Assembly (NCBI GenBank): GCA_964596735.1
Contig: CAZQVF010000001.1
Location: forward strand, 74,135 to 138,134
Source: an uncultured Gammaproteobacteria bacterium
GTDB lineage: Bacteria; Patescibacteriota; Patescibacteriia; UBA2591; UBA6264
Direction of reading: 5' to 3'
Length of the DNA: 64,000 bases
Shown here: positions 1 through 64,000 of the stretch, in pieces
Position numbering within the stretch: the stretch's first letter is position 1
How the letters are laid out: each line of letters starts with the position of its first letter
Notes under the pieces: generated by a model
What the model saw: the letters and a program-made list of their open reading frames with translations, nothing else
The model's database searches: none
Told to the model about the DNA's origin: nothing
Made by a program: the position numbers and the translations under genes

Positions 1-134
1 TTTTTATTTCAAGGGCAAGTTCACGTTATGACAAAATACTGGAAATTCTCTCAGATGAAGATGCAGAGTGGGTCACAGTTTATAGAAATTCAAAAAATAT
101 AGAGGAATCTTTTCTTGAACAAGTTAGAGAAATT

Positions 135-710
135 ATGGATAAATATTACACAACAGCAGAAGATTATTTCGAAGAAAGCTATTATAAACCAACAATTAAA
201 TATTTAGACCAAATATACAATTTAACAAAAAAGCAATATGAAAAGTTTTTGGGGAAAAGTAAAACAGGAAATCCTATAATGCTTTCCCAAATAATGAACT
301 CTTTATCAAGAATAGAAAAACTAAGAAATAGAAATTCTGTTATGAAACAAGAAAGAATTACAAAAGGACAATGGACAATTCTATTATTTTTGGGAACAAT
401 AATTATATTTAGTTTATTTTTTATGAGAACCCCAGAAATATTCTCTCAAATAACGACAATAATCCTATCTACAACAGTTGTTTTGGTTATTTTTCTCCTT
501 AGAGATCTTGAGAATATGAAACTTATTGGAAAATATGTTACTGTTGAATCTTCTCAAGAAATTCTTGACATGTTAGGCAAGCTAAGATATTATAACCAAA
601 AATTTGTCAAAGAAGGCTCTATTAAAATTCCAAAAAATCTTAAAAAATATAGGTTAGGACTTCACAAACCAGGCGAAGAACAAAAGATAAAAATAGTGAC
701 CAAAGAATAG
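135..710 (+). CDS. hypothetical membrane protein
   Basis: ORF with a central hydrophobic stretch (WTILLFLGTIIIFSLFF, TTIILSTTVVLVIFLL); no recognisable family motif. Confidence 0.4.
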   Translation: MDKYYTTAEDYFEESYYKPTIKYLDQIYNLTKKQYEKFLGKSKTGNPIMLSQIMNSLSRIEKLRNRNSVMKQERITKGQWTILLFLGTIIIFSLFFMRTPEIFSQITTIILSTTVVLVIFLLRDLENMKLIGKYVTVESSQEILDMLGKLRYYNQKFVKEGSIKIPKNLKKYRLGLHKPGEEQKIKIVTKE

Positions 711-801
711 TTCCCCTTGTAACCAATCAACACCAAAACCTTGTTAACCTTTAATTTCTCTTTTTCTTGTGCTTGAGAAAAAGAATAAATAAGACTATTA
801 T

Positions 802-1029
802 ATGTTTAAAATTAATTTAGATAAAAACAAATGTATTGGCTGTGGCACCTGTGCGGCTGTCTGTCCGGGTAATTATGAATTAGATAAGGACGGCAAGGCA
901 AAGCTTCTTAATGAAGAGGTTAAGTCTCTTGGTTGTAATCGAATAGCTGAAGAAACCTGCCCGGTCAAAGCCATTGTTATTAAATCAGTTGCTGATAAAA
1001 AAGAATCACAGAAAGAAAAACAAGAATAA
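802..1029 (+). CDS. small 4Fe-4S ferredoxin
   Basis: CIGCGTCAAVCP cluster motif plus a distal C...CP; 75 aa; directly upstream of the por genes. Confidence 0.75.
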   Translation: MFKINLDKNKCIGCGTCAAVCPGNYELDKDGKAKLLNEEVKSLGCNRIAEETCPVKAIVIKSVADKKESQKEKQE

Positions 1030-1041
1030 AATTTTAATTTT

Positions 1042-1608
1042 ATGTTTAAAGTGCGTATCCATGGCCGAGCCGGTCAAGGAGCAAAAACAACCGCTCAACT
1101 TTTAGCGGAAACGAGTTTAAAAGTGGGCAAGTTTGTTCAGGCTTTTCCTTCTTATGGGCCAGTGAGAACAGGTGCTCCAATGAATGCTTTTGTCCGCTTA
1201 AATGATCAACCAATTAATATTTATTCAGAAATCAAAGAGCCTGATGCTGTTTTGGTTATTGATCCATTGTTAATTGATATGGAGAATGTTGGAGCAGGAT
1301 TAAAAAAGAATGGTTTAATAATTGTTAATTCTGTTTATTCCAGCGATGTTTTAAAGAAAAAATTAATAAAAAAAGGACTTCATTCTCAAGTAAAAGTAAT
1401 TACTTTGCCGGCATCGAAAATTGCTTTAGAAATTCTTAAAAAGGATATTCCCAACACTGTTTTATTAGGAGCTTTGGTTAAGGCAACAGGGGTAGTTAAG
1501 CTAAATGATTTAATAAAAACAGTTAAAGATAAATTTAGTAAAAAGCTTGGTTCAGAATTAACCAAGGCTAATATTCAAGTAATTAAAAAAGGTTATGAGC
1601 AAGCCTAA
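1042..1608 (+). CDS. porG: pyruvate/2-oxoacid:ferredoxin oxidoreductase gamma subunit
   Basis: N-terminal IHGRAGQGAKTTAQLLAE signature of the gamma subunit; 188 aa. Confidence 0.8.
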   Translation: MFKVRIHGRAGQGAKTTAQLLAETSLKVGKFVQAFPSYGPVRTGAPMNAFVRLNDQPINIYSEIKEPDAVLVIDPLLIDMENVGAGLKKNGLIIVNSVYSSDVLKKKLIKKGLHSQVKVITLPASKIALEILKKDIPNTVLLGALVKATGVVKLNDLIKTVKDKFSKKLGSELTKANIQVIKKGYEQA

Positions 1609-1879
1609 ACAAGAAATTCTTCCAGGAGGAATAATTAACCAGCCTGGATCATCAAAAGATTATAAAACTGGGTCGTGGCGGACAAAACGACCAGTTTGGG
1701 ACAAAGATAAATGCACTCAGTGTGGTCTTTGTGTGAATTATTGTCCGGAAAATTGCATATTGTTTAAAAATGGCAAAAGAGGGGAAGCTAATTTTGATTA
1801 TTGTAAAGGATGTGGTATTTGTGCTCAGGTTTGCCCAGTTAAAGCTATTAAAATGATTAGAGAAGAACAAAAAAAATAA
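1595..1879 (+). CDS. porD: pyruvate:ferredoxin oxidoreductase delta subunit (2x[4Fe-4S])
   Basis: Two CxxCxxCxxxCP motifs (CTQCGLCVNYCP and CKGCGICAQVCP); 94 aa; overlaps the porG stop. Confidence 0.8.
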   Translation: MSKPKQEILPGGIINQPGSSKDYKTGSWRTKRPVWDKDKCTQCGLCVNYCPENCILFKNGKRGEANFDYCKGCGICAQVCPVKAIKMIREEQKK

Positions 1880-1927
1880 GAACCTGCTTTGCAGAACCTT
1901 GAAATTAAAAAACATTTTAATTGTAAT
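1879..1927 (+). promoter_or_regulatory. conserved CTTGAAATTAAA element, copy upstream of porA
   Basis: AGAACCTGCTTTGCAGAACC-TTGAAA-TTAAAAAACATTTTAAT-TGTAAT: -35-like TTGAAA, a 17-nt spacer, then a -10-like TGTAAT that abuts the ATG. Confidence 0.5.
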
Positions 1928-3103
1928 ATGACCAAGAATAAGTCAAAAACGATTACCAAAGCATTAACTGGTGGAGCCGCAGCTACTGAAGCAATGCGAC
2001 AAATAAATCCAGATGTTTTTGCGGCTTATCCCATTACCCCCCAGACTCCTATTATTCAGTCCTTTGCTCAAATGGCGGCTGACAAACGCGTAGACACAAA
2101 ATTTGTTTTAGTTGAATCAGAGCACTCAGCTATGAGTTTAGTAGTCGGAGCATCAGCCGCGGGAGGAAGAGCCATGACGGCTACGGCTAGTCAGGGATTG
2201 ATTTTAATGGCCGAGGTTTTACCAGTCGCCTCTGGAACTCGTCTACCCATTGTGATGAATATTGCTACTCGGGCTCTTTCGGCACCAATTAATATCCATA
2301 ATGACCATCAAGACGCAATGGCCGTACGCGACTTGGGATGGATTCAGATTTTTTGTGAAAACAATCAAGAAGTTTATGAAAACAATTTTCTAGCCATTCG
2401 TTTAGCTGAACATTCTCAAGTCCAATTACCGGTTATGGTCTGCCAAGATGGTTTTATTACTTCACATAACACAGAAGGAGTTGAGGTTTATTCAGATAAA
2501 GTAATAAAGAGGTTTTTAGGAGAATACAAACCCAAATATCCTCTTTTAAATTTAAAAAAGCCAGTTACCATTGGCCCTTTGGCCTTGCCTGATTATTATT
2601 TTGAAATTAGAGTCCAACTTGATCAGGCCATGAAACAGGCTAAAAAAAGATATTTAGAAATCGGTCAAGAATTAAAAAAGATTACTGGCCATGATTATCC
2701 TTATTTTGAAAAATATCACCTAGACAATGCCCAAGCCGTTATTGTTACTATGGGGTCTACGGCGGGCACCTCTAAGGTTGTTATTGATAAACTAAGAAAG
2801 CAGGGAAAAAGAGTAGGATTATTAAAAATCAATTTATTTAGACCATTTCCTTACCAAGAAGTTAACAAGGTCTTATCCAAAATTAAGTATATAGGAGTTT
2901 TAGAAAGGGCACTGGGCTTTGGCTCTTATTCTCCATTAGCCAGTGAGATTAGACATTGTTTATCTTTAAAACAAAAAGTTCAAGATTATACTTTTGGTTT
3001 AGGCGGTCGCGATATTGGACCAGGAGAAATAGAAAAAGCCTTTAAGCAATTATTAAAGGGCCAGATCAGTGACCAGATAAAATATATTGGTTTGAGAAAA
3101 TAA
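1928..3103 (+). CDS. porA: pyruvate:ferredoxin oxidoreductase alpha subunit
   Basis: ALTGGAAATEAMRQINPDVFAAYPITPQTPIIQ matches the PorA N-terminus. The ORF track starts at 1889 but that overlaps the conserved upstream motif, so the ATG at 1928 was chosen. Confidence 0.8.
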   Translation: MTKNKSKTITKALTGGAAATEAMRQINPDVFAAYPITPQTPIIQSFAQMAADKRVDTKFVLVESEHSAMSLVVGASAAGGRAMTATASQGLILMAEVLPVASGTRLPIVMNIATRALSAPINIHNDHQDAMAVRDLGWIQIFCENNQEVYENNFLAIRLAEHSQVQLPVMVCQDGFITSHNTEGVEVYSDKVIKRFLGEYKPKYPLLNLKKPVTIGPLALPDYYFEIRVQLDQAMKQAKKRYLEIGQELKKITGHDYPYFEKYHLDNAQAVIVTMGSTAGTSKVVIDKLRKQGKRVGLLKINLFRPFPYQEVNKVLSKIKYIGVLERALGFGSYSPLASEIRHCLSLKQKVQDYTFGLGGRDIGPGEIEKAFKQLLKGQISDQIKYIGLRK

Positions 3104-3111
3104 TCAAATAA

Positions 3112-3528
3112 ATGATTGTTGAGGTTAACAAATTAGTCAAATCTTGGATCAGTAAAAAGTTTTATTCTTTGGTTTTAAAACAAAGCGCTCATCTGCTCAA
3201 GGCAGAAAAGAAAATAGATAATCTTTCCGTTGCCTTAGTTAGTAGTCAAACTATTAAAAAACTTAACCATCAATATCGTCGAATTAATCAAATTACAGAT
3301 ATTCTTTCTTTTGATGACCCGCCTCAGATAATTATTTGCTGGCCACAATTAAAAAAGCAGGCCAAAGAACAAAAACATAGTCAGAAAAAAGAATTAGCTG
3401 TTCTTTTGGTTCATGGATTCCTTCATATTTTAGGGCATGACCATAAAAACAAAACGCAAGGAAATTTAATGGAAAAGCAGAGTGATAAAATTATCTCTTT
3501 GCTAAAAAAGAAAAAATTGGTAAAATAA
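3112..3528 (+). CDS. ybeY: rRNA maturation endoribonuclease YbeY
   Basis: TDILSFD and HGFLHILGHDH (H3xH5xH metal motif). Confidence 0.8.
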   Translation: MIVEVNKLVKSWISKKFYSLVLKQSAHLLKAEKKIDNLSVALVSSQTIKKLNHQYRRINQITDILSFDDPPQIIICWPQLKKQAKEQKHSQKKELAVLLVHGFLHILGHDHKNKTQGNLMEKQSDKIISLLKKKKLVK

Positions 3529-3551
3529 GATAAGAATAATCTATTAAAAAT

Positions 3552-4790
3552 ATGTCTCGTCAACAAACAATTACCGGAATTGATTTAGGTTCATCCACGA
3601 TTAGAATCGCGGTAGGAGAGATTCGTCCAGAAGGAGATCTGCATATTATTGGTTTAGGTGAAGGACCATCAGACGGTATTAACAAAGGAGTAATTACCAG
3701 CATTGAAGACACTGTTTCAAGTATTTCTGCTTGTGTTGAACAGGTGGAAAGAATGACTGGGCGATCTATTGAAGACGCCTATGTTGGAGTTTCTGGAACC
3801 CATATTATATCTCAAGAAAGTCGAGGCGTAGTAGCTATTTCCCGGGCTGATGGAGTAATCAAACAAGATGACGTTACTCGTGTTTTAGAGGCGGCTCAAG
3901 CTGTAGCCACTCCACCTAATTATGAGATTATCCATATTTTGCCCCGTAGTTTTTCAGTTGATAATCAAGTAGGCATTATGGACCCAGTAGGAATGACCGG
4001 TGTTCGTTTAGAGGTTGAGGCTCAAATTATTCTTGGACTTTCCAATCAAATTAAAAATTTAGGGAAGTGTTTTCTTCGAGTGGGTATGGGAATCAATGAA
4101 CTGGTTTTTGCAGTTCTTTCCACAGCCGAATCAGTTTTAGATAAAAGGCAAAAAGAACTAGGAGTTTTGGTTGTTAATATTGGTAGTAGTACGACAAGTT
4201 TTGCTGTTCTTGAAGAAGGAGATGTTTTAACCGCCAAGGTTTTACCCATTGGAGCGCGTCACATTACTAATGATATTGCTATTGGTTTACGTATTCCTGT
4301 AGATTTAGCGGAAAAAGTGAAAGTAAATTATGGAACCTCTTTATTAGAAAAAGTGGGCAAAAATAAGCTTATTAATTTCAAAGATTTAAGTGAAAAAGAA
4401 CAGGGAACGGCTTCACAAAAACAGGTTGCTAAAATTATTGAAGCCAGGTGTGAGGAAATTTTTAAAATGGTTGATAAAGAATTGGTCCGGGTTGATCGAA
4501 GTCGTAAATTGCCAGCCGGCGCTGTTTTAACTGGGGCGGGAGCCAAATTAGACGGCTTAGTAGAAACAGCTAAAAAAACATTTAAAATCCCTGCCTCTTT
4601 GGGCTTACCTCAGGGTTTTGTCAGTGGTATTAACAAGGCCTTTGATCCGAGTTTTTCTACAGCCGTTGGTTTAATTTTATGGGGTCATCGACCAGCGGGG
4701 ATAATAACCACATCACCACCTTTTTCCAAGATAGATTCGAAAATAAAGAAAGGGCTTAAAAGTATATTTAAGAGTATATTGCCTTATTAG
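3552..4790 (+). CDS. ftsA: cell division protein FtsA
   Basis: Actin-like ATPase N-terminus ITGIDLGSSTIRIAVGE; 412 aa; directly upstream of ftsZ. Confidence 0.9.
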   Translation: MSRQQTITGIDLGSSTIRIAVGEIRPEGDLHIIGLGEGPSDGINKGVITSIEDTVSSISACVEQVERMTGRSIEDAYVGVSGTHIISQESRGVVAISRADGVIKQDDVTRVLEAAQAVATPPNYEIIHILPRSFSVDNQVGIMDPVGMTGVRLEVEAQIILGLSNQIKNLGKCFLRVGMGINELVFAVLSTAESVLDKRQKELGVLVVNIGSSTTSFAVLEEGDVLTAKVLPIGARHITNDIAIGLRIPVDLAEKVKVNYGTSLLEKVGKNKLINFKDLSEKEQGTASQKQVAKIIEARCEEIFKMVDKELVRVDRSRKLPAGAVLTGAGAKLDGLVETAKKTFKIPASLGLPQGFVSGINKAFDPSFSTAVGLILWGHRPAGIITTSPPFSKIDSKIKKGLKSIFKSILPY

Positions 4791-4838
4791 TTATATTCTT
4801 GCACCTTTTCAAAAATATTTTAATTTTTTAAAATATAA

Positions 4839-4894
4839 GAACCTACTCACTACGTTCGTAGAACCTTGAAATTAAAATATATTGTATAGATAAT
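4839..4894 (+). promoter_or_regulatory. conserved CTTGAAATTAAA element, copy upstream of ftsZ
   Basis: AGAACCTACTCACTACGTTCGTAGAACC-TTGAAA-N17-GATAAT, about 50 nt before the ftsZ ATG. Confidence 0.5.
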
Positions 4895-4942
4895 AAGGTA
4901 ATTTAATTATAGGGAGAGGTTTCTTATATTTTTATTTTATAT

Positions 4943-6136
4943 ATGCCTAAAAAGATTAAGAAAAAATCAATAAAGAAACCAACTTCAAAGATAAAGGTAG
5001 TTGGAGTCGGTGGAGCAGGCGGTTCAGCCATAAAACGGATGCTTAAAGCTAAGATTCCAGGAGTTGAATATGTAGCGATTAATACTGATGTTCAGGCCCT
5101 ACAGGCAATCAGTGGTCGGGTTAAAAAAATTCGGATTGGCAAAGCCCTAACCAAGGGACTAGGGACTGGGGCAGATCCTGAATTAGGACAAGCAGCGGCT
5201 GAACAAAATACTCGAGAGATTAAAGAGTCGTTAAAAAATACTGACATTATCTTTATTACCGCCGGTTTGGGTGGAGGAGTCGGCACCGGGGCCAGTCCAG
5301 TAGTGGCTGATATTGCTGGAAAAACAAAAGCCTTAACTTTGGCCATTGTTACCAAGCCATTTGTTTTTGAGGGTCCGCAAAGAAAAGCGATTGCTGAACA
5401 GGGGTTGAAAAAACTTGTTAATCGAGTAGATGCTTTAATGACGATTTCCAACAACAAACTTTTACATACGATTGATCGTTCAACCCCTATTTTAGAAGCA
5501 TTTAATATTGCTGATGAAGTTTTAAAACAGGGTGTTCAAGGAATTTCTGATATTTTCAATGTTTCTGGATTAATTAATGTTGATTTTGCTGATGTCAAGC
5601 CAGTACTTCAGGGTGGAGGCATTACCATGTTAGGAATTGGCCATGCCAGTGGCAAAGACAGGGCGGCTCAGGCGGCAAAAAACGCTTTAAAAAATCCCTT
5701 AATGGATCTTTCTGCCAAAGAAGCAAATGGAATAGTTTTTATTATCACTGGTTCTCCTGATTTAAAAATGGCAGAGGTTAATGAAATTGCCGAGAGCATT
5801 ACTAAAGAAATGGATCCAATGGCAAAAATTGTCTTTGGAGCAGTGATTGATAAAGATTTAAAAGACGAAATAAAGGTAACCTTGATCGCTACTAATTATG
5901 ACCAAATAGGAAATTATGGTTTTAGTTTACAAAGCCTAGAAGACATGGAGGAAGAAGGATTAAGCCGACCTTTGGCCAAAGAAACAGAAAAAGGAAAGAT
6001 ATATGTTTATAGGGAAAAACAAAAGAAAGAAACCAAGAAGAAAACAAAAGGCAAAGAAGAAAAGGGACAAGAATTTAACTTTGAAGATGAGCTAGACATC
6101 CCTGCTTTTTTAAGAAAAAAATTAAAATCAAGATAA
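4943..6136 (+). CDS. ftsZ: cell division GTPase FtsZ
   Basis: Tubulin signature GLGGGVGTGASPVVA; VGVGGAGGSAI N-terminal GTP-binding region; lysine-rich N-terminal leader. Confidence 0.95.
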   Translation: MPKKIKKKSIKKPTSKIKVVGVGGAGGSAIKRMLKAKIPGVEYVAINTDVQALQAISGRVKKIRIGKALTKGLGTGADPELGQAAAEQNTREIKESLKNTDIIFITAGLGGGVGTGASPVVADIAGKTKALTLAIVTKPFVFEGPQRKAIAEQGLKKLVNRVDALMTISNNKLLHTIDRSTPILEAFNIADEVLKQGVQGISDIFNVSGLINVDFADVKPVLQGGGITMLGIGHASGKDRAAQAAKNALKNPLMDLSAKEANGIVFIITGSPDLKMAEVNEIAESITKEMDPMAKIVFGAVIDKDLKDEIKVTLIATNYDQIGNYGFSLQSLEDMEEEGLSRPLAKETEKGKIYVYREKQKKETKKKTKGKEEKGQEFNFEDELDIPAFLRKKLKSR

Positions 6137-6256
6137 GATGAGGTATTAAAAGTAAGGAGAAAAAGTTCCTTATTTTTTATTTTTTCCCAGTATTGACAAA
6201 ACCCTTTTTTTATGATATTATAACATTACTATAGTTAATAGGTTAAATTTAATTTT

Positions 6257-6595
6257 ATGGAGAATATTATTGAACAATTTATTCAAGGTATGATTAAAAA
6301 GGCTGGTATTGATAATATGCCAGAAGATTTTAAAAAAGAGTATACAGAAAAGTTGGCTGTTCAAGCTCAACAGCGCTTAGGCATGGTCGCTCTTCAAGAG
6401 CTTGACGAAAAAGGAGTCAAAGATTTTGAGGAATTTATGGGCAGAAAAGAATCACCAAAACCAGACGAAGTTTTGGATTTTTTTAATACTCGGATTCCTG
6501 ATTTTTCTACCAAAGTGGCTAAGACCTTAGAAGAGTTTGGCAATGAATTTATTCAAGGAGCGGCTAAATTAAAAGGAACAAAATTGAGCTCATAA
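6257..6595 (+). CDS. hypothetical protein
   Basis: 112-aa ORF, no recognised motif. Confidence 0.4.
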   Translation: MENIIEQFIQGMIKKAGIDNMPEDFKKEYTEKLAVQAQQRLGMVALQELDEKGVKDFEEFMGRKESPKPDEVLDFFNTRIPDFSTKVAKTLEEFGNEFIQGAAKLKGTKLSS

Positions 6596-6620
6596 ATTTT
6601 AATTATATTTTTACATTTTT

Positions 6621-6806
6621 ATGACCACACAAGAATCAAAAATTATTGCTGAAAAAATTAAGGAATTACAAGCCATTTATAATGAGTTTGTAAAAAAACT
6701 TGATGAATTAAGGGGCCAGAGGAGCAGCATTATTAACAATATTATTAAAAGAATTGAACACAAAAAAGTTCAGGAGAATTTGGATAAATTAAATAAAATA
6801 AAATAA
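6621..6806 (+). CDS. hypothetical small coiled-coil protein
   Basis: 61-aa charged helical ORF immediately upstream of the giant protein. Confidence 0.3.
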   Translation: MTTQESKIIAEKIKELQAIYNEFVKKLDELRGQRSSIINNIIKRIEHKKVQENLDKLNKIK

Positions 6807-6816
6807 ATTTAATTAT

Positions 6817-9800
6817 ATGATTAAAGAAAATAAAACCGGACCTGATAGGGGGGAGCCAGAGAATGAAAATCAGGAGGAGATATTTTCTCTTCAAAATAAA
6901 ATATCCATTAAGAGAGAAGCCCAAGAACAAAATAAGAGATTATTAAGAGGTAGTATCTTAGAAACAACAAATGCTCAAATTGACGAAGATATAGCCGAAT
7001 TAAACAGACAATTAGAGCAACTTGGGGTTAAAGAAGAAATCAGTCCAGAAATAGGAGTAGAAGCAATAGAAGATAGAAGGGTAGAGTTAATTCAAAAAGT
7101 AGATACGGAAAAACAAGAGTTTGACGAAGAAGGTGAATTAACCCCTGATCAAGAACAAGAGATAGCGCTAGAAGAAAGAGGGGGCTTAGTTGATATTAGC
7201 GAAAAAGCAGGCGTGGTTACCCAGAAAACAAAGGAATTATTGTCCAAAGAATTGGGTTATATTGATATTGAACCAAAAGAGATTTTTGAAAAGTTGACCC
7301 CAAAAGACTTAGATGAATTACAAATGTTAATGAAAGGGGGTAAAAGATTTGAAAAATTAGAACAAGAATTAGTTGCTTCAAGAAAAGAACTCCAAGATCT
7401 TGAAGATACTGGCATTTTTTTTAATAAAAAAGAAAAAAGAAAGAAAAAGGAGCGAATGCAAGAAATAAATCAGGAAATCAAGAAAAAAGAAAAAGAAATT
7501 AAAGAACTAAAGGAAGAGGGTAATAAAGAAGAAATAATTACTTTTTATAAAAATAAAATTAATGAAATCGCTGTTAGTCAGGGAATAGAAGAAAAATTGA
7601 CTGAAGAAAAGGCAGAAGAAATTGCTAAAAATTTACAAGAGACTATTCAACAGACCATAGATGCTCAAGCTCAAGAGGTGATAGCTAAATTTGGCTTGAA
7701 AAAGTTTGGTAAGATGGCTGGTGGAATGATTAAAAACATGGGTTTAATGTTCGGAGCGGCTGCTTTAATTGGTACCTTAGGTATAGCTACTGGTGGAGCT
7801 GGTGTGGTGGTTATGGCTGGTGGTATGGCTTTAACCCGTTTAATCGAAAAAAAGATTAGCGGAAAAATAAGAGAGGAAAAAGCGAAAAAAACCAAAGAAA
7901 AGTTTAAACAGAAATTAGAAAAAGAAAAAGACAAAGTTTTGGAATCTTTTTTTAAGGCCAAAGAAAAACTTAGAGAAAAGATGAGTGGGGTAATGAGTAA
8001 TGAAATTAGAAGACAAACCAGCAAAGAAGCCTCAGCTCTTTTAAGGGAATATAGAGACGCTAAAGTAAGTGGGAATACAGAAATTATAGAATCTAATTTA
8101 ACTGAGCTAGAAAAAGAGTTTTATTTAAGCGCTTTAACTAAAATTAAAGCAGAACATCCTAAAATTAAAGATGAGGAACAGCAGCACAATATGGCTATTC
8201 AAATGGCCATGAATTTGGCTCAATATGAAAGAGGAGAAATTGAAGGTAAGAAAAGGCTAGAAGATTTAAAAAAGGATAAACCAAAAGTTTATAAATTAGT
8301 TCAAAAATTTAATTTATTACGTAGTGGTGTTACAGATAAAAAACCAGAGGGAATGAGCAAGAAAGAGACATCACTTTGGAATAAATATAAATATGATTTA
8401 ACAAGCCTAGGAGTTGGTACGGCCATCGGTATGGCGGTTAGAACTAGTGAACTAGGTAGAGTAGCTTTTGGCGCACTTGGTGGTGTCGGGATGGGTTATA
8501 TGATGGGTGAGGCCGTGGGGAAAAGAGCAGAAAAGAAAGGGATTAAAGAGATTGAAAAAATGATTGATCAGGCCGAGGAAGTTATTGAAGACATTAGTTT
8601 TCCAGCTAATGAATTGCCTGATTTGCGAAAAAATGCCACCTTAGTTCAATCTAGATTAGAGCTAGGATTGTTAGATGTAGACCCTGTTCTTAAAAGTAGG
8701 GCTGAAAATTTTATTCATAATGTCAGGCAGGTAGAATTTGCTAATCAAAAAACACTTAATAAATTATTAGAACAACAAGAAAATAATAATAAAAAGTTAG
8801 AAAAGCAGGTTGAAAAAGATGTTACCAGAATTGAAAAGAAAACTAAAAGGCGAAGGATTTTGGCAATGGTTGGAGGAGGCTTGGCTGGTGGTTTAGCTGC
8901 GGGAGCCTTTACTGAAACAGGTAAGGATATACTTAAGGATATACGTGGATTAGGAGAAGAAGGACCAGGAATAGAACCAAGAGGGCCAGGGTCAATAGAG
9001 GGCGGGATAAAAGGAACTCCTTTTGTTGCAGCTGAATTTCCAAGCGCTCCTGATAGTTTATCTGATTCAGCTCAAGAAACATACAATCATTTAAAAAATA
9101 TTATTCAAGGAACTGAGGGAAAGCTTGGTCCAACTCTTGTCCGGGCTCAGGCTGAGGATGTGGCTGAACAATTAAAAACAGCTGCCCCTGAACAATGGGA
9201 AGAAATTTTAGAAAATTATAAAAGTGGAGATGTGGTTGAAGAAACAATTAAACAAGCATCTTCAGCCCCAGAAGCCCCTGTTCCAGAGCCGGAAGAGATA
9301 AAAATAGCCCTAAATTTAGAAAAGCCAGGAATTTCAATAGACGAATCTGCTTTTGCCAAAGAAATGCCTGAATTGGCAAATGAGCTTAAAGAATTAGAAG
9401 TAAGTTTAAAGTCATTTGACCAAAATACGTTTAACCAAATCAGAAATTTGACTGAATTAACTGACACTAATCCGGTTATTAGAGATCAGGCACTAGCGTT
9501 TTTAAAGAAATTTGAAGAAGGAGCACCTCAACTTCATGAACAAATGTTGAATGAATATGATAAAACCTTTGTTCCAGAAGCTCCAGCTCCAGAAACTCCA
9601 GGAGTCTCAGAAGAAGTTACCAAACCTTCATGGGAACAAGAAGTGGGCAGAGAAGAATTTGATTTAGAAAAGATTACTCAAGAACAATTTAATCAACTTC
9701 AAGAGAATCTTCAAGAACTTGGCCCCACCCAAGCTAAAGCAGATGCTTTGACCTTAATGGAGAAATTAAAAGAAACAGACATTGATAAATACCAGAAGAT

Positions 9801-11430
9801 GATGGAAGCACATAAGACAGGATTAGTGGAACAAAGAGACGAATTAGTTAAAGAATTAACAGGAGAGCGACCAATTACTCCCCCTGAAGCTGCTCCTGTT
9901 GAACAAGAGATAACCATTCTAAAAGAGCCTGTTACAGAAGAAACAATAATTAGTCTGGAAGCTGGTTTTGCCAAAGAATTTCCTAAATTAGCTGATAAAT
10001 TAATAGAAACAGGGCACTTCAAAGTTGATGAAAGCTTAGATACATTTGATCAATCCGCTTTTAATGAGGTTCAAAAATTGGCAGACCTTACTCCGGAAAC
10101 ACCAGATGAAGAGGTTCTTTGTGGGGAAGCAAAAGACTTTTTACAAGAATTTGAAAAGAAGTTACCAGAGGTCCATGAGAGAATGTTAGATGAGTTTGAA
10201 AAAATTGTTCCTGATCATAAGGCGTCTTTAATAGCAGAGAGAGATGCATTAATAGACGAGTTAACTGGAGAAACAACTCTGGCAGTTGAACACCTTGATT
10301 ACCAGGGCGGTAACAGTGTTTGGCGTGAAGTTGAAAATCAATTACAAGGAAGAGCTGGGTTTAAAGATTTATTCACCGGCGGGGATGAAGCAGAACAAAC
10401 TCATGCTATTGACTATTTTAAAGACAAAATTGTAGCTAATCCTCAAGAATACGGGTTGGCCGAGGCGGTTGATCCAGATGAATTAACACCAGAACACTTA
10501 AAAAGTGTAGACTGGGATAAATTACTTTCTGTTAAAGAGGGAGAAATTGATAAAGCCTTCCCAAATTTAACCGAAGAAGCAAAGCAAAATATTATAGAGA
10601 ATAATAGAATTTTACAAGAATATGTTAGTAGAACAGGAGAAGCCTTAGATACAGATACGGTTGACCAGATTTTAGAAGATGTTAAAGAAGCAGGAGGCGT
10701 TGATGAATATTTAAAACCAGAAGAAATAGTAAGACCAGAAGAAGTTGAACAACCAGAACCGGTTGATTTAAGTGGGATGAAGTGGGAAGACATGACACCA
10801 GCCGAACAAGAATTACTTGAAAATTGGGGAGAATATTTATTCATAGGTGACCGGGGCAGAGCAGCTGAGGCAGCTCAAGAGGCAGCTAAGGATTTTCTAG
10901 ATAGTCAACCACCAGAAGTGTATAACAAATATTCTGATGTTAAAGAAGTAATTCAGTATATTCGCATGGATGATTTAAATGAAGGCCTTTTCAATCGTGG
11001 CGCAGATACAGAAGACTTAATGGCCGGTGTTCAAAAATTAGCTGAAACACATGATCTCTCTGATACGGAGACCAAGCTATTTTCTAATTGGTTGGCCGGA
11101 GAAGACGGTATATTAAAAAAGAATGATTTTAGGCATGTAATAACAAATAAAATTATTGACCCAGAAAAGTTTAGTGATGAAATACAATTTTTTAAAGAGG
11201 GATACGGGGGCTCAGAAGAACTTCCCGACACTTTGACTTGGGAACCAAGACATATTTATACTGGAGAAGGGGCAGACAGAATAAAGCAATTGGTTAATAT
11301 AAGGGCAGTTGAAGGTGGTTGTCAAATAGATTCTACTGGTGATGGAATGCCTGATCAAGATGTTGTTCATCAAAGATTAGCAGTTAAACAAATGATGAGC
11401 AAAGAAGTGATAAATACAGCAGAGGCATAA
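6817..11430 (+). CDS. giant acidic coiled-coil protein with Gly-rich hydrophobic segments (hypothetical)
   Basis: 1537-aa uninterrupted ORF with a K/E-rich coiled-coil N-terminus. It has two glycine-rich hydrophobic stretches (GAAALIGTLGIATGGAGVVVMAGGMALT; ILAMVGGGLAGGLAAGAF) and internal ~100-aa repeats (FAKEMPELANEL... / FAKEFPKLADKL...; ELTGERPITPPEAAPVEQ / ELTGETTLAVE). Confidence 0.7.
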   Translation: MIKENKTGPDRGEPENENQEEIFSLQNKISIKREAQEQNKRLLRGSILETTNAQIDEDIAELNRQLEQLGVKEEISPEIGVEAIEDRRVELIQKVDTEKQEFDEEGELTPDQEQEIALEERGGLVDISEKAGVVTQKTKELLSKELGYIDIEPKEIFEKLTPKDLDELQMLMKGGKRFEKLEQELVASRKELQDLEDTGIFFNKKEKRKKKERMQEINQEIKKKEKEIKELKEEGNKEEIITFYKNKINEIAVSQGIEEKLTEEKAEEIAKNLQETIQQTIDAQAQEVIAKFGLKKFGKMAGGMIKNMGLMFGAAALIGTLGIATGGAGVVVMAGGMALTRLIEKKISGKIREEKAKKTKEKFKQKLEKEKDKVLESFFKAKEKLREKMSGVMSNEIRRQTSKEASALLREYRDAKVSGNTEIIESNLTELEKEFYLSALTKIKAEHPKIKDEEQQHNMAIQMAMNLAQYERGEIEGKKRLEDLKKDKPKVYKLVQKFNLLRSGVTDKKPEGMSKKETSLWNKYKYDLTSLGVGTAIGMAVRTSELGRVAFGALGGVGMGYMMGEAVGKRAEKKGIKEIEKMIDQAEEVIEDISFPANELPDLRKNATLVQSRLELGLLDVDPVLKSRAENFIHNVRQVEFANQKTLNKLLEQQENNNKKLEKQVEKDVTRIEKKTKRRRILAMVGGGLAGGLAAGAFTETGKDILKDIRGLGEEGPGIEPRGPGSIEGGIKGTPFVAAEFPSAPDSLSDSAQETYNHLKNIIQGTEGKLGPTLVRAQAEDVAEQLKTAAPEQWEEILENYKSGDVVEETIKQASSAPEAPVPEPEEIKIALNLEKPGISIDESAFAKEMPELANELKELEVSLKSFDQNTFNQIRNLTELTDTNPVIRDQALAFLKKFEEGAPQLHEQMLNEYDKTFVPEAPAPETPGVSEEVTKPSWEQEVGREEFDLEKITQEQFNQLQENLQELGPTQAKADALTLMEKLKETDIDKYQKMMEAHKTGLVEQRDELVKELTGERPITPPEAAPVEQEITILKEPVTEETIISLEAGFAKEFPKLADKLIETGHFKVDESLDTFDQSAFNEVQKLADLTPETPDEEVLCGEAKDFLQEFEKKLPEVHERMLDEFEKIVPDHKASLIAERDALIDELTGETTLAVEHLDYQGGNSVWREVENQLQGRAGFKDLFTGGDEAEQTHAIDYFKDKIVANPQEYGLAEAVDPDELTPEHLKSVDWDKLLSVKEGEIDKAFPNLTEEAKQNIIENNRILQEYVSRTGEALDTDTVDQILEDVKEAGGVDEYLKPEEIVRPEEVEQPEPVDLSGMKWEDMTPAEQELLENWGEYLFIGDRGRAAEAAQEAAKDFLDSQPPEVYNKYSDVKEVIQYIRMDDLNEGLFNRGADTEDLMAGVQKLAETHDLSDTETKLFSNWLAGEDGILKKNDFRHVITNKIIDPEKFSDEIQFFKEGYGGSEELPDTLTWEPRHIYTGEGADRIKQLVNIRAVEGGCQIDSTGDGMPDQDVVHQRLAVKQMMSKEVINTAEA

Positions 11431-11462
11431 CAAACAATATTTAAAAGATTGAAATATTAAAA

Positions 11463-11493
11463 GAGGGGTGGACAGTTGTCACACCCCTTTTCT
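11463..11493. terminator. bidirectional rho-independent terminator
   Basis: GAGGGGTG...CACCCCTTTTCT hairpin between the convergent stops at 11430 (+) and 11519 (-). Confidence 0.55.
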
Positions 11494-11518
11494 GTAAGGC
11501 GTTTGAAAATAATTGAGA

Positions 11519-12082
11519 TCACGGAGTTGTTGAGGTTCTCGGAGCTTTGGTAGTTTTTGGGCGCTTCTCCAGTGCTTCAATCCTCTGGTTGAGCTGGTCA
11601 ACCTGAATGATTTTCTGCATCTGTTCTGGGGTAAGGCGTTTGACAACCTCATCCCAAAGGTTCTGGTTTCCGCACAATACGTACTGATCCCAGGCCTTTT
11701 GTCCAAGGGAATCCCAGTCAGCCCCGTACGCGGCCTTGAAAACCGTTTCGGAAAGATCGTTAATTTTCCGACCATGGGTCTCAACCAGTCCCCGGGTTTC
11801 TGTTAAACGTTTGTGGAGTTTTTTAACGCAACGGGCGTTTCTTTCAGCTAGGGCTCGGAGAGTGTCGTTTTCAGCTTCTACACTGGTAACTCGATTTTCA
11901 ACACTTTTAACCCGCTTTTCAACGGACTCGATTTTCAGATCCACATCGGCGTGATATCCTTTCATGTCAGTAGACAGGGCAATCACGGCGCTCTTCGGTG
12001 CATAAAACACGGCGATGAGAGCGATCGAAATGCCCACTAATGTAAGGGCGATTCCAACAAGGATTTTTTCACTCTTTTTCAT
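11519..12082 (-). CDS. hypothetical membrane-anchored coiled-coil protein
   Basis: N-terminal TM (ILVGIALTLVGISIALIAVF) then a coiled coil; the codons are visibly GC-richer than their surroundings. Confidence 0.5.
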   Translation of the reverse strand: MKKSEKILVGIALTLVGISIALIAVFYAPKSAVIALSTDMKGYHADVDLKIESVEKRVKSVENRVTSVEAENDTLRALAERNARCVKKLHKRLTETRGLVETHGRKINDLSETVFKAAYGADWDSLGQKAWDQYVLCGNQNLWDEVVKRLTPEQMQKIIQVDQLNQRIEALEKRPKTTKAPRTSTTP

Positions 12083-12255
12083 GAGACGGTCCTCCTTCTT
12101 TCGTTAGTTTTTTGTCTCGTATGTTTTCAAAGATATTATAAGTATAGCAGATTTTCAAAATTTGTCAATCCCTGTTTTTACCCCCTTTTTTAAGCTAAAA
12201 ATGAGGAATTTCAGGGTTGTTTTATTTATCAGTTTTGGTATAATATGGTTATTAA

Positions 12256-14334
<2,079 letters not shown>

Positions 14335-14410
14335 GTCTTGTCAAATTATCAGGTTCTGCTATATTTTAAATAGTAAGGCCGTCAAAAGGTCTTTTTAAAG
14401 AACAGAAATT

Positions 14411-14593
14411 ATGTTTAACAAATTAACTAACTACATTAAAAATTCAATTATTGAACTTAAAAAGGTGAGCTGGCCAACAAAACAACAGGCAGTTCGTCAC
14501 ACGCTTTTAGTGATTGCTATTAGCTTGGTGGTCGCTGCCTTTTTAGGAGTTATAGATTTTATATTAACCAAAGTTTTACAGTTAGTTATCTAA
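14411..14593 (+). CDS. secE: preprotein translocase subunit SecE
   Basis: 60-aa single-TM protein; ELKKVSWPTKQQ motif; canonical position ahead of nusG. Confidence 0.8.
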   Translation: MFNKLTNYIKNSIIELKKVSWPTKQQAVRHTLLVIAISLVVAAFLGVIDFILTKVLQLVI

Positions 14594-14600
14594 CTATAAG

Positions 14601-14635
14601 CAGAGCTTGAAATTAAAAAACATTTTAATTATAAT
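14601..14635 (+). promoter_or_regulatory. conserved CTTGAAATTAAA element, copy upstream of nusG
   Basis: CAGAGC-TTGAAA-TTAAAAAACATTTTAAT-TATAAT, a perfect -35/N17/-10; the ATG is 6 nt after the -10, so a leaderless transcript is possible. Confidence 0.6.
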
Positions 14636-14640
14636 ATAAA

Positions 14641-15186
14641 ATGCCTAAACAAATACAAAAAGAAGGTCGGCGTTGGTATGCTATTCATGTTTATTCTGGT
14701 TATGAAGAAAATGTAGCAGAAAATCTTCGCCAACGCGTTGATTCAATGGATATGTCTGACCGGATTTTTCAGATCATTGTACCTACGGAAAAAAGAATTA
14801 AAATAAGAAATGGACGACGTCGAGTAATTAGGGAGAAAATTTTCCCCGGGTACGTTTTAGTAGAAATGGATGTTACAGATGATTCTTGGTATTTGGTTAG
14901 AAACACGCCCAGTGTCACTGGATTTATCGGTTCTGGTACTACGCCGATTCCTTTAGCTGATGAAGAAATAAAATCCATTCAAAAGAGAATGGGAGTAGAG
15001 GAGCCAAAATATAAGATTGATATTGATCCTGGTACACCAGTAAGAATTATTGACGGGCCTTTTAAGGGGTTTGAGGGCAAAGTTTCAGAAGTAGATGAGG
15101 AAAGAGGAAGAGTCAAGGTTTTAATTTCTGTTTTCGGTAGAGAAACACCAGCCGAACTAGACTTTTTACAACTTAAAAAACTTTAA
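14641..15186 (+). CDS. nusG: transcription antiterminator NusG
   Basis: [18 protein letters not shown] domain; C-terminal KOW ([18 protein letters not shown]). Confidence 0.9.
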
Positions 15187-15188
15187 TC

Positions 15189-15614
15189 ATGGTAAAAAAA
15201 GTAAAAACAATAATTAAATTACAAATTCCTGCTGGACAAGCTAACCCCGCTCCTCCAGTTGGCCCGGCTTTGGGTCAACACGGACTTGGTATTGCCGAAT
15301 TTTGTAAACAATTTAATGACCAAACCCAAAAACAAGTGGGAAATGTTATTCCAGTTGAAATCACAGTTTATGAAGATCGGACTTATAGTTTTGTTTTAAA
15401 AACTCCTTTAACAGCTGATTTACTTAAAAAGGCGGCTAATATTGAAAAGGGCTCTGGCAAGCCCTTACAGGAGAAGGTTGGCAAAGTCAGCAAAGAAAAG
15501 GTTAAAGAGATTGCTAAAATAAAATTACCAGATTTAAATACTGACAATCTTGAGCAAGCCGTAAAAGTGGTCGAAGGAACGGCTCGACAAATGGGTTTAG
15601 AAGTTGAGAAATAA
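15189..15614 (+). CDS. rplK: 50S ribosomal protein L11
   Basis: [30 protein letters not shown]. Confidence 0.95.
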
Positions 15615-15616
15615 CC

Positions 15617-15650
15617 AGAGCTTGAAATTAAAGAAAACCAATTTTAAAAA
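15617..15650 (+). promoter_or_regulatory. conserved CTTGAAATTAAA element, copy in the rplK-rplA gap
   Basis: CCAGAGC-TTGAAA-TTAAAGAAAACCAATTT-TAAAAA directly before the rplA ATG; this is the position where an rplA leader / L1 autoregulatory site lies in other bacteria. Confidence 0.45.
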
Positions 15651-15651
15651 T

Positions 15652-16329
15652 ATGCACAGCAAAAAATATAAAGCTATTGAAGAAAAAATTAATAAAGATA
15701 AGACATATACATTAGAAGAAGCAATAGGTTTTATTAAAGAAAATCCTTTAACTAAATTTGATGAGACAATTGAACTTCATGTTCGTTTAGGTATTGATCC
15801 ACGAAAAACAGAACAGCAGGTTAGAGGAACAATACTTTTACCCAGTGGTGCGGTTAAGAAAAAAAGAATTGCTGCCTTTGTTAGTTCAGACAAGGAAAAA
15901 GAGGCAAAAGAAGCAGGGGCTGATTTAGTGGGAGGATTAGATTTAATTGAAGAAATCAAGACAACTAATAAATGTGATTTTGACTTAGCAATTGCTGAGC
16001 CAGATTTAATGAAGAATTTATCCCAGATTGCCAAAATTTTAGGCCCGAGAGGATTAATGCCCAATCCAAAAACGGGCACGGTAACAACAGAAATAAAAAA
16101 AACTATTAAAGAGTTACAAAAAGGAAAAATTAGTTTTAAAAATGATGCCGGAGCAAATCTTCATCAGCCTGTTGGTAAAATTTCCTGGACTGAAGATAAG
16201 ATTAAAAATAATGTGGAGGCATTTTTAGATGCGGTGAAAAAAACTAAACCAGGAGGAGTGAAAAAAGCCTTTATTCAGAGTATTGTTTTATCTTCAACAA
16301 TGGGGCCAGGCATTAAAATTCAACTTTAA
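15652..16329 (+). CDS. rplA: 50S ribosomal protein L1
   Basis: MHSKKYKAIEEK...TYTLEEAIGFIKENPLTKFDETIELHVRLGIDPRK; start moved to the ATG at 15652, since the track ORF 15604 overlaps the rplK end and the conserved motif. Confidence 0.9.
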   Translation: MHSKKYKAIEEKINKDKTYTLEEAIGFIKENPLTKFDETIELHVRLGIDPRKTEQQVRGTILLPSGAVKKKRIAAFVSSDKEKEAKEAGADLVGGLDLIEEIKTTNKCDFDLAIAEPDLMKNLSQIAKILGPRGLMPNPKTGTVTTEIKKTIKELQKGKISFKNDAGANLHQPVGKISWTEDKIKNNVEAFLDAVKKTKPGGVKKAFIQSIVLSSTMGPGIKIQL

Positions 16330-16358
16330 ATCATAAATAAATTTTAAAAATTAAATTT

Positions 16359-17042
16359 ATGAAAAAAGGTAAATTTATTGTTTTAGAAGGGACGGATGGT
16401 TCGGGCAAGACAGTTCAATTTCAGCATTTATTAGCCAGATTAATAAAGCAGAAAATTAATGTGCGGACCTTGGACTTTCCTCGTTATGGAAAACCATCTT
16501 CATATTTTGTTGAACAATATTTAAAAGGCAGTTATGGCAGTTGGAAAGAAGTAGGAGCTTATCGAGCTTCTCTTTTTTACGCTTTAGATCGATTTGCCGC
16601 TTCCTCTAAGGTTAAAAAATGGCTAAAGCAGGGTAGGGTAGTGCTTTCTAATCGATATGTTGGTTCTAACTTAGGACACCAAGGCGTTAAGATAAAAGGC
16701 AGGGCAGGGAGAGAAAGATTTTTTAAATGGGTTAACGAGCTAGAGTATAAAATTTTAGCCTTACCTAAACCAGATATTAATATTTTCTTGCACATGCCTG
16801 CTAAAATCGCCTATACTTTAGTTGATAATAAAGGAAAACGTGAATATTTAGGGTGTAAAAGAAGAGATATCCATGAACAGGATATCTCTCATATTAAACA
16901 GGCAGAAAAAGTTTTTTGTGAAGTAGTTAAATTATTTCCTAAAGACTTTACTACAGTTGAATGTGTTGAAAAAGGAAAACTCTTGTCAATTGAAAAAGTA
17001 GAAGAAAAAATCTGGCGAATAGTAAAAAGGTTTTTAAAATAA
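16359..17042 (+). CDS. tmk: thymidylate kinase
   Basis: FIVLEGTDGSGKTVQ P-loop typical of dTMP kinase. Confidence 0.85.
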   Translation: MKKGKFIVLEGTDGSGKTVQFQHLLARLIKQKINVRTLDFPRYGKPSSYFVEQYLKGSYGSWKEVGAYRASLFYALDRFAASSKVKKWLKQGRVVLSNRYVGSNLGHQGVKIKGRAGRERFFKWVNELEYKILALPKPDINIFLHMPAKIAYTLVDNKGKREYLGCKRRDIHEQDISHIKQAEKVFCEVVKLFPKDFTTVECVEKGKLLSIEKVEEKIWRIVKRFLK

Positions 17043-17044
17043 AT

Positions 17045-18451
17045 TTAGCTAATTTTCCTCTTAATCATTGGCCCCTGATCAGTGTCTTCAATTTCAAATC
17101 CAAGATTATTAATTTTTTGACGAATTTGGTCAGCTTCTGACCAATTTTTTTGTTGACGCAGTTCTTGTCTTTGACCAATTAACTTTTTAATTTCACTGGG
17201 GACCCTTGATAAAGCGATTTTTGTTTTAGCAAAATCCAAACCAAGAACCTTGTCAAATTCTAAAAGGGTGGCCATTTTTTTATTCTCTGGATAATCGCTT
17301 TTAATTAAATCCCAAACAATAGCCAGGGCCTGAGGCGTGTCTAAATCATTATTAATGGCTTGTTTAAATTTTTGCTCCTCAGACTCTATTACTTCTCCCG
17401 GCTTAGGATAATGAGCAATAGATTGATAAAGATTATTTAAAGCATTTTTCGCTGATTTAAGGTTTTCCCAACTAAAACTTAATGGAGAACGGTAATGAGC
17501 GCTCAAACAAAGATACCGATAGGCTAATGGTTCAAACCCTTTTTTAATTAAAGTTAATAAAGTAATAAAGGATTCACCGCTTTTAGCCATTTTTTCCTTG
17601 TCTAAAATTAAAAATTCATTATGCATCCAATAGTTAGCCAATGATTTATTCTGAGCGGCTTGAGCCTGGGCGATTTCATTGGTATGGTGAACAGGAATGT
17701 GGTCAATTCCACCAGTATGAATATCAAATGGCTGATCCAGATACCTAGTTGACATAGCCGAACATTCAATGTGCCAGCCGGGCCAGCCTTTTCCCCAAGG
17801 AGACTTCCATTGCATAATATGATGCTTGCCCCTGCCCACGGCTTTAAACCATAGAGCAAAATCAGTCGGATTTTTCTTTTCTGGATTTATTTCTACGCGA
17901 GCCCCTGGCTTAAGTCCTTTAATATCTAATCGAGCCAACTGACCATAATTATCAAGCTTGGCAGTGTTAAAATAAAGGCCATCAGAGGTTTCATAGGCAT
18001 AGCCATTATTTTGTATTTGCTGAACCATTTTAATCACTTCTTTAACATGCTTGGTTGCCTTACACCATTTATTTGGTTTAAGAATATTAAGCTTTTTAAT
18101 GTCATTTTTAAAAGCCTTGGTGTAAAAATCAGCCGTTTGTTTCATTGATTTTTCATTTAATTCCTTGCCCTCACGCTTCAAGGCTTGAATCATTTTATCT
18201 TCTCCTTCGTCTGCATCAGAAGTAAGATGGCCAACATCAGTAATATTGACCACGTGTTTTATTCTATACTGATTGTATTTTAATGTTCTTTTTAAAATAT
18301 CAGCAAAAATATATGCTCGCAAATTGCCAATGTGAGCATAGTTATAAACAGTCGGACCACAACTATAGAGTCCAACAAAACCTTTTTTAATAGGTTTAAA
18401 TATTTGTTTTTTTCTAGATAATGTATTGTAGAGCCTTATCTCTAAAGCCAT
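17045..18451 (-). CDS. cysS: cysteine--tRNA ligase
   Basis: YSCGPTVYNYAHIGNLR (HIGH), KMAKSGE (KMSKS), WHIECS zinc site. Confidence 0.95.
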   Translation of the reverse strand: MALEIRLYNTLSRKKQIFKPIKKGFVGLYSCGPTVYNYAHIGNLRAYIFADILKRTLKYNQYRIKHVVNITDVGHLTSDADEGEDKMIQALKREGKELNEKSMKQTADFYTKAFKNDIKKLNILKPNKWCKATKHVKEVIKMVQQIQNNGYAYETSDGLYFNTAKLDNYGQLARLDIKGLKPGARVEINPEKKNPTDFALWFKAVGRGKHHIMQWKSPWGKGWPGWHIECSAMSTRYLDQPFDIHTGGIDHIPVHHTNEIAQAQAAQNKSLANYWMHNEFLILDKEKMAKSGESFITLLTLIKKGFEPLAYRYLCLSAHYRSPLSFSWENLKSAKNALNNLYQSIAHYPKPGEVIESEEQKFKQAINNDLDTPQALAIVWDLIKSDYPENKKMATLLEFDKVLGLDFAKTKIALSRVPSEIKKLIGQRQELRQQKNWSEADQIRQKINNLGFEIEDTDQGPMIKRKIS

Positions 18452-19371
18452 TTTTTGCTTTTAAAATAGAAAACCAATCCACTAAAGATAGTAATCATAA
18501 TAAGAATAATTATCCAAAAGGAGAAAGGATTATCAATTAAAGGCATGAATTGTAGATTCATGCCAAAAATAGTGGCAATTAAAGTAATAGGAAGGATAAT
18601 AACAGAAATAGTGGTTAGAATTTTAATAACATCATTAAGCTGGAAAGAAATCAACGAATTGTTTGTTTTTTCAGTTGCCTCAATGCTTTGCCTTAGATTT
18701 TCTAAATTTCCCCAAATATCATCAATGGTTTCTAAGAGTTCATCAAAATATATTTTAAACTGGCCAGTTGAAAAAAAGATATTACTCTTTTTTAAAAGTT
18801 TTGAAACAACCAAACGGTGAGCCTGCATTATTTTTCTAAAATTAACAATATTTGTTTTAGATATCAAAATTTCTTTGACCATTTTCTTTTCATAGCCTTG
18901 GAAAATATGGTTTTCAATGCTGGTGATATTAAGGCCGAGAGTGTCTAAAATAGGGAGACAATAGAAAAATAAACGACTTAAAAGTTCGCGAATTAATGCA
19001 GAAGGGTTTTCAAAGAAATATTTTTTTTGCTGAGATTTACTAATTTTACAAGAATTAAAAAAACTGATTAAAGGAGAAAGTTCTCCCCGATGAACAGTAA
19101 TTAAATAGTCAGAATTGATAAAAAAGTCAATTTCTGAAGAAGTTACTTTTCTGGTTTTACGATTGTAAATAGGAAAAAGAAGAACCATGAAAATATACTT
19201 TTCAGTAATATCAAGCTTTGGGCGCTGAAGCGCAGAAAGACAATCATTTAAATGAACTGGATGAAACCCAAATTTTTGTTGAAGATACTTCATTTCTTCT
19301 GGAGAGCAACGAGAAATGTCAATCCAGGAGAAATCTTTTGTTTTTATTTTTTGAATAGTAGGAAGGTTCAT
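18442..19371 (-). CDS. corA: CorA-family Mg2+/Co2+ transporter
   Basis: C-terminal two TM helices with an FGMNLQFMP (GMN) motif. Confidence 0.7.
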   Translation of the reverse strand: MNLPTIQKIKTKDFSWIDISRCSPEEMKYLQQKFGFHPVHLNDCLSALQRPKLDITEKYIFMVLLFPIYNRKTRKVTSSEIDFFINSDYLITVHRGELSPLISFFNSCKISKSQQKKYFFENPSALIRELLSRLFFYCLPILDTLGLNITSIENHIFQGYEKKMVKEILISKTNIVNFRKIMQAHRLVVSKLLKKSNIFFSTGQFKIYFDELLETIDDIWGNLENLRQSIEATEKTNNSLISFQLNDVIKILTTISVIILPITLIATIFGMNLQFMPLIDNPFSFWIIILIMITIFSGLVFYFKSKKWL

Positions 19372-19448
19372 ATGTATAAATTAATATTTATTACTCTTTA
19401 TATTTTACCATTTTAAAATAGTTTGCCAACACCTTGAAAAGTGTTAAA

Positions 19449-19497
19449 ATATGGTATAAGAACCTGCTTCGCAGCACCTTGAAATTAAAAAACATTT
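19449..19497 (+). promoter_or_regulatory. conserved CTTGAAATTAAA element, copy upstream of murB
   Basis: AGAACCTGCTTCGCAGCACC-TTGAAA-TTAAAAAACATTTTAAT-TATAGA; nearly identical over 45 nt to the porA copy. Confidence 0.55.
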
Positions 19498-19529
19498 TAA
19501 TTATAGAAACAAAAAAAGACTTAAATCAA

Positions 19530-20393
19530 ATGATCGAAGAGAAAATAGAAAAGAATATTAACCTAGCTCCATTAACCACCTTTAAAATTGGCGGACCAGC
19601 TAAATATTTTTGCCAGGTAAGAACAGAAAAGGAGTTGATCCAGGCAATTAAATGGGCTAAAAAGAAAAAAACCCCCTATTTTGTCATTGGCGGAGGGAGT
19701 AATCTTTTAATTTCTGACAAAGGATTTAAAGGATTAGTAATCAAATTATCAATGGAGCAATGTCAATTAATAGAAAATAAGTTGTTATTAGGGTCAGCTT
19801 TAAGATTGAGCCAGGCAGTCAGGTTTTTAGTAAAAAACAATTTAACTGGTTTAGAATGGGCCGCCGGTATTCCCGGAACTGTTGGCGGAGCCGTGCGCGG
19901 TAATGCCGGGGCATTTGGTCAGGAAATTTCAGACTGTTTATTAAAAGCCATTGTTTTAAGAGGAAGTAAAATTATCGAGTTAAAAAACAAAGAAATAAGA
20001 TTTACTTATCGCCAAAGCATCTTTAAGAAAAATAAGGACATTATTTTAAGTGTAGTTTTAAAATTAAAAAAAGGAGAAAGACGGAAAAATGAAAAATTAA
20101 TTCAAAATAATATTCAACGCCGAAAAAAGGGGCAACCCTCTCAACCCAGTGCCGGATGCATTTTTAAAAATCCAAAACAAAAAAATGCTGGGGCATTGAT
20201 TGATCAATGCGGGCTAAAGGGGAAGCAAATTAGGGGAGCAAAAGTTAGTGAAAAACATGCTAATTTTATTATTAATACTGGTCAGGCTAAGGCTAGAGAT
20301 GTTAAAAATTTGATTGAATTAATTAAAAAACAAGTCAAAGATAAATTTAATATAGAGTTAAAAGAAGAAATCGAATATTTAGGTGAGTTTTAA
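19530..20393 (+). CDS. murB: UDP-N-acetylenolpyruvoylglucosamine reductase
   Basis: LAPLTTFKIGGPAKYF...FVIGGGSNLL FAD-binding N-terminus; start moved to the first ATG after the conserved upstream motif (track ORF starts at 19434). Confidence 0.85.
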   Translation: MIEEKIEKNINLAPLTTFKIGGPAKYFCQVRTEKELIQAIKWAKKKKTPYFVIGGGSNLLISDKGFKGLVIKLSMEQCQLIENKLLLGSALRLSQAVRFLVKNNLTGLEWAAGIPGTVGGAVRGNAGAFGQEISDCLLKAIVLRGSKIIELKNKEIRFTYRQSIFKKNKDIILSVVLKLKKGERRKNEKLIQNNIQRRKKGQPSQPSAGCIFKNPKQKNAGALIDQCGLKGKQIRGAKVSEKHANFIINTGQAKARDVKNLIELIKKQVKDKFNIELKEEIEYLGEF

Positions 20394-20396
20394 TTT

Positions 20397-21086
20397 ATGC
20401 AATATCAGTTTCCAACTTTAAGGTTTTATTTAGCCGGTTTAATAATTCTAATTCTAATTTTTTTCTTTACTTGGTTTCCCAAAGCCCAGGTAGATTTAAT
20501 AGTCGCCTCAGAGCCCTTGATCATGGATTTTGAAATAAAATTAGACAGCCTTACAGAGACAATACTTTTTAACCTGGATACGGTTCCGGCCAGAGTAATT
20601 ATTAGCCGAGATAAAGAAGTCTGGTCTGAGTATAAATTTAGGGAGGAATTAGAGGACGATAAAACAGAACAGATAATTGTTTTTAAAGAAAAAGATTTAG
20701 AAGAATTAGTTATCTACAAGATTCAAAATTTGTTAAGTGAAGCTGGGCAAGAATTAATTAATGATGACCAGTTTTCAGAAGTTGAGTTAGGAAAACAGGT
20801 TTTTGCCTTTCATCCAGAAAAATGGGAAATTGAAGTCTTAAAAAAAGACTTTTCCAATGGACAGGGGACAATCAAGATTTCCTTAGAAGAAGAGGTGATT
20901 AAGAAATATGACCTTGATAAATTAAAGCAAGAAATTAGGTTTAAAAAAAAGAGCTTGGCCAAGCAAAATCTAGAGAACTTATTAAGCATTAAAAAAGTAG
21001 AGATAAACTTACGGCCTTGGTTCTGGCAGCAAATGCCAGTTTTTTCTAATCACATCAACTTTTCTATTAAGCTTTTGGATAGCTAA
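20397..21086 (+). CDS. hypothetical membrane protein
   Basis: N-terminal TM (LAGLIILILIFFFTWF); acidic remainder; no family call. Confidence 0.4.
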   Translation: MQYQFPTLRFYLAGLIILILIFFFTWFPKAQVDLIVASEPLIMDFEIKLDSLTETILFNLDTVPARVIISRDKEVWSEYKFREELEDDKTEQIIVFKEKDLEELVIYKIQNLLSEAGQELINDDQFSEVELGKQVFAFHPEKWEIEVLKKDFSNGQGTIKISLEEEVIKKYDLDKLKQEIRFKKKSLAKQNLENLLSIKKVEINLRPWFWQQMPVFSNHINFSIKLLDS

Positions 21087-21156
21087 AAATGCTTGACAGT
21101 ATTTAATAAATGTGTAAAATAAATTATACTTTCAACATTAAAATATTGTTACTTCT

Positions 21157-21387
21157 ATGCCTGATCGTGAAAAAATCTCAAAGGATTTTTTAACTGCCGA
21201 AGGCGTCGTTGAGGAGCTATTCCCCTCAGCTAGCTTTCGCGTAAGACTAGAAAATGGAAAAGACATTTTAGCTCACCTTTCTGGAAAGATGAGAATACAT
21301 CGCATTAAAATTTCGCCAGGTGATCGAGTAAAATTAGAGATGAGTCCTTATGATTTGACCAAAGGCAGGATTGTTTATCGTTTCTAA
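21157..21387 (+). CDS. infA: translation initiation factor IF-1
   Basis: [53 protein letters not shown]. Confidence 0.95.
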
Positions 21388-21398
21388 ACCATTAAGTT

Positions 21399-21512
21399 AT
21401 GAAGGTAAGAGCGTCAGTTAAAAAGATTTGTCGTTCGTGTAAAGTTATTCGACGCGGCAAAAAGCTTCGCGTTATTTGCAAGAACCCTAAACATAAACAA
21501 AGACAAGGATAA
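21399..21512 (+). CDS. rpmJ: 50S ribosomal protein L36
   Basis: Translates to [37 protein letters not shown]; absent from the ORF track (<60 aa); sits between infA and rpsM as expected. Confidence 0.85.
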
Positions 21513-21545
21513 TCGCGCTTTTGCGCGTAATTTTAACTTATAAAT

Positions 21546-21935
21546 ATGGCAAGAATTGTTGGTGTTAATTTACCCTCTAATAAAAGAACAGAAATAGGCT
21601 TAACCTATATTTTTGGCATTGGTCGCAACACCTCAAATAAGATTTTAAAACAAACTAAGATTAATCCAGACAAACGGGTTAAAGATCTAACCACTTCAGA
21701 AATTGAACAATTAAGAAAGATTATAGAAAACAAGTATCGGACAGAAGGAACTTTAAAAAGAGATATTTCCAGTAATATTAAGCGGTTAAAAGAGATTGGC
21801 TGTTATCGCGGTTTGCGACATAGTCTTCGTTTGCCTGTTAGGGGACAGCGAACAAAAACAAACAGTAGAACCATTAGGGGTAATGTCCGTCGAACCATGG
21901 GTAGTGGGCGCCGGGCCGCAGCCAAAAAGACATAG
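21546..21935 (+). CDS. rpsM: 30S ribosomal protein S13
   Basis: [26 protein letters not shown]. Confidence 0.95.
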
Positions 21936-21945
21936 AAATTAGTTT

Positions 21946-22326
21946 ATGGTAAAAAAGAAGAAATCTAAAATAATTAAAAACGTTCCTCGAGGCCATGCCT
22001 ATATTAAGGCTACCTATAACAATACAATCGTTACCTTAACTGATCCATCTGGCAATGTTTTGGCTTGGGCCAGCGCTGGTAAATTGGGGTTTAAAGGCCC
22101 TAAAAAGGCTACCCCTTATGCCGCAAGCGTTATTGTCAGGGATGTTGTTGAAAGGAGCAAAGAAACAGGACTAAAAGAGGTCCAAGTTTTTATTAAAGGC
22201 GTGGGTATGGGTCGAGAATCAGCGGTCAGATCACTTTATTCTAATGGTCTGAATATTTTGTCTATTAAAGATGTTACCCCATTACCCCACAATGGTTGTC
22301 GCCCCAGAAAGGCAAGAAGAGTTTAA
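21946..22326 (+). CDS. rpsK: 30S ribosomal protein S11
   Basis: [30 protein letters not shown]. Confidence 0.95.
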
Positions 22327-22335
22327 TTAAATCTT

Positions 22336-22962
22336 ATGTTAACTAGTCCCCAATGTAAAATTTGTCGTCGAGAAGGTAAAAAACTTTTTTTAAAAGGGGA
22401 TCGTTGTAATTCTCAAAAATGTGTTTTAATTAAGAAAAAATATCCACCAGGAGCACACGGACCTAAGGGGTATGGTCGCATATCAGATTACGGCCGCCAA
22501 TTAAGAGAAAAACAGAAATTAAGACGTTCTTATTATGTTTCAGAGAAACAATTTAAAAATTATTTTACCAAGGCCAAACAAGCAGAGGGGAACACAGAAG
22601 AGAACTTTTTAAGACTCTTAGAAAAAAGACTAGACAATGTTGTTTATCGGGCAGGTTTTGCCAGTTCTCGTAGACAAGCCCGACAACTTATCAGTCACGG
22701 CAATATTTTGGTTAATGGACGGCGAGTTGATGTCCCGTCTTATCAAGTGACAACAGGGGATGCTATTCAACCTAAAGACAAAAAAGCGATTATAGGAAAG
22801 GTAAAAGAAAAAATAGGGCAGGTTAAAGATAAAGACACCCTGCCAGCCTGGACTAGCCTAGATAAGAAAAAACTTGAAATCAAGATTTTAAAAGATCCCG
22901 CTCCAGAGGACCTACCTCAGACATTTGAAACAGAGTTAATTATTGGTTTTTATAGTCGATAA
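22336..22962 (+). CDS. rpsD: 30S ribosomal protein S4
   Basis: CKICRREGKKLFLKGDRC zinc ribbon; S4 domain. Confidence 0.95.
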   Translation: MLTSPQCKICRREGKKLFLKGDRCNSQKCVLIKKKYPPGAHGPKGYGRISDYGRQLREKQKLRRSYYVSEKQFKNYFTKAKQAEGNTEENFLRLLEKRLDNVVYRAGFASSRRQARQLISHGNILVNGRRVDVPSYQVTTGDAIQPKDKKAIIGKVKEKIGQVKDKDTLPAWTSLDKKKLEIKILKDPAPEDLPQTFETELIIGFYSR

Positions 22963-22995
22963 TATATTTAATATTTTATTTTAATATAGTATTTT

Positions 22996-23880
22996 ATGGA
23001 GAATTTTTTACCAACAAAAGTTGAATCTCAACTAGATCCTAAAAATAAGAATAAAGGTCAAATTTTTATTGAACCCTGTTGGCCAGGCTATGGTATTACC
23101 TGGGGCAATGCTCTAAGAAGAGTTTTGTTAACTTCTTTATCAGGAGCAGCCGTAACAGCCGTAAAGATAAAAGGAGTCAAGTATGAATTTTCTACATTAG
23201 AAGGAGTTAAAGAAGATGTTTTAGAAATTATTTTAAATCTAAAATCTCTTCGTTTAAAAATTCTTGCTGAAAAAGACGAATCCATTAAACTAAGCTTAAA
23301 GGTAGGTGGAGAGAAAAAGATTAAAGCAGGTAGTATTGAAAAATCATCAGAGGTGGAAATAGTTAACCCTGATTTATTAATTGCCACCTTAACAGACAAG
23401 AAAGTCAAGTTGGAAATGGATATTTGGGTGGCTAAGGGATATGGTTGGGTTGCTTCAGAAGAAAAATCGCGAGCGGGTTTAGAAATCGGTACAATTGTTA
23501 CCGATTCAATTTTTAGTCCGGTTTTAAATGTTTCTGTCAATGTAGAAAATATGAGAGTAGGAAAAAAAACAGATTTTGACAAGATTGTTCTAGGAATTGA
23601 AACTGACGGCAGTATTTCACCAATCCAGGCATTTTTAAAGGCCAGTCAATTATTAAAGGAACAATTTGACAGTCTATTAAATTTAGGAGAAAAAATTGCT
23701 AAAAAAGCAGTAAAGAAAAAAGTTAAAAAACCAGTCAAAAAAGCAGTAAAGAAAAAAGTTAAAAAACCAGTCAAAAAAGCAGTAAATAAAAAAGTTAAAA
23801 AGGCGGTTAAAAAACCAGTCAAAAAAGCAGTAAAGAAAAAGGTTAAAAAGAAAACAGCCAAGAAAAAGACTAAAAAATAA
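22996..23880 (+). CDS. rpoA: DNA-directed RNA polymerase alpha subunit (N-terminal domain only; lysine-rich repeat tail in place of the alpha-CTD)
   Basis: N-terminal dimerisation domain (GYGITWGNALRRVLLTSLSGAAVTAVKIKGVKYEFSTLEGVKEDVLEIILNLK). The C-terminus is AVKKKVKKPVKK 12-aa repeats with no recognisable helix-hairpin-helix alpha-CTD. Confidence 0.85.
   Translation: MENFLPTKVESQLDPKNKNKGQIFIEPCWPGYGITWGNALRRVLLTSLSGAAVTAVKIKGVKYEFSTLEGVKEDVLEIILNLKSLRLKILAEKDESIKLSLKVGGEKKIKAGSIEKSSEVEIVNPDLLIATLTDKKVKLEMDIWVAKGYGWVASEEKSRAGLEIGTIVTDSIFSPVLNVSVNVENMRVGKKTDFDKIVLGIETDGSISPIQAFLKASQLLKEQFDSLLNLGEKIAKKAVKKKVKKPVKKAVKKKVKKPVKKAVNKKVKKAVKKPVKKAVKKKVKKKTAKKKTKK
23707..23850 (+). repeat. 36-nt coding tandem repeat (about 4 copies) encoding AVKKKVKKPVKK
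   Basis: GCAGTAAAGAAAAAAGTTAAAAAACCAGTCAAAAAA repeated in tandem inside the rpoA 3' end. Confidence 0.7.
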
Positions 23881-23885
23881 TTTCT

Positions 23886-24236
23886 ATGCGACACAGAAAA
23901 AAGGGGAAAAGTTTAGGTCGTAAAGTTGGCCCGCGAAAAGCATTGCTTAAAGGGTTGGCTTTGAGTTTTGTTTTGCACGAGAAGATTAAGACGACTGAAG
24001 CCAAGGCCAAAGCGGTAAAGCCAATTATTGAACATTTAATTACGCGAGCCAAAGAGAATAATCTAAATAATTATCGTCGAATAAATTCATATTTACAGAG
24101 TCGAGAGGCCACTAAAAAAATGCTTGAAGAAATTGGGCCAAAATACAAGGATCGCCCAGGTGGTTATTGCCGTATTGTTAAATTAGGACCAAGAAAAGGG
24201 GATATGGCTCAAATGGTTATTTTAGAATTAGTTTAA
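23886..24236 (+). CDS. rplQ: 50S ribosomal protein L17
   Basis: MRHRKKGKSLGRKVGPRKALL...; position after rpoA. Confidence 0.9.
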   Translation: MRHRKKGKSLGRKVGPRKALLKGLALSFVLHEKIKTTEAKAKAVKPIIEHLITRAKENNLNNYRRINSYLQSREATKKMLEEIGPKYKDRPGGYCRIVKLGPRKGDMAQMVILELV

Positions 24237-24266
24237 AATATGTAATATTTTAGAATTAGTTTAAAT

Positions 24267-24623
24267 ATGTTGAAAATTGACAGAAAAACACATACTATTG
24301 ATGCCACAGATCAGGTTTTAGGCCGTTTAGCTACACAAATAGCCACTCTTTTGATTGGCAAAGGAAAAGAAAGCTATCGACCAAATATTGACAATGGAGA
24401 TATTGTCATAGTCAAGAACACAAAAAAGATGAAGATTACAGGAAAGAAATTAGACCAAAAGCTCTATTATCACCACAGCGGTTATCCAGGCGGTTTAAAA
24501 ACAAAAAAAATGGGAGATGTTTTCAAAAGCGACCCAAATCAAGTTTTACACAAAGCAGTTTCTAATATGTTACCCAAGAATAAGCTAAGAAAACCAAGGA
24601 TTAAAAGACTAAGATTTATTTGA
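24267..24623 (+). CDS. rplM: 50S ribosomal protein L13
   Basis: THTIDATDQVLGRLATQIATLLIGKGK...YYHHSGYPGGLK. Confidence 0.9.
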   Translation: MLKIDRKTHTIDATDQVLGRLATQIATLLIGKGKESYRPNIDNGDIVIVKNTKKMKITGKKLDQKLYYHHSGYPGGLKTKKMGDVFKSDPNQVLHKAVSNMLPKNKLRKPRIKRLRFI

Positions 24624-24651
24624 TTAACAATAAATATTTTTAATAAATAAG

Positions 24652-24680
24652 GCCCTGGTTGTTCCAGGGCTTATTTTTTG
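24652..24680 (+). terminator. rho-independent terminator
   Basis: GCCCTGG-ttgtt-CCAGGGC hairpin followed by TTATTTTTTG. Confidence 0.7.
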
Positions 24681-24723
24681 TCGCCTCCTTATTAACGTTT
24701 ATTCAACCCCTGTTTTGTAATTA

Positions 24724-24984
24724 TTAGCTTTGTCTTCCAAACAAAAATGTTTTGACTGGAAAAACGAAGCAGATGAGGCCGAATAAGACCAACATTATGC
24801 CAGAAGTTAACTGCAGTGGTTGGTTCAAAGAGAGGGTGATTCTATTACTAAAGACCAGTACTGCGAGAACAAAGAGGCCTACCGCCATTAATAGATTCCA
24901 AATGGTGATATGCTGGGGAAATGTTATCTTCATTAGGTTTTTTCTCCATATTGTTAATGAAATTTGATATTGATATTGTAGCAA
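24724..24984 (-). CDS. hypothetical small membrane protein (uncertain; overlaps a + strand 71-aa ORF)
   Basis: Two hydrophobic helices (LLMAVGLFVLAVLVF; IMLVLFGLICFVF); the strand choice is ambiguous. Confidence 0.25.
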   Translation of the reverse strand: MLQYQYQISLTIWRKNLMKITFPQHITIWNLLMAVGLFVLAVLVFSNRITLSLNQPLQLTSGIMLVLFGLICFVFPVKTFLFGRQS

Positions 24985-25059
24985 GTTTTTATTTCTTTGT
25001 CAAGTTAAAGGAGTTTTAATTGTTGTTTTAATATTTTAAAAATGTTAATATAGATTTAT

Positions 25060-25554
25060 ATGTCTGGGTTAAAAATTAGAAAATATGGCGATCCTGTTTT
25101 ACGAGTTAAATGTGAAGAAGTAAAAGAAATTAACGATGAGGTGCGGGATTTTGCTCAAAAAATGTTAAGGACCCTGCATCGAGACGAGGGCATTGGTTTG
25201 GCCGCTCCGCAAGTCGGGGACAAGCGGAGGATTATTGTTGTTGATATTGGTCATGGCTCGTTTAGTCTGATTAATCCAAAAATTATTGAAAAATCAGATA
25301 AAACGGCTAGTGAATTCGAAGGGTGTTTAAGTTTGCCAGGAATTAATTTAAGAATAAAAAGACCTCAAACTGTTGAAATAGAGGGGTATTTGTTGGAAAG
25401 AAAACAAAATGTTAGAATTAAAGCAGAAGATTTATTAGCCCGTGATCTTCAGCATGAGATAGATCATCTTGATGGAGTTTTAATTGTTGATAAAGTGCCC
25501 CTTTTTAAAAGACTAAAAGCGATCAAAAAATTAAAGAAGAAGCTGCGGGAGTAG
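25060..25554 (+). CDS. def: peptide deformylase
   Basis: GIGLAAPQVG, EGCLSLPG, HEIDHLDG motifs. Confidence 0.95.
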   Translation: MSGLKIRKYGDPVLRVKCEEVKEINDEVRDFAQKMLRTLHRDEGIGLAAPQVGDKRRIIVVDIGHGSFSLINPKIIEKSDKTASEFEGCLSLPGINLRIKRPQTVEIEGYLLERKQNVRIKAEDLLARDLQHEIDHLDGVLIVDKVPLFKRLKAIKKLKKKLRE

Positions 25555-25616
25555 TTCAGTGGTAGAATGTCTGCTTCCCAAGCAGAAGATCGCGGGTTCG
25601 ATCCCCGTCTCCCGCT
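25545..25616 (+). tRNA. tRNA-Gly (anticodon CCC)
   Basis: GCGGGAG/CTCCCGC acceptor stem, D-loop AGTTCAGTGGTAGAAT, anticodon loop TTCCCAA, T-arm GGTTCGATCC; the 5' end overlaps the last def codons. Confidence 0.8.
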
Positions 25617-25620
25617 TTTT

Positions 25621-25694
25621 GCCAGCGTAGCTCAGTTGGTTAGAGCGCCGCTCTCGTAAAGCGGAGGTCCTGAGTTCGACCCTCAGCGCTGGCT
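25621..25694 (+). tRNA. tRNA-Thr (anticodon CGT)
   Basis: GCCAGCG/CGCTGGC acceptor, TAGCTCAGTTGGTTAGAGC D-arm, anticodon loop CTCGTAA, T-arm GAGTTCGACCCTC. Confidence 0.8.
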
Positions 25695-25707
25695 AATTTA
25701 TAAATCT

Positions 25708-26391
25708 ATGATTAAATTTGTTAATGTTACTAAACGTTACTCAGCTGATGTTTTTGCCTTACGTCAGGTCGGTTTTCATATTAGATCCAAGGAATTTGTT
25801 TCTATAGTTGGTCAGTCAGGGGCAGGCAAGAGTACTGTTCTTAAACTATTGACCGCAGAGGAAAGACCCACCTCGGGTAAAATTGTTATTGGTGGTTGGG
25901 ACATCACAGACATTAAACCAAAAGAAGTCCCTGCTTTACGAAGACAAATTGGTGTAGTTTTTCAAGATTTTAAATTATTAGAAAAAAAGACAGTGGCAGA
26001 AAATGTCGCCTTTGCATTAGAGGTGATTAATACTCAAAGAAAAAAAATAAAGCCGGCCGTTAATCAGGTTTTAAAGATTGTTGGCTTGGAAAATAGAATA
26101 AATTATTTTCCCCAACAACTTTCAGCTGGTGAAGCGCAAAGAGTAGTAGTTGCCAGAGCCCTGGTTCCCCGACCTAAAATATTGATAGCCGACGAGCCAA
26201 CAGGCAATCTTGACCCAATTACCACCAGAGACATTGTTGAGTTGCTAGATAAGATTAATGAATACGGGACCACTGTCCTTTTGGTTACTCATAATCGAGA
26301 GATAGTTAATTTTTTAAGAAAAAGAGTAATCACTCTTGACCAAGGAATTATCATCGGCGATCAAATGAATGAAGGGCGTTATGTTATATAA
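25708..26391 (+). CDS. ftsE: ABC-type ATPase, FtsE-like
   Basis: MIKFVNVTKRY...GQSGAGKST Walker A, LSAGEAQRV signature, ILIADEPTGNLD Walker B; no adjacent ftsX permease. Confidence 0.55.
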   Translation: MIKFVNVTKRYSADVFALRQVGFHIRSKEFVSIVGQSGAGKSTVLKLLTAEERPTSGKIVIGGWDITDIKPKEVPALRRQIGVVFQDFKLLEKKTVAENVAFALEVINTQRKKIKPAVNQVLKIVGLENRINYFPQQLSAGEAQRVVVARALVPRPKILIADEPTGNLDPITTRDIVELLDKINEYGTTVLLVTHNREIVNFLRKRVITLDQGIIIGDQMNEGRYVI

Positions 26392-26782
26392 GATTTTAGA
26401 ACATTCAGCTGATTTTAAAATTCAGGCAAGAGCAAAGACTTTGCCTGATCTTTTTTCCAATTTTCTTAAAGCAATAGCTGAATTTTGTCAGCCAGAAATT
26501 GATCAAGCATCACCTTTAATTAGTCATCAAATTCAAATCAAAACAAATAATTTAGAATCTTTATTAATAGATTTTTTATCAGAAGTTATTTATTTAATGG
26601 ATGTGAACAAAGAAGTTTATACTCAGGCTGACTTGGTGATTAAAGACAAAGAGTTGAAAGGAGAAATCAAGGGGCAGAAAGTTAAAAGATTTCAAACTGA
26701 GATTAAGGCAGCCACTTGGCATGATTTAGAAATTAAAAAAATTAATAATCAATGGCAAGCCATTGTTTTATTTGATGTTTAA
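26369..26782 (+). CDS. archease (RtcB activator)
   Basis: N-terminal YKILEHSADFKIQA (EHTAD-type archease signature); immediately upstream of and overlapping rtcB. Confidence 0.7.
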   Translation: MKGVMLYKILEHSADFKIQARAKTLPDLFSNFLKAIAEFCQPEIDQASPLISHQIQIKTNNLESLLIDFLSEVIYLMDVNKEVYTQADLVIKDKELKGEIKGQKVKRFQTEIKAATWHDLEIKKINNQWQAIVLFDV

Positions 26783-28235
26783 ATATATGTTAAATAAACA
26801 AGACCTAAAAAAAATAAATGATTATCTCTATGAGATTCCTAAATCTTTTCGGGCTGATATGCGAGTGCCATGTCGAGTTTACGCTGATGAAAAAATATTG
26901 GAACAGATCCTTAAAGACCGATCTTTAGAACAATTAGTTAATGTGGCCACTTTGCCAGGAATTGTTAGATACGCTTTAGCTATGCCGGATTGTCATGAGG
27001 GATATGCTAGTCCTATTGGTGGGGTAGCCGCTATTAATGTTGAAAATGGCATTGTTTCTCCAGGAATGCAAGGATATGATATCAATTGCGGCATGAAATT
27101 ATTAAAATCTAATTTTTTACAGAAAGACATTAAACCTTATTTAGAAAGTTTAGCTCTTGAAATTCAAAAACAAGTTCCTTCCGGGCTTGGTCAAGGAAGA
27201 CAGACCAAATTAGATATCGCCAGCATAGATAAAATTTTACAACAAGGAGCTCAAATATTAGTTGAACAGGGTTATGGTGAAAAACAAGACATTGAAAATT
27301 GTGAAGCAAACGGAAGATTAGACTGGGCTGATGATTCAGCTGTTTCTTTTCGGGCTAAAAATCGTGGCCGAAGCCAAGTCGGAACCCTCGGCTCAGGGAA
27401 TCATTTCTTAGAAATTCAAAAAGTTGAGGAAATTTTTGACGAAAAAGTAGCCCAAGCTTTTGGGCTATTTAAAGATCAGGTTATTCTAATGATTCACTGC
27501 GGTTCGCGTGGTTTAGGACATCAGATTTGCAGCGATTATTTAAAGGAATTTATTCCTTTAATGGAGAATAAGTATAAGATAAAGACACCTGATAAAGAGT
27601 TTGCCTGCGTTCCTTTTAAGTCTTCAGAAGGACAAAGAGCTTTAGCCGCTTCTGCCTGTGCGGCTAATTATGCCTGGGCCAACAGGCAGATGATAACTCA
27701 CTTTATTAGAAAAGCATGGAAAACTGTTTTAGGAAAACAAGCCTCTGATCTTGTTTGTCTTTATGATGTCGCTCATAATATTATTAAAAAGGAGAAATAT
27801 GTTATTGACGGCAGAGAAATTGAAGTAGCTGTTCATCGTAAAGGAGCGACTCGAGCATTTCCTCCAAATCATCCTGAACTTCCTCCTGTCTACCATCAGG
27901 TTGGCCAACCTGTTCTTATTCCCGGAAGCATGGGCACAGCTTCTTACATTTTAGCGGGGACAGAAAAAGGCAAGGAGAGTTTTTATTCTGTTAATCACGG
28001 AGCAGGCAGGTCAATGTCTCGCCACGCAGCGATCAGAAGCATTCGAGGAGATGATGTGGTAAGGAAATTAAAGCAAAAAGGAATTTTGGTCAAATGTCGG
28101 TCAATGAGAGGTATTGCCGAGGAAGCCCCCATGGCTTATAAAGATGTTGATCAAGTAGTTAATATTGTTGATCAGGCAGGTTTGGCCAAGAAAGTGGTTA
28201 GGTTAGTACCCTTGGCCGTAATCAAGGGTGAATAA
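26763..28235 (+). CDS. rtcB: RNA-splicing ligase RtcB
   Basis: LPGIV..ALAMPDCHEGYASPIGGVAA, QGYDINCGMKLL, GSGNHFLEIQ, NHGAGRSMSR metal and active-site motifs. Confidence 0.9.
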   Translation: MFYLMFKYMLNKQDLKKINDYLYEIPKSFRADMRVPCRVYADEKILEQILKDRSLEQLVNVATLPGIVRYALAMPDCHEGYASPIGGVAAINVENGIVSPGMQGYDINCGMKLLKSNFLQKDIKPYLESLALEIQKQVPSGLGQGRQTKLDIASIDKILQQGAQILVEQGYGEKQDIENCEANGRLDWADDSAVSFRAKNRGRSQVGTLGSGNHFLEIQKVEEIFDEKVAQAFGLFKDQVILMIHCGSRGLGHQICSDYLKEFIPLMENKYKIKTPDKEFACVPFKSSEGQRALAASACAANYAWANRQMITHFIRKAWKTVLGKQASDLVCLYDVAHNIIKKEKYVIDGREIEVAVHRKGATRAFPPNHPELPPVYHQVGQPVLIPGSMGTASYILAGTEKGKESFYSVNHGAGRSMSRHAAIRSIRGDDVVRKLKQKGILVKCRSMRGIAEEAPMAYKDVDQVVNIVDQAGLAKKVVRLVPLAVIKGE

Positions 28236-28301
28236 ATTTCCCCTTGAACAATTTTTATAGTTAGTTATAATTAGAATACTTTAATTTCTATACAATAAAT
28301 A

Positions 28302-28326
28302 TTTAATTTCAAGCTTTGCTTATAAT
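28302..28326 (-). promoter_or_regulatory. inverted copy of the conserved CTTGAAATTAAA element
   Basis: The + strand reads TTTAATTTCAAGCTTTGCTTATAAT, the reverse complement of the AAGCTTGAAATTAAA core; 38 nt upstream of the + strand gene at 28364. Confidence 0.4.
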
Positions 28327-28363
28327 ATTAATAATTAATTAGTATAATAATTAAAATATTTAT

Positions 28364-28621
28364 ATGGCCGAAGAAAAACAAATTGGTAAAATTACTCATT
28401 ATTTTGGCAAAATAGGAGTAGGCGTTTTAGAACTTTCTAAGGGATTAAAAGTAGGAGAAACAATTAGAATTGTTGGTGGTGACAGAGATTTTACCCAAGA
28501 AGTTAGTTCAATGCAGATTGAACATGAAAATATTGAAGCAGCAAAAAAGGGAGAGGCTATTGGCTTAAAACTGGATGAATTAGCTAAACCAGGAGATCTT
28601 GTTTATAAGGTAGTAGAATAA
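28364..28621 (+). CDS. hypothetical small protein (possibly a beta-barrel, EF-Tu domain-2-like)
   Basis: 85-aa ORF with GKIGVGVLEL...GETIRIVGG pattern; preceded by an AT-rich region containing the conserved element. Confidence 0.4.
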   Translation: MAEEKQIGKITHYFGKIGVGVLELSKGLKVGETIRIVGGDRDFTQEVSSMQIEHENIEAAKKGEAIGLKLDELAKPGDLVYKVVE

Positions 28622-28674
28622 ATTTTTATTAAAAATAGATTCTTTTTTTGGAGGAATTGTTTAGTTGTGTTTAA

Positions 28675-28896
28675 ATGAAAGAGAAAATTTCAGATAAGAT
28701 TTTAATTTCTAAACAAAAGCTGGTAATTATCGGACTATTGATTATTGTTTTCAACCCCTTACCAGCCGGTTTGATTTATAGTTTTCTTCTTTGGCGGTTA
28801 CCAGCCACTAAAAAAGACGGCAAATTAATGATGATTTTTTCATTGATTTGGGGGGCGATTTCTCTAGCTTTGGTTCAAAGATATATTGCCTATTAA
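28675..28896 (+). CDS. hypothetical small membrane protein
   Basis: Two hydrophobic helices; 73 aa. Confidence 0.35.
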   Translation: MKEKISDKILISKQKLVIIGLLIIVFNPLPAGLIYSFLLWRLPATKKDGKLMMIFSLIWGAISLALVQRYIAY

Positions 28897-28944
28897 ATTC
28901 CGCTTAAAATTAAAGGAAACGGCTTAACAGGGCCGAATTTTTTA

Positions 28945-28973
28945 TTTGACAAAACCAAAAAAATCTGCTATAC
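28945..28973 (+). promoter_or_regulatory. sigma70-type promoter (TTGACA-N17-TATACT)
   Basis: Exact TTGACA, a 17-nt spacer, then TATACT, about 50 nt upstream of the 29023 ATG; AAGGAG SD 7 nt before that ATG. Confidence 0.6.
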
Positions 28974-29022
28974 TATTTTTAATTAAGATAAATAATCATT
29001 AAAGATTAGAAAAGGAGTTATC

Positions 29023-30471
29023 ATGAGGAATAATAGAGAAACAATTCCGGAGGCGAGTGAGAAGCCTGAAATTACTGGCCGGTATTCTACTGTTACAGAA
29101 TGGAGAGAGATCCTTACAAAATGGTATGCTGGTGAGGTAGTTAAGGGATATGATCGCTATGGCCATCCTAAATTAGCCGAACGTGAGAGAAAAGTAGCTG
29201 AATTAGTAGGCACAGACGTCCTGCTCTATAACTGCGGCATGGCAGCAATAGTTGAAGCTTTGGAAAGTCATCATTTGACCCAGAACGATGTCCTGTTGTA
29301 TAGTCCTGATGTTTATGGTCAGTCAAAGGATTTTATTGAAAATGAACTGAAATCCCGGGGAATAAAATGCATTCCCTTTAACAGCGGTGACCCTGACGAG
29401 GTTAAACGTTTAATTGCTCAGCATCGTCCCAAGGTGATTTTTGCTGAAACAGTTGGTAATGCGCCTGGGATGCCAGTACTTGACGTAGATGCGCTTTTTA
29501 AACAGGTAGAACAAACCAATGAAAAATACCAACAAGAAGCAACCCTATCCAAGGTTTTAGAAAGACAGTTAATCCGTCGTCCCTGGATCCGTAATTGGCT
29601 GGATTTAAAGCCAGGTGAAAAACCAAATCAAGCACAAGGAGAAAAGCTCTCTGCTTTGGTTCCAGAGTTTGAAGCAACGGCTCGAAAAATTGATCAAGCC
29701 CACGACCTTTTACCTCTACGGGATTTACTCAAATCTTTAGGTAAAAAGGGGATAGACTTTGGTCAGGAAATGGATCTACGGAGTAAAACCCTTGAACTTA
29801 AGTGGCTTTTAGATTCTGCCTGGTTGGCCAAGAGAGAGGTTCCGATTACCTTAATCTTAGACAACACCTTACCAACGCCCTCAGGGTTTGATTTGGCTGA
29901 AAAGCTCAAGCAAACCAAAACACCAGTTTTGGCTGTAGAAAGTGGGACCAAGCTCTTTGCTTTGGACTCAGGAACACTCGGTGTTCTTTACAGTAATTCA
30001 TCTGACAAGATGTTAGAATTAAAGGTTAGGCGGGCCGTAACAGGGTCTTACTTGCCAGCGGCAGTAGAAGACTTACTGCCTGAAAGAACTAAGTCAGAAT
30101 TTGATGTTCGCAACAAGCAAACCCTGAAGAACACCAGATTATTGGCTCAAAGTTTTTCCAGAATAGTTGGCAAAGCTGGTGTTAAAGCGGTTTCACATCC
30201 TAACCTGCCGGGTCATTCAAATTACGAGTACACGGACAAACACATGCCCGAGGGTGGTTCAGCTATCTTTTACCTGGATTGTGAAAATAGCTGGGAGCTG
30301 GCAGCTAAACTGGAAGCAAAATTAGGGAACAGAATCGAGTATGGCGGGTCCTTTGGACTGCCTAAAACCCGTTTACTTCCGCTTGATGATAACCTCTTCC
30401 GCATTGCTGGAGGAACAGAATCTGCTGAGGACATGGAGGAAATCCTGGCAGTAATTGAATCAATAGAATAA
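29023..30471 (+). CDS. divergent PLP-dependent enzyme, Cys/Met-metabolism (cystathionine gamma-synthase/O-acetylhomoserine sulfhydrylase) fold family
   Basis: N-terminal pattern ...TVTEW..GYDRYGHP..AERERKVAELVG.DVLLYNCGMAAIVEAL.S......DVLLYSPDVYGQSKDF......GIKCIPF...D...V...I....KVIFAETVGNAPGMPVLDVDAL resembles that family. It has a long central insertion and a diverged lysine region; visibly higher GC than its neighbours. Confidence 0.55.
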   Translation: MRNNRETIPEASEKPEITGRYSTVTEWREILTKWYAGEVVKGYDRYGHPKLAERERKVAELVGTDVLLYNCGMAAIVEALESHHLTQNDVLLYSPDVYGQSKDFIENELKSRGIKCIPFNSGDPDEVKRLIAQHRPKVIFAETVGNAPGMPVLDVDALFKQVEQTNEKYQQEATLSKVLERQLIRRPWIRNWLDLKPGEKPNQAQGEKLSALVPEFEATARKIDQAHDLLPLRDLLKSLGKKGIDFGQEMDLRSKTLELKWLLDSAWLAKREVPITLILDNTLPTPSGFDLAEKLKQTKTPVLAVESGTKLFALDSGTLGVLYSNSSDKMLELKVRRAVTGSYLPAAVEDLLPERTKSEFDVRNKQTLKNTRLLAQSFSRIVGKAGVKAVSHPNLPGHSNYEYTDKHMPEGGSAIFYLDCENSWELAAKLEAKLGNRIEYGGSFGLPKTRLLPLDDNLFRIAGGTESAEDMEEILAVIESIE

Positions 30472-30480
30472 TAACGAAAA

Positions 30481-30530
30481 GGCCGAATCTCTTAAATATA
30501 ATAAAAGGGATTCGGCCATTCTCTTTTTTT
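30481..30530 (+). terminator. putative rho-independent terminator
   Basis: GGCCGAATC...GATTCGGCC inverted repeat followed by CATTCTCTTTTTTTTATT; the loop is long. Confidence 0.45.
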
Positions 30531-30590
30531 TATTATAAAGTTGATAAAATCAAATATTTTTGATAGAATTATTATAGAATATATAATTGT

Positions 30591-31490
30591 ATGAAAACAA
30601 AAGATTTTAACCGAAAAAAAGAAGACTATTACAAAGGAGAGGCAGAAAAATGGGATCTTAGAGAGAGCTCATCTCGTCCCAGTCCAGAGAATGTTAAGCA
30701 TTATAATCAATTGGTGAAATCAGTTCTAGGCAATAAGAAAAATCCTAGAATTGTTGTTTTAGGATCAACGCCAGAAATCAGAGAGATGCTCTATAAATAC
30801 TATTTTCTTAATAAAGCAAAGATTATTTGTTTAGAACTTTTGCCAGCCATGTATTATGGAATGTCTAATTTAGTTAAACATAAATCTCCAAATGAAAAAT
30901 TTGTTCAAAGTGATTGGTTAAAAATGCCCTTTAAAAAAAACAGTATTGATATTTTTATTGGAGATTTAATCACGGGTAACATTTATAACAAGAAAGATAG
31001 AGAAAAATTATTAAGATTGATTAAAAAATGCTTAAAAAAGAATGGAGTTTTTCTTGAAAGACATCTTTACATAACTCCAAGGGTAAAAATAAAAGATGTT
31101 AAAAAACATTTATTTAGTTTTGTTCCAAAGATTATAAATGAAAAAATAAGCATTAATGCTGCGGCTACTTCTTTTTTGGCTAATTTGGTTGTTGCAAGTT
31201 GGTATCAGAACATAGAGAGGAAGCTTTCTATGATTTATTTTGAAAAAGAAATTAGAAAATTAAAAAAATATTTTCAAAAAAAGAATTTATCCTCTCAAGA
31301 CAGAATTGCCAAAGCCATATTTGATCACTTTCAGCTTTTAGGAGGAAAAAAAAGATATTGGACTTATGGGACCAAGGAACAGGAAGAAAAAGAATTAAGA
31401 GAATATTTTAAAATAGAAAAGAGATTATACGCTAAAGACTTTTATTCTGCGTCTAATGTGCCAATTTATTTATTAAGACCTAAAAAGTGA
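30591..31490 (+). CDS. array paralog 1: class I SAM-MTase-like protein (LGATPE family)
   Basis: Shares the family blocks: N-terminal W..W....RPS..E, RIVVLGSTPEIREML (motif I position), CLELLPAMYYGM (post-I), SDWLKMPFKKNSIDIFIGD (motif II-like), CLKKNGVFL (motif III-like), C-terminal IYLLRPKK. Confidence 0.8.
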   Translation: MKTKDFNRKKEDYYKGEAEKWDLRESSSRPSPENVKHYNQLVKSVLGNKKNPRIVVLGSTPEIREMLYKYYFLNKAKIICLELLPAMYYGMSNLVKHKSPNEKFVQSDWLKMPFKKNSIDIFIGDLITGNIYNKKDREKLLRLIKKCLKKNGVFLERHLYITPRVKIKDVKKHLFSFVPKIINEKISINAAATSFLANLVVASWYQNIERKLSMIYFEKEIRKLKKYFQKKNLSSQDRIAKAIFDHFQLLGGKKRYWTYGTKEQEEKELREYFKIEKRLYAKDFYSASNVPIYLLRPKK

Positions 31491-31491
31491 T

Positions 31492-32319
31492 ATGAAATCA
31501 TGGGATAATATTAAAAAATCAGAATGGCGAGGATTTGCTGAAAAATGGAGAGCTCTTAATCCCCCCTATAAACCCTCGAGAGAAAGAATAGATATTTATC
31601 ATTATTTAATTAAAAAATATGTTAAAGGCAATAAAGCTTTAGTTTTAGGGGCAACGCCTGAGATTAGAGATCTTTTAGCCAAACTAAAATTCAAAGTAAC
31701 TCTATTAGATATTAGCTTGCCAATGGTTAGGGCAATGACTTTTTTAAAAAAGACCAGGAATAAAGAAAAAATTGTTATTGGCAATTGGCTTAAGGCTAGG
31801 TTTAATGAAAAGTATGACCTAGTTATTGGTGATTCAGTGATTAATAATCTTTTGCCTGGTCAATACACTAAGTTTTTTAAACAGGTACAGAGATTTTTAA
31901 AAAATGACGGTATTTTTATTTCTCAAGGCGTTTTTTTATCAAAACCAATAAGTAAGCATAGAATTTCTATTAAACAGATTATTAATAAGGCAAAGAATAG
32001 GCCTGATTATTATAGAATTTATTCAAATAAGGCTTATGACTATTTAACATGGTCGGTTTCTCAGACTAAAAAGCATTTAGCTAATTTTGGAACATTGAAT
32101 GAGATCTGGCGCCAAAAATTGGAAAATGGACAGATAAGCAAAAAAGAATTTAAATTATTAGATTTTGATCTTCCTGAAGACTTGACAATCTCGTTTTTTA
32201 CCAAAAAAGAATTTGAAAGAACCCTTTGTAAATTTTGGCAAATACTTGATCAAACTCATGAAAAAAGCCATCGGGTTCACAAAGATTTTTATCGCATTTA
32301 TGTTTTAAAAAAGAAATAA
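31492..32319 (+). CDS. array paralog 2 (LGATPE MTase-like)
   Basis: ALVLGATPEIRDLLAK, TLLDISLPMVRAM, GNWLKARFNEKYDLVIGDSVINNL, FLKNDGIFIS, ...IYVLKKK; starts 1 nt after the previous stop. Confidence 0.85.
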   Translation: MKSWDNIKKSEWRGFAEKWRALNPPYKPSRERIDIYHYLIKKYVKGNKALVLGATPEIRDLLAKLKFKVTLLDISLPMVRAMTFLKKTRNKEKIVIGNWLKARFNEKYDLVIGDSVINNLLPGQYTKFFKQVQRFLKNDGIFISQGVFLSKPISKHRISIKQIINKAKNRPDYYRIYSNKAYDYLTWSVSQTKKHLANFGTLNEIWRQKLENGQISKKEFKLLDFDLPEDLTISFFTKKEFERTLCKFWQILDQTHEKSHRVHKDFYRIYVLKKK

Positions 32320-32320
32320 G

Positions 32321-33169
32321 ATGACAGTAAAAAATCCGAAAACAGAAACATGGAGAAAATTTATTGAAGGCTGGTCTAAATTGACCAGTCCGGGCCGACC
32401 AACAAAAAAAGAAATCATTATTTATAAAGAATTCGGATTGGCAAAACTAAAGAAAAAAGGGGCAAAAACTTTAGTCCTTGGCGCCACTCCTGAAATAAGG
32501 GATATGTTGGCAAAATATAATAATCTACAGGTTCATTTAATTGATATTAATATTGATAATTGTTTAGCAATGAGCGAGTTGATGGAAAATAAAACAGCAA
32601 AAGATGAAGAAACATGGATGAAGGCTAATTGGCTAAATAATCCTTTACCAGAAAATTATTTTGATTTAATTTACGGAGATTTTGTTGTTTGCAATGTTCC
32701 CTTTGAAAAGCAGAACAAATTTTTAGCCAATATTAAAGGATGGTTAAAAAAAGAAGGGTTGTTTATTACCCGTTGTACAAGCATAACCTCAGAATACAAA
32801 GAATTATCTTTAAGGGAATTTTGTCAGTTATTCAAAGATAAGCCGGTTAATCTAAAGACAATTAATCATTTTTGGGAATTAGGCGTTTACTTGGGAGAAA
32901 TTGCTGAAGAAAACAGGTTTAGTCCGGGCGTTTTTTATAAACGCTTAAGAAATTATCTTAGAAAACATCCTAATAAAAACATAGATAAAATATTAGAGGC
33001 TGGGGGATTTCTTTATCCCTTAGAATGGACCTGGTCTCTTTGTCCCAAAAAAAGAATTGAAAATTTGCTTTCAAAACATTTTGTGACTAAAAAAAGAGAA
33101 TTTGACACTAAAATGAATTTTATTTATCCGAATTTTTATCCTATTTATTGCTTGAAACCTAAAAAATAA
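32321..33169 (+). CDS. array paralog 3 (LGATPE MTase-like)
   Basis: TLVLGATPEIRDMLAKY, HLIDINIDNCLAM, ANWLNNPLPENYFDLIYGDFVVCNV, WLKKEGLFITR, IYCLKPKK. Confidence 0.85.
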   Translation: MTVKNPKTETWRKFIEGWSKLTSPGRPTKKEIIIYKEFGLAKLKKKGAKTLVLGATPEIRDMLAKYNNLQVHLIDINIDNCLAMSELMENKTAKDEETWMKANWLNNPLPENYFDLIYGDFVVCNVPFEKQNKFLANIKGWLKKEGLFITRCTSITSEYKELSLREFCQLFKDKPVNLKTINHFWELGVYLGEIAEENRFSPGVFYKRLRNYLRKHPNKNIDKILEAGGFLYPLEWTWSLCPKKRIENLLSKHFVTKKREFDTKMNFIYPNFYPIYCLKPKK

Positions 33170-33170
33170 T

Positions 33171-34040
33171 ATGGAAAAAAGAACAAAAATGTGGCAAAAG
33201 ATTACCCGAGATTATTGTAAGTTTGTTATTCCAAATCGGCCCAGTCTTGACGATACAAGGAATTATGCCATAGCCATTAATCAAGTATTAAAAAATAAAA
33301 AAGAACCCAAAATATTAGTGATGGGCTCAACCCCAGAGATACGCAGATTTTTGTTTACCTACACCTGTCTTTTTAATGCTCAAGTGTATTGCGTTGATTT
33401 TAGTCCAAATATGTATAAGTCAATGACAGATTTTATAAACAAAGCAGAGTTAAAAGAAAAATATATCAAGGCAAGCTGGTTAAAAACAGGGCTTAAAGAC
33501 AATTTTTTTGATTTAGCAGTGGGCGATGAAGTTATTTGTAATATTGAACCCAAAAAGCATAAAGGGCTTTTTCAAGAAACATCAAGAATCCTTAAAAAAG
33601 ACGGCTATTGGGTCACTCGACATAACATGTATCTTCCGAATCAAGCCAAACCCAAAACAATTATTTTAAACATTGTTAAAGATTTAAAACAAAAGAAATA
33701 CAGTTTTCAAGAAGCAATTCATTATCTTTTCATCACTTTATTTTACAGTCTGGTTCAAACAAACAAACAGCATCGACTTAATCAAGCAGAACAGATGAAA
33801 GAAATGAGAAAGGTATATAAAACCTTAAAAAATGATTTAGATAAAAGAGTATTAAAAGAATTGATTAAACATTTTCAAGGAAATTGGCAATCTACCTATA
33901 GTTATCATTGGTATGTATTGTCTAAAAAAGACAGTGAAAAAGAATTAAGAGAATTTTTTACTATTAAAAAGATTCTAACTCCTCGCGATTATATTACAGC
34001 CAAGAATTCACCGATTTATTTATTGAAAAATAGAAAATAA
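33171..34040 (+). CDS. array paralog 4 (LGATPE MTase-like)
   Basis: ILVMGSTPEIRRFL, YCVDFSPNMYKSM, ASWLKTGLKDNFFDLAVGDEVICNI, ILKKDGYWVTR, IYLLKNRK. Confidence 0.85.
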   Translation: MEKRTKMWQKITRDYCKFVIPNRPSLDDTRNYAIAINQVLKNKKEPKILVMGSTPEIRRFLFTYTCLFNAQVYCVDFSPNMYKSMTDFINKAELKEKYIKASWLKTGLKDNFFDLAVGDEVICNIEPKKHKGLFQETSRILKKDGYWVTRHNMYLPNQAKPKTIILNIVKDLKQKKYSFQEAIHYLFITLFYSLVQTNKQHRLNQAEQMKEMRKVYKTLKNDLDKRVLKELIKHFQGNWQSTYSYHWYVLSKKDSEKELREFFTIKKILTPRDYITAKNSPIYLLKNRK

Positions 34041-34057
34041 TAAGATATTTTAATTAT

Positions 34058-34902
34058 ATGGTAATTACAAAAAAACGAAAAAACGTTCAAGCCTGGTCAA
34101 AACAAATGGCACAAAATAGAAAAAAAGGAGACCACCAACTGCTCCTAGTATAAGCGAGCAGAAGATTTATGAAAAATTTTTAAAACAAGCTTTAAAAAAT
34201 AAAGAAAACCCTAAGGTTTTAATTTTAGGAGTTACCCCAGAGCTTCGCAATATTGCCTTAAAAAATAATTGCCAGGTTGTGTCTGTTGACATTAGTCGGG
34301 AAATAATAAAAGCAATGAAACCCTCAATAAAATATAAAGGGTTAAAAAGAGAAAAGATTATTAATGCTAACTGGCTTGCTGTTTCTTTTCCAAAGAATAG
34401 TTTTGATTTGGTAATGGGAGATGCACCCTTAACCAATCTTCTTTCTATTCATGATCTTAGAAAATTATTATTTAAAGTCCGGAGAGTATTAAAGCCAAGG
34501 GGTTTTTTCTTAATAAGAGAACTCATTCATTTATCAAATAAAAAAGCTCCATTTAAAAAAATAGTTTCTGATTATCGGAAGAATAAGATAAAATGGGAAG
34601 ATTTTTTTATGGACCTTAGATTTTATACGTTTTTTAATAAAGCCTATAATCCAAAAAATAACCTTCTTTCCGCTGATAAGATTTTTCAGGAAATTGAAAA
34701 AAAATATAAGCAAGGCGAGCTGACAAAGAAAGAATATCAAAGAATTATGATTCTTGAAAATCGAATGAAGAATTTAGTTTTATTTAAAGAAAAATTTATG
34801 AAATTAATCAAAGAAAATTTTTCCATTATTTCTATTAAAACAGATAAAGAATTTAAATTCTGTCAATATTTACCAATTTATTTGTTGAAAAATAGAAAGT
34901 AA
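34058..34902 (+). pseudogene. array paralog 5, frameshifted (or -1 frameshift-dependent) copy
   Basis: The N-terminus (MVITKKRKNVQAWSKQMAQN) reads in one frame to a TAA at 34151. The family-conserved continuation (RRPPTAPSISEQKIYEKF...VLILGVTPELRNIAL...) lies in the -1 frame, beginning inside a GAAAAAAAGG A7 run at 34120-34126. The track only reports the GTG-started C-terminal 207-aa piece. Confidence 0.7.
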
Positions 34903-34903
34903 T

Positions 34904-35749
34904 ATGGCTAAGAAAAAATTTAGTATAAAAATGAAACAGAGCTGGTTTCAAATTGCTGAGAAATGGAGAGAATATAATTATCCAGTTAAACCTTCTCCCA
35001 TGGAGACAAGATTTTTTGAAAAAGAAATAAAGGATTTATTAAAAAGGGAAAAGAGAATTAAAGCTTTAGTTTTAGGGGCAACCCCTGAATTTAGAGATTT
35101 ATTGGCTAAGCATAAAATAGACACTGTTTTAATTGATAATAATTTAACCTCTGTCAAGGCAATGACTTTTTTAATGAAAAGAAAGACTAAAAAAGAAAAA
35201 ATAGTGGTTGGGGATTGGTTAAAGATGCCTTTTAAAGAAAATACCTTTGATATAGTTTTCAGTGATTCTGCTCAGGACAATATTAAGTTTAAAAATTTCA
35301 ATAAGTTTTTTAATAATGTTTACCAAATTTTAAAGCCAGAGGGATATTGGTTTTTTGCTGCGGTTAATGTGGAAAAAAATCAAAGTATTTCTTTAAAAAA
35401 ATACATTAAAAAATACAAAGAAAAACCAAAGATTTTTAAAGATTTTAGAAATTTTGCTTCTTATTTTTTTCGAGTCGGTCGCGGTCCAGATTTTTATAAA
35501 CCCAAAACCAGAAGTTTTGATTTTGCTAAAATTGATCAAAGGGTAAAGGCCCTTATTGAGGAAGGTAAAATTTCTTCTAAAGCCCTTAAAGATATTTGTT
35601 TTCATTTAAATTATGAACAGGTTTTAATTGGTCAAACCGATTTTAAGAAAATGTTAAAAAAGAATTTTAATATTTTTAAAGAAATGAAAAAAGATAAACA
35701 TCCGGGCATGGAAATAAAGTGGGCGGCAATTTTAAAACCAAAGAAATAA
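34904..35749 (+). CDS. array paralog 6 (LGATPE MTase-like)
   Basis: ALVLGATPEFRDLLAKH, VLIDNNLTSVKAM, GDWLKMPFKENTFDIVFSDSAQDNI, ILKPEGYWFFA, ...AILKPKK. Confidence 0.85.
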   Translation: MAKKKFSIKMKQSWFQIAEKWREYNYPVKPSPMETRFFEKEIKDLLKREKRIKALVLGATPEFRDLLAKHKIDTVLIDNNLTSVKAMTFLMKRKTKKEKIVVGDWLKMPFKENTFDIVFSDSAQDNIKFKNFNKFFNNVYQILKPEGYWFFAAVNVEKNQSISLKKYIKKYKEKPKIFKDFRNFASYFFRVGRGPDFYKPKTRSFDFAKIDQRVKALIEEGKISSKALKDICFHLNYEQVLIGQTDFKKMLKKNFNIFKEMKKDKHPGMEIKWAAILKPKK

Positions 35750-35750
35750 T

Positions 35751-36638
35751 ATGGCCAAAAAGAAATTAGACAATCCTATTTGGGACGCAAAACAACAAAA
35801 ATGGTGGGAGTTTTTTTGGGGAGGAGTTAAAGCTCCTTGGCGACCGACAAAAAAGGAAATTAAATTTTGGGAAGGGAAAATTCAACAAGCTTTTAAAGAA
35901 AAAGATTTTTTACGTGTTTTAATTTTAGGGGCTACTCCAGAATTTAGAGACATGCTGACCAGGTATAAAGATAAAACAGAAGTGACCCTATTAGACGCAA
36001 ATCCGGCAGTTAAAGCAGCCATGGATAAGCTAAGGAAAAAGAGAAATTCTAAGGAAAGAATAGTTTGGGGTGATTGGCTAAAGATGCCCTTACCGTCTAA
36101 TTATTTTGACATTGTTTTTAGTGATGAAGTATTTGAGAATATTGCTTTGGAAAATCATGACAAGTTACATCAAAATATTAAACGGGTTTTGAAAAAAGAT
36201 GGTTATTTTTTAGATGGTCGGATTTGTTTAGAAGACTTTTTTAAACATCCCTTACATCTAGAACAAGTTTTAAGAAAATATAAAAGGGAGCCAAGGTTTT
36301 TCCACGATTCTTATAACCGGCTTTGGTATTTGTATCGTTTATGCCCTTCAGAAAAGCTCTTTTATAGTAAAAAAGAGCAAGCAGTTTTAATGAATAAAAA
36401 GGCAGCAGAAAAAGTATTTAATAGGGCTAAAAAAATAGGCATAAAAAACCCAAAATATTTAAATTGGGATCCAAGATTAGATTATAAGGAGCTTGATTAC
36501 AAGGAGATAGATTTAGCTAGTTTAAAAAGAGTAAAGTCAATGATTGGAAAATATTTTAAAATAGAAAAAACTTATCAGGATTTATTTCATCCAGTAATGA
36601 AAATAAAATATAATTTTGTCTGCCGTCCTAAAGAATAA
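35751..36638 (+). CDS. array paralog 7 (LGATPE MTase-like)
   Basis: VLILGATPEFRDMLTRY, TLLDANPAVKAAM, GDWLKMPLPSNYFDIVFSDEVFENI, VLKKDGYFLDG, ...FVCRPKE. Confidence 0.85.
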   Translation: MAKKKLDNPIWDAKQQKWWEFFWGGVKAPWRPTKKEIKFWEGKIQQAFKEKDFLRVLILGATPEFRDMLTRYKDKTEVTLLDANPAVKAAMDKLRKKRNSKERIVWGDWLKMPLPSNYFDIVFSDEVFENIALENHDKLHQNIKRVLKKDGYFLDGRICLEDFFKHPLHLEQVLRKYKREPRFFHDSYNRLWYLYRLCPSEKLFYSKKEQAVLMNKKAAEKVFNRAKKIGIKNPKYLNWDPRLDYKELDYKEIDLASLKRVKSMIGKYFKIEKTYQDLFHPVMKIKYNFVCRPKE

Positions 36639-36641
36639 AAT

Positions 36642-37499
36642 ATGGCAAAAAAAGGTTTAATTAATGGAAAAGAATGGGTGGATTATTTAAAATTTTGGTC
36701 GATTATGGCTCCGCCGGCCCGGCCCTCTAGTTTTGATATAAAGATTTGGGAGACATATATTAAAAAAATATTAAGACAAAAAAGAGATATTAAAGCTTTA
36801 GTTTTTGGCGCCACTCCTGAAATCCGCGATTTATTAGCTAAATATAAGATTTTCACTACTCTTTTAGATGTTAATCCAGCCATGATTAAAGGGTTGATGA
36901 AATTCATGAAGTATAAGAAGCAACGAAACGAGAAAGTAATTATTGATAATTGGCTAAAAATTAGAGAATTGTTTTCTGAAAATTCTTTTGATATAGTGAT
37001 GGGCCATGATTTTTTTAATAATATTCCTTGGAGTTCTCATAATAAATTAGCCAGCAGCATTAAATGGGTTTTAAAAAAAGATGGCTATGGATTAATTGTT
37101 TCTCCAATTTTAAGAAAAACAAAAAATTTGTCTAGCGAGCATTTTGTTACGCTATATAAAAAAAATCCAAAATACTTTAAAGAATTTTGTCATCGTTGGT
37201 ATGTAGTAGATGTTTTAAAAAAATTAGATTATAACAAAAGAACCAGACAGTTTTTTATAAAAAAAATAAAAGAACGTTTAATCAAAGAAGCAGAAAAACA
37301 AGGTTTGTCAGAAAAGGATATTAATCAGATGTGGGTTTTTAAAACATTTAATATAGCTGACAATTATATTGGAGTTCACCCGCCCTTAAAAGATTTATTA
37401 AATGTTTTTAAGAAATATTTTAAAATTGAGAAAATGTCTTATTGGTCAAAACAGGGGAACAAATCCCATTTTAATTTTGTTTTAAGACCTAAGAAATAA
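36642..37499 (+). CDS. array paralog 8 (LGATPE MTase-like)
   Basis: ALVFGATPEIRDLLAKY, TLLDVNPAMIKGLM, DNWLKIRELFSENSFDIVMGHDFFNNI, VLKKDGYGLIV, ...FVLRPKK. Confidence 0.85.
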   Translation: MAKKGLINGKEWVDYLKFWSIMAPPARPSSFDIKIWETYIKKILRQKRDIKALVFGATPEIRDLLAKYKIFTTLLDVNPAMIKGLMKFMKYKKQRNEKVIIDNWLKIRELFSENSFDIVMGHDFFNNIPWSSHNKLASSIKWVLKKDGYGLIVSPILRKTKNLSSEHFVTLYKKNPKYFKEFCHRWYVVDVLKKLDYNKRTRQFFIKKIKERLIKEAEKQGLSEKDINQMWVFKTFNIADNYIGVHPPLKDLLNVFKKYFKIEKMSYWSKQGNKSHFNFVLRPKK

Positions 37500-37502
37500 A
37501 AT

Positions 37503-38378
37503 ATGGCAAAACATAAGATAGACAATCCAGTTTGGCAAAAAAAAGAAGAATGGTGGTATAATGTTTGGAAAAAAGTTGAGCCACCATTTCATCCTTCAAA
37601 AGGGGAGGTGATGTTTTATGAAAAGGCAGTGAAAAAAACATTGAAACGAAAAAATCCAAAGGTTCTTGTTTTAGGAGCAACACCAGAAATCCGTGATATG
37701 TTAGCTAAATACAAAAAATTAGACGTTTATATTATAGACGCTGATGTTCCAGTTTATCGAGCCATGACCCGGTTAATGAAAAGAAAGAACAAACGAGAAA
37801 AATTAGTAGTTGGAGATTGGCTAAAAATGCCATTTAAAAAAGATACCTTTGATCTGAGTTTGAGCCACGGAGCTTTTTCTGTAATTAGTCTAAAAAATCA
37901 TGAAAGATTTTATAACAATATTAAAAGAGTAATTAAAAAAGATGGTTATATTGTAATGAGTCGGGTGAATGTCGAACCCTTTTTAAAAGAGCCAATTAGT
38001 TTTAAACAGATTATTGATAGATATAAAGAGGATCCAAAATATTTTAAAAGCCTTCAAAACAGAGTTTATATTTTATACCAATTGACCAGCCGACCAGGCT
38101 TATATAATTACAAAACCCAGAGCATTAAATATCATGTCATGGCTAGAAAATTAAGAGATTATGCTAGAAAACAAGGACTTTCAGAAAAGCAAATAAAAGG
38201 TCTGTATTTTACCCCAGATTTTGATGTGAATCTTAAAATTGATGACACAGAAATACAAACCCTTAAAAGACTAAAGACAATGATTAAAAAACATTTTATA
38301 ATTAAAGAAATATATCAGGATGATTATCACCCGGTGGCCAAAATATTTATTGATTTCTTATGTCAAAAAAGAAAATAG
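37503..38378 (+). CDS. array paralog 9 (LGATPE MTase-like); recent duplicate of paralog 10
   Basis: VLVLGATPEIRDMLAKY, YIIDADVPVYRAM, GDWLKMPFKKDTFDLSLSHGAFSVI, VIKKDGYIVMS, ...IFIDFLCQKRK; ends with the same ...FIDFLCQKRK tail as paralog 10. Confidence 0.85.
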   Translation: MAKHKIDNPVWQKKEEWWYNVWKKVEPPFHPSKGEVMFYEKAVKKTLKRKNPKVLVLGATPEIRDMLAKYKKLDVYIIDADVPVYRAMTRLMKRKNKREKLVVGDWLKMPFKKDTFDLSLSHGAFSVISLKNHERFYNNIKRVIKKDGYIVMSRVNVEPFLKEPISFKQIIDRYKEDPKYFKSLQNRVYILYQLTSRPGLYNYKTQSIKYHVMARKLRDYARKQGLSEKQIKGLYFTPDFDVNLKIDDTEIQTLKRLKTMIKKHFIIKEIYQDDYHPVAKIFIDFLCQKRK

Positions 38379-39238
38379 ACAACCCAATTTGGCAGAAAAA
38401 AGAAGAATGGTGGTATAATGTTTGGAAAAAAGTTGAACCGCCCTTTTGTCCTTCAAAGGGGCAGATTAAGTTTTATGAAAAGATAATAAAGAACAAAATA
38501 CTTAAACGTAAAAATCCCAGAATTCTTGTCTTAGGAGTCACACCGCAGATTCGTGATTTATTGGCTAAATACAAGAAACTAGATGTTTATTTAATTGATA
38601 TTGATGTGCCGGTTTATCGAGCGATGACTAGATTAGTGAAGAAAAAAAATCCTAGAGAAAAATTAATCGTCGGTGATTGGTTAAAAATGCCTTTTGAAAA
38701 AAATTATTTTGATTTAATCATGGCTCATAGTTCGTTTTCTGTCATTAGTTTAAAACACCATAAGTTGTTTTATCAGAATATTAAAAGGGTTCTTAAAAAA
38801 GATGGTTATGTTTTAATGAGTCGGGGAATATTGGAATTTGCTTTTAAAGACCCGATTAATTTTAAACAATTTTTTAATAAATACAAAAAAGACCCTAAAT
38901 ATTTTAAAAATTTTCAAAACAGAACATATATTTTATACCGATTAATCAATCGACCAGGAATCTATGACAGAAGGACACAGGGATTTAAATGGCATGTTAT
39001 GGCCAAAGGGTTGATGGATTATGGAAAAAGACAAGGATTTTCAGAAAAACAAATAAAAAGTCTTTATTTTCTTCCTGAGATAGGGCCAGAAGCAGTTTAT
39101 ACAGATACTGATATTGAAAGTGCAAAAAAAGTTAAATCAATGATTAGAAAACATTTTATAATCAAACAAATTCATCAGGATAATTATCACCCCATTGCTA
39201 AAATATTTATTGATTTTTTATGTCAAAAAAGAAAATAA
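38360..39238 (+). CDS. array paralog 10 (LGATPE MTase-like)
   Basis: About 70% identical by eye to paralog 9 along its whole length. The ATG start sits inside the last codons of paralog 9 (ATGTCAAAAAAGAAAATAG overlap). Confidence 0.85.
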   Translation: MSKKKIDNPIWQKKEEWWYNVWKKVEPPFCPSKGQIKFYEKIIKNKILKRKNPRILVLGVTPQIRDLLAKYKKLDVYLIDIDVPVYRAMTRLVKKKNPREKLIVGDWLKMPFEKNYFDLIMAHSSFSVISLKHHKLFYQNIKRVLKKDGYVLMSRGILEFAFKDPINFKQFFNKYKKDPKYFKNFQNRTYILYRLINRPGIYDRRTQGFKWHVMAKGLMDYGKRQGFSEKQIKSLYFLPEIGPEAVYTDTDIESAKKVKSMIRKHFIIKQIHQDNYHPIAKIFIDFLCQKRK

Positions 39239-40071
39239 GTGTAAAAGATTATGTTGAATTTTGGAAAAATCTTTATCCAGAGATAAAGCCGCTTCCTTCA
39301 ACAATTCAGTTTTGGGAAGATAAAATTAAAGAGATATTAAAGAAGAATAAGAATCCTCAGGCCTTGGTTTTAGGAGTGACCCCAGAAATCAGAGATTTAT
39401 TGACTAAGCATAAAATTAAGACAACCTGTTTAGACCTTAATCCAATAATGATTAAGGCAATGGAATCATTAGTTAAAAGGAAAAATCCTAAAGAAAGAAT
39501 TATTAAGGGTGATTGGCTAAAAATGCCATTTAAAAAAGATACTTTTGATTTTATTATCAGTGATTGCCCCCAAGATAATATTCCCTATAAGAGTTGGAAC
39601 AAATTTTTTCAAAGTGTTTTTCAGGTTTTAAAACCAAGCGGATATTGGTTATTAGGAGCAACTCTTTTTAAAGGTTTTAAAGAGGGAATTAATTTAAGTC
39701 AATTCATAGAAATTTATCGAAAAAATCCCAAGGTATTTACAAATTCGAAGCAAAAGTTTTATTATCTTCTTAAACTATCTAGTTGTCGTGATTTTAATAA
39801 TCGCAAGACCAAAACAGTTGATTGGATAAAGGTAGATAAAGAATTAGAAAAACTTTATAAAAAAGGATTAATCAACAGAAAAGAGTTAAATGATTTATCT
39901 ATATCTACAAAAAGTATTAAGTTAAGTTTGGCCTGTAAATGGCCCTGGGTTACCATGAATGAGTTTTGTAGAATTTTGAAAAAGAATCATTTTTATGTGA
40001 TAGGTTATAGAGAAGATGACATTTTTCCAGCTGGTTGTTTTCGCCAGGCTTTTATTTTAAAAAAACATTGA
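39220..40071 (+). CDS. array paralog 11 (LGATPE MTase-like)
   Basis: ALVLGVTPEIRDLLTKH, TCLDLNPIMIKAM, GDWLKMPFKKDTFDFIISDCPQDNI, VLKPSGYWLLGA; the start overlaps the paralog 10 stop with the same ATGTCAAAAAAGAAAATAAG junction. Confidence 0.85.
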   Translation: MSKKKISVKDYVEFWKNLYPEIKPLPSTIQFWEDKIKEILKKNKNPQALVLGVTPEIRDLLTKHKIKTTCLDLNPIMIKAMESLVKRKNPKERIIKGDWLKMPFKKDTFDFIISDCPQDNIPYKSWNKFFQSVFQVLKPSGYWLLGATLFKGFKEGINLSQFIEIYRKNPKVFTNSKQKFYYLLKLSSCRDFNNRKTKTVDWIKVDKELEKLYKKGLINRKELNDLSISTKSIKLSLACKWPWVTMNEFCRILKKNHFYVIGYREDDIFPAGCFRQAFILKKH

Positions 40072-40110
40072 AAATAAAGAAAAAGCCGTTTTGTAGCGGT
40101 TTGAAAATTT

Positions 40111-40965
40111 ATGACAAAAAAAATTAAAAAACAAAATAAAAAAACTTTTAATCCAGACTGGAAAAAATGGTCTGATTTTTGGAATAAAATTAAACCACCC
40201 TGGAAGCCTTCGGTTCAAGAAATAAGATTTATAAAATCAAGACTTAAAGTATTGGTTAAAAACAATCAACCACGAGCCCTGATTCAAGGCGCAACCCCAG
40301 ACTTTCGTGATTTATTAGCTGATTTAGGTTATCAGGTCTGGCTTTTAGACATAAACAAAGAAATGGTTGATGGTACGAGGCTGGTGATGAAGAATAAAAA
40401 TCCTAAAGAAAAAGTAAAGATTGGGAATTGGCTTGCCAAACCATTTAAAACAAACTATTTTGATGCTGTCTTAGCCGACGAAACTCTTGATAACTTAGCT
40501 TTAAAAACATATAACCAGTATTTTCAAAATATAAAAACGTTTCTTAAACCAGGTGGATATTTTATTTACGGGGCTTATTGCATGCCAGCCCGGACTCGCC
40601 AAATAAGTTTTGATGAGTTAGCTAAATTATATAATAAAGACCCGAAATTTTTTAAAAAATGGGAGAATAAATGTTATCTTTGGCACTGGGTGCAAGATAA
40701 ATCTAAAATCTTTGATCGTCGAAAATGGCAATATGATTTTACCTATTTTGATAACGAAATTCAAAAACTATATGATCAAGGGAAAATATCCAAGCAAGGC
40801 TTAAAAGATTTACAATATAAGATGGGGGCATATCAGAGTGTTCATCTATACCGCAAAGATTTAGAGATTCGACTTAAAAAGTATTTTAAAATTTTAAACA
40901 TTTGGGTTGTTCCAAAGATGAAGTATCATAATAAGATAGTTTACGTTTTAAAAGTTCAAAAATAA
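40111..40965 (+). CDS. array paralog 12 (LGATPE MTase-like)
   Basis: ALIQGATPDFRDLLADL, WLLDINKEMVDG, GNWLAKPFKTNYFDAVLADETLDNL, FLKPGGYFIYGA. Confidence 0.85.
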   Translation: MTKKIKKQNKKTFNPDWKKWSDFWNKIKPPWKPSVQEIRFIKSRLKVLVKNNQPRALIQGATPDFRDLLADLGYQVWLLDINKEMVDGTRLVMKNKNPKEKVKIGNWLAKPFKTNYFDAVLADETLDNLALKTYNQYFQNIKTFLKPGGYFIYGAYCMPARTRQISFDELAKLYNKDPKFFKKWENKCYLWHWVQDKSKIFDRRKWQYDFTYFDNEIQKLYDQGKISKQGLKDLQYKMGAYQSVHLYRKDLEIRLKKYFKILNIWVVPKMKYHNKIVYVLKVQK

Positions 40966-41019
40966 GAACCCTTCGCTACGCTCAGGAACCTTGAAATTAA
41001 AACTTTATTTTATAAATAT
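40964..41019 (+). promoter_or_regulatory. conserved CTTGAAATTAAA promoter-like element (internal to the array)
   Basis: AAGAACCCTTCGCTACGCTCAGGAACCTTGAAATTAAAACTTTATTTTATAAAT in the 74-nt gap between paralogs 12 and 13; same architecture as the copies at 1879, 4839 and 19449. Confidence 0.55.
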
Positions 41020-41039
41020 TAAGGTAGTTTAATTATAAT

Positions 41040-41891
41040 ATGACTAAAAAAGAATCAACTAGCAAAAAATTTATAGATCCCTGGAAAACAATGGCAAATA
41101 ATTGGAATCTATTTTGTTCTCCTGGTCGACCTTCATCAAGAAATATCTTAGATTATGAAAAACTTTTTCAATCTACAGTTAAAAAAAGAAAAAATCCCAA
41201 GATATTAATTTTAGGGGCAACGCCAGAACTGAGAGACCTTTTAAATAAATTTAAAAAAGCAGAAGTATGTATTTGTGATATTAATATAGAAATGATTTTA
41301 GCCATGACAGAATTGATGAAAAAGAAAAAAGCAGTGGAAAGGGAAATATGGATGAAAGCCAATTGGAAAGACATGCCTTTAAAGAAAGATTATTATGATG
41401 TTATCTTGGGCGATTACATTACCAGCGCTTTTCCCTTAAAAGATCACGCAGAATTATTTAATAAATTAAGATCAGTTTTAAATAAAAATGGTTGTTTTGT
41501 TAGCAGGATCTTTTTTTACAATCCAGATGCAGTAGAAGATTTTAATCAAGTAGCGGATAAATATTTAAACAAAAAAGTAACCCCTAGGACAATAACTGAT
41601 TTTTGGATGGAGGCATATTTCCGCGGTCCGTATAGAAAAGGGGGAGTTCTTTCAGGCAAGAGATTTAAAGAAAAAATGAATATTTACGTAAAAAAGAACC
41701 CCAAAATCAAGCCACTTTTCAATAAACTTGATCAAATATTATTGCCATATAATAAGGATTATAATTTTTGTAGCTTAAAACAAACTGAAAAATCATTAAA
41801 GAGATATTTTGTAATCAAAGAAAAATTACCAGAGATTAACACCACCTTAAGCAAAAATACATTTATATATAAATTATCTCCAAAGAAATAA
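41040..41891 (+). CDS. array paralog 13 (LGATPE MTase-like)
   Basis: ILILGATPELRDLLNKF, CICDINIEMILAM, ANWKDMPLKKDYYDVILGDYITSAF, hydrophobic core block after it. Confidence 0.85.
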   Translation: MTKKESTSKKFIDPWKTMANNWNLFCSPGRPSSRNILDYEKLFQSTVKKRKNPKILILGATPELRDLLNKFKKAEVCICDINIEMILAMTELMKKKKAVEREIWMKANWKDMPLKKDYYDVILGDYITSAFPLKDHAELFNKLRSVLNKNGCFVSRIFFYNPDAVEDFNQVADKYLNKKVTPRTITDFWMEAYFRGPYRKGGVLSGKRFKEKMNIYVKKNPKIKPLFNKLDQILLPYNKDYNFCSLKQTEKSLKRYFVIKEKLPEINTTLSKNTFIYKLSPKK

Positions 41892-41892
41892 T

Positions 41893-42744
41893 ATGACAAA
41901 ACAAATTCATGGCACAAAATATTGGACAGATTTAGCTCAATGGTGGCGAAAGGTTGCTCCACCGGTTAGACCATCAAAGTCGGATATTAAGATTTATGAG
42001 AGATTTTTAAAAAAGGTAATTAAGAACAAGAAACAACCCAAAATTTTAATTTTAGGAGCGACACCGGAAATGCGAGATTTAGCCGCTAAGTATAGAGCGG
42101 AAACAACTGTTTGTGATATTAGTTTGGAAATGATAATAGCTATGATTCAGTTGATGACTCATAAAAAGGCTGGCCAAAAAGAAGTTTGGGTTAAAGCAAG
42201 TTGGGTGACAGTACCATTGAAACATAATTATTACGATGTGATTTTAGCAGATGGGGTGATATGTAATATCCCCTGGTCAGAAGTAAATCAATGGTGGAAA
42301 CATTTAAATCAATTACTTAAACCAAAGGGTGTTTTTATCACCCGAGCCTTCTGTTTTACCTCTAGAAATGAGATTGATAAAAGTTTGAATAATCTTATTA
42401 AGAAGATTTTAAAAAAGAGAAATCCTTTAGCAACCGATTTTGGTCAATTGAAAATAACTTTAGAAATCGCAAGTTATAATTCTAAAACTAGAACGGGCAG
42501 TAATGCCAAGTATAGAGAATTATTTTTTAAACATATTGAGAATTTTTCAGTTTTTCAAACAAAGGCAAACAAGATTTATCGTCAACTTGTTAAGATTTAT
42601 CCACCTAAGCCAGTTAAAGTTTGGCGAATACCAACAAGAGCTCAGAGAGAAAAAGAAATTAAAAAGTATTTTAAGATTATTTTTGGTATTCCTTCTCCAT
42701 CTTTTCCAACTATACCGACAATTTATTTATTAAAGAAAAAATAA
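41893..42744 (+). CDS. array paralog 14 (LGATPE MTase-like)
   Basis: ILILGATPEMRDLAAKY, TVCDISLEMIIAM, ASWVTVPLKHNYYDVILADGVICNI, LLKPKGVFITRAF. Confidence 0.85.
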   Translation: MTKQIHGTKYWTDLAQWWRKVAPPVRPSKSDIKIYERFLKKVIKNKKQPKILILGATPEMRDLAAKYRAETTVCDISLEMIIAMIQLMTHKKAGQKEVWVKASWVTVPLKHNYYDVILADGVICNIPWSEVNQWWKHLNQLLKPKGVFITRAFCFTSRNEIDKSLNNLIKKILKKRNPLATDFGQLKITLEIASYNSKTRTGSNAKYRELFFKHIENFSVFQTKANKIYRQLVKIYPPKPVKVWRIPTRAQREKEIKKYFKIIFGIPSPSFPTIPTIYLLKKK

Positions 42745-42745
42745 C

Positions 42746-43621
42746 ATGCCTAAGAAAAAACAAGAAAAAAGATTTATTGCCCCCTGGAAAGCCTATGCTG
42801 CTCGTTGGCAAAAATACTGTACTCCACCAGGCCGGCCATCTAAACAAGCCATGGCCATGTATCGCAAATTTGCCAAACAATCTTTTTCTAATTTAAAACG
42901 CAAACCACGAACCTTGGTTTTAGGAGCGACTCCAGAGGCAAGAGATGTTTTAGTTGGGCTTAAAGCAGAGGTCAGTATTATTGATTTTAATATGGAAATG
43001 ATTTTAGCCATGACAGAATTGGTTAAAAAGAAAAATCCCAATGAGATTATAGTTAAAGCAAATTGGCTTAATATGCCCTTCCCCCCTAATTATTATGACG
43101 CTGTGTTAGGGGATCTTGTTTTATGCAATGTGCCCGGACCATTACAAGCCAGGTTTTTAAAAGAAGTCAAAAGAGTTTTAAAACCGAAAGGATATTTTAT
43201 CACTAAAATGCATGTTATTCCTAACGATTGGCAGTTTAAACCCATTGATTGGGTTTTGGATAAATATGCTAAAATCCCTGTTTGTAAAAATACAGCTATT
43301 GAACTATTTGGGTTTCTTCATAACACCATTTATCAGCCAAAAACCCATATAATGGATATTAGCCTAATTAGAAAAGGATTAACAAAGTATTGGAAAAAAG
43401 GAAAGTATAAACATCCTAGTGCCAAGATTAGTAAATTACTTAATCATATTTGGGAGATGTTTAAGCCCATGGACAAAACATGGTGTACAGGCTATGAAAA
43501 AGAAATTAGCAAACAGGTTTCCCAATATTTTAAAATCCGAAAGAAAATAGTTTTAAACGATTGTTATTTCCGTGAGATTGATGAATCATTTCCTTTTTGG
43601 GTTTGCCAAGTAAAAAAATAA
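42746..43621 (+). CDS. array paralog 15 (LGATPE MTase-like)
   Basis: TLVLGATPEARDVLVGL, SIIDFNMEMILAM, ANWLNMPFPPNYYDAVLGDLVLCNV, VLKPKGYFITK. Confidence 0.85.
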   Translation: MPKKKQEKRFIAPWKAYAARWQKYCTPPGRPSKQAMAMYRKFAKQSFSNLKRKPRTLVLGATPEARDVLVGLKAEVSIIDFNMEMILAMTELVKKKNPNEIIVKANWLNMPFPPNYYDAVLGDLVLCNVPGPLQARFLKEVKRVLKPKGYFITKMHVIPNDWQFKPIDWVLDKYAKIPVCKNTAIELFGFLHNTIYQPKTHIMDISLIRKGLTKYWKKGKYKHPSAKISKLLNHIWEMFKPMDKTWCTGYEKEISKQVSQYFKIRKKIVLNDCYFREIDESFPFWVCQVKK

Positions 43622-43622
43622 T

Positions 43623-44465
43623 ATGTTAAAACCCCATGAGCTAAATAGATCTTATTGGATGCGAAGTGCTGAGATTTGGCGCAAGTTAAAGCCGCCAGAA
43701 AGGCCCAGTAAAGAGGAAATGGGGATTTATGAAAAACACCTTAAAGAAATATTGCAGTTTAAAGGTAATAAATTAAGAGCTGTTATTCTTGGAGCTACTC
43801 CAGAAATTCGAGATTTATTAGCCAGATATAAAGTTTCAGACGTTACTATTGTTGATGTTAATCCTAATATGGTTCGGGCGATGAAAGAATTACTTAAAAT
43901 CTCAAAGGGCAGAGAGAAAATAGTCATTGCTAGTTGGTTAAATACGGGGTTGCCGTCTCATAAATATGATGTGGTTTTCTGTGATCACGGTACAGCCCAC
44001 ATCAAGTTTCTTCAGTGGCCTAAATTTTTTAAGGAACAAAAAAGATTTTTAAAAAAGAATGGCTTTGTTTTACATAATATCGTTACTCGGCCATTTAAGG
44101 AGGGCATCACGGTAAGTGATTTAGTTAAAATTTATAAGAAAAATAAATTAAAATTTTCTCGTCTTGATAAATTTTATTATAATTATTTAGTTTTTCTAAA
44201 ATTGAAAGATGTGAATGGAAAACACCACAAAGATTTAGGAGTTCTTGATAAAAATTTAAAAAGTTTTATCAATAAAAAGGTGATTGATAAAAATGATTAT
44301 CAAAAATTAAAGACTCCATGGGAAGATGCAAAAATTGCTCTTCCTCCGCAGGAGGTTGTTGATGAGATTTTTCAGAAATTTTTTAATTTAAAAACATTAG
44401 AACATGGATCAAAACACCCGATTTATAGTTGTCATCAAATATACTTTGGTCAAGTAAAAAAATAA
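43623..44465 (+). CDS. array paralog 16 (LGATPE MTase-like)
   Basis: AVILGATPEIRDLLARY, TIVDVNPNMVRAM, ASWLNTGLPSHKYDVVFCDHGTAHI, FLKKNGFVLHN. Confidence 0.85.
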   Translation: MLKPHELNRSYWMRSAEIWRKLKPPERPSKEEMGIYEKHLKEILQFKGNKLRAVILGATPEIRDLLARYKVSDVTIVDVNPNMVRAMKELLKISKGREKIVIASWLNTGLPSHKYDVVFCDHGTAHIKFLQWPKFFKEQKRFLKKNGFVLHNIVTRPFKEGITVSDLVKIYKKNKLKFSRLDKFYYNYLVFLKLKDVNGKHHKDLGVLDKNLKSFINKKVIDKNDYQKLKTPWEDAKIALPPQEVVDEIFQKFFNLKTLEHGSKHPIYSCHQIYFGQVKK

Positions 44466-44470
44466 AGTCT

Positions 44471-44764
44471 ATGAAAATTAAAATACCACCTGTTTCCATT
44501 GACACTGACAAACTAATTAAGCGCTGTGGTTATGCTGAGTTAAGAAGAAAAACAGGGGAGATAAGTTATGTTCGTCGTTTACGTGGTTATCAATACCCAC
44601 GCTTTCATGTTTATATTGAAAATGGATATTTTAATCTTCACTTAGATCAAAAGGCCCCTTGTTATCAAGGGTCTTCAGCTCACGCCGGAGAATATGAGGG
44701 AGAAATTTTAGTAAAAGAAAAAGAAAGAATAAAAGAGATCATTAATAAGTATAGAAATGAATAA
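44471..44764 (+). CDS. hypothetical 97-aa protein, unrelated insert within the array
   Basis: MKIKIPPVSIDTDKLIKRCGYAEL...RFHVYIENGYFNLHLDQKAPCYQGSSAHAGEYEG; none of the paralog blocks are present. The track calls it from 44429, overlapping the upstream gene; the ATG at 44471 was preferred. Confidence 0.4.
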   Translation: MKIKIPPVSIDTDKLIKRCGYAELRRKTGEISYVRRLRGYQYPRFHVYIENGYFNLHLDQKAPCYQGSSAHAGEYEGEILVKEKERIKEIINKYRNE

Positions 44765-46427
44765 AAAAGGTTGGACAAAAAGATGGAAAAATGTTTCTGA
44801 ATGGTGGGGAAAGTTAAATTCACCCTGGACCCCTTCTTTGGGAGAGTATAAAATCTATGAAAAGTTTTTGAAAAAGACAACAAATTTTAAAGATAAAGAT
44901 AGAAAAATGCTAATTTTAGGAGCGACGGCATTGTTAAGAGAGCTGGGGTATAAGTATGGCTATCAAATCACCTTGATTGATATAAATCAAGAAATGGTTA
45001 AAGATCAAACTAGATTTTTAGGCCTTAAAATTCCTAAAGAAAAAGTGGTTATTGGTGACTGGTTAGAAATGGATAAAATTTTTAAAAACCAACAATTTGA
45101 CGTTATCGCAGCAGATCATTCAGTTATTAATGTTAAATTTAAAAATTGGCCCAAACTTTATAAAAATATACAAAATCTTTTAAAACCTGATGGTTCGGTT
45201 CTTTGGGCAACAACTGTTTATAATCATCGAAAGCATGGTCAAGTAAAAGACTTGGTAAAAAGTTATCGGCCCAATAAATCAGAAAAAGACAGATTTATTA
45301 GAATTTATAAATTATTTGGTAATCCAAAATTTCATGATAAAAACCATGGTTTTCATTTTGGCCAAGCTGACAAGGAAATAGGAAAATTAGCCAAGAAAAA
45401 AAGTTTTTCCAAAGAGCAAATCAATGAAATGAAGTTGAATTTAGGAAACTGGACTTCAGTAATATTACAAAAAAAGAAATTTGAAGATTTTACAAAAAAA
45501 TATTTTAAAATAATTGATAATCAGAAAGATAAAAGTCATCATTTCTATAAATATCAGCAACTTTATCTTTTAAAGCACAAAAAATCACCTAAGAGAAGTG
45601 TTTCATGGAAAACTATTGCCGAAGTCTGGCCTGATTTAAAGCCGCCTTTAAGACCCTCAAAAGGAGAAATGAGGATTTATGAGAGATATTTAAAACAGAT
45701 TATTAAACAAAAGAAAGGTAAACTAACCGCCTTATTATTTGGTTTAACCACAGAAATCAGGGATATGTTGGCAAAATATGGGGTATTTGTCACCATGATT
45801 GATGTTAATCCGGAAATGGTTAAAGTGACAGAATCTTTATGTCAACAGAAAAACAGAAAAGAAAAAGTGGTTATTGATGACTGGTTAAAGTTTAATCTTA
45901 ATAAAAAGTTTGACATTATTTTGGGAGACCATGTTTTTGGTAATGTAGAGTTTAAAAAACAGCAGAGGCTTTGGAGGCAAATCAAAAAACATTTGAAATC
46001 CGACGGGTATTTGATTACAGACGTTCATTTAAGAGCTTTAAACAAGAAAATAGGTTTAAAGCAGTTTATTGAAAAATATAGAAGAAGTAAAATATTAAAA
46101 AAGAACCGAGAAGAAAAATGGTATTGGCTTTATTCTTTGGTTTATAACAATCCTGTTTTCTTTAAAAGGAAAATTAAATCAGTTTTATGGCCCTCAGTTG
46201 AAGAATTATTAAGGCAAACCAAGAAAAGAAATATTGATTTAAGTATGGCAGAAGCAAGAGAGATTGCTGATGACGTTCACATAGACAGGCCTTGTTGGTT
46301 TATGCTTCCGATGAAAAAGGAATTTGAAAAAGAATTAAAAAAATATTTTACAATGATTGATTCAGATATTAATAGAAAACACTCGGTTTATCGCTGTTAT
46401 CGCATTTATTTTGCTAAGTCAAAATAA
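44757..46427 (+). CDS. array paralogs 17+18 fused into one 556-aa two-domain protein
   Basis: Both halves carry the full block set. N-half: WKNVSEWWGKLNSPWTPSLGEYKIYEKF...MLILGATALLRELGYKY..TLIDINQEMVKD..GDWLEMDKIFKNQQFDVIAADHSVINV..LLKPDGSVLWA. C-half: WKTIAEVWPDLKPPLRPSKGEMRIYERY..ALLFGLTTEIRDMLAKY..TMIDVNPEMVKV..DDWLKFNLNKKFDIILGDHVFGNV..HLKSDGYLITD. Confidence 0.85.
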   Translation: MNKKGWTKRWKNVSEWWGKLNSPWTPSLGEYKIYEKFLKKTTNFKDKDRKMLILGATALLRELGYKYGYQITLIDINQEMVKDQTRFLGLKIPKEKVVIGDWLEMDKIFKNQQFDVIAADHSVINVKFKNWPKLYKNIQNLLKPDGSVLWATTVYNHRKHGQVKDLVKSYRPNKSEKDRFIRIYKLFGNPKFHDKNHGFHFGQADKEIGKLAKKKSFSKEQINEMKLNLGNWTSVILQKKKFEDFTKKYFKIIDNQKDKSHHFYKYQQLYLLKHKKSPKRSVSWKTIAEVWPDLKPPLRPSKGEMRIYERYLKQIIKQKKGKLTALLFGLTTEIRDMLAKYGVFVTMIDVNPEMVKVTESLCQQKNRKEKVVIDDWLKFNLNKKFDIILGDHVFGNVEFKKQQRLWRQIKKHLKSDGYLITDVHLRALNKKIGLKQFIEKYRRSKILKKNREEKWYWLYSLVYNNPVFFKRKIKSVLWPSVEELLRQTKKRNIDLSMAEAREIADDVHIDRPCWFMLPMKKEFEKELKKYFTMIDSDINRKHSVYRCYRIYFAKSK

Positions 46428-46432
46428 ATATC

Positions 46433-46461
46433 TCGACAAATATCTTATTTTTACATATAAT
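46433..46461 (+). promoter_or_regulatory. sigma70-type promoter (TCGACA-N17-TATAAT)
   Basis: TCGACA, a 17-nt spacer, then TATAAT in the 66-nt gap before the Nif3-like gene. Confidence 0.5.
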
Positions 46462-46493
46462 TAAGAACAAGATTTATTTTTAACTATATATTT

Positions 46494-47444
46494 ATGACTA
46501 TTGAACAAATTTACAATTTAGCCATTAAAATGGGCATGAAAAGCGATTTAAGAGGGGAGAGACAGGTAAAAAAAATGTTAACCCATTTAAAGAAAAGGTA
46601 TGAAAAAATGCCAGGAAAACAAAAGAAAGAATTTGACAAAGAAAAATTAACAAATCCATATTCTGATACCCGCATATTAAACAAAACAAAAAAACCAATT
46701 AAAAAGATTTTAACTGGTATTGATATGGAAGTAAGTGAACTACTTTTAGCCGAACAATTAGGTGGTGTTGACTTGATTTTAGCTCACCACCCCAGAGGCA
46801 TAGGATTAACCGGATTAGATGATGTGATGAAACTTCAGGCAGATGTTTTAAATCTTTATGGTGTGCCAATTAATATTGCTGAAAGTCTGGTTCGTTTAAG
46901 AAGAGGAGAGGTTAGTCGTTCAATTTCTTCGGCTAATCATAACCGAGTCGTTGATGCAGCTAAACTATTAAAAACAGGATATATGTGCATGCATACCCCA
47001 GCTGATAATTGTGTGGCTAGTTTTTTAAACAAATTGATTAAAAAGAAAAAACCAGAATATGTAGAAGATCTATTAGATCTATTAAAAACCATTCCTGAAT
47101 ATCAACAAGCCATGAAAATAGGAGCTGGACCAAGACTTTTTGCTGGTAAAGAAATAAATCACTGCGGCAAAATTGCTTTAACAGAAATCACTGGCGGAAC
47201 AGAGGGGTCTTCAAAGGTTTATGAAAAAATGAGTCAGGCAGGAATAGGCACAGTAGTGGCCATGCACATGAGTGAAAAAAATCGCAAAGAAGCAGAAAAA
47301 GCCCACATCAATGTCGTTATTGCCGGTCATATTGCTTCAGACTCCATTGGCATGAACCTAATATTAGATGAATTAGCCAAGAAAAAAATAGAAATCATCC
47401 CATGTTCTGGATTAATTAGAGTGGAGAGGTTTAAGAAAAGATAA
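46494..47444 (+). CDS. NIF3/YqfO-family (GTP cyclohydrolase 1 type 2-like) dinuclear-metal protein
   Basis: KKILTGIDMEVSELLLAEQLGGVDLILAHHPRG resembles the NIF3 N-terminal block ending in HHP; distal GHIASDS histidine block; the stop is 2 nt before the next paralog's ATG. Confidence 0.5.
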   Translation: MTIEQIYNLAIKMGMKSDLRGERQVKKMLTHLKKRYEKMPGKQKKEFDKEKLTNPYSDTRILNKTKKPIKKILTGIDMEVSELLLAEQLGGVDLILAHHPRGIGLTGLDDVMKLQADVLNLYGVPINIAESLVRLRRGEVSRSISSANHNRVVDAAKLLKTGYMCMHTPADNCVASFLNKLIKKKKPEYVEDLLDLLKTIPEYQQAMKIGAGPRLFAGKEINHCGKIALTEITGGTEGSSKVYEKMSQAGIGTVVAMHMSEKNRKEAEKAHINVVIAGHIASDSIGMNLILDELAKKKIEIIPCSGLIRVERFKKR

Positions 47445-47446
47445 AT

Positions 47447-48289
47447 ATGTCAGTACAACAGAATAAAAAAGACATGTGGTTTGAAAGTATTGCCCAGCAA
47501 TGGTCTATTTATGCGCCACCAGTCACTCCTTCTAAGTCAGAATGCCAGATTATTAAAAAGTGTATTCTTAATAAAAAAAGGAAAAATCTTCGGATATTAG
47601 TTTTAGGGGCAACGCCAGAATTTCGTGATTTAGCCCATGAACTAAAAGCAGAAGTTACTTGTGTAGACGTTTCTGTGTCAATGCTTCAGGGGTTGGTTCA
47701 TTTAATGAAACAAAAAAATAAAGCTGATCAGGAGATATGGTTTAAAGCCGATTGGCTAACCGTTCCCTTGGCAGAGAATTATTTTGATTTTGTTTTGGGT
47801 GATTTTGTTATTGTTAATTTGCCGATTAATCTGCAGCCAAAGTTTTTTTCAAAGATTAAGCATATTTTGAGGAAGAATGGGTTTTTTATCACTCGTCACC
47901 TTTTACCATTGGACTCATTTGAGCCTTTTCCTGAGCTTATTGGCCAAGCATTAAAGAATAAGAGTTTTAACAAGAGAATGATAAACAGTTTTTCATTAGA
48001 TGTTTTGCAGTCTGTTTATGAAAAAAGAACAAAGGTGATGAAAGTAAAAAAGGTTTATTCTGAGTTTAAAAAACTTATAATTCAGGAAAAAAATAAACAG
48101 AGAAGAAAAAGGATTAAAGATTTGTTTGAAATTTATCAAGAATATTATCCTCTTGGTAAAGCTTGGTGGGGCTTATTAAAAAATCCAGGAGAAAGAGTAA
48201 TGAAGAAATATTTTAAAATTCAAGATATTAGATATGGACAGGACCATGACCGTGTGGATTATTGTCCAATTTATTTTTTAAGAAAATAA
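47447..48289 (+). CDS. array paralog 19 (LGATPE MTase-like)
   Basis: ILVLGATPEFRDLAHEL, TCVDVSVSMLQGL, ADWLTVPLAENYFDFVLGDFVIVNL, ILRKNGFFITR, ...IYFLRK. Confidence 0.85.
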   Translation: MSVQQNKKDMWFESIAQQWSIYAPPVTPSKSECQIIKKCILNKKRKNLRILVLGATPEFRDLAHELKAEVTCVDVSVSMLQGLVHLMKQKNKADQEIWFKADWLTVPLAENYFDFVLGDFVIVNLPINLQPKFFSKIKHILRKNGFFITRHLLPLDSFEPFPELIGQALKNKSFNKRMINSFSLDVLQSVYEKRTKVMKVKKVYSEFKKLIIQEKNKQRRKRIKDLFEIYQEYYPLGKAWWGLLKNPGERVMKKYFKIQDIRYGQDHDRVDYCPIYFLRK

Positions 48290-48290
48290 A

Positions 48291-49208
48291 ATGAAATATC
48301 CCAGTTATCTTAATTTAAGTGAAAAAGAACTTCATTCAAGGATTAAAAAAGCCAATCAATTACTTAGTCCATGTCAGGTTTGTCCGCGAAAATGCGGAGC
48401 TGATCGGATTGAAAATGAAAAAGGTTATTGTTGTTTGGGAAATAAAGCAGTAGTTTTTAGTTTTAATCCTGGTTTTGGCGAAGAAAAAGCCTTAGTCGGT
48501 CAATTTGGTTCAGGAGCAATCAACTTTAATTTTTGTAATCTGTCTTGTGCCTATTGCCAGACTTATGATATTAGTCAGCTACAAAGAGGAAGGACGGTTC
48601 CAGGAAAAGAAGTAGGTGATAAGGAACTGGCAAAGATAATGTTAAAATTACAAAAATCAGGTTGTCATAATATAAACTTGATTAATCCCACTTCTCAAGT
48701 ACCTCAAATTTTAGCCAGTTTACCCCAGGCTATTAAAGGGGGATTAAAAATACCACTTATTTACAACACTAATGCCTATGATTCTGTAAAAACTCTAAAA
48801 TTACTATCCGGAATCATTGATATTTATTTGCCAGATTTTAAATATTCAGATGAAAAAACGGCGGTTAAATATTCACAAGCATCTGGTTATTTTGAAATAG
48901 CTAAGAAATCAATAAAAGAAATGCATAGACAAGTGGGTAATTTAGAAATTGGTACGGACAATTTAATGAAAAAAGGACTTTTGGTCCGTCATCTTATTCT
49001 CCCTAATAATTTAGCCGGCTCAGAAAGGGTTTTAAAATTTTTAGCTAAGAGAATTTCTCCCAATACCTTTGTTAATCTTATGAATCGGTATAATCCTTGC
49101 TGGCAAGCAAAAAACTTCCCAGAAATTAATCGTTACATTACCACAGAAGAGTATAAGAAAGTGGTTGATTTGGCTAAAAATTATAATTTAAAGTGGTTTA
49201 CTGAATAG
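48291..49208 (+). CDS. radical SAM enzyme, PflX-like (pyruvate formate-lyase activase homolog family, COG1313-like)
   Basis: N-terminal C..CPR.C cluster (CQVCPRKCGADRIENEKGYCC), canonical radical-SAM CX3CX2C (CNLSCAYCQ), and a glycine-rich downstream block. The ATG is 1 nt after the stop of paralog 19. Confidence 0.75.
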   Translation: MKYPSYLNLSEKELHSRIKKANQLLSPCQVCPRKCGADRIENEKGYCCLGNKAVVFSFNPGFGEEKALVGQFGSGAINFNFCNLSCAYCQTYDISQLQRGRTVPGKEVGDKELAKIMLKLQKSGCHNINLINPTSQVPQILASLPQAIKGGLKIPLIYNTNAYDSVKTLKLLSGIIDIYLPDFKYSDEKTAVKYSQASGYFEIAKKSIKEMHRQVGNLEIGTDNLMKKGLLVRHLILPNNLAGSERVLKFLAKRISPNTFVNLMNRYNPCWQAKNFPEINRYITTEEYKKVVDLAKNYNLKWFTE

Positions 49209-49226
49209 GTTTAGGCACTGAAAAAA

Positions 49227-49736
49227 TTAAATCCTTCGTTTTTTAAACAAAAAGATTACAACAATAATTATTAAAAGGGGGATAAACCAGAAAATAAGAT
49301 TTTTGCTGGTTTTTTTTTGAGAAGTTTCTGAGTCAAGAGTTTTTAATTTTTCAATCGGGGAAATGCACCCTCTACTTACACATTTAATAACAGTTTGTTC
49401 AATATTAGAAGCAATGGCTGAATTATACCCAACAAAAGATCTTTCTCCTATTAAGATAACCGGAACAGGGATTTCTTTAAGATCAAGATTATAAGCCTGC
49501 CCTAGATTAAGGTAAAGACCCTTGTTTGCCTGATTATAAAAAACTTCAAAGTCTCTGATTTTTAATTCTGAATATTTTGCTGATAATTGACCCAAAAATA
49601 TTTGAGTCTGAGCACAAACAGGACAGCCTTGGCCATGGAAAAAATATAAATCAACTGGCTGAGCCGCTAAACAAGACTGCCAGATTAACAGGCCAAAAAT
49701 AATTAAGAGAAAAAAATTCAAAGTTTTCATATTCAT
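49227..49736 (-). CDS. secreted/membrane-anchored thioredoxin-fold CxxC protein
   Basis: N-terminal signal-like segment (FFLLIIFGLLIWQSCLAA), FFHGQGCPVCAQ CxxC motif, C-terminal TM anchor (LIFWFIPLLIIIVVIFLF). Confidence 0.6.
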   Translation of the reverse strand: MNMKTLNFFLLIIFGLLIWQSCLAAQPVDLYFFHGQGCPVCAQTQIFLGQLSAKYSELKIRDFEVFYNQANKGLYLNLGQAYNLDLKEIPVPVILIGERSFVGYNSAIASNIEQTVIKCVSRGCISPIEKLKTLDSETSQKKTSKNLIFWFIPLLIIIVVIFLFKKRRI

Positions 49737-49852
49737 ATTATAGCAAATCTAAACAGATCTTTCTATCCCAATCCCTTGACTATATTTTTAATTTTATTTA
49801 ATATGTATTCTACAAGGTCAAACATTGTAATTATTAAAATAAAGAATAAATT

Positions 49853-50153
49853 TATGGCGAAACTTAAATTAGAACCATTAGGCAGCCGATTAATAGTTAA
49901 ACCAGTTGTTGAAGACGAAGTGACTAAATCAGGTATTATCATCCCTGAAACAGTTGATAAAGAAAAACCAGTTAAAGGTGAGGTTTTGGCTGTTGGGCCG
50001 GGTAAATTTTTAGAAAGCGGCCAAAGAGAAAAAATTGATTTAAAGGTTGGGGACAAAATATTATTTGAAAAGTACGGCTCAGATGAATACAAGGTTGATA
50101 ATGAAGAATTTTTGGTGGTTGAATATGACAAGGTGGTAGCCGTAATTAAATAA
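49853..50153 (+). CDS. groES: co-chaperonin GroES
   Basis: [34 protein letters not shown]...; start moved to the ATG at 49853 (the track ORF begins upstream at 49776). Confidence 0.9.
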
Positions 50154-50161
50154 ACAATTAT

Positions 50162-51838
50162 ATGGCAAAACAAATTTTATTTAACGAAGCAGCCCGCGCT
50201 GCTTTAAAACGCGGGGTAGATAAATTAGCGGCAGCGGTGAAGGTCACCCTGGGTCCAGTTGGAAGAAGCGTTGTTTTAGACAAGGGCTTTGGTTCACCAA
50301 CTATTACTAACGATGGAGTCACCGTGGCTAAAGAAGTTGAATTAGAAGATAAGTATGAAAATGCAGGAGCTCAATTAATTCAAGAGGTAGCTTCTAAAAC
50401 AAATGATGTCGCCGGTGATGGCACAACTACAGCCGTAGTTTTGGCTCAAGCGATTATTGAAAAATCTTTGATAGGCCGAGGTATGAAATATGCAAATCCT
50501 TTATTGGTAAAAGAGGGAATTAATAAAGGAGTAAAAGTTATTGTTAAAGAATTAAAAAGAATTGCTCGTCCAGTTTCTACCCAAGAAGAGATTCAGCAGG
50601 TAGCCACTATTTCTGCTAATAATGTTGAAATGGGCGAGATCATTGCTGAAGCTATGACAAAGGCTGGTAAAGACGGAGTAATCACAGTAGAAGAATCACA
50701 GTCATTTGGATTAGAATTAGAAACCACTGAAGGGATGCAATTTGACAGAGGATATTCTTCTCCCTATATGATTACCAACACAGAAAAAATGTCAGCCGAG
50801 TATGACAACCCTTATATCTTAATTACTGATAAAAAAATAGGAGCAATTAATGAAATCCTTCCTTTAATGGAAGAGATGGCTCAAGCGGGTAAAAAAGATT
50901 TAGTCATTATTGCTGATGAAATTGAAGGTGAGGCTTTAGCCACTTTTGTGGTTAATAAAATTAGAGGAGCTTTTAATGTTTTAGCAGTAAAGGCGCCTGG
51001 ATTTGGCGATCGTAAAAAAGAAACGTTAGAGGACATAGCGGTTTTAACAAAAGGGAAAGTAATTTCAGAAGAGGTTGGGTTAAAACTGGAAAATACTAAA
51101 TTAAAAGATCTGGGTCAAGCTCGTCGAGTAATTGCTACTAAGGACAATACTACCATTGTAGATGGCAAAGGAAAAAAACAAGAAATAGAAAATAGGATTG
51201 CTGATATTAAAAAAGATTTGGGTTTAAGTGATTCAGAATTTGATAAGGAAAAGTTACAAGAAAGATTAGCCAAGTTAGCCGGTGGGGTTTCAGTTATTAA
51301 AGTAGGAGCGGCCACTGAAACAGAAATGAAAGAAAGAAAGTTTAAAGTAGAAGATGCGGTTAATGCGACTAAGGCGGCCCAAGAAGAAGGTATAGTTGTC
51401 GGTGGAGGAGTAGCCCTGTTGAGATGTATACCAGCACTAATTAAATTATATGATAAGATGAGAACAGAGGATATGGAGAAGAAGGGAAGGGGAGAACAAG
51501 CAGGCGGAGTTCTAACTTTAATAGCAGCGTTAGAGGCACCATTAAGACAAATTGTCGAGAATGCAGGAAAAAAAGAACCAGCCGTAGTCGCAGAAAAAGT
51601 AAAAAGCAAGGAAGGTAATTATGGTTATAATGCGGCAACAGATAAATACGAAGATTTAGTTGTTGCTGGGATTGTTGATCCAGCTAAGGTAACCCGCTCT
51701 GCTTTACAGAACGCGGCTTCAATTGCCACTTTATTTTTGACCACGGAAGTTGTAATTACTGATGAACCAGAGAAAGAAGATAAAACAGGGATGCCTCCTG
51801 GGGCAGGGATGCCACCAGGAATGGGAATGGGCATGTAA
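50162..51838 (+). CDS. groEL: chaperonin GroEL
   Basis: [20 protein letters not shown](V)VLAQA, C-terminal [16 protein letters not shown] tail. Confidence 0.97.
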
Positions 51839-51856
51839 ATATATATTGATAAAGTC

Positions 51857-51882
51857 AAAAGGGGTCGCGAGACCCCTTTTAT
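51857..51882. terminator. bidirectional rho-independent terminator
   Basis: AAAAGGGGTC-gcga-GACCCCTTTTAT between the convergent groEL stop (+) and the 51904 stop (-). Confidence 0.75.
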
Positions 51883-51903
51883 AATACAGTTTTTTCAACT
51901 GGC

Positions 51904-52383
51904 TTATTCTTGTGGAAGAATACTATATTCTTTTATTGCCTGGTATAAACCAGTAATAGTTCCTCCAACTAAAGCCCAGGTTCGAGCGCGATTAAACAAG
52001 TACCAAAAGTATTGTCCTTCATTAGAATGATTAAGAATTTGTTCCGGAACTGTCCAAAATCCACTAAGAAAACCGAGCACCCAAGCGATGCAGAATGCGA
52101 CTAGTCCCCAACCTAGAAATTTGTCTAAAACTCTGGGACAGGCCCAATCTTTATTACAAAAGTACTGGTTGGCGAAAGAGGTAGGAATAAAGAAAATTCC
52201 AAATCCCAAACACAGTGTGGACAAAAAAACATTCTTAACAACAACACAGAGTACAATTACGATTGCTGAACCTAATAAAAGTAGAAAGAACTTTACGAAT
52301 TTCCAATATCTTTTCATTATTTGTGCCTCCTTGACATATTCATTATCTGTTCGTAGTATAGCAGATTTTTGCCTGTTTGTCAA
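51904..52383 (-). CDS. hypothetical integral membrane protein
   Basis: Three to four predicted TM helices (FLLLLGSAIVIVLCVVV; LCLGFGIFFIP; LVAFCIAWVLGFLSGF). Confidence 0.5.
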   Translation of the reverse strand: MTNRQKSAILRTDNEYVKEAQIMKRYWKFVKFFLLLLGSAIVIVLCVVVKNVFLSTLCLGFGIFFIPTSFANQYFCNKDWACPRVLDKFLGWGLVAFCIAWVLGFLSGFWTVPEQILNHSNEGQYFWYLFNRARTWALVGGTITGLYQAIKEYSILPQE

Positions 52384-52455
52384 GACTGACTATCCCATGA
52401 CAAAAATAAATATATATGTTAAAATAAGTTTGTTAAATTATTAAACTTAATAGTT

Positions 52456-52815
52456 ATGGAAAAAGAAAATGTTGTTGAAAAAATTGCTTCAGCTATTGAT
52501 GCGGCTAAAAAGCCAAACTTAATAGCTAGGTTTTTAGGACTAATTTCTTATTTAGGAATCCTTTGTGTGATTCCCATTATTTTAAAGAGTAAAAGTGACT
52601 TTGTCCGTTTTCACGCCCGTCAAGGATTAGTTTTATTCATGGCCGAAATCGTTTTCACCCTAATTTGGATTATTCCCTTTATTGGCTGGTTTATTGGTTT
52701 TATCGGCTGGATTATCTGTTTTGTTTTCTCCTTAATTGGTTTGGTCAGAGCAATTGCTGGTCAAGAATGGAAGATGCCAGTTTTGTATAGATTTACAAAG
52801 AAAATTAGAGTTTAA
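52456..52815 (+). CDS. hypothetical small membrane protein
   Basis: 119 aa with three hydrophobic helices (LGILCVIPIIL; LVLFMAEIVFTLIWIIPFIGWFIGFIGWIICFVF). Confidence 0.45.
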   Translation: MEKENVVEKIASAIDAAKKPNLIARFLGLISYLGILCVIPIILKSKSDFVRFHARQGLVLFMAEIVFTLIWIIPFIGWFIGFIGWIICFVFSLIGLVRAIAGQEWKMPVLYRFTKKIRV

Positions 52816-52919
52816 TTATTTAGTTAGAAAATTATTAATTAACAATTTTTTGAATTGAAATAAAATCAATTCAAATTTAACTTATAATTAAATTACCCTA
52901 ATTTATATATATAATAAAA

Positions 52920-52945
52920 TTTAATTTCAAGCTTAGCTTATAAAT
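52920..52945 (-). promoter_or_regulatory. inverted copy of the conserved CTTGAAATTAAA element
   Basis: The + strand reads TTTAATTTCAAGCTTAGCTTATAAAT immediately upstream of the ppsA ATG at 52948. Confidence 0.4.
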
Positions 52946-52947
52946 TT

Positions 52948-55900
52948 ATGATTAAATGGTTTAAAGAAATATCAATTAAAGATGTCCCTCAGGTTGGCGG
53001 AAAAAACGCTTCTTTGGGAGAAATGTATCGTCGTTTGACTAATAAGGGGGTAAAAATTCCAAATGGTTTTGCCACAACAGCAAAAGATTATTGGTATGTT
53101 TTAGAAAGCTCTGGTTTAAAAAAACAAATAAAAGAAATTTTAAAAGATTTAGACGTAAAAGACATAAAGAATTTGGCCAGGAAAGGGAAACAAATTAGAA
53201 ATTTAACCATTCAAGCACCTTTACCTAAAGATTTTGAAAAAAAGATTATTCTAGCCTATAGAAAATTATCTCGTCAATATGGAGTTAAAGCTGTGGACGT
53301 AGCCGTCCGCAGTTCAGCCACAGCAGAAGACATGCCCACAGCCAGTTTTGCCGGACAAATGGAAACTTATCTTAACATCAAAGGTGAAAAGAATCTTTTA
53401 AAAGCAGTAAAAAAATGTATTGCTTCTCTTTATACTGACCGAGCCATTGTTTATCGTGAAGAAAAAGGATTTAACCATCTTGATGTCGCCCTTTCTGTTT
53501 GTGTTCAAAAAATGATTCGTTCTGACCTGGCTTGTTCGGGAGTAATTTTTTCTTGTCATACAGAATCAGGATTTTTTGACGTTTCAGTGATTACTTCTTC
53601 CTGGGGTTTAGGTGAAAATATTGTCCAAGGAAAGGTTAGTCCAGATGAGTTTCTGGTTTATGAGCCATTAGTAGATAAGTTTAGGCCAATCCTTGGAAAA
53701 CACTTGGGAGCAAAAGAATGGAAAATGATTTACAACCCTGGAGGAAAAGAGCCAGTCAAGAATATTCGGACGACAAAAAAAGAACAAAACAAATTTACCT
53801 TGTCTGATGATGAGATTTTACAACTAGGTAAATATTCAGTTATTATTGAAAAATATTATAGTCGCTCAATGGATATGGAGTGGGCCAAAGACGGCAAAGA
53901 TAAACAACTCTATATTTTACAGGCCCGTCCAGAAACAGTGCAGTCCCAGAAGTCTTTAGACGTTTTAGAAAAATATATTTTATTAGACAAACAGACAAAG
54001 CGAATTCCTTCTCATGGTAAAATTGCCAAGATTTCTTTAAAAGATAAAATTATTGTTTCCGGGGTAGCCGTTGGGTCAAGGATTGCTAATGGTCAGGCTA
54101 ATATTATTGAGAGTGTTAAAGATATTTCTAAATTTAAACCAGGACAGATTTTGGTTACAGAAATGACTGATCCAGATTGGGTGCCAATTATGAAAATTGC
54201 CAAAGCTATTGTTACTAATGCTGGGGGAAGAACATGTTTTACTGGCGAAACAAATGTTTTGACCAATAAAGGATTTTTATCTATAAAAGAAATTGTTGAG
54301 AAACACAAAGAAGAGGATTATAAAGTTTTATCTTTGAACAAAGAAAGTATGAATTTTGAATGGAAAAAAGTTATTGACGGGATGAAAAGAAGGTCTAAAC
54401 CGATTTCTGTAAGTATATCTCAAACCGGACGAATGAAAGGAAACACTTTAGGGGTTACTCCTGATCATAAATTTCTGACTTTTGAAAATAGAAAGCTTAT
54501 TTCTAAAGAAATAAGAAATCTAATAAAAGAGAATCAGTTTATTTTAAGTGCAGATAAAATTCCTATGCCCGAAAGACAACATAAATTGAATCCGTTTTTA
54601 GGCTATTTACTTGGTGGAATTAGCAGTGACGGACATATTTATTTAAATGGAACACATGGAGAGGTCCAGTTTATTCAGAAAAATACACCTGATAAAGCGG
54701 ATTTTATTAAAAAGATGAATGACTGTTTAAAAGAAGTTTTTGATTATTCCTTTCATATTTCTTATAAAAAACCCTTTGAAGGTATTATTAGAGGCAAAAA
54801 GTTTAAAAGTGAAAACGCAGTTGCTTATAGGTGTTATAGCAAGAAGATTGCTTCTAGGTTGTTTCATGATCAAAGCAAATTAACAGAATCATTGTTAACA
54901 GCATCAGACGATTTTGTTTATAATTTTTTAGCTGGCATGATTGATGGCGATGGCGCTTATAATGAAAAATCAAACAGAATTAATATATATTGTTCTAAAG
55001 AATATTTATTACAAGCTATAACAGTGGCCTGCCTTAGGTTAAATATATCTTTTCAAGTAACCTCAAACCGTAATATTCATAACATTCAGATAGTTAGTAA
55101 AGTAGAAGAAATTTTTAAGTATACAACTCGCATAAAAGGTAAATATAATCGTTTAACTTGTGGTACTAAATTTTTCAGTGCCAAGCAACTATTAGAAGAC
55201 ATAAAAGATAAAATTAATTATAAAGGAAAAATTGGGTCGTATATTGAGAAAAATTTGTTAATTGATTACAAGAAAATAGAGAATTATTTTATTCCAATGA
55301 TAGCCAGGGAACAGGCTAATCATGAGTTAACAAGGATTATCAATTCAGATTTGAAAATGTTGAGAGTCAATAATTCCGATTCTATTGAAAAACAGAACGT
55401 TTATAATATTACAGTAGAAGATAATCATAATTATGTTGTTTTTAGCGGTAGATATACACCAGTTGTAGTAAATAATTGCCATGCCGCAATTATTTCTCGA
55501 GAGCTTGGCATCCCCTGTGTGGTCGGAACCAGCAAGGCAACCAAAAAGGTAAAACAAGGACAAAAAATAACCGTTTCTTGTGCCGAGGGAGAAACCGCTC
55601 ATGTTTATCCAGGATTATTGGATTTTAAGATTAAAAAGACAAAGATTAAGGGATTAAAAAGACCAAAGACAAAAATTATGATGAACATTGGTGAGCCTGA
55701 ACAAGCTTTTGGGTTTTCTTTTATTCCTAATGATGGAGTGGGCTTAGCGCGGGAAGAATTTATTATCAGTGATTATATTAAAATTCATCCCTTAGCCCTG
55801 CTTTACTATTCTCAATTAAAAGACAAAAAAGTAAAAAAACAGATTGATGATATAGTTACTGGTTATCCTAGTAAAGTTCAATTTTATGTTGATAAATTAT

Positions 55901-56625
55901 CAGAAGGTATTGCCCGGATTGCGGCTGCCTTTTACCCTAAACAAGTAATTGTTCGTTTTTCAGACTTTAAAACAAATGAATATGCTAATTTAATTGGCGG
56001 GCAAGAATTTGAACCAAAAGAGCCAAACCCAATGATTGGTTGGCGTGGAGCCAGCCGTTATTACGGCATTGGTTTTGAAGAGGCTTTTCAGCTAGAATGC
56101 CAGGCAATTAAAAAAGTTAGAGAGATAATGGGACTAGACAATGTTATTGTTATGGTCCCGTTTTGCCGAACCATTGAAGAAGGAAAAAAGGTTTTAAAAA
56201 TTATTGATAAAGCTGGATTACGTCGACCAAAAAAGAATATTAAGCCTCTTAAGGTTTATGTTATGTGTGAAATACCTTCCAATGTTGTTTTAGCAGATGA
56301 ATTTGCCAAGATTTTTGATGGATTTTCAATTGGTTCAAATGATTTAACTCAACTAACCCTTGGTTTAGACAGAGATTCAAATCTAGTAGCTCATATTTTC
56401 GATGAAAGAAATGAAGCAGTAAAAAGATTAATCAGTCAGGTAATAAAAATAGCTCATAAACATAAAAGGAAAATAGGAATTTGCGGGCAAGGACCAAGTG
56501 ATTTCCCAGAATTTGCTAGATTTTTAGTAAAAGAGGGAATTGATTCAATGTCTTTAACTCCAGATACAGTAATTAAAACGACCATAGATATTTTAAAAAC
56601 AGAAAAGAAGTTAAAGAAAAAATAA
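52948..56625 (+). CDS. ppsA: phosphoenolpyruvate synthase (pyruvate, water dikinase), intein-containing
   Basis: N-terminal VGGKNASLGEM; the conserved phosphohistidine block GGRT|CHAAIISRELGIPCVVG is split by a 414-aa insertion; C-terminal PEP-utilising TIM-barrel blocks (GIGFEEAF, CGQGPSD). 1225 aa versus about 790 aa for an uninterrupted enzyme. Confidence 0.9.
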   Translation: MIKWFKEISIKDVPQVGGKNASLGEMYRRLTNKGVKIPNGFATTAKDYWYVLESSGLKKQIKEILKDLDVKDIKNLARKGKQIRNLTIQAPLPKDFEKKIILAYRKLSRQYGVKAVDVAVRSSATAEDMPTASFAGQMETYLNIKGEKNLLKAVKKCIASLYTDRAIVYREEKGFNHLDVALSVCVQKMIRSDLACSGVIFSCHTESGFFDVSVITSSWGLGENIVQGKVSPDEFLVYEPLVDKFRPILGKHLGAKEWKMIYNPGGKEPVKNIRTTKKEQNKFTLSDDEILQLGKYSVIIEKYYSRSMDMEWAKDGKDKQLYILQARPETVQSQKSLDVLEKYILLDKQTKRIPSHGKIAKISLKDKIIVSGVAVGSRIANGQANIIESVKDISKFKPGQILVTEMTDPDWVPIMKIAKAIVTNAGGRTCFTGETNVLTNKGFLSIKEIVEKHKEEDYKVLSLNKESMNFEWKKVIDGMKRRSKPISVSISQTGRMKGNTLGVTPDHKFLTFENRKLISKEIRNLIKENQFILSADKIPMPERQHKLNPFLGYLLGGISSDGHIYLNGTHGEVQFIQKNTPDKADFIKKMNDCLKEVFDYSFHISYKKPFEGIIRGKKFKSENAVAYRCYSKKIASRLFHDQSKLTESLLTASDDFVYNFLAGMIDGDGAYNEKSNRINIYCSKEYLLQAITVACLRLNISFQVTSNRNIHNIQIVSKVEEIFKYTTRIKGKYNRLTCGTKFFSAKQLLEDIKDKINYKGKIGSYIEKNLLIDYKKIENYFIPMIAREQANHELTRIINSDLKMLRVNNSDSIEKQNVYNITVEDNHNYVVFSGRYTPVVVNNCHAAIISRELGIPCVVGTSKATKKVKQGQKITVSCAEGETAHVYPGLLDFKIKKTKIKGLKRPKTKIMMNIGEPEQAFGFSFIPNDGVGLAREEFIISDYIKIHPLALLYYSQLKDKKVKKQIDDIVTGYPSKVQFYVDKLSEGIARIAAAFYPKQVIVRFSDFKTNEYANLIGGQEFEPKEPNPMIGWRGASRYYGIGFEEAFQLECQAIKKVREIMGLDNVIVMVPFCRTIEEGKKVLKIIDKAGLRRPKKNIKPLKVYVMCEIPSNVVLADEFAKIFDGFSIGSNDLTQLTLGLDRDSNLVAHIFDERNEAVKRLISQVIKIAHKHKRKIGICGQGPSDFPEFARFLVKEGIDSMSLTPDTVIKTTIDILKTEKKLKKK
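54235..55476 (+). mobile_element. intein with LAGLIDADG homing-endonuclease domain inside ppsA
   Basis: Begins CFTGETNVLT (Cys1) directly after GGRT and ends ...VVVNN followed by Cys+1 (CHAAI). Contains two LAGLIDADG-like motifs (LGYLLGGISSDGHIYL and FLAGMIDGDGAYN). In frame, with no stops. Confidence 0.8.
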
Positions 56626-56627
56626 AC

Positions 56628-56656
56628 TTGACAAAAACTTTATTTTAAGCTAAAAT
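56628..56656 (+). promoter_or_regulatory. sigma70-type promoter (TTGACA-N17-TAAAAT)
   Basis: Exact TTGACA, a 17-nt spacer, then TAAAAT directly after the ppsA stop. Confidence 0.55.
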
Positions 56657-56679
56657 ATAATTAATAAAATAAACGAAGG

Positions 56680-56787
56680 AGGCGAAAATTGAATAATTTC
56701 AAAGAAACAGAGTTTGTAAGGTTAGGTAAAAGTGTAATGGAAATGAACAATTGTTCTTTTCCTGAAGTAGCTGAGCAATTGATTTTC
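56680..56787 (+). CDS. putative 35-aa small ORF (TTG start) with a perfect SD
   Basis: AAGGAGG 7 nt upstream of TTG; encodes MNNFKETEFVRLGKSVMEMNNCSFPEVAEQLIFAG. The stop codon lies in the loop of a perfect 8-bp hairpin (TCGCAGGA-tgagg-TCCTGCGA, 56777-56797). Confidence 0.3.
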
Positions 56788-56860
56788 GCAGGATGAGGTC
56801 CTGCGAAATACAGAAGGGATAACGTTGCTGAAATAGACCGTAAAAACAAAGGAGAAACGA

Positions 56861-57127
56861 ATGGCCTATGAATTAAACTGTAATGGAGAAGGTGGACCCA
56901 GGCAAAAGAGATTAAAGATTTGGTTAGAGAAGAATAATCGGATCAAGGTTGAGTGCACAGAGGAGGGGGTTATTATAACCAACATCTGTTGCAAAGGTTT
57001 ACGGGTAAGGCCTAATAGAGACGGATTACTTAAAACGATTCGCAAGGGAAAATCGACTGGTCTATTGACCAAAGGACAAAATGTTTTCATCGAAGGAAAT
57101 ACGTTCCAGGTCCAACCGGTCGCTTAA
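56861..57127 (+). CDS. hypothetical 88-aa Cys-rich protein
   Basis: AAAGGAG SD 7 nt upstream of the ATG; the sequence has paired cysteines (NCNGEGG, VECTEEG, ICCKG); followed by a 12-bp perfect hairpin (GTCCCTGACCAG-catagt-CTGGTCAGGGAC). Confidence 0.45.
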   Translation: MAYELNCNGEGGPRQKRLKIWLEKNNRIKVECTEEGVIITNICCKGLRVRPNRDGLLKTIRKGKSTGLLTKGQNVFIEGNTFQVQPVA

Positions 57128-57236
57128 TAAAGCGGGCGAGACACATTTTAAATGTCCCTGACCAGCATAGTCTGGTCAGGGACAATCCATTCAACTTGAT
57201 TTATTAGATTTAATTTGTTAATATTTTTAATTATAC

Positions 57237-57326
<90 letters not shown>

Positions 57327-57336
57327 TAAATTTAAT

Positions 57337-57864
57337 ATGTCAACAATCATCATTTTAATAATTCTTTTTTTCTTTCTTTTTTGTGCAATAACCCTATTCT
57401 GGGCGACTCTGTCTTTAGCTCCTTGGGTGCCTTCCAGAAAGAGAGATTTAAAAAGGATTTTTAAAATAGCAGATTTAAAACCTAATGATACCTTCTATGA
57501 CCTAGGTTGTGGTAATGGTAGAATTATTTTTTACGCCAATAGGAATTTTCAAGTAAAATCAATTGGTATAGAATTAGCTCTACCTCTTTTTTTAATCTGT
57601 AAGATTCGTCAGATTTTCCATTCAAACGAAAACATCATTTTTAAGTATAAAAGTTTATTTAAAGAAGATATGTCCAAAGCAGACGTCATTTATGTATTTG
57701 CCCTGCCCAAGTCTCTTGAAAAAAAATTAAAACAAAAATTAGAAAGAGAATTAAAGCCAGGAGCAAGGGTAATCTCATATTGTTTTTCTATTAAAGGACT
57801 GAAGCCTAAAATTATAGATAAACCAGATCAAAAAGCAAACTCAATTTATTTGTATCAGTTTTAA
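57337..57864 (+). CDS. membrane-anchored class I SAM-dependent methyltransferase (canonical GxGxG)
   Basis: N-terminal TM then FYDLGCGNGRIIFYA (motif I) and ADVIYVFALP; start set at the ATG at 57337, since the track ORF 57265 runs through the tRNA-Ser. Confidence 0.55.
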   Translation: MSTIIILIILFFFLFCAITLFWATLSLAPWVPSRKRDLKRIFKIADLKPNDTFYDLGCGNGRIIFYANRNFQVKSIGIELALPLFLICKIRQIFHSNENIIFKYKSLFKEDMSKADVIYVFALPKSLEKKLKQKLERELKPGARVISYCFSIKGLKPKIIDKPDQKANSIYLYQF

Positions 57865-57931
57865 TTAATAAGCTTGATTTTTTCCTAAATTTCGTTAAAA
57901 TTGAATTACTTTAATTATAAATACTAAAATT

Positions 57932-60637
57932 ATGTTTCAAAGAAAACTCATCATTGGATTAATCGTTTTTTTATTCATTTTATTACTACCAAGTTTTTTT
58001 CACTTTTTAACAGACTTTTGGTGGTTTAAAAATATTGGATATCAAAACATTTTATTAACTATTCTTAAAACAAAAATTTTCTTAGGACTGGCCATTGGTT
58101 TATTTAGTTTCCTAATACTTTATTTCAACAGCCTCTTTGTTAAGAGACTGCTAAAATCAAAAACAGACGTAATCACTATTAGGCCGGGACTTCAATTAAA
58201 ACTAAATTTTGCCTTAGTTTATTCTTTAATCCTTGGCTTTTTTATTGGACTTAGCTCGATTGGCCAATGGGATGTTGTTTTAAAATATTTTAATTCAACC
58301 CTCTTTAATGTTGCCGATCCTATTTTCAGTAAAGATATTTCTTTTTATTTTTTCTCTTTACCGTTTATCCAGTTTTTAATCAATCTTGGCTTTTGGTTGG
58401 TTATTTTCTGTTTTGTCTTTCTGGTTATTAATTTTCTTATCTCAAAAGGAAAATCTTTATTAACTCTTAACAAAACAATACTTAAAGACAAGAAGGTTAG
58501 ACAATATTTTTGTTTTTTAGCCACTCTCTTTTTTATTTTAGTGGCCCTTAACTTGGCTTTAATTAAGATTCCTTCTTTAATTTATCGTTCTACTAATTCT
58601 TTTGATGGGGCTGGCTATGCTGACTTACACACTGCTCTGCCCTTTTTAAAGGTATTATTTATTGTTGCTTTAATCACCACATTAGCGTTTTTAATTAATA
58701 TTTTTAAAGACTCGACTCGTTTAATTTCTTTCAGTATTGGCCTTTATTTGCTTGTGGCTATTGCCGGGGTATGGTTGGCTCCGGCTCTTTTACAAAGATT
58801 TGTTGTTCTGCCCAATGAACTGGTTAAAGAAACGCCATATATAGAATATGGTATTGCCGCGACCAGACAGGCTTTTGCGCTTGATCAGGTGGTTGAGAGA
58901 GAGTTAAGCGGGGAAACGAGCTTAAGCATGGATGATATTAATAATAATGCCTCGACAATTAAAAATGTTCGGCTTTGGGACAGGGAACCATTGCTTGATA
59001 CCTTTGGACAGATTCAAGAAATCAGAACTTATTACGACTTTGTTTCAATTGATAATGACCGTTATTTACTTGGAGATGATTATCGTCAGGTCTTGTTATC
59101 GCCCCGGGAGCTTAACTCAGCGAGCTTACCTCAACGCAATTTTATTAATGAACAATTAACCTTTACCCACGGTTATGGGTTAACCTTAGGACCAGTTAAT
59201 GAGGTTACTCCCGAAGGGTTGCCAGTCTTGTTTATAAAAGACCTACCCCCGGTTTCTAATATAGAATCCCTTGCCATTACTCAACCAGGAATATATTATG
59301 GAGAACTTTCTAATGAATATGTAATTGTTAATACCAAGTCTAAGGAATTTGATTATCCAGCTGGAGACGAAAACGTTTTTGCCAATTATCAAGGGGAAGG
59401 GGGAGTTAAATTAGATTCATTTTTCAAAAAACTACTTTTTGCCATTAAATTTAATTCCTTAAAGATTATTTTGTCTAATGATATTACTGAAGATTCCCGG
59501 ATTATGTATTATCGAGACATTAGCACCCGCCTGGAAAAGCTTTTGCCATTTTTAAAGTTTGATAAGGACCCTTATTTAGTCATTACTAATGAAGGCAGGC
59601 TTAAGTGGATAGCCGACGCTTATACCTTAAGTAATCGTTATCCTTATTCGCAATCTATTGCTGACGTTAATCCTGCTCAATCAGATGGATTTATTGTTCA
59701 GCAACATCTTAATTACATTAGAAACTCAGCCAAAGTAGTAATGGATGCTTATAACGGAGATATGCAAATCTATTTAGCTGATTCAACAGACCCGATGATC
59801 CAAACTTTTTCTAAAATTTTCAAAAATACGTTTTTACCCTTGGGTGAAATGGATGATAATTTAAAAGCCCATTTGCGATATCCAGAAGAAATATTTAATT
59901 ATCAGACCAAGATTTATTCTATTTATCATATGGGTGAAGTTCAGATTTTCTATAACAAAGAAGATCAATGGGAGATTCCCCGTTTAGCTTATTCAGGGAA
60001 GACTGATCCAATGATGAGAAGAATGATTATGAAACTACCAGAAGAAGACAAGGAAGAATTTATTCTTATGATTCCTTTTACGCCTCGGGGAAAAGATAAT
60101 TTATCAGCTTGGATGGTGGCTCGCAATGACGGAGAACATTATGGAAAATTAGTTGTTTATCGTTTTCCAAAACAAAAATTAGTCTTTGGGCCGGAACAGA
60201 TTACTAATCGTATTAATCAAGATACGGAAATTTCCCAACAATTAACCTTATGGGATCAACGCGGCTCACAAGTAATTAAAGGAAATTTATTAGTCATTCC
60301 TATTGAAAAATCTCTACTTTATGTTCAACCAATATATTTAAAAGCAGAGGGAGGAAGAATTCCAGAATTAAAACGAGTGATTGTGGCTTATGAAAATAAG
60401 ATTGCCATGGAAGAAACATTAGATTCAGCCTTAGAAAGAATATTTAGTGGTCAAATCAAAATAACGCCCGATACATCTTTAAAAGAATTAAAAACAATCA
60501 CTAGTGATAAAAATCTAATCCAACAGGCGAAACAACACTATAACAACGCCTTAAAAGCTCAACAAAGAGGGGATTGGGCATTGTATGGTCAAGAGATTGA
60601 AAAGTTGGGAGAAATTTTAAAATCTTTGCCACAATAA
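57932..60637 (+). CDS. large polytopic membrane protein, UPF0182 (COG1615)-like
   Basis: 901 aa; N-terminal multi-TM region with a LTDFWWFKNIGYQNILLT motif reminiscent of UPF0182 proteins; a large soluble C-terminal domain. Confidence 0.45.
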   Translation: MFQRKLIIGLIVFLFILLLPSFFHFLTDFWWFKNIGYQNILLTILKTKIFLGLAIGLFSFLILYFNSLFVKRLLKSKTDVITIRPGLQLKLNFALVYSLILGFFIGLSSIGQWDVVLKYFNSTLFNVADPIFSKDISFYFFSLPFIQFLINLGFWLVIFCFVFLVINFLISKGKSLLTLNKTILKDKKVRQYFCFLATLFFILVALNLALIKIPSLIYRSTNSFDGAGYADLHTALPFLKVLFIVALITTLAFLINIFKDSTRLISFSIGLYLLVAIAGVWLAPALLQRFVVLPNELVKETPYIEYGIAATRQAFALDQVVERELSGETSLSMDDINNNASTIKNVRLWDREPLLDTFGQIQEIRTYYDFVSIDNDRYLLGDDYRQVLLSPRELNSASLPQRNFINEQLTFTHGYGLTLGPVNEVTPEGLPVLFIKDLPPVSNIESLAITQPGIYYGELSNEYVIVNTKSKEFDYPAGDENVFANYQGEGGVKLDSFFKKLLFAIKFNSLKIILSNDITEDSRIMYYRDISTRLEKLLPFLKFDKDPYLVITNEGRLKWIADAYTLSNRYPYSQSIADVNPAQSDGFIVQQHLNYIRNSAKVVMDAYNGDMQIYLADSTDPMIQTFSKIFKNTFLPLGEMDDNLKAHLRYPEEIFNYQTKIYSIYHMGEVQIFYNKEDQWEIPRLAYSGKTDPMMRRMIMKLPEEDKEEFILMIPFTPRGKDNLSAWMVARNDGEHYGKLVVYRFPKQKLVFGPEQITNRINQDTEISQQLTLWDQRGSQVIKGNLLVIPIEKSLLYVQPIYLKAEGGRIPELKRVIVAYENKIAMEETLDSALERIFSGQIKITPDTSLKELKTITSDKNLIQQAKQHYNNALKAQQRGDWALYGQEIEKLGEILKSLPQ

Positions 60638-60651
60638 AACAAAGCTATTAT

Positions 60652-62445
60652 ATGGACAATGTTGAAGAAATAAAATCAAAGATAGATGTTGTTGACCTTG
60701 TTTCAGAATATATTCAATTAAAACGTTCTGGAACAAGCTTTCGAGCCATTTGTCCTTTTCATCAAGAAAAAGCTCCATCATTTTTTGTTTCTCAAGAAAA
60801 GCAGATTTGGCATTGTTTTGGGTGTGGAAAAGGGGGAGATTTATTTGGTTTTTTAATGGAAATGGAGGGGATTGAATTTCCAGAAGCTTTGCGCATTTTA
60901 GCTCAAAAAGCAGGCGTAGAGATTCAAAGATATGACCGTCAAGCGGTTAGTCGAAAAACAAAATTACTTGACCTTAATCGTTGGGCAGCTGAATTTTATA
61001 ACAAAGTTTATTGGGAATCTCCCTTGGCCGAATCAGCCAGAAAATATTTAAAACAAAGAGGATTAGATAAAAAAATCACTAATCAATTTCAATTGGGTTA
61101 TGCGCCTGATAAATGGGATACTCTTTTAAAATTTTTATTAAAAAGAGGTTATCAAGAAAAAGATATAGAAGCGGCTGGTTTAATTGTTGTAAAACAATCA
61201 AGAGCTGGTAATCAAAATTCAGGTTACTATGACCGTTTTCGCAATCGCATCATTTTTCCCATTGCTGATTTACATGATCAAGTAATTGGTTTTACTAGTC
61301 GAATTTTACCTGGAGCTAAAGATGAAGATAAAACAGCTAAGTATATTAATACGCCAGAGACCTTGATCTATAACAAGAGCCGGGTTTTGTATGGTTTAAG
61401 TAAAGCTAAAATTGAAGCAAGAAAGCAAGACCAAATGATCTTGGTTGAAGGAAATATGGATGTTTTGGCTTGTCATCAAGCTGGTTATGAAAACGTAGTC
61501 TGCACTTCAGGGACAGCTTTAACTCAGGACCAAATTAAAATCTTGCAAAGATATACAGAAAATATTGTTCTTGCCTTTGATGTTGATTTGGCTGGTCAAG
61601 CCGCTACTCAACGGAGCATTGATTTATTACTTCAGCAAGGCTTAAATGTTAAAGTATTAAAGCTAGGGCAAGGAAAAGACCCAGATGAGTTTATTCGCCA
61701 GGATTTAAAGGCTTGGAAAAAAGCGTTGAAAGAGCCTCAGGAAATTATGGAATATTATTTCTCTTTAGCTTTTAAAGATAAAGACCTAACCAAGGTTGAA
61801 CATAAAAAACAAATTAGCAAAGACCTTTTGCCCATTATTGTCAAATTAGGTGACCCAGTTGAAAAAGATCTTTGGCTAAGAAAACTAGGTGATAAGTTAA
61901 ATGTTTCAGAAATATCTTTACGTGACGCCTTAAGAAGGACTAAAAAACCCTATCTTCCTAAATCAGATTCAGGAGATTTGATCAAAGAAAAAGTTCCGGT
62001 AGAAGAGCAGGCTTCAGAGAAATTTTTAGCCCTAGTTTTAAAATATCCAGAAAAGGGAGAGGAATTTATAAAAAAAGTGGTTTTGGACATGTTTATCATG
62101 CCTCGCCCCCAAGATGTTGTCAGGGCTATTAAAGATTGTTATATTAAAAATAAAAAAATTGATTTTAAAAAGATTAAAAAAGAGGTTAAAGACAAACAGA
62201 TCCTTAATTATTTAGACTTTTTGCTTTTTTTAGCAGAAAAAGAATTTGCCAAATATGAAGACAAAGAAATCGACAAGGAATTAAATTGTTTTTTTTCTCT
62301 TTTAAAAAAGAGATTTTTGACTAAGAAAATGGAAAATTTTGTTCAAGAATTAAAAAAAGAAGAGGAAAAAGGGGATAAAAAAAAGATAGAAGAATTAAGT
62401 TTAAAAATAGTCAAACTTTCTCGGGAAATAGCAACCTGTCAATAA
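60652..62445 (+). CDS. dnaG: DNA primase
   Basis: CHC2 zinc finger ([30 protein letters not shown]), TOPRIM ([40 protein letters not shown]). Confidence 0.92.
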
Positions 62446-62453
62446 TTTTTACT

Positions 62454-63815
62454 ATGCCTCAAAAGAAAAAAATAAAAAACAAAAAAAGACCATTGAAAAA
62501 GAAAAAACCCTTGAAGAAAAAGACAAAAAAGAAGGTTATTAAAAAGAAACAAAAGCTTTTGAAAAAGAGGTCAGTACATAGAAAAACTATAAAAAAGAAA
62601 AAAAGGATTTCCTTTAAAAAAAAGACGATTAAAAAAAAGGTATTAAAAAAACCAAAAAAGAAGTTAGTCAGCAAAAGCAAAAAACCTAAAATCAAAGCCA
62701 AGACAAAACCAAAACAAAAAGCGCCATTTAAAAAAAAGGCCCTGTCAATAAAATGGCCAGAGAAAGAGAGTCAGGAATTAATGGCTAAGGGAAAAAAAAG
62801 AGCTTTTGTTACAGAGAATGAGCTTTTTTATACTTTCCCTAGACTAGAAAAATATTTACCCCAATATGAAGAATTTCTAGATAATTTAGAAAAAGCAGGA
62901 ATCAAGGTGGCTGAATCAAAGCAAGGTCTTTTAGAAAAACCACAAGAAGAAAAAGGTAGTCAATTATTTTTTGACTTGACCCAACTTTCAGCTGATTCAG
63001 TTCAAATGTATTTAAAAGAGATTGGCCGCGTTCCTTTAATTAATTCAAAAGAAGAAGTCGTCCTCGCCAAAAGAAAGGACAGCGGAGATAGCAGAGCAGC
63101 TAAAAAGTTAATTGAAGCTAATCTTCGTTTAGTAGTTAGTATTGCTAAAAAATTTGCTGGCTATGGTTTAACCTTTTTAGATTTAATCCAGGAAGGTAAT
63201 GTCGGTCTTTTTAGGGCAGTAGAAAAATATGACTGGAGAAAGGGGTATAAGTTTTCTACTTATGCTACCTGGTGGATTAGACAGGCCATTATCAGGGCCT
63301 TGGCAGATCAATCACGAACTATTAGAATCCCTGTCCATGTGGTTGAAGTTTTAGGCAAGTTTCATCAAGCAGAGCGCTGGTTATTACAACAATTAGGGCG
63401 TCAGCCAACCCCTGAGGAGATTGCCGGAGAATTAGAAACATCAGTTGACGATGCAAGATATTTAATGAAAATCTCCCAGGATACAATATCTTTAGAAACC
63501 ACAGTTGGTGATGATGATGACAAAGACACAGAACTGCGTGACTTTATAGAAGATGTTAAAACAATTGCCCCAGACAGAGCCGCGGCCTTAATGCTTTTAA
63601 AAAAATATATTAAGGAAATTATTGTTGACCTTACTCCAAGAGAGCAGAGAATTCTAGAAATTCGTTTTGGCTTAATAGATGGAGTAGCCCATACTTTAGA
63701 AGAAGTCGGACAAGTTTTTGGTGTTACTAGAGAGAGAATTCGTCAAATTGAAGCTAGAGCTTTAGACAGGATTAGACAACTAAAAAGCATTAAGAAAATC
63801 AAAGACTATTATTAG
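62454..63815 (+). CDS. rpoD: RNA polymerase sigma factor RpoD (sigma70) with a lysine-rich N-terminal extension
   Basis: Region 2 ([37 protein letters not shown]), region 3 and region 4 ([23 protein letters not shown]); the first ~95 aa are almost all K, with R, P, L, I and V. Confidence 0.92.
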
Positions 63816-63869
63816 ATTAAAATTTTTGGTATAATATTTATTACAATTTAATAAAATTATTTTAAACGT

Positions 63870-63907
63870 TCCGGAGTAGCTCAGTGGTTAGAGCAACTGG
63901 CTGTGGA
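63870..63907 (+). tRNA. tRNA-like 5' half (acceptor + D-arm + anticodon stem) with no 3' half visible; possibly intron-containing or truncated by the window end
   Basis: TCCGGAG-TA-GCTCAGTGGTTAGAGC-A-ACTGG-CTGTGGA is a textbook tRNA 5' half, but no complementary CCAGT, T-arm or acceptor 3' strand follows within the remaining 90 nt. Confidence 0.3.
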
Positions 63908-64000
63908 AATCCTGTTCGCTATTATTTAATTATTATGTCGGACAAAAGAAAATACGCTGATCGCCGAGAATATTTAATAAAAGCTGTTGCCAAAAGAAGA

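Follow-up and report, generated by a model that had tools for sequence, protein, structure and literature searches.

Probable lineage-specific synteny of conserved NIF3-like and 'PflX'-type radical SAM genes interleaved with a methyltransferase array in Patescibacteria

Enzymes of the radical SAM (rSAM) superfamily are marked by a CX3CX2C motif, which binds the SAM-cleaving [4Fe-4S] cluster. Among them, the 'PflX' family (putative pyruvate formate-lyase activating enzymes), which we take to be equivalent to COG1313 and KEGG K04070, carries a further N-terminal CxxCPRxC motif upstream of a CNLxCxxC cluster motif. The trmK-yqfO pair of Firmicutes is presumably an example of an operon that couples a NIF3 gene to a methyltransferase (MTase) gene. 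Literature searches found nothing on the function of the PflX family or COG1313, of Patescibacteria methyltransferase paralogs, or of the AmmeMemoRadiSam proteins. SAM-dependent MTases are among the top COGs recurring in operons with NIF3 (COG0327; PMC8469502 Table 3). The same work proposes a metal chaperone or insertase role for DUF34, cites an iron-delivery role for the NIF3-like HcgD, and describes the dinuclear-site ligands of YbgI (PMC8469502).

We analyzed a 64-kb stretch of Patescibacteria DNA (hereafter the window) in which, likewise, a same-strand MTase adjoins a NIF3 gene. Three genes follow one another on the + strand between 46494 and 49208: a NIF3/DUF34-like protein of a divergent, 3RXY-type subfamily (46494..47444, 316 aa), paralog 19 of a ~280-aa class I SAM MTase family with an LGATPE variant of motif I (47447..48289, 280 aa), and a 'PflX'-type rSAM enzyme (48291..49208, 305 aa). 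The downstream end of the unit is set by a convergent gene for a 169-aa thioredoxin/glutaredoxin-like membrane protein (49227..49736, - strand), which serves as a synteny marker. With homologs at E-values of 1e-180 to 1e-197, these are real genes rather than chance ORFs. Re-derivation from the ORFs exactly reproduced the coordinates and gaps given in the preliminary description, with 2 nt between NIF3 and paralog 19 (TAA-at-ATG) and 1 nt between paralog 19 and the rSAM gene (TAA-a-ATG).

The rSAM protein matches Pfam Radical_SAM (PF04055) at 33.9 bits (cut-off 29.5). It contains both of the motifs earlier ascribed to it, CQVCPRKC from residue 28 and CNLSCAYC at residues 82-89, which are invariant in an alignment of 28 homologs, as are C28, C31, P32, R33, C35, C47 and C125. 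As a search of the PDB with its sequence gave no match at E <= 1, its fold was judged on the predicted structure, in which the model has a partial or full TIM-barrel rSAM core and a compact PFL-AE-like fold. In contrast to E. coli PflA (PDB 3C8F/3CB8), with which it shares merely 15-16% identity, it has an additional N-terminal region of ~80 residues bearing the invariant CxxCPRxC...C motif (C28/C31/C35/C47). It equals the 'PflX' family in length and in both motifs, being a single-domain protein of ~300 aa with CxxCPRxC upstream of the rSAM motif, and it is set apart from other members solely by five extra residues behind the cluster motif, common to its sub-clade. The N-terminal Cys motif, the PFL-activase-like fold and the K04070-style name of close homologs in JGI ('putative pyruvate formate lyase activating enzyme') support its identification as PflX-type. 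This is a large family (>7,800 matches), widespread in anaerobes, with 57-60% identity across Patescibacteria and 45-56% to members in 80 species spread over many bacterial phyla and the archaea. We infer that the enzyme would cleave SAM at a [4Fe-4S] site held by C82/C86/C89, with C28/C31/C35/C47 probably forming a second site for a metal or Fe-S cluster; the substrate would be widely conserved among anaerobes, and the open PFL-AE-like barrel of the model suggests that it is a macromolecule.

Assignment of the 316-aa protein to the NIF3 family was confirmed by a match to Pfam DUF34_NIF3 (PF01784; 32.4 bits, cut-off 23.4, residues 164-297) and by one to the PDB entry 3RXY, 'NIF3 protein' (Sthe_0840), over 241 residues (67-307; E 1.4e-25). 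However, it falls far under the cut-off of the YbgI/SA1388 equivalog that includes YqfO (TIGR00486; 28.5 vs 130.55 bits), which sets it apart as a divergent subfamily. Proteins of this kind share 64-78% identity across Patescibacteria, and 23 homologs show no variation in the AHHP, HTxxD and GHxxSD motifs or at H98, H99, P100, H167, D171, H279 and D283. By analogy with YbgI, H98, H99, D171, H279 and D283 would be counterparts of the dinuclear-site ligands and are candidate metal ligands. The window protein differs from its NIF3/DUF34 relatives in ~65 additional N-terminal residues and in a separate partner gene, a conserved small ORF encoding 97 aa (44471..44764, + strand), whose start likely lies at 44471 and not at the TTG at 44429. 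Profile searches of Pfam and the PDB with the 97-aa protein gave no match, and its single-sequence AlphaFold model (pLDDT 40) was unusable. The small ORF and NIF3 form the best-kept linkage at the locus, and this recurrent partner of NIF3 in Patescibacteria has not been remarked on before. Together the two proteins would act as a metal-binding factor.

The MTase-like nature earlier ascribed to the neighboring array is upheld by Pfam: paralog 19 matches Methyltransf_11 (34.3 bits, cut-off 21.2) and Methyltransf_25 (30.6 bits, cut-off 27). The window paralogs all share G54 and D114, nearly all share D74, and motif I reads LGATPE in place of GxGxG. By these sequence features paralog 19 belongs to the class I SAM-dependent MTases, with putative catalysis. 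The main body of the array (30591..44465, + strand) comprises 16 copies, one probably a pseudogene, and is followed beyond the small ORF by a two-MTase-domain fusion (44757..46427, + strand). At its head lies a divergent PLP-fold protein (29023..30471, + strand), which matches Cys_Met_Meta_PP in its N-terminal part only and is also found beside paralogs in L001, L095, L101, L104, L112, L126, L137 and L138 (these and similar designations refer to loci of relatives). The array is thus more strongly associated with the PLP-fold protein than with the rSAM or NIF3 genes. An exhaustive profile search recovered 572 cluster representatives of the ~280-aa family at E <= 1e-30; it was used for family size since the alignment-seeded version of the search returned only 22 proteins, owing to word seeding. 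The family is distinct from TrmK, and its adjacency to NIF3 varies within the clade. Pairwise identities of 22-42% among window paralogs, along with one-to-one orthologs in relatives, mark the paralogs as old and diverged by their sequences. A recent duplication inserting paralog 19 was considered and rejected, as its nearest in-window relative has 43% identity (over a partial alignment) and an ortholog in L091 has 52%.

The 66-nt gap 5' of NIF3 holds the sigma-70-like match TCGACA-N17-TATAAT reported earlier (46433..46461, + strand; score 11/12). It is one of the top two promoter matches in 20 kb, the other lying before the first paralog; such matches number 106 in total vs 84.6 +/- 10.5 in shuffles, a slight excess only. 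The CTCGACAAA and TA(T/C)AAT boxes are kept in L001, L003, L091, L095, L112 and L138. The -10 box lies within an inverted repeat with a T-run behind it (46442..46473, + strand), and this hairpin might serve as an operator or as a terminator/attenuator. In relatives its stems span 9-12 bp with compensatory changes, and the hairpin energies range from -7.4 to -12.8 kcal/mol vs about -2 to -4 in shuffles, and the window has the weakest copy, at -4.3 kcal/mol. NIF3, paralog 19 and the rSAM gene are probably co-transcribed from this conserved promoter-like element.

We compared the neighborhoods of these genes in distant species and in a within-clade set of loci that are few and related to each other. 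Within 10 kb of the rSAM gene, the 80 distant species all lack NIF3-like genes, homologs of the small ORF and full-length array paralogs. Two weak partial MTase matches (E 1e-6 to 1e-7) were seen among these distant loci. Within Patescibacteria, L005 and L163 have the rSAM gene with neither NIF3 nor an MTase, while L087, L089 and L090 have NIF3 with neither rSAM nor MTase. L088 retains the backbone of the window (small ORF-NIF3-groES/EL-MamF-PEP synthase) but has neither an rSAM nor an MTase gene. L104 and L138 combine the array, the small ORF, NIF3 and a Memo-AMMECR1 fusion, with no rSAM gene at the locus. The slot between NIF3 and rSAM is empty in L001, L112 and L003, holds the paralog 19 ortholog plus a second paralog in L091, and a different paralog in L095. 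NIF3 and rSAM are both missing from 18 of the 23 paralog-family loci flanked by 3 kb or more on each side, and likewise from four of the seven blocks of at least three paralogs (up to 7 copies). The preliminary description had asked whether the rSAM gene always co-occurs with the LGATPE paralogs; it does not, in either direction, L104 and L138 having the array without rSAM, and L005 and L163 the rSAM without an MTase. It had also raised the prospect that the array is never linked to rSAM or NIF3 elsewhere, which is true of most loci, yet the linkage does exist in some relatives. Its further suggestion, that this might be an ordinary conserved PflX gene found at the same position in genomes without the array, is borne out: the gene occurs in the absence of the array in each of the 80 species from other phyla, as it does in L005 and L163, and in L003 it occupies the corresponding syntenic position beside a single MTase. 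A general survey of rSAM neighbors recovered a downstream metallophosphoesterase in 13 of 83 loci, followed by a nitroreductase in 5, a linkage too weak to offer a clue to rSAM function.

From the observed gene identities, spacing, conservation and variable linkage, we consider it likely that the arrangement reflects lineage-specific synteny of conserved core genes, which are probably co-transcribed and functionally independent. Under this proposal, NIF3 and the stand-alone rSAM enzyme of PFL-activase fold would be two conserved core genes of Patescibacteria. Their conserved backbone runs from ribosomal proteins, def, ftsE, archease and RtcB through the small ORF-NIF3 pair to groES/EL and PEP synthase. 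A lineage-specific MTase array of variable copy number would have spread into it, with paralogs filling the gaps between core genes in some genomes only. The tight TAA-N-ATG junctions would then reflect genome compaction and the architecture of the array, not a dedicated pathway. Gaps of 1-3 nt occur at 13 of the 21 junctions of the array region, 11 of them between paralogs, and TAA-N-ATG is usual there; as this is the array norm, the 1-2 nt spacing around NIF3 and rSAM is not special. We infer, too, that each protein would work on its own.

Two observations weigh against such independence. First, in the sub-clade comprising the window, L001, L112, L003 and L091, with rSAM identities of 71-100%, one orthologous MTase keeps its place between the small ORF and NIF3, its frame overlapping or almost touching theirs; in the window it is the first half of the two-domain fusion, and in L003 it is the sole representative of its family at the locus, adjoining NIF3, which in turn overlaps the rSAM gene by 4 nt. 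Second, there is the recurrence of MTases in NIF3 operons noted above (PMC8469502). Moreover, a lineage-specific recruitment would be compatible with the lack of such linkage in other phyla. One could hence picture the small ORF-MTase-NIF3-(MTase)-rSAM set, under its conserved promoter and hairpin, as a functional module of the sub-clade, in which MTase paralogs would act on the substrate or product of the rSAM enzyme, and NIF3 with its 97-aa partner would supply metal. We regard this as improbable.

A related proposal leaves out the MTases, and has NIF3 and rSAM as a functional pair, with NIF3 and the 97-aa protein delivering or repairing metal or Fe-S for the rSAM enzyme in the manner of HcgD. 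NIF3 lies directly 5' of rSAM in L112; the two genes are separated by 14 nt in L001 and overlap by 4 nt in L003. The chaperone/insertase and iron-delivery proposals for DUF34 and HcgD (PMC8469502) are in keeping with such a role. However, the 10-kb surroundings of rSAM are free of NIF3 in all 80 of the other species, NIF3 occurs without rSAM in L087-L090, L104 and L138, and rSAM occurs without NIF3 in L005 and L163, making a dedicated pair unlikely.

The more inclusive proposal of the preliminary description was a single operon-encoded pathway, in which the MTase paralogs, NIF3 and rSAM would combine radical and methyl-transfer chemistry on one shared substrate, be it a nucleic acid, a peptide or a metabolite. 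It has in its favor the tight same-strand spacing, the small ORF-MTase-NIF3-rSAM cluster kept in L001, L112, L003 and L091, and the conserved promoter-like element 5' of NIF3. Nevertheless, equally tight spacing is usual throughout the array; the rSAM gene stands apart from its proposed partners in all 80 distant species, as it does in L005 and L163; most paralog blocks do without NIF3 and rSAM; the slot adjoining rSAM is empty or filled by non-orthologous paralogs; and L104 and L138 carry the array without rSAM. With linkage this variable, and with rSAM and NIF3 both conserved where the array is absent, the neighborhood data largely refute a concerted pathway, and we accord it little credence.

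Less plausible still is that the 'PflX'-type enzyme is the radical partner of the AmmeMemoRadiSam A and B proteins in this clade, its position here being a remnant. These proteins do adjoin it in some relatives: a Memo-AMMECR1 fusion (TIGR04336 + TIGR04335) lies directly 3' of rSAM in L091 and L095, two loci devoid of a TIGR04337 rSAM, and AMMECR1 comes after rSAM in L005. However, Memo and AMMECR1 are absent from the window and from the rSAM loci of L001 and L112, no AMMECR1 lies near rSAM among the 80 distant species, and in L104 and L138 the fusion adjoins NIF3 without rSAM. In L003 the fusion is adjoined by a genuine TIGR04337 rSAM, a different gene; the window rSAM has a weak N-terminal match to TIGR04337 (E 0.007; 15.2 bits vs a cut-off of 220). 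A role as glycyl-radical activase was weighed and rejected. The window rSAM passes none of the curated activase models (TIGR02493, TIGR02494, TIGR02495 and others), the best being NrdG2 with 18.8 of the required 131.15 bits; for comparison, the AmmeMemoRadiSam rSAM of L003 scores 76.8 bits on PFLA. In agreement with the earlier statement that no glycyl-radical enzyme is nearby, neither such an enzyme nor the RVxG[YFWH] fingerprint was found in the window, whose ORFs of at least 400 aa are other proteins or lack a Pfam match. In all loci fetched, a crude regular expression likewise detected no C-terminal RVxG[YFWH] among the 240 ORFs reaching 500 aa.

The main value of lineage-specific synteny as an account of this locus is one of caution. 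In the compact genomes of Patescibacteria, a shared strand and 1-2 nt spacing are the default, and unrelated core genes can come to be interleaved with a growing paralog array, so that neighboring position by itself says little about a shared pathway. The array itself associates best with the PLP-fold protein at its head, which is therefore the starting point for its study. The 'PflX'-type rSAM enzymes combine extreme conservation, at about 50% identity between bacteria and archaea, with the lack of a demonstrated function; were the sub-clade module to prove real after all, the array would make the role of the 'PflX' family as a whole accessible to genetics.

The NIF3/DUF34-like ORF (46494-47444, +, 316 aa; Pfam DUF34_NIF3), a methyltransferase (MTase)-like paralog (47447-48289, +, 280 aa; Methyltransf_11/25) and the PflX-type radical SAM (rSAM) ORF (48291-49208, +, 305 aa; Radical_SAM) all score above their Pfam gathering thresholds and lie exactly where the preliminary description placed them, with 2-nt and 1-nt gaps whose stop/start junctions read TAA-at-ATG and TAA-a-ATG, respectively. 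Its view that NIF3 and the rSAM are tightly coupled to the array is true of the spacing, but 13 of the 21 array-region junctions have gaps of 1-3 nt, 11 of them between paralogs; thus, this spacing is the local norm and indicates no special coupling. The gene order runs L17, L13, def, an ftsE-like ABC ATPase, archease, RtcB, a PLP-fold protein and the MTase array (30591-44465), then a 97-aa ORF, a fused double MTase, NIF3, the MTase and the rSAM, and 3' of the latter a convergent thioredoxin-like membrane protein, groES, groEL, a small membrane protein and PEP synthase. RtcB was named by its match in position and length to the Pfam-annotated RtcB of a syntenic relative (locus L003). This backbone recurs in relatives' loci, and the source names of close homologs assign the window to the Patescibacteria (CPR). 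Within its mobile PEP-utilizers domain, the PEP synthase (52948-56625, +, 1225 aa) contains an intein bearing a LAGLIDADG homing endonuclease; orthologs in L001, L091 and L088 are intein-free and 811-832 aa long.

The rSAM has both cysteine motifs initially ascribed to it (CQVCPRKC at residue 28 and CNLSCAYC at residue 82), and C28, C31, P32, R33, C35, C47, C82, C86, C89 and C125 are invariant across a 28-member alignment. ‘PflX-like’ is hence a fair label on structural grounds; whether the rSAM belongs to the glycyl-radical activases is another matter, as no curated activase model matched (the best, NrdG2, scored 18.8 bits where 131 is required) and no glycyl-radical fingerprint occurs among the long ORFs of the fetched loci. 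An activase role is therefore unsupported. As originally noted, no glycyl-radical enzyme lies nearby: the ORFs of at least 400 aa in the 64-kb window are POR, FtsA, a 1537-aa ORF (6817-11430, +) with no Pfam match at E <= 1e-5, GyrB, CysRS, RtcB, the PLP-fold protein, the fused MTase, GroEL, the intein-bearing PEP synthase, UPF0182, DnaG and sigma-70. A literature search found no functional study of a PflX-type rSAM.

This rSAM is an ordinary, widely conserved gene. A homolog search returned 7,858 matches at E <= 1e-5, with 57-60% identity among named Moranbacteria, Parcubacteria and Portnoybacteria. A scan with one genome per species found at least 599 relatives, of which the best 80 (45-56% identical) include bacteria such as Thermodesulfovibrio, Atribacterota, Anaerolineae, Aquificaceae, Desulfobacterota, Clostridia, Omnitrophota and Brocadia, as well as Hadarchaeota, Methanotrichaceae and others. 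Within 10 kb of the rSAM in these 80 species from other phyla there is no NIF3-like gene, no homolog of the 97-aa ORF and no full-length array paralog, two loci showing only weak and partial MTase matches. Its commonest neighbor is a metallophosphoesterase gene, which directly follows it in the same orientation at 13 of the 83 loci (neighborhoods L007-L086, across phyla); a nitroreductase ranks next (5 loci), and both are also present in the patescibacterial locus L005. That locus (rSAM 59% identical) and another from Patescibacteria (L163, 58%) are devoid of NIF3 and paralogs. Among the loci compared, linkage of the rSAM to NIF3 or the paralogs is confined to close relatives. In L001 and L112 (rSAM about 89% identical) NIF3 directly precedes the rSAM, after 6-7 paralogs; in L003 (71%) the small 97-aa ORF, one MTase, NIF3 and the rSAM follow each other, the last two overlapping by 4 nt; and in L091 (71%) and L095 one or two paralogs separate NIF3 from the rSAM. 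L104 and L138 have the array and the small ORF, together with NIF3 and a fusion of Memo and AMMECR1, without a PflX-type rSAM. The linkage-bearing loci all have the same backbone markers (the thioredoxin-like gene, for example) and hence stand for one lineage rather than independent events.

The 19 paralog domains in the window share 22-42% identity, except for one pair at 68% (paralogs 9 and 10; 37503-39238, +), the array's only recent duplication; paralog 10 overlaps both 9 and 11 by an identical 19 nt (ATGTCAAAAAAGAAA...). Motif I reads LGATPE, and the paralogs are probably active SAM binders, given that they conserve G54, T56, R60, E96, W103, D114 and G145 (and D74 in almost every case). 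The fifth (34042-34902, +) looks like a pseudogene, with the conserved N-terminal W...W segment in another frame and an LGVTPE frame that lacks an ATG and is preceded by a stop. An exhaustive profile search recovered 572 cluster representatives at E <= 1e-30, one of them a 1704-aa protein with six domains; together with the fused gene (44757-46427, +; compare P0263), whose 556-aa product has two paralog domains, this indicates that fusion of array members is recurrent. One-to-one orthologs in relatives (identities for the copy at 33171 are 91% to L001, 67% to L095 and 59% to L091) show that the array is old and varies through gain and loss of members. Its content turns over fast: there are 19 domains at 30591-48289 of the window and 6-7 in genomes with an rSAM about 89% identical (compared across L001, L112, L095 and L091). 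The L001 array encloses a guanylate kinase gene on the opposite strand.

Arrays elsewhere are usually unlinked to NIF3 or the rSAM. A metagenome scan for the family gave 68 loci. One or more full-length paralogs occur in 73 loci, and in 23 of these the paralog block is flanked by 3 kb or more on each side; among the 23, NIF3 occurs in 5, the rSAM in 3 and neither in 18. For blocks of at least three paralogs with both flanks, 4 of 7 have neither (L107, L132, L141, L154), and family members in L092, L093 (an archaeal-looking contig) and L094 likewise lack both. In L092 (3612-11694) four genes with PEP-utilizers/PPDK_N domains precede three family members, a quite different context. A better candidate for an array partner than NIF3 or the rSAM is the divergent 482-aa PLP-fold protein (29023-30471, +) at the head of, or adjoining, MTase arrays, homologs of which accompany paralogs in eight relatives, distant ones included (L001, L095, L101, L104, L112, L126, L137, L138). 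Only its residues ~40-168 match PLP enzymes of Cys/Met metabolism, far below any cut-off.

The NIF3 assignment is borne out by a match to PDB chain 3RXY (E 1.4e-25 over 241 residues), the NIF3 protein Sthe_0840 (PMC8469502). Identity is 64-78% among many Patescibacteria, and the invariant H98, H99, P100, H167, D171, H279 and D283 would, by analogy, correspond to the family's dinuclear-site motifs. No consistent association with the rSAM or MTases is seen at four more distant NIF3 loci: L088 has def, ftsE, a 96-aa ORF, NIF3, groES, groEL, a MamF-like gene and PEP synthase, without rSAM or MTase; L087 has NIF3, then a 98-aa ORF and a SpoU methylase; and L089 and L090 have NIF3 alone. The sole recurrent partner is the 97-aa ORF (44471-44764, +), found with NIF3 in the window, L001, L003, L087, L088, L091, L095, L104, L112 and L138. 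Its product has no match in Pfam or PDB, gave an unusable single-sequence AlphaFold model, bears the motifs RLRGYxYPRFHxYI and NLHLDQKxPxYxGxxAHxGEY, and is probably a NIF3 partner.

The promoter proposed for NIF3 (TCGACA-N17-TATAAT, 46433-46461, in the 66-nt gap 5' of the gene) is present, scoring 11/12; it and a match preceding the array's first paralog are the two best in 20 kb, and its boxes are conserved in relatives. An inverted repeat surrounds the -10 TATAAT (46442-46473) and recurs in L001 (~8990-9025), L003, L091, L095 and L138 with compensatory changes (ATCTTA/TAAGAT, ATCTCA/TGAGAT, AGCCTTAT/ATAAGGCT, ACTCTTAT/ATAAGAGT). The predicted stems of 9-12 bp have energies of -7.4 to -12.8 kcal/mol versus about -2 to -4 for shuffles, the window's copy being the weakest; a T-run follows, and the CTCGACAAA box is better conserved than the stem. 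The hairpin may serve as an operator bound by a dimeric regulator, or else act on read-through transcripts as a terminator/attenuator.

Taken together, we consider it likely that an old, variable paralog array spread through a conserved syntenic neighborhood and interleaved with core genes, such that NIF3, the MTase paralog and the rSAM are probably co-transcribed yet functionally independent. The concerted radical and methyl-transfer pathway first proposed for the three is not supported, and we rate it improbable. It would draw on the one orthologous MTase that stably separates the small ORF from NIF3 in the sub-clade whose rSAMs are 71-100% identical, and on the SAM-dependent MTases reported as recurrent NIF3 operon partners (PMC8469502). 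Against it stand, in large part, both of the findings initially named as refuting it: the rSAM is an ordinary conserved gene that occurs without the array and in L003 sits at this position with a single MTase, and array homologs are mostly unlinked to an rSAM or NIF3. Nor are the slots around NIF3 fixed. First, that between NIF3 and the rSAM holds the 47447 copy in the window, its 52% ortholog plus another paralog in L091 and a non-orthologous paralog in L095, and is empty in L001, L112 and L003; the closest L104 counterpart of the 47447 copy (43%) is found 5' of the small ORF. Second, that between the small ORF and NIF3 holds an ortholog of the fused gene's first half in L001, L112, L003 and L091; in L104 the ortholog is that of the second half, whereas L095, L138 and L088 have nothing there. 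A pairing of NIF3 and the rSAM for metal delivery appears equally doubtful. Least probable is a link of the PflX-type rSAM to the AmmeMemoRadiSam A and B proteins; such a link is seen in L091, L095 and L005 but does not apply to the window itself. The Memo-AMMECR1 fusion (AmmeMemoRadiSam B plus A) lies 3' of the rSAM in L091 (11010-12443) and L095 (14282-15811), where the locus has no TIGR04337 rSAM, and 3' of NIF3 in L104 (14051-15637) and L138 (7762-9318); in L003 (12307-15029) the fusion has a true TIGR04337 rSAM as its neighbor.

The sequence description with which this analysis began is accurate. The three genes are new members of known, functionally uncharacterized families, and their arrangement is lineage-specific.

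Follow-up and report, generated by a model that had tools for sequence, protein, structure and literature searches.

Host Gene and Insertion Point

How can a PEP synthase (PpsA) work when 414 aa stand within its phosphohistidine motif, and is the insert still a mobile element? These questions are raised by ppsA in the window (the whole stretch of 64,000 nucleotides analyzed here), for which the preliminary description proposed a LAGLIDADG intein at 54235..55476. The open reading frame and the junctions (GGRT/CFTGE…VVVNN/CHAAI, slashes marking splice junctions; GGRT/C...NN/CHAAIISRELGIP on the C-terminal side) place the in-frame insert there, exact to the base, together with the Cys1, C-terminal Asn, and Cys+1 that had been claimed (Cys1...TPVVVNN, then Cys-His). 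The parts of the host gene are:

52948..56625, + strand: ppsA precursor ORF, 1225 aa and stop, with PPDK_N, PEP-utilizers, and PEP-utilizers_C domains (NF005057, 1150 bits)
52948..54234, + strand: N-extein, 429 aa, ending in ...TNAGGRT, collinear with the intein-free orthologue L082
54235..55476, + strand: intein, 414 aa (Cys1...Asn414), 1242 bp
55477..55482, + strand: Cys+1 (TGC), then the codon for the PpsA phosphohistidine (CAT); GGRT-CH-AAI in the intein-free orthologue
55477..56625, + strand: C-extein, 382 aa and stop

The His after Cys+1 is the phospho-carrier, as established by the enzymology of PpsA and PPDK. When the insert is taken out of the precursor, the remaining 811 aa match PpsA end to end (NF005057, 1150 bits; TIGR01418, 1117 bits).

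The gene is a single uninterrupted ORF with no frameshift or stop. Its 1225-aa precursor is identical to the public protein P0165, and the same protein recurs on three independent contigs, for which two JGI samples are documented. A frameshifted fusion with a separate gene, which had been named as a finding that would speak against an intein, was not borne out by this one open frame; such a fusion, like an assembly artefact, is effectively refuted by the single frame and the three contigs. We give next to no credence to the wider notion that the insert is dead or artefactual (a fused gene or a chimeric contig) and ppsA non-functional. It could appeal only to the unusual penultimate Asn and F:4 Asn described below, whereas the frame is intact, the identical protein recurs on independent contigs, the splice-junction residues are all in place, the extein dN/dS is low (0.06), and the same architecture is seen in 80/80 kept loci of the family.

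Comparison with intein-less ppsA alleles, which had been suggested as a check, yielded a syntenic relative without precisely the 1242 bp. In this orthologue (P0166; loci L081-L083) the gene order is that of the window, Cpn10-Cpn60-x-DUF4870-ppsA, at 91% nt and 95% aa identity; the 811-aa spliced product is 95% identical to P0166, and the empty L082 site reads …GTCACTAATGCCGGAGGAAGAACA/TGCCATGCGGCTATCATTTCTCGC…. The extein dN/dS between the window and L082 was 0.06 at dS 0.43, indicating that the host enzyme is under strong selection; given this selection, the intein must, to judge from sequence, splice, and do so efficiently. No co-conversion tract was evident at the junction in this comparison: with 15 mismatches in ±60 nt vs. 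9% gene-wide, mismatch density is not clearly raised, and the flanks therefore give no sign of recent homing into this lineage.

Splicing Domain

The preliminary description proposed alignment to intein HMMs as a check on blocks A, B, F, and G, and all four were located:

54235..54273, + strand: splicing block A (CFTGETNVLTNKG) with the Cys1 nucleophile (TIGR01445 match, residues 1-82; Cys1 in 72/72 same-site inteins)
54439..54480, + strand: splicing block B (GNTLGVTPDHKFLT) with Thr75 (B:7) and His78 (B:10) (T and H in 72/72)
55396..55443, + strand: splicing block F (NVYNITVEDNHNYVVF), F:4 being Asn391 and F:13 His398 (aligns with block F of Npu/Ssp DnaE)
55456..55476, + strand: splicing block G (TPVVVNN), penultimate Asn413 and terminal Asn414 (TIGR01443 match; terminal Asn in 72/72)

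Chance resemblance is excluded: both Pfam and NCBIfam matches exceeded the curated cut-offs, the models being Intein_splicing, LAGLIDADG_3, intein_Nterm, and intein_Cterm (Pfam Intein_splicing, E 4.6e-16, PF14890 with 59 bits vs. 35.8; TIGR01445, E 1.2e-10, 42 bits vs. 24.5, block B being T75-P-D-H78; TIGR01443, E 2.7e-4, 21.1 bits vs. 15.6, at the Asn414/Cys end). The hallmarks of class 1 were found, namely Cys1, the block B Thr-x-x-His, Asn414/Cys+1, the HINT fold, and a host protein restored on removal, except for the penultimate His (G:6), which is frequent in inteins but not required; Asn413 occupies this position, as had been read from the end VVVNN. The residue roles in the splicing blocks are those of PMC4031507, where the G:6 His is an "assisting" residue and splicing without it is cited (Chen, Benner & Perler 2000, J Biol Chem 275:20431, as quoted there under ref 74). 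The window intein shares with such inteins the absence of the G:6 His, and it is kept in an essential-type enzyme. It was ruled out as a class 2 intein, which has Ala1, or a class 3 intein, which has no position-1 nucleophile, a Trp-Cys-Thr motif, and Cys at F:4 (PMC4031507), because Cys1 is present and F:4 is Asn391.

Homing Endonuclease and Fold

Two LAGLIDADG motifs had been claimed, and they lie in a nested region that splits the splicing domain:

54568..55344, + strand: nested homing-endonuclease region, residues ~112-370, approximate bounds (model secondary structure, Foldseek, Pfam LAGLIDADG_3 and Hom_end)
54592..54639, + strand: LAGLIDADG motif 1 (PFLGYLLGGISSDGHI), residues 120-135, catalytic Asp132 (model helix 120-132)
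54916..54960, + strand: LAGLIDADG motif 2 (VYNFLAGMIDGDGAY), residues 228-242, catalytic Asp239 (model helix 225-239)

The motifs end in ..GGISSD132G.. and ..GMIDGD239G.., and Pfam LAGLIDADG_3 matched with E 5e-08 (PF14528, 33.5 bits vs. a cut-off of 22.5). In a model made by AlphaFold2 on a 21-sequence alignment of database proteins (pLDDT 92.1, pTM 0.91), the region consists of two LAGLIDADG alpha/beta domains and a helical C-terminal extension. The best PDB matches by Foldseek were TliVMA (7QSS, E 6e-20, TM 0.72), PI-PfuI, PI-TkoII, and PI-SceI, all endonuclease-bearing inteins, and I-DmoI matched the central domain (E about 1e-8, TM 0.62-0.71 normalised to target). In the structurally characterised inteins TliVMA/PhoVMA (7QSS, 7QST), PI-PfuI (1DQ3), PI-TkoII (2CW7), and PI-SceI (1VDE), a two-domain LAGLIDADG endonuclease likewise interrupts the HINT domain (E 6e-20 to 5e-12 by Foldseek, with TM values reaching 0.72), but they reside in other host genes at other insertion sites and show 11-19% sequence identity to the window intein. 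They also have the usual penultimate His, unlike the ppsA-site family.

The family models, fold, catalytic residues, and intein-free orthologue bear out the core of the original reading, a LAGLIDADG intein at the PEP synthase phosphohistidine motif. It is highly probable, in our view, that the allelic phosphohistidine site of a Patescibacteria PEP synthase is occupied here by a canonical class 1 intein whose nested two-motif LAGLIDADG endonuclease is probably active.

Proposed Splicing and Homing

To judge from the conserved residues, the gene would be translated as an inactive 1225-aa precursor, unable to work because its phospho-carrier loop GGRT-CH is split. Cys1, with the help of Thr75 and His78, would undergo an N-S acyl shift at Thr429-Cys430, Cys+1 would attack the thioester to give a branched intermediate, and cyclisation of Asn414 would release the intein; for want of a penultimate His, this cyclisation would have to be assisted by His398 (F:13) and by residues particular to the family. 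An S-N shift would then restore GGRT-CHAAI and the active 811-aa PpsA. The freed 414-aa protein would be a site-specific endonuclease, cutting intein-free ppsA alleles around ...GGAGGAAGAACA/TGCCATGCGGCT..., and repair templated by the intein-bearing allele would then insert the 1242 bp. The anatomy, the fold, the residue conservation, the precise presence/absence polymorphism, and the purifying selection on the extein and the endonuclease domain are shown by the analysis; splicing and cleavage themselves are inferred. By analogy with other inteins, in which such changes can slow C-terminal cleavage, the absent penultimate His and the F:4 Asn might do the same here; as a counterpoint, both changes are family-wide, and the ppsA-site family persists in a conserved enzyme.

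Inteins at the Same Site

A search of genome contigs with the intein alone gave no matches, and an intein-only protein search was unreliable (8 matches, with the window's own protein missed), whereas an alignment-based search recovered family loci. From the genome scan 80 related loci were kept, and 72 same-site inteins were aligned. In all 80 the PpsA/PPDK gene is interrupted at the same site, GGxT/[CS]HAA, by a homologous intein, the hosts being Patescibacteria, DPANN, Thermoplasmatota, Methanosarcinales, Nostoc, and Methylococcaceae. The family HMM found no further inteins in the window.

The window intein is 35-68% identical to the other 71 aligned inteins. Cys1, Thr (B:7), His (B:10), and the terminal Asn are 100% conserved in the 72; F:4 is Asn in 71/72 (it is usually Asp in inteins) and F:13 is His in 62/72. 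The penultimate residue is variable (N33, S16, C12, E4, and others), and among the 80 loci it is His in L003 only. The lack of a penultimate His and the F:4 Asn are family-wide traits of the ppsA-site inteins.

The same site has been described for prokaryotic PEPS inteins, at GG[TRM]T/CHAA, in a study that places the level separating allelic from non-allelic inteins at ~30% identity (PMC10710043, 2023). The site and homology of the window intein are those of this PEPS phosphohistidine-site allele. In the Methanotorris formicicus PpsA (WP_007044344.1), a homologous intein lies at the identical site (GGLT/C...VVFN/CHAAI), 31% identical to the window's end to end (E 2e-48) and with 247 bits to the family profile; a protein search with this intein as query gave no matches, intein-only queries being unreliable. 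Both immediately precede the Cys-His in the phospho-carrier loop, and both have Cys1, a terminal Asn, Cys+1, a nested two-motif LAGLIDADG endonuclease (409-411 vs. 414 aa), an F:4 Asn, and no penultimate His, which is replaced by Phe in Methanotorris and by Asn in the window. The one host is a methanogen and the other a Patescibacteria bacterium, and the window intein lies in a separate, mostly CPR subclade, in which its nearest member is L012 (UBA6816, 68%). By NCBI taxonomy M. formicicus belongs to the family of M. jannaschii (Methanocaldococcaceae), and its copy lends indirect support to the proposal of a same-site intein in the M. jannaschii PEP synthase; the latter, the Mja PEP intein of InBase (MJ0542, UniProt Q57962), is presumably of the same type. 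The M. jannaschii intein, with a penultimate Phe, is reportedly treated in the work of Chen and colleagues from 2000. The window intein is confirmed as an added member of a known intein allele, already known in archaea and bacteria.

Could the insert instead be a conditional switch on PpsA (e.g., redox- or stress-gated), kept for regulation and not as a selfish element? A Cys1/Cys+1 disulfide could delay splicing: the two Cys flank the catalytic His, an insert within the phospho-carrier loop leaves the precursor with no activity at all, and functional meaning has been ascribed to the way inteins cluster at functional sites (PMC4760082). Many same-site relatives, however, have Ser+1 (PPDK-type GGMT/SHAAV), so that no disulfide is possible there; close relatives manage without the intein; and an endonuclease needing an invariant target would yield insertion at conserved catalytic motifs anyway. 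We regard such a switch as very improbable beside a selfish, self-splicing element.

Residence, Transfer, and Endonuclease Activity

The claim that inteins are rare in CPR genomes is weakly true for the ppsA site: the phosphohistidine-site allele is carried by at least eight Patescibacteria species representatives and by 7 PpsA clusters among the closest 120 (one of the 7 being the window's own), and there are Patescibacteria RtcB relatives too. Among the closest Patescibacteria PpsAs, the tree shows isolated intein-bearing alleles, each with intein-free sisters around it. Cross-domain homing had also been proposed, and spread of the family across domains is supported by its taxonomic range and by conflicts between intein and extein trees, which imply that transfer has occurred; the window copy, however, sits inside a Patescibacteria clade where the two trees are congruent. 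This congruence is equally compatible with repeated homing and with a long vertical history marked by repeated losses.

Alternatively, the intein might splice but have an endonuclease that has been inactivated or domesticated; the element would then stand late in the homing cycle, persist by vertical descent only, and no longer be mobile. The congruent Patescibacteria trees point this way, as does the fact that the closest intein (L012, 68%) comes with the closest intein-bearing extein (77%), and the junction has no co-conversion tract. The GC of the window's intein is low (28.7% vs. 35%); across the family, intein GC falls short of extein GC at 39/39 loci but tracks host GC, which indicates long residence; for the same reason, we rejected low intein GC as a mark of recent foreign origin. 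On the other side, the catalytic Asp residues and the whole endonuclease domain are as conserved as the splicing domain: the motif 1 Asp is present in 70/72 inteins, the next Gly in 72/72, and the motif 2 DGDG in 72/72, and mean pairwise identity among the 72 is 45% in the endonuclease region vs. 45-51% in the HINT region. Endonuclease dN/dS was 0.08-0.26 in 7/8 measurable close pairs elsewhere in the family, similar to that of HINT, the remaining pair showing 0.60 at low divergence. Moreover, presence and absence alternate among species that share 91% nt identity, intein-bearing alleles occur singly in the PpsA tree, and the cross-domain conflicts elsewhere in the family imply past transfer. 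An inactive endonuclease is thus unlikely in our judgment, though it deserves real weight, and we prefer an endonuclease that is probably active. A 163-aa mini-intein at the same site in P0058 is consistent with the loss phase of the homing cycle.

Relatives in RtcB and at a Second PpsA Site

Homologous inteins were also seen in prokaryotic RtcB, just before the catalytic His (P0005-7, P0014, P0016, P0025, and P0038; 35-37% identity, full length, E 1e-67 to 1e-70), and further ones at a second PpsA site. The RtcB inteins share block features with the window family (VYN/VFN..DNHNY and ..V[SAK]N/C, the slash in the former separating variants) and, like the window's, immediately precede a Cys-His in which the His serves as covalent catalytic residue; they are non-allelic to it, in that the host protein is an RNA ligase, and the intein tree sets them apart as a separate clade. 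A eukaryotic RtcB intein, that of Anaeramoeba at FGST/CHG, was found by the authors who described it to cluster among PEPS inteins, apart from those prokaryotic RtcB inteins of which they knew (PMC10710043).

One tentative reading, which we hold to be somewhat less than even, is that the phosphohistidine-site family jumped non-allelically in prokaryotes (notably Patescibacteria and DPANN-type archaea) into RtcB before the catalytic His (GST/CHGAGR) and into the second PpsA site 14 residues downstream (GIP/CVV). The basis would be microhomology of the T/CH(A/G) target, and the Anaeramoeba intein would find its missing link in the prokaryotic RtcB copies. Only 12-14 of the central 24 nt are common to the rtcB and ppsA target DNA, and we therefore do not claim the same recognition site.

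Significance

For the genome itself the intein has little consequence. For annotation, it should be flagged as a selfish element, lest ppsA be taken for a pseudogene or a 1225-aa "fusion." We found no tested intein from the phylum in the literature searched, and the locus makes three modest contributions to intein biology, the first being a natural pair of intein-bearing and intein-free orthologues (91% nt) in which the empty site is defined and cleavage and homing could be assayed at once. The 72-member alignment presents the F:4 Asn and the lack of a penultimate His as stable, family-wide solutions for Asn cyclisation. The prokaryotic RtcB-site relatives bear on the question of non-allelic homing; if the non-allelic jumps are true, the window intein would belong to a family whose endonuclease tolerates target variation.

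The insert and its splicing and endonuclease domains

The ppsA gene of the window is a single uninterrupted ORF, and translation confirmed exactly the position of the in-frame insert that the preliminary description had reported in it.

52948..56625, + strand, ppsA precursor ORF, 1225 aa, uninterrupted
54235..55476, + strand, intein insert, 414 aa, by translation
Intein residues 120-132 and 225-239, LAGLIDADG helices, by model and translation

The insert starts with CFTGETNVL and finishes with TPVVVNN, in agreement with the reported lack of a penultimate His, and is flanked by ...TNAGGRT before and CHAAIISRELGIP after. The interrupted gene indeed encodes PEP synthase: the insert-free product of 811 aa matched NF005057 (1150 bits) and TIGR01418 (1117 bits) from end to end and contains the Pfam domains PPDK_N, PEP-utilizers, and PEP-utilizers_C. 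An identical 1225-aa protein (P0165) is present on three contigs, the two shown being from JGI samples 3300009105 and 3300009320.

Checked against intein HMMs, the insert alone matched the splicing models above their cut-offs [Pfam Intein_splicing, 59 bits (cut-off 35.8); NCBIfam intein_Nterm, 42 bits (24.5), and intein_Cterm, 21 bits (15.6)]. Solved mini-inteins gave weak direct matches, which aligned block A/B and block F (KQNVYNITVEDNHNY in the insert versus KQNVYDIGVERDHNF in DnaE inteins). The two LAGLIDADG motifs noted previously are supported by LAGLIDADG_3 (33.5 bits; cut-off 22.5) and by the two helices of the AlphaFold2 model, which was built on an alignment of 21 family members and is confident (pLDDT 92.1, pTM 0.91). 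The PDB entries best matched by this model were TliVMA (7QSS; E 6e-20, TM 0.72), PI-PfuI (1DQ3), PhoVMA, PI-TkoII (2CW7), and PI-SceI, all of which are endonuclease-bearing inteins; its central part matched I-DmoI, a monomeric two-domain LAGLIDADG enzyme. The insert is thus a true class-1 intein that appears to be functional; it contains a LAGLIDADG homing endonuclease and occupies the known phosphohistidine site of PEP synthase. It adds one member to an already known intein type.

The same-site intein family

A family profile made from nine trimmed relatives detected 1754 proteins at E<=1e-3 (52 of them at <1e-30) among 1.84 billion cluster representatives, and 147 loci in GTDB species representatives, 80 of which were kept. 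The intein lies at the same point of a PEP-utilizing enzyme, GGxT|[CS]HAA, in all 80 kept loci, the hosts being PpsA with Cys+1 or PPDK-like genes (GGMT|SHAAVVARG) with Ser+1. The GTDB scan placed these hosts in both domains, including Patescibacteria (Liptonbacteria, Nealsonbacteria, Paceibacter, Parcubacteria, UBA6816), archaea (DPANN archaea, Thermoplasmatota, Methanosarcinales, Hermodarchaeota), Nostoc, Scytonema, Plectonema, Methylobacter, Methylococcaceae, Thiocapsa, Babeliales, Cloacimonadota, Armatimonadota, and Blastocatellia.

Residue conservation in the 72-sequence family alignment
Cys1, Thr75 (B:7), His78 (B:10), Asn414: invariant
LAGLIDADG Asp residues: 70/72 and 72/72
Block F:4: Asn, 71/72
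Block F:13: His, 62/72
Penultimate residue: N 33, S 16, C 12, E 4, others

In inteins generally, block F:4 is most often Asp and next Cys or Trp (PMC4031507). Because F:4 Asn and a missing penultimate His are common across the family (among the kept loci only L003 has this His), these peculiarities of the window intein are family traits rather than signs of decay. The low GC content of the window intein (28.7% versus 35% in its extein) was rejected as a mark of recent arrival: in each of the 39 family loci compared (L012:3001-4239 and L057:3001-4206 among them), the intein was lower in GC than its own exteins, by 6.5 points on average, and its GC varied with that of the host over a range of 25% to 61%, so that the value in the window is uninformative on this point.

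The preliminary description had also stated that the PEP synthase of Methanocaldococcus jannaschii carries an intein at this site. P0036, which falls into the same 90% cluster as WP_007044344.1, [quoted passage not shown] has the junctions GGLT|CIEGD...PIVVFN|CHAAIISRELGT. The Methanotorris intein and that of the window align over their entire length, with 31% identity (E 2e-48). The penultimate residue is Phe in Methanotorris but Asn in the window; a penultimate Phe is also what Chen, Benner and Perler are said to have reported in 2000 for the Mja PEP intein. Taken with the M. formicicus protein, the location of prokaryotic PEPS inteins at GG[TRM]T/CHAA (PMC10710043) indirectly supports the statement, for the family Methanocaldococcaceae.

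Host lineage and intein-free orthologs

The closest exteins to that of the window are all labeled Patescibacteria or Parcubacteria. While UBA6816 (L012), whose intein is 68% and extein 77% identical, is the nearest relative to carry the intein, the nearest relatives overall have none: P0166 (811 aa, 95%), P0167 (92%), and P0168 and P0169 (both 83%). The window and the P0166 loci (L081-L083) have a common gene order, Cpn10-Cpn60-small ORF-DUF4870-ppsA, with 85-92% nucleotide identity in blocks, and the suggested comparison with intein-less alleles gave a clean 1242-bp gap at the junction, the empty site reading GGAGGAAGAACA|TGCCATGCGGCTATC. This intein occurs in 7 of the 120 closest PpsA clusters, the window's own counted, and its alleles stand singly among intein-free sisters in the extein tree of the closest of these clusters. 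P0196, a PpsA of 1363 aa with 74% identity to the extein of the window, reads GGRT-A-HAAI; with Ala in place of the +1 Cys, this site would be unable to support an intein. Its N-terminal domain contains a different LAGLIDADG-type insert.

In the interval from ppsA to a DOT1-like methyltransferase gene, L081 (8055-13427) has ~4.5 kb of extra small genes, including one for a 688-aa OLD-like TOPRIM protein; L083 (8437-11206) has the same first genes, its contig ending early. The same interval of the window (56626..57390) has only an 88-aa ORF and tRNA-Ser(GGA) at 57237..57326, and may be a variable island beside a tRNA. Elsewhere in the window, seventeen consecutive diverged paralogs of class-I SAM-dependent methyltransferases (~275-300 aa; 30-45% mutual identity, one pair 68%) occupy 30591..48289 (+), a tandem array unusually long for a small genome, with a 556-aa double-methyltransferase within it (44757..46427). 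A NIF3-like gene (46494..47444) and a radical-SAM gene (48291..49208) follow. The 1537-aa ORF at 6817..11430 (+) had no Pfam match at E<=0.01.

Transfer, selection, and relatives at other sites

Cross-domain spread, suggested previously as homing, is supported for the family, but a recent cross-domain event into the window's genome is unsupported. The window and L012 group with Patescibacteria whether the tree is built from inteins or from exteins. The inteins of Nostoc and Methylococcaceae nest among those of DPANN and Methanosarcinales, a placement not seen for their exteins; in one archaeal group the exteins are highly diverged (38% to the window), yet the inteins are near those of ordinary PpsAs; and PPDK inteins share 35-40% identity with the window intein, versus only 22-24% for the exteins. 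These conflicts support spread across domains and paralogs, qualitatively, as the trees are neighbor-joining without support values.

Between the window and its intein-free ortholog, extein dN/dS was 0.06 at dS 0.43. Judging from these sequences, PpsA of the intein-bearing lineage is under strong selection, which would require efficient splicing. In close intein pairs elsewhere in the family, endonuclease-domain dN/dS (0.08-0.26; 0.60 in one low-divergence pair) resembled that of the splicing domain, and overall conservation of the endonuclease region equals that of HINT, the splicing domain, in the 72-sequence alignment. Conserved like HINT, the endonuclease is maintained, and the simplest prediction is that it is active in homing. 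In P0058, a mini-intein of only 163 aa occupies this site, consistent with the loss stage of a homing cycle.

In three PpsA proteins from the search of cluster representatives (P0033, P0040, P0147), a related intein lies at a second site, 14 residues further along (SREMGIP|C...N|CVVATE), which is empty in the window (ELGIP-CVVG). In addition, RtcB of Patescibacteria and archaea carries same-family inteins at GST|CHGAGR, immediately ahead of the catalytic His (P0005-P0007, P0014, P0016, P0025, P0038; loci L086:1-1548, L087:467-2449). These are 35-37% identical to the window intein over the full length, closer to it than the Methanotorris PpsA intein is, and form one clade about as deep as the major PpsA-site subclades in the intein tree. 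The rtcB and ppsA target DNAs have only 12-14 of 24 central bases in common. A eukaryotic RtcB intein of Anaeramoeba, located at FGST/CHGE, had been seen to group with the PEPS inteins of prokaryotes, and microhomology-mediated non-allelic homing was proposed (PMC10710043). The link between RtcB and PEPS inteins was previously limited to this eukaryotic intein (PMC10710043), and the prokaryotic RtcB copies extend that observation.
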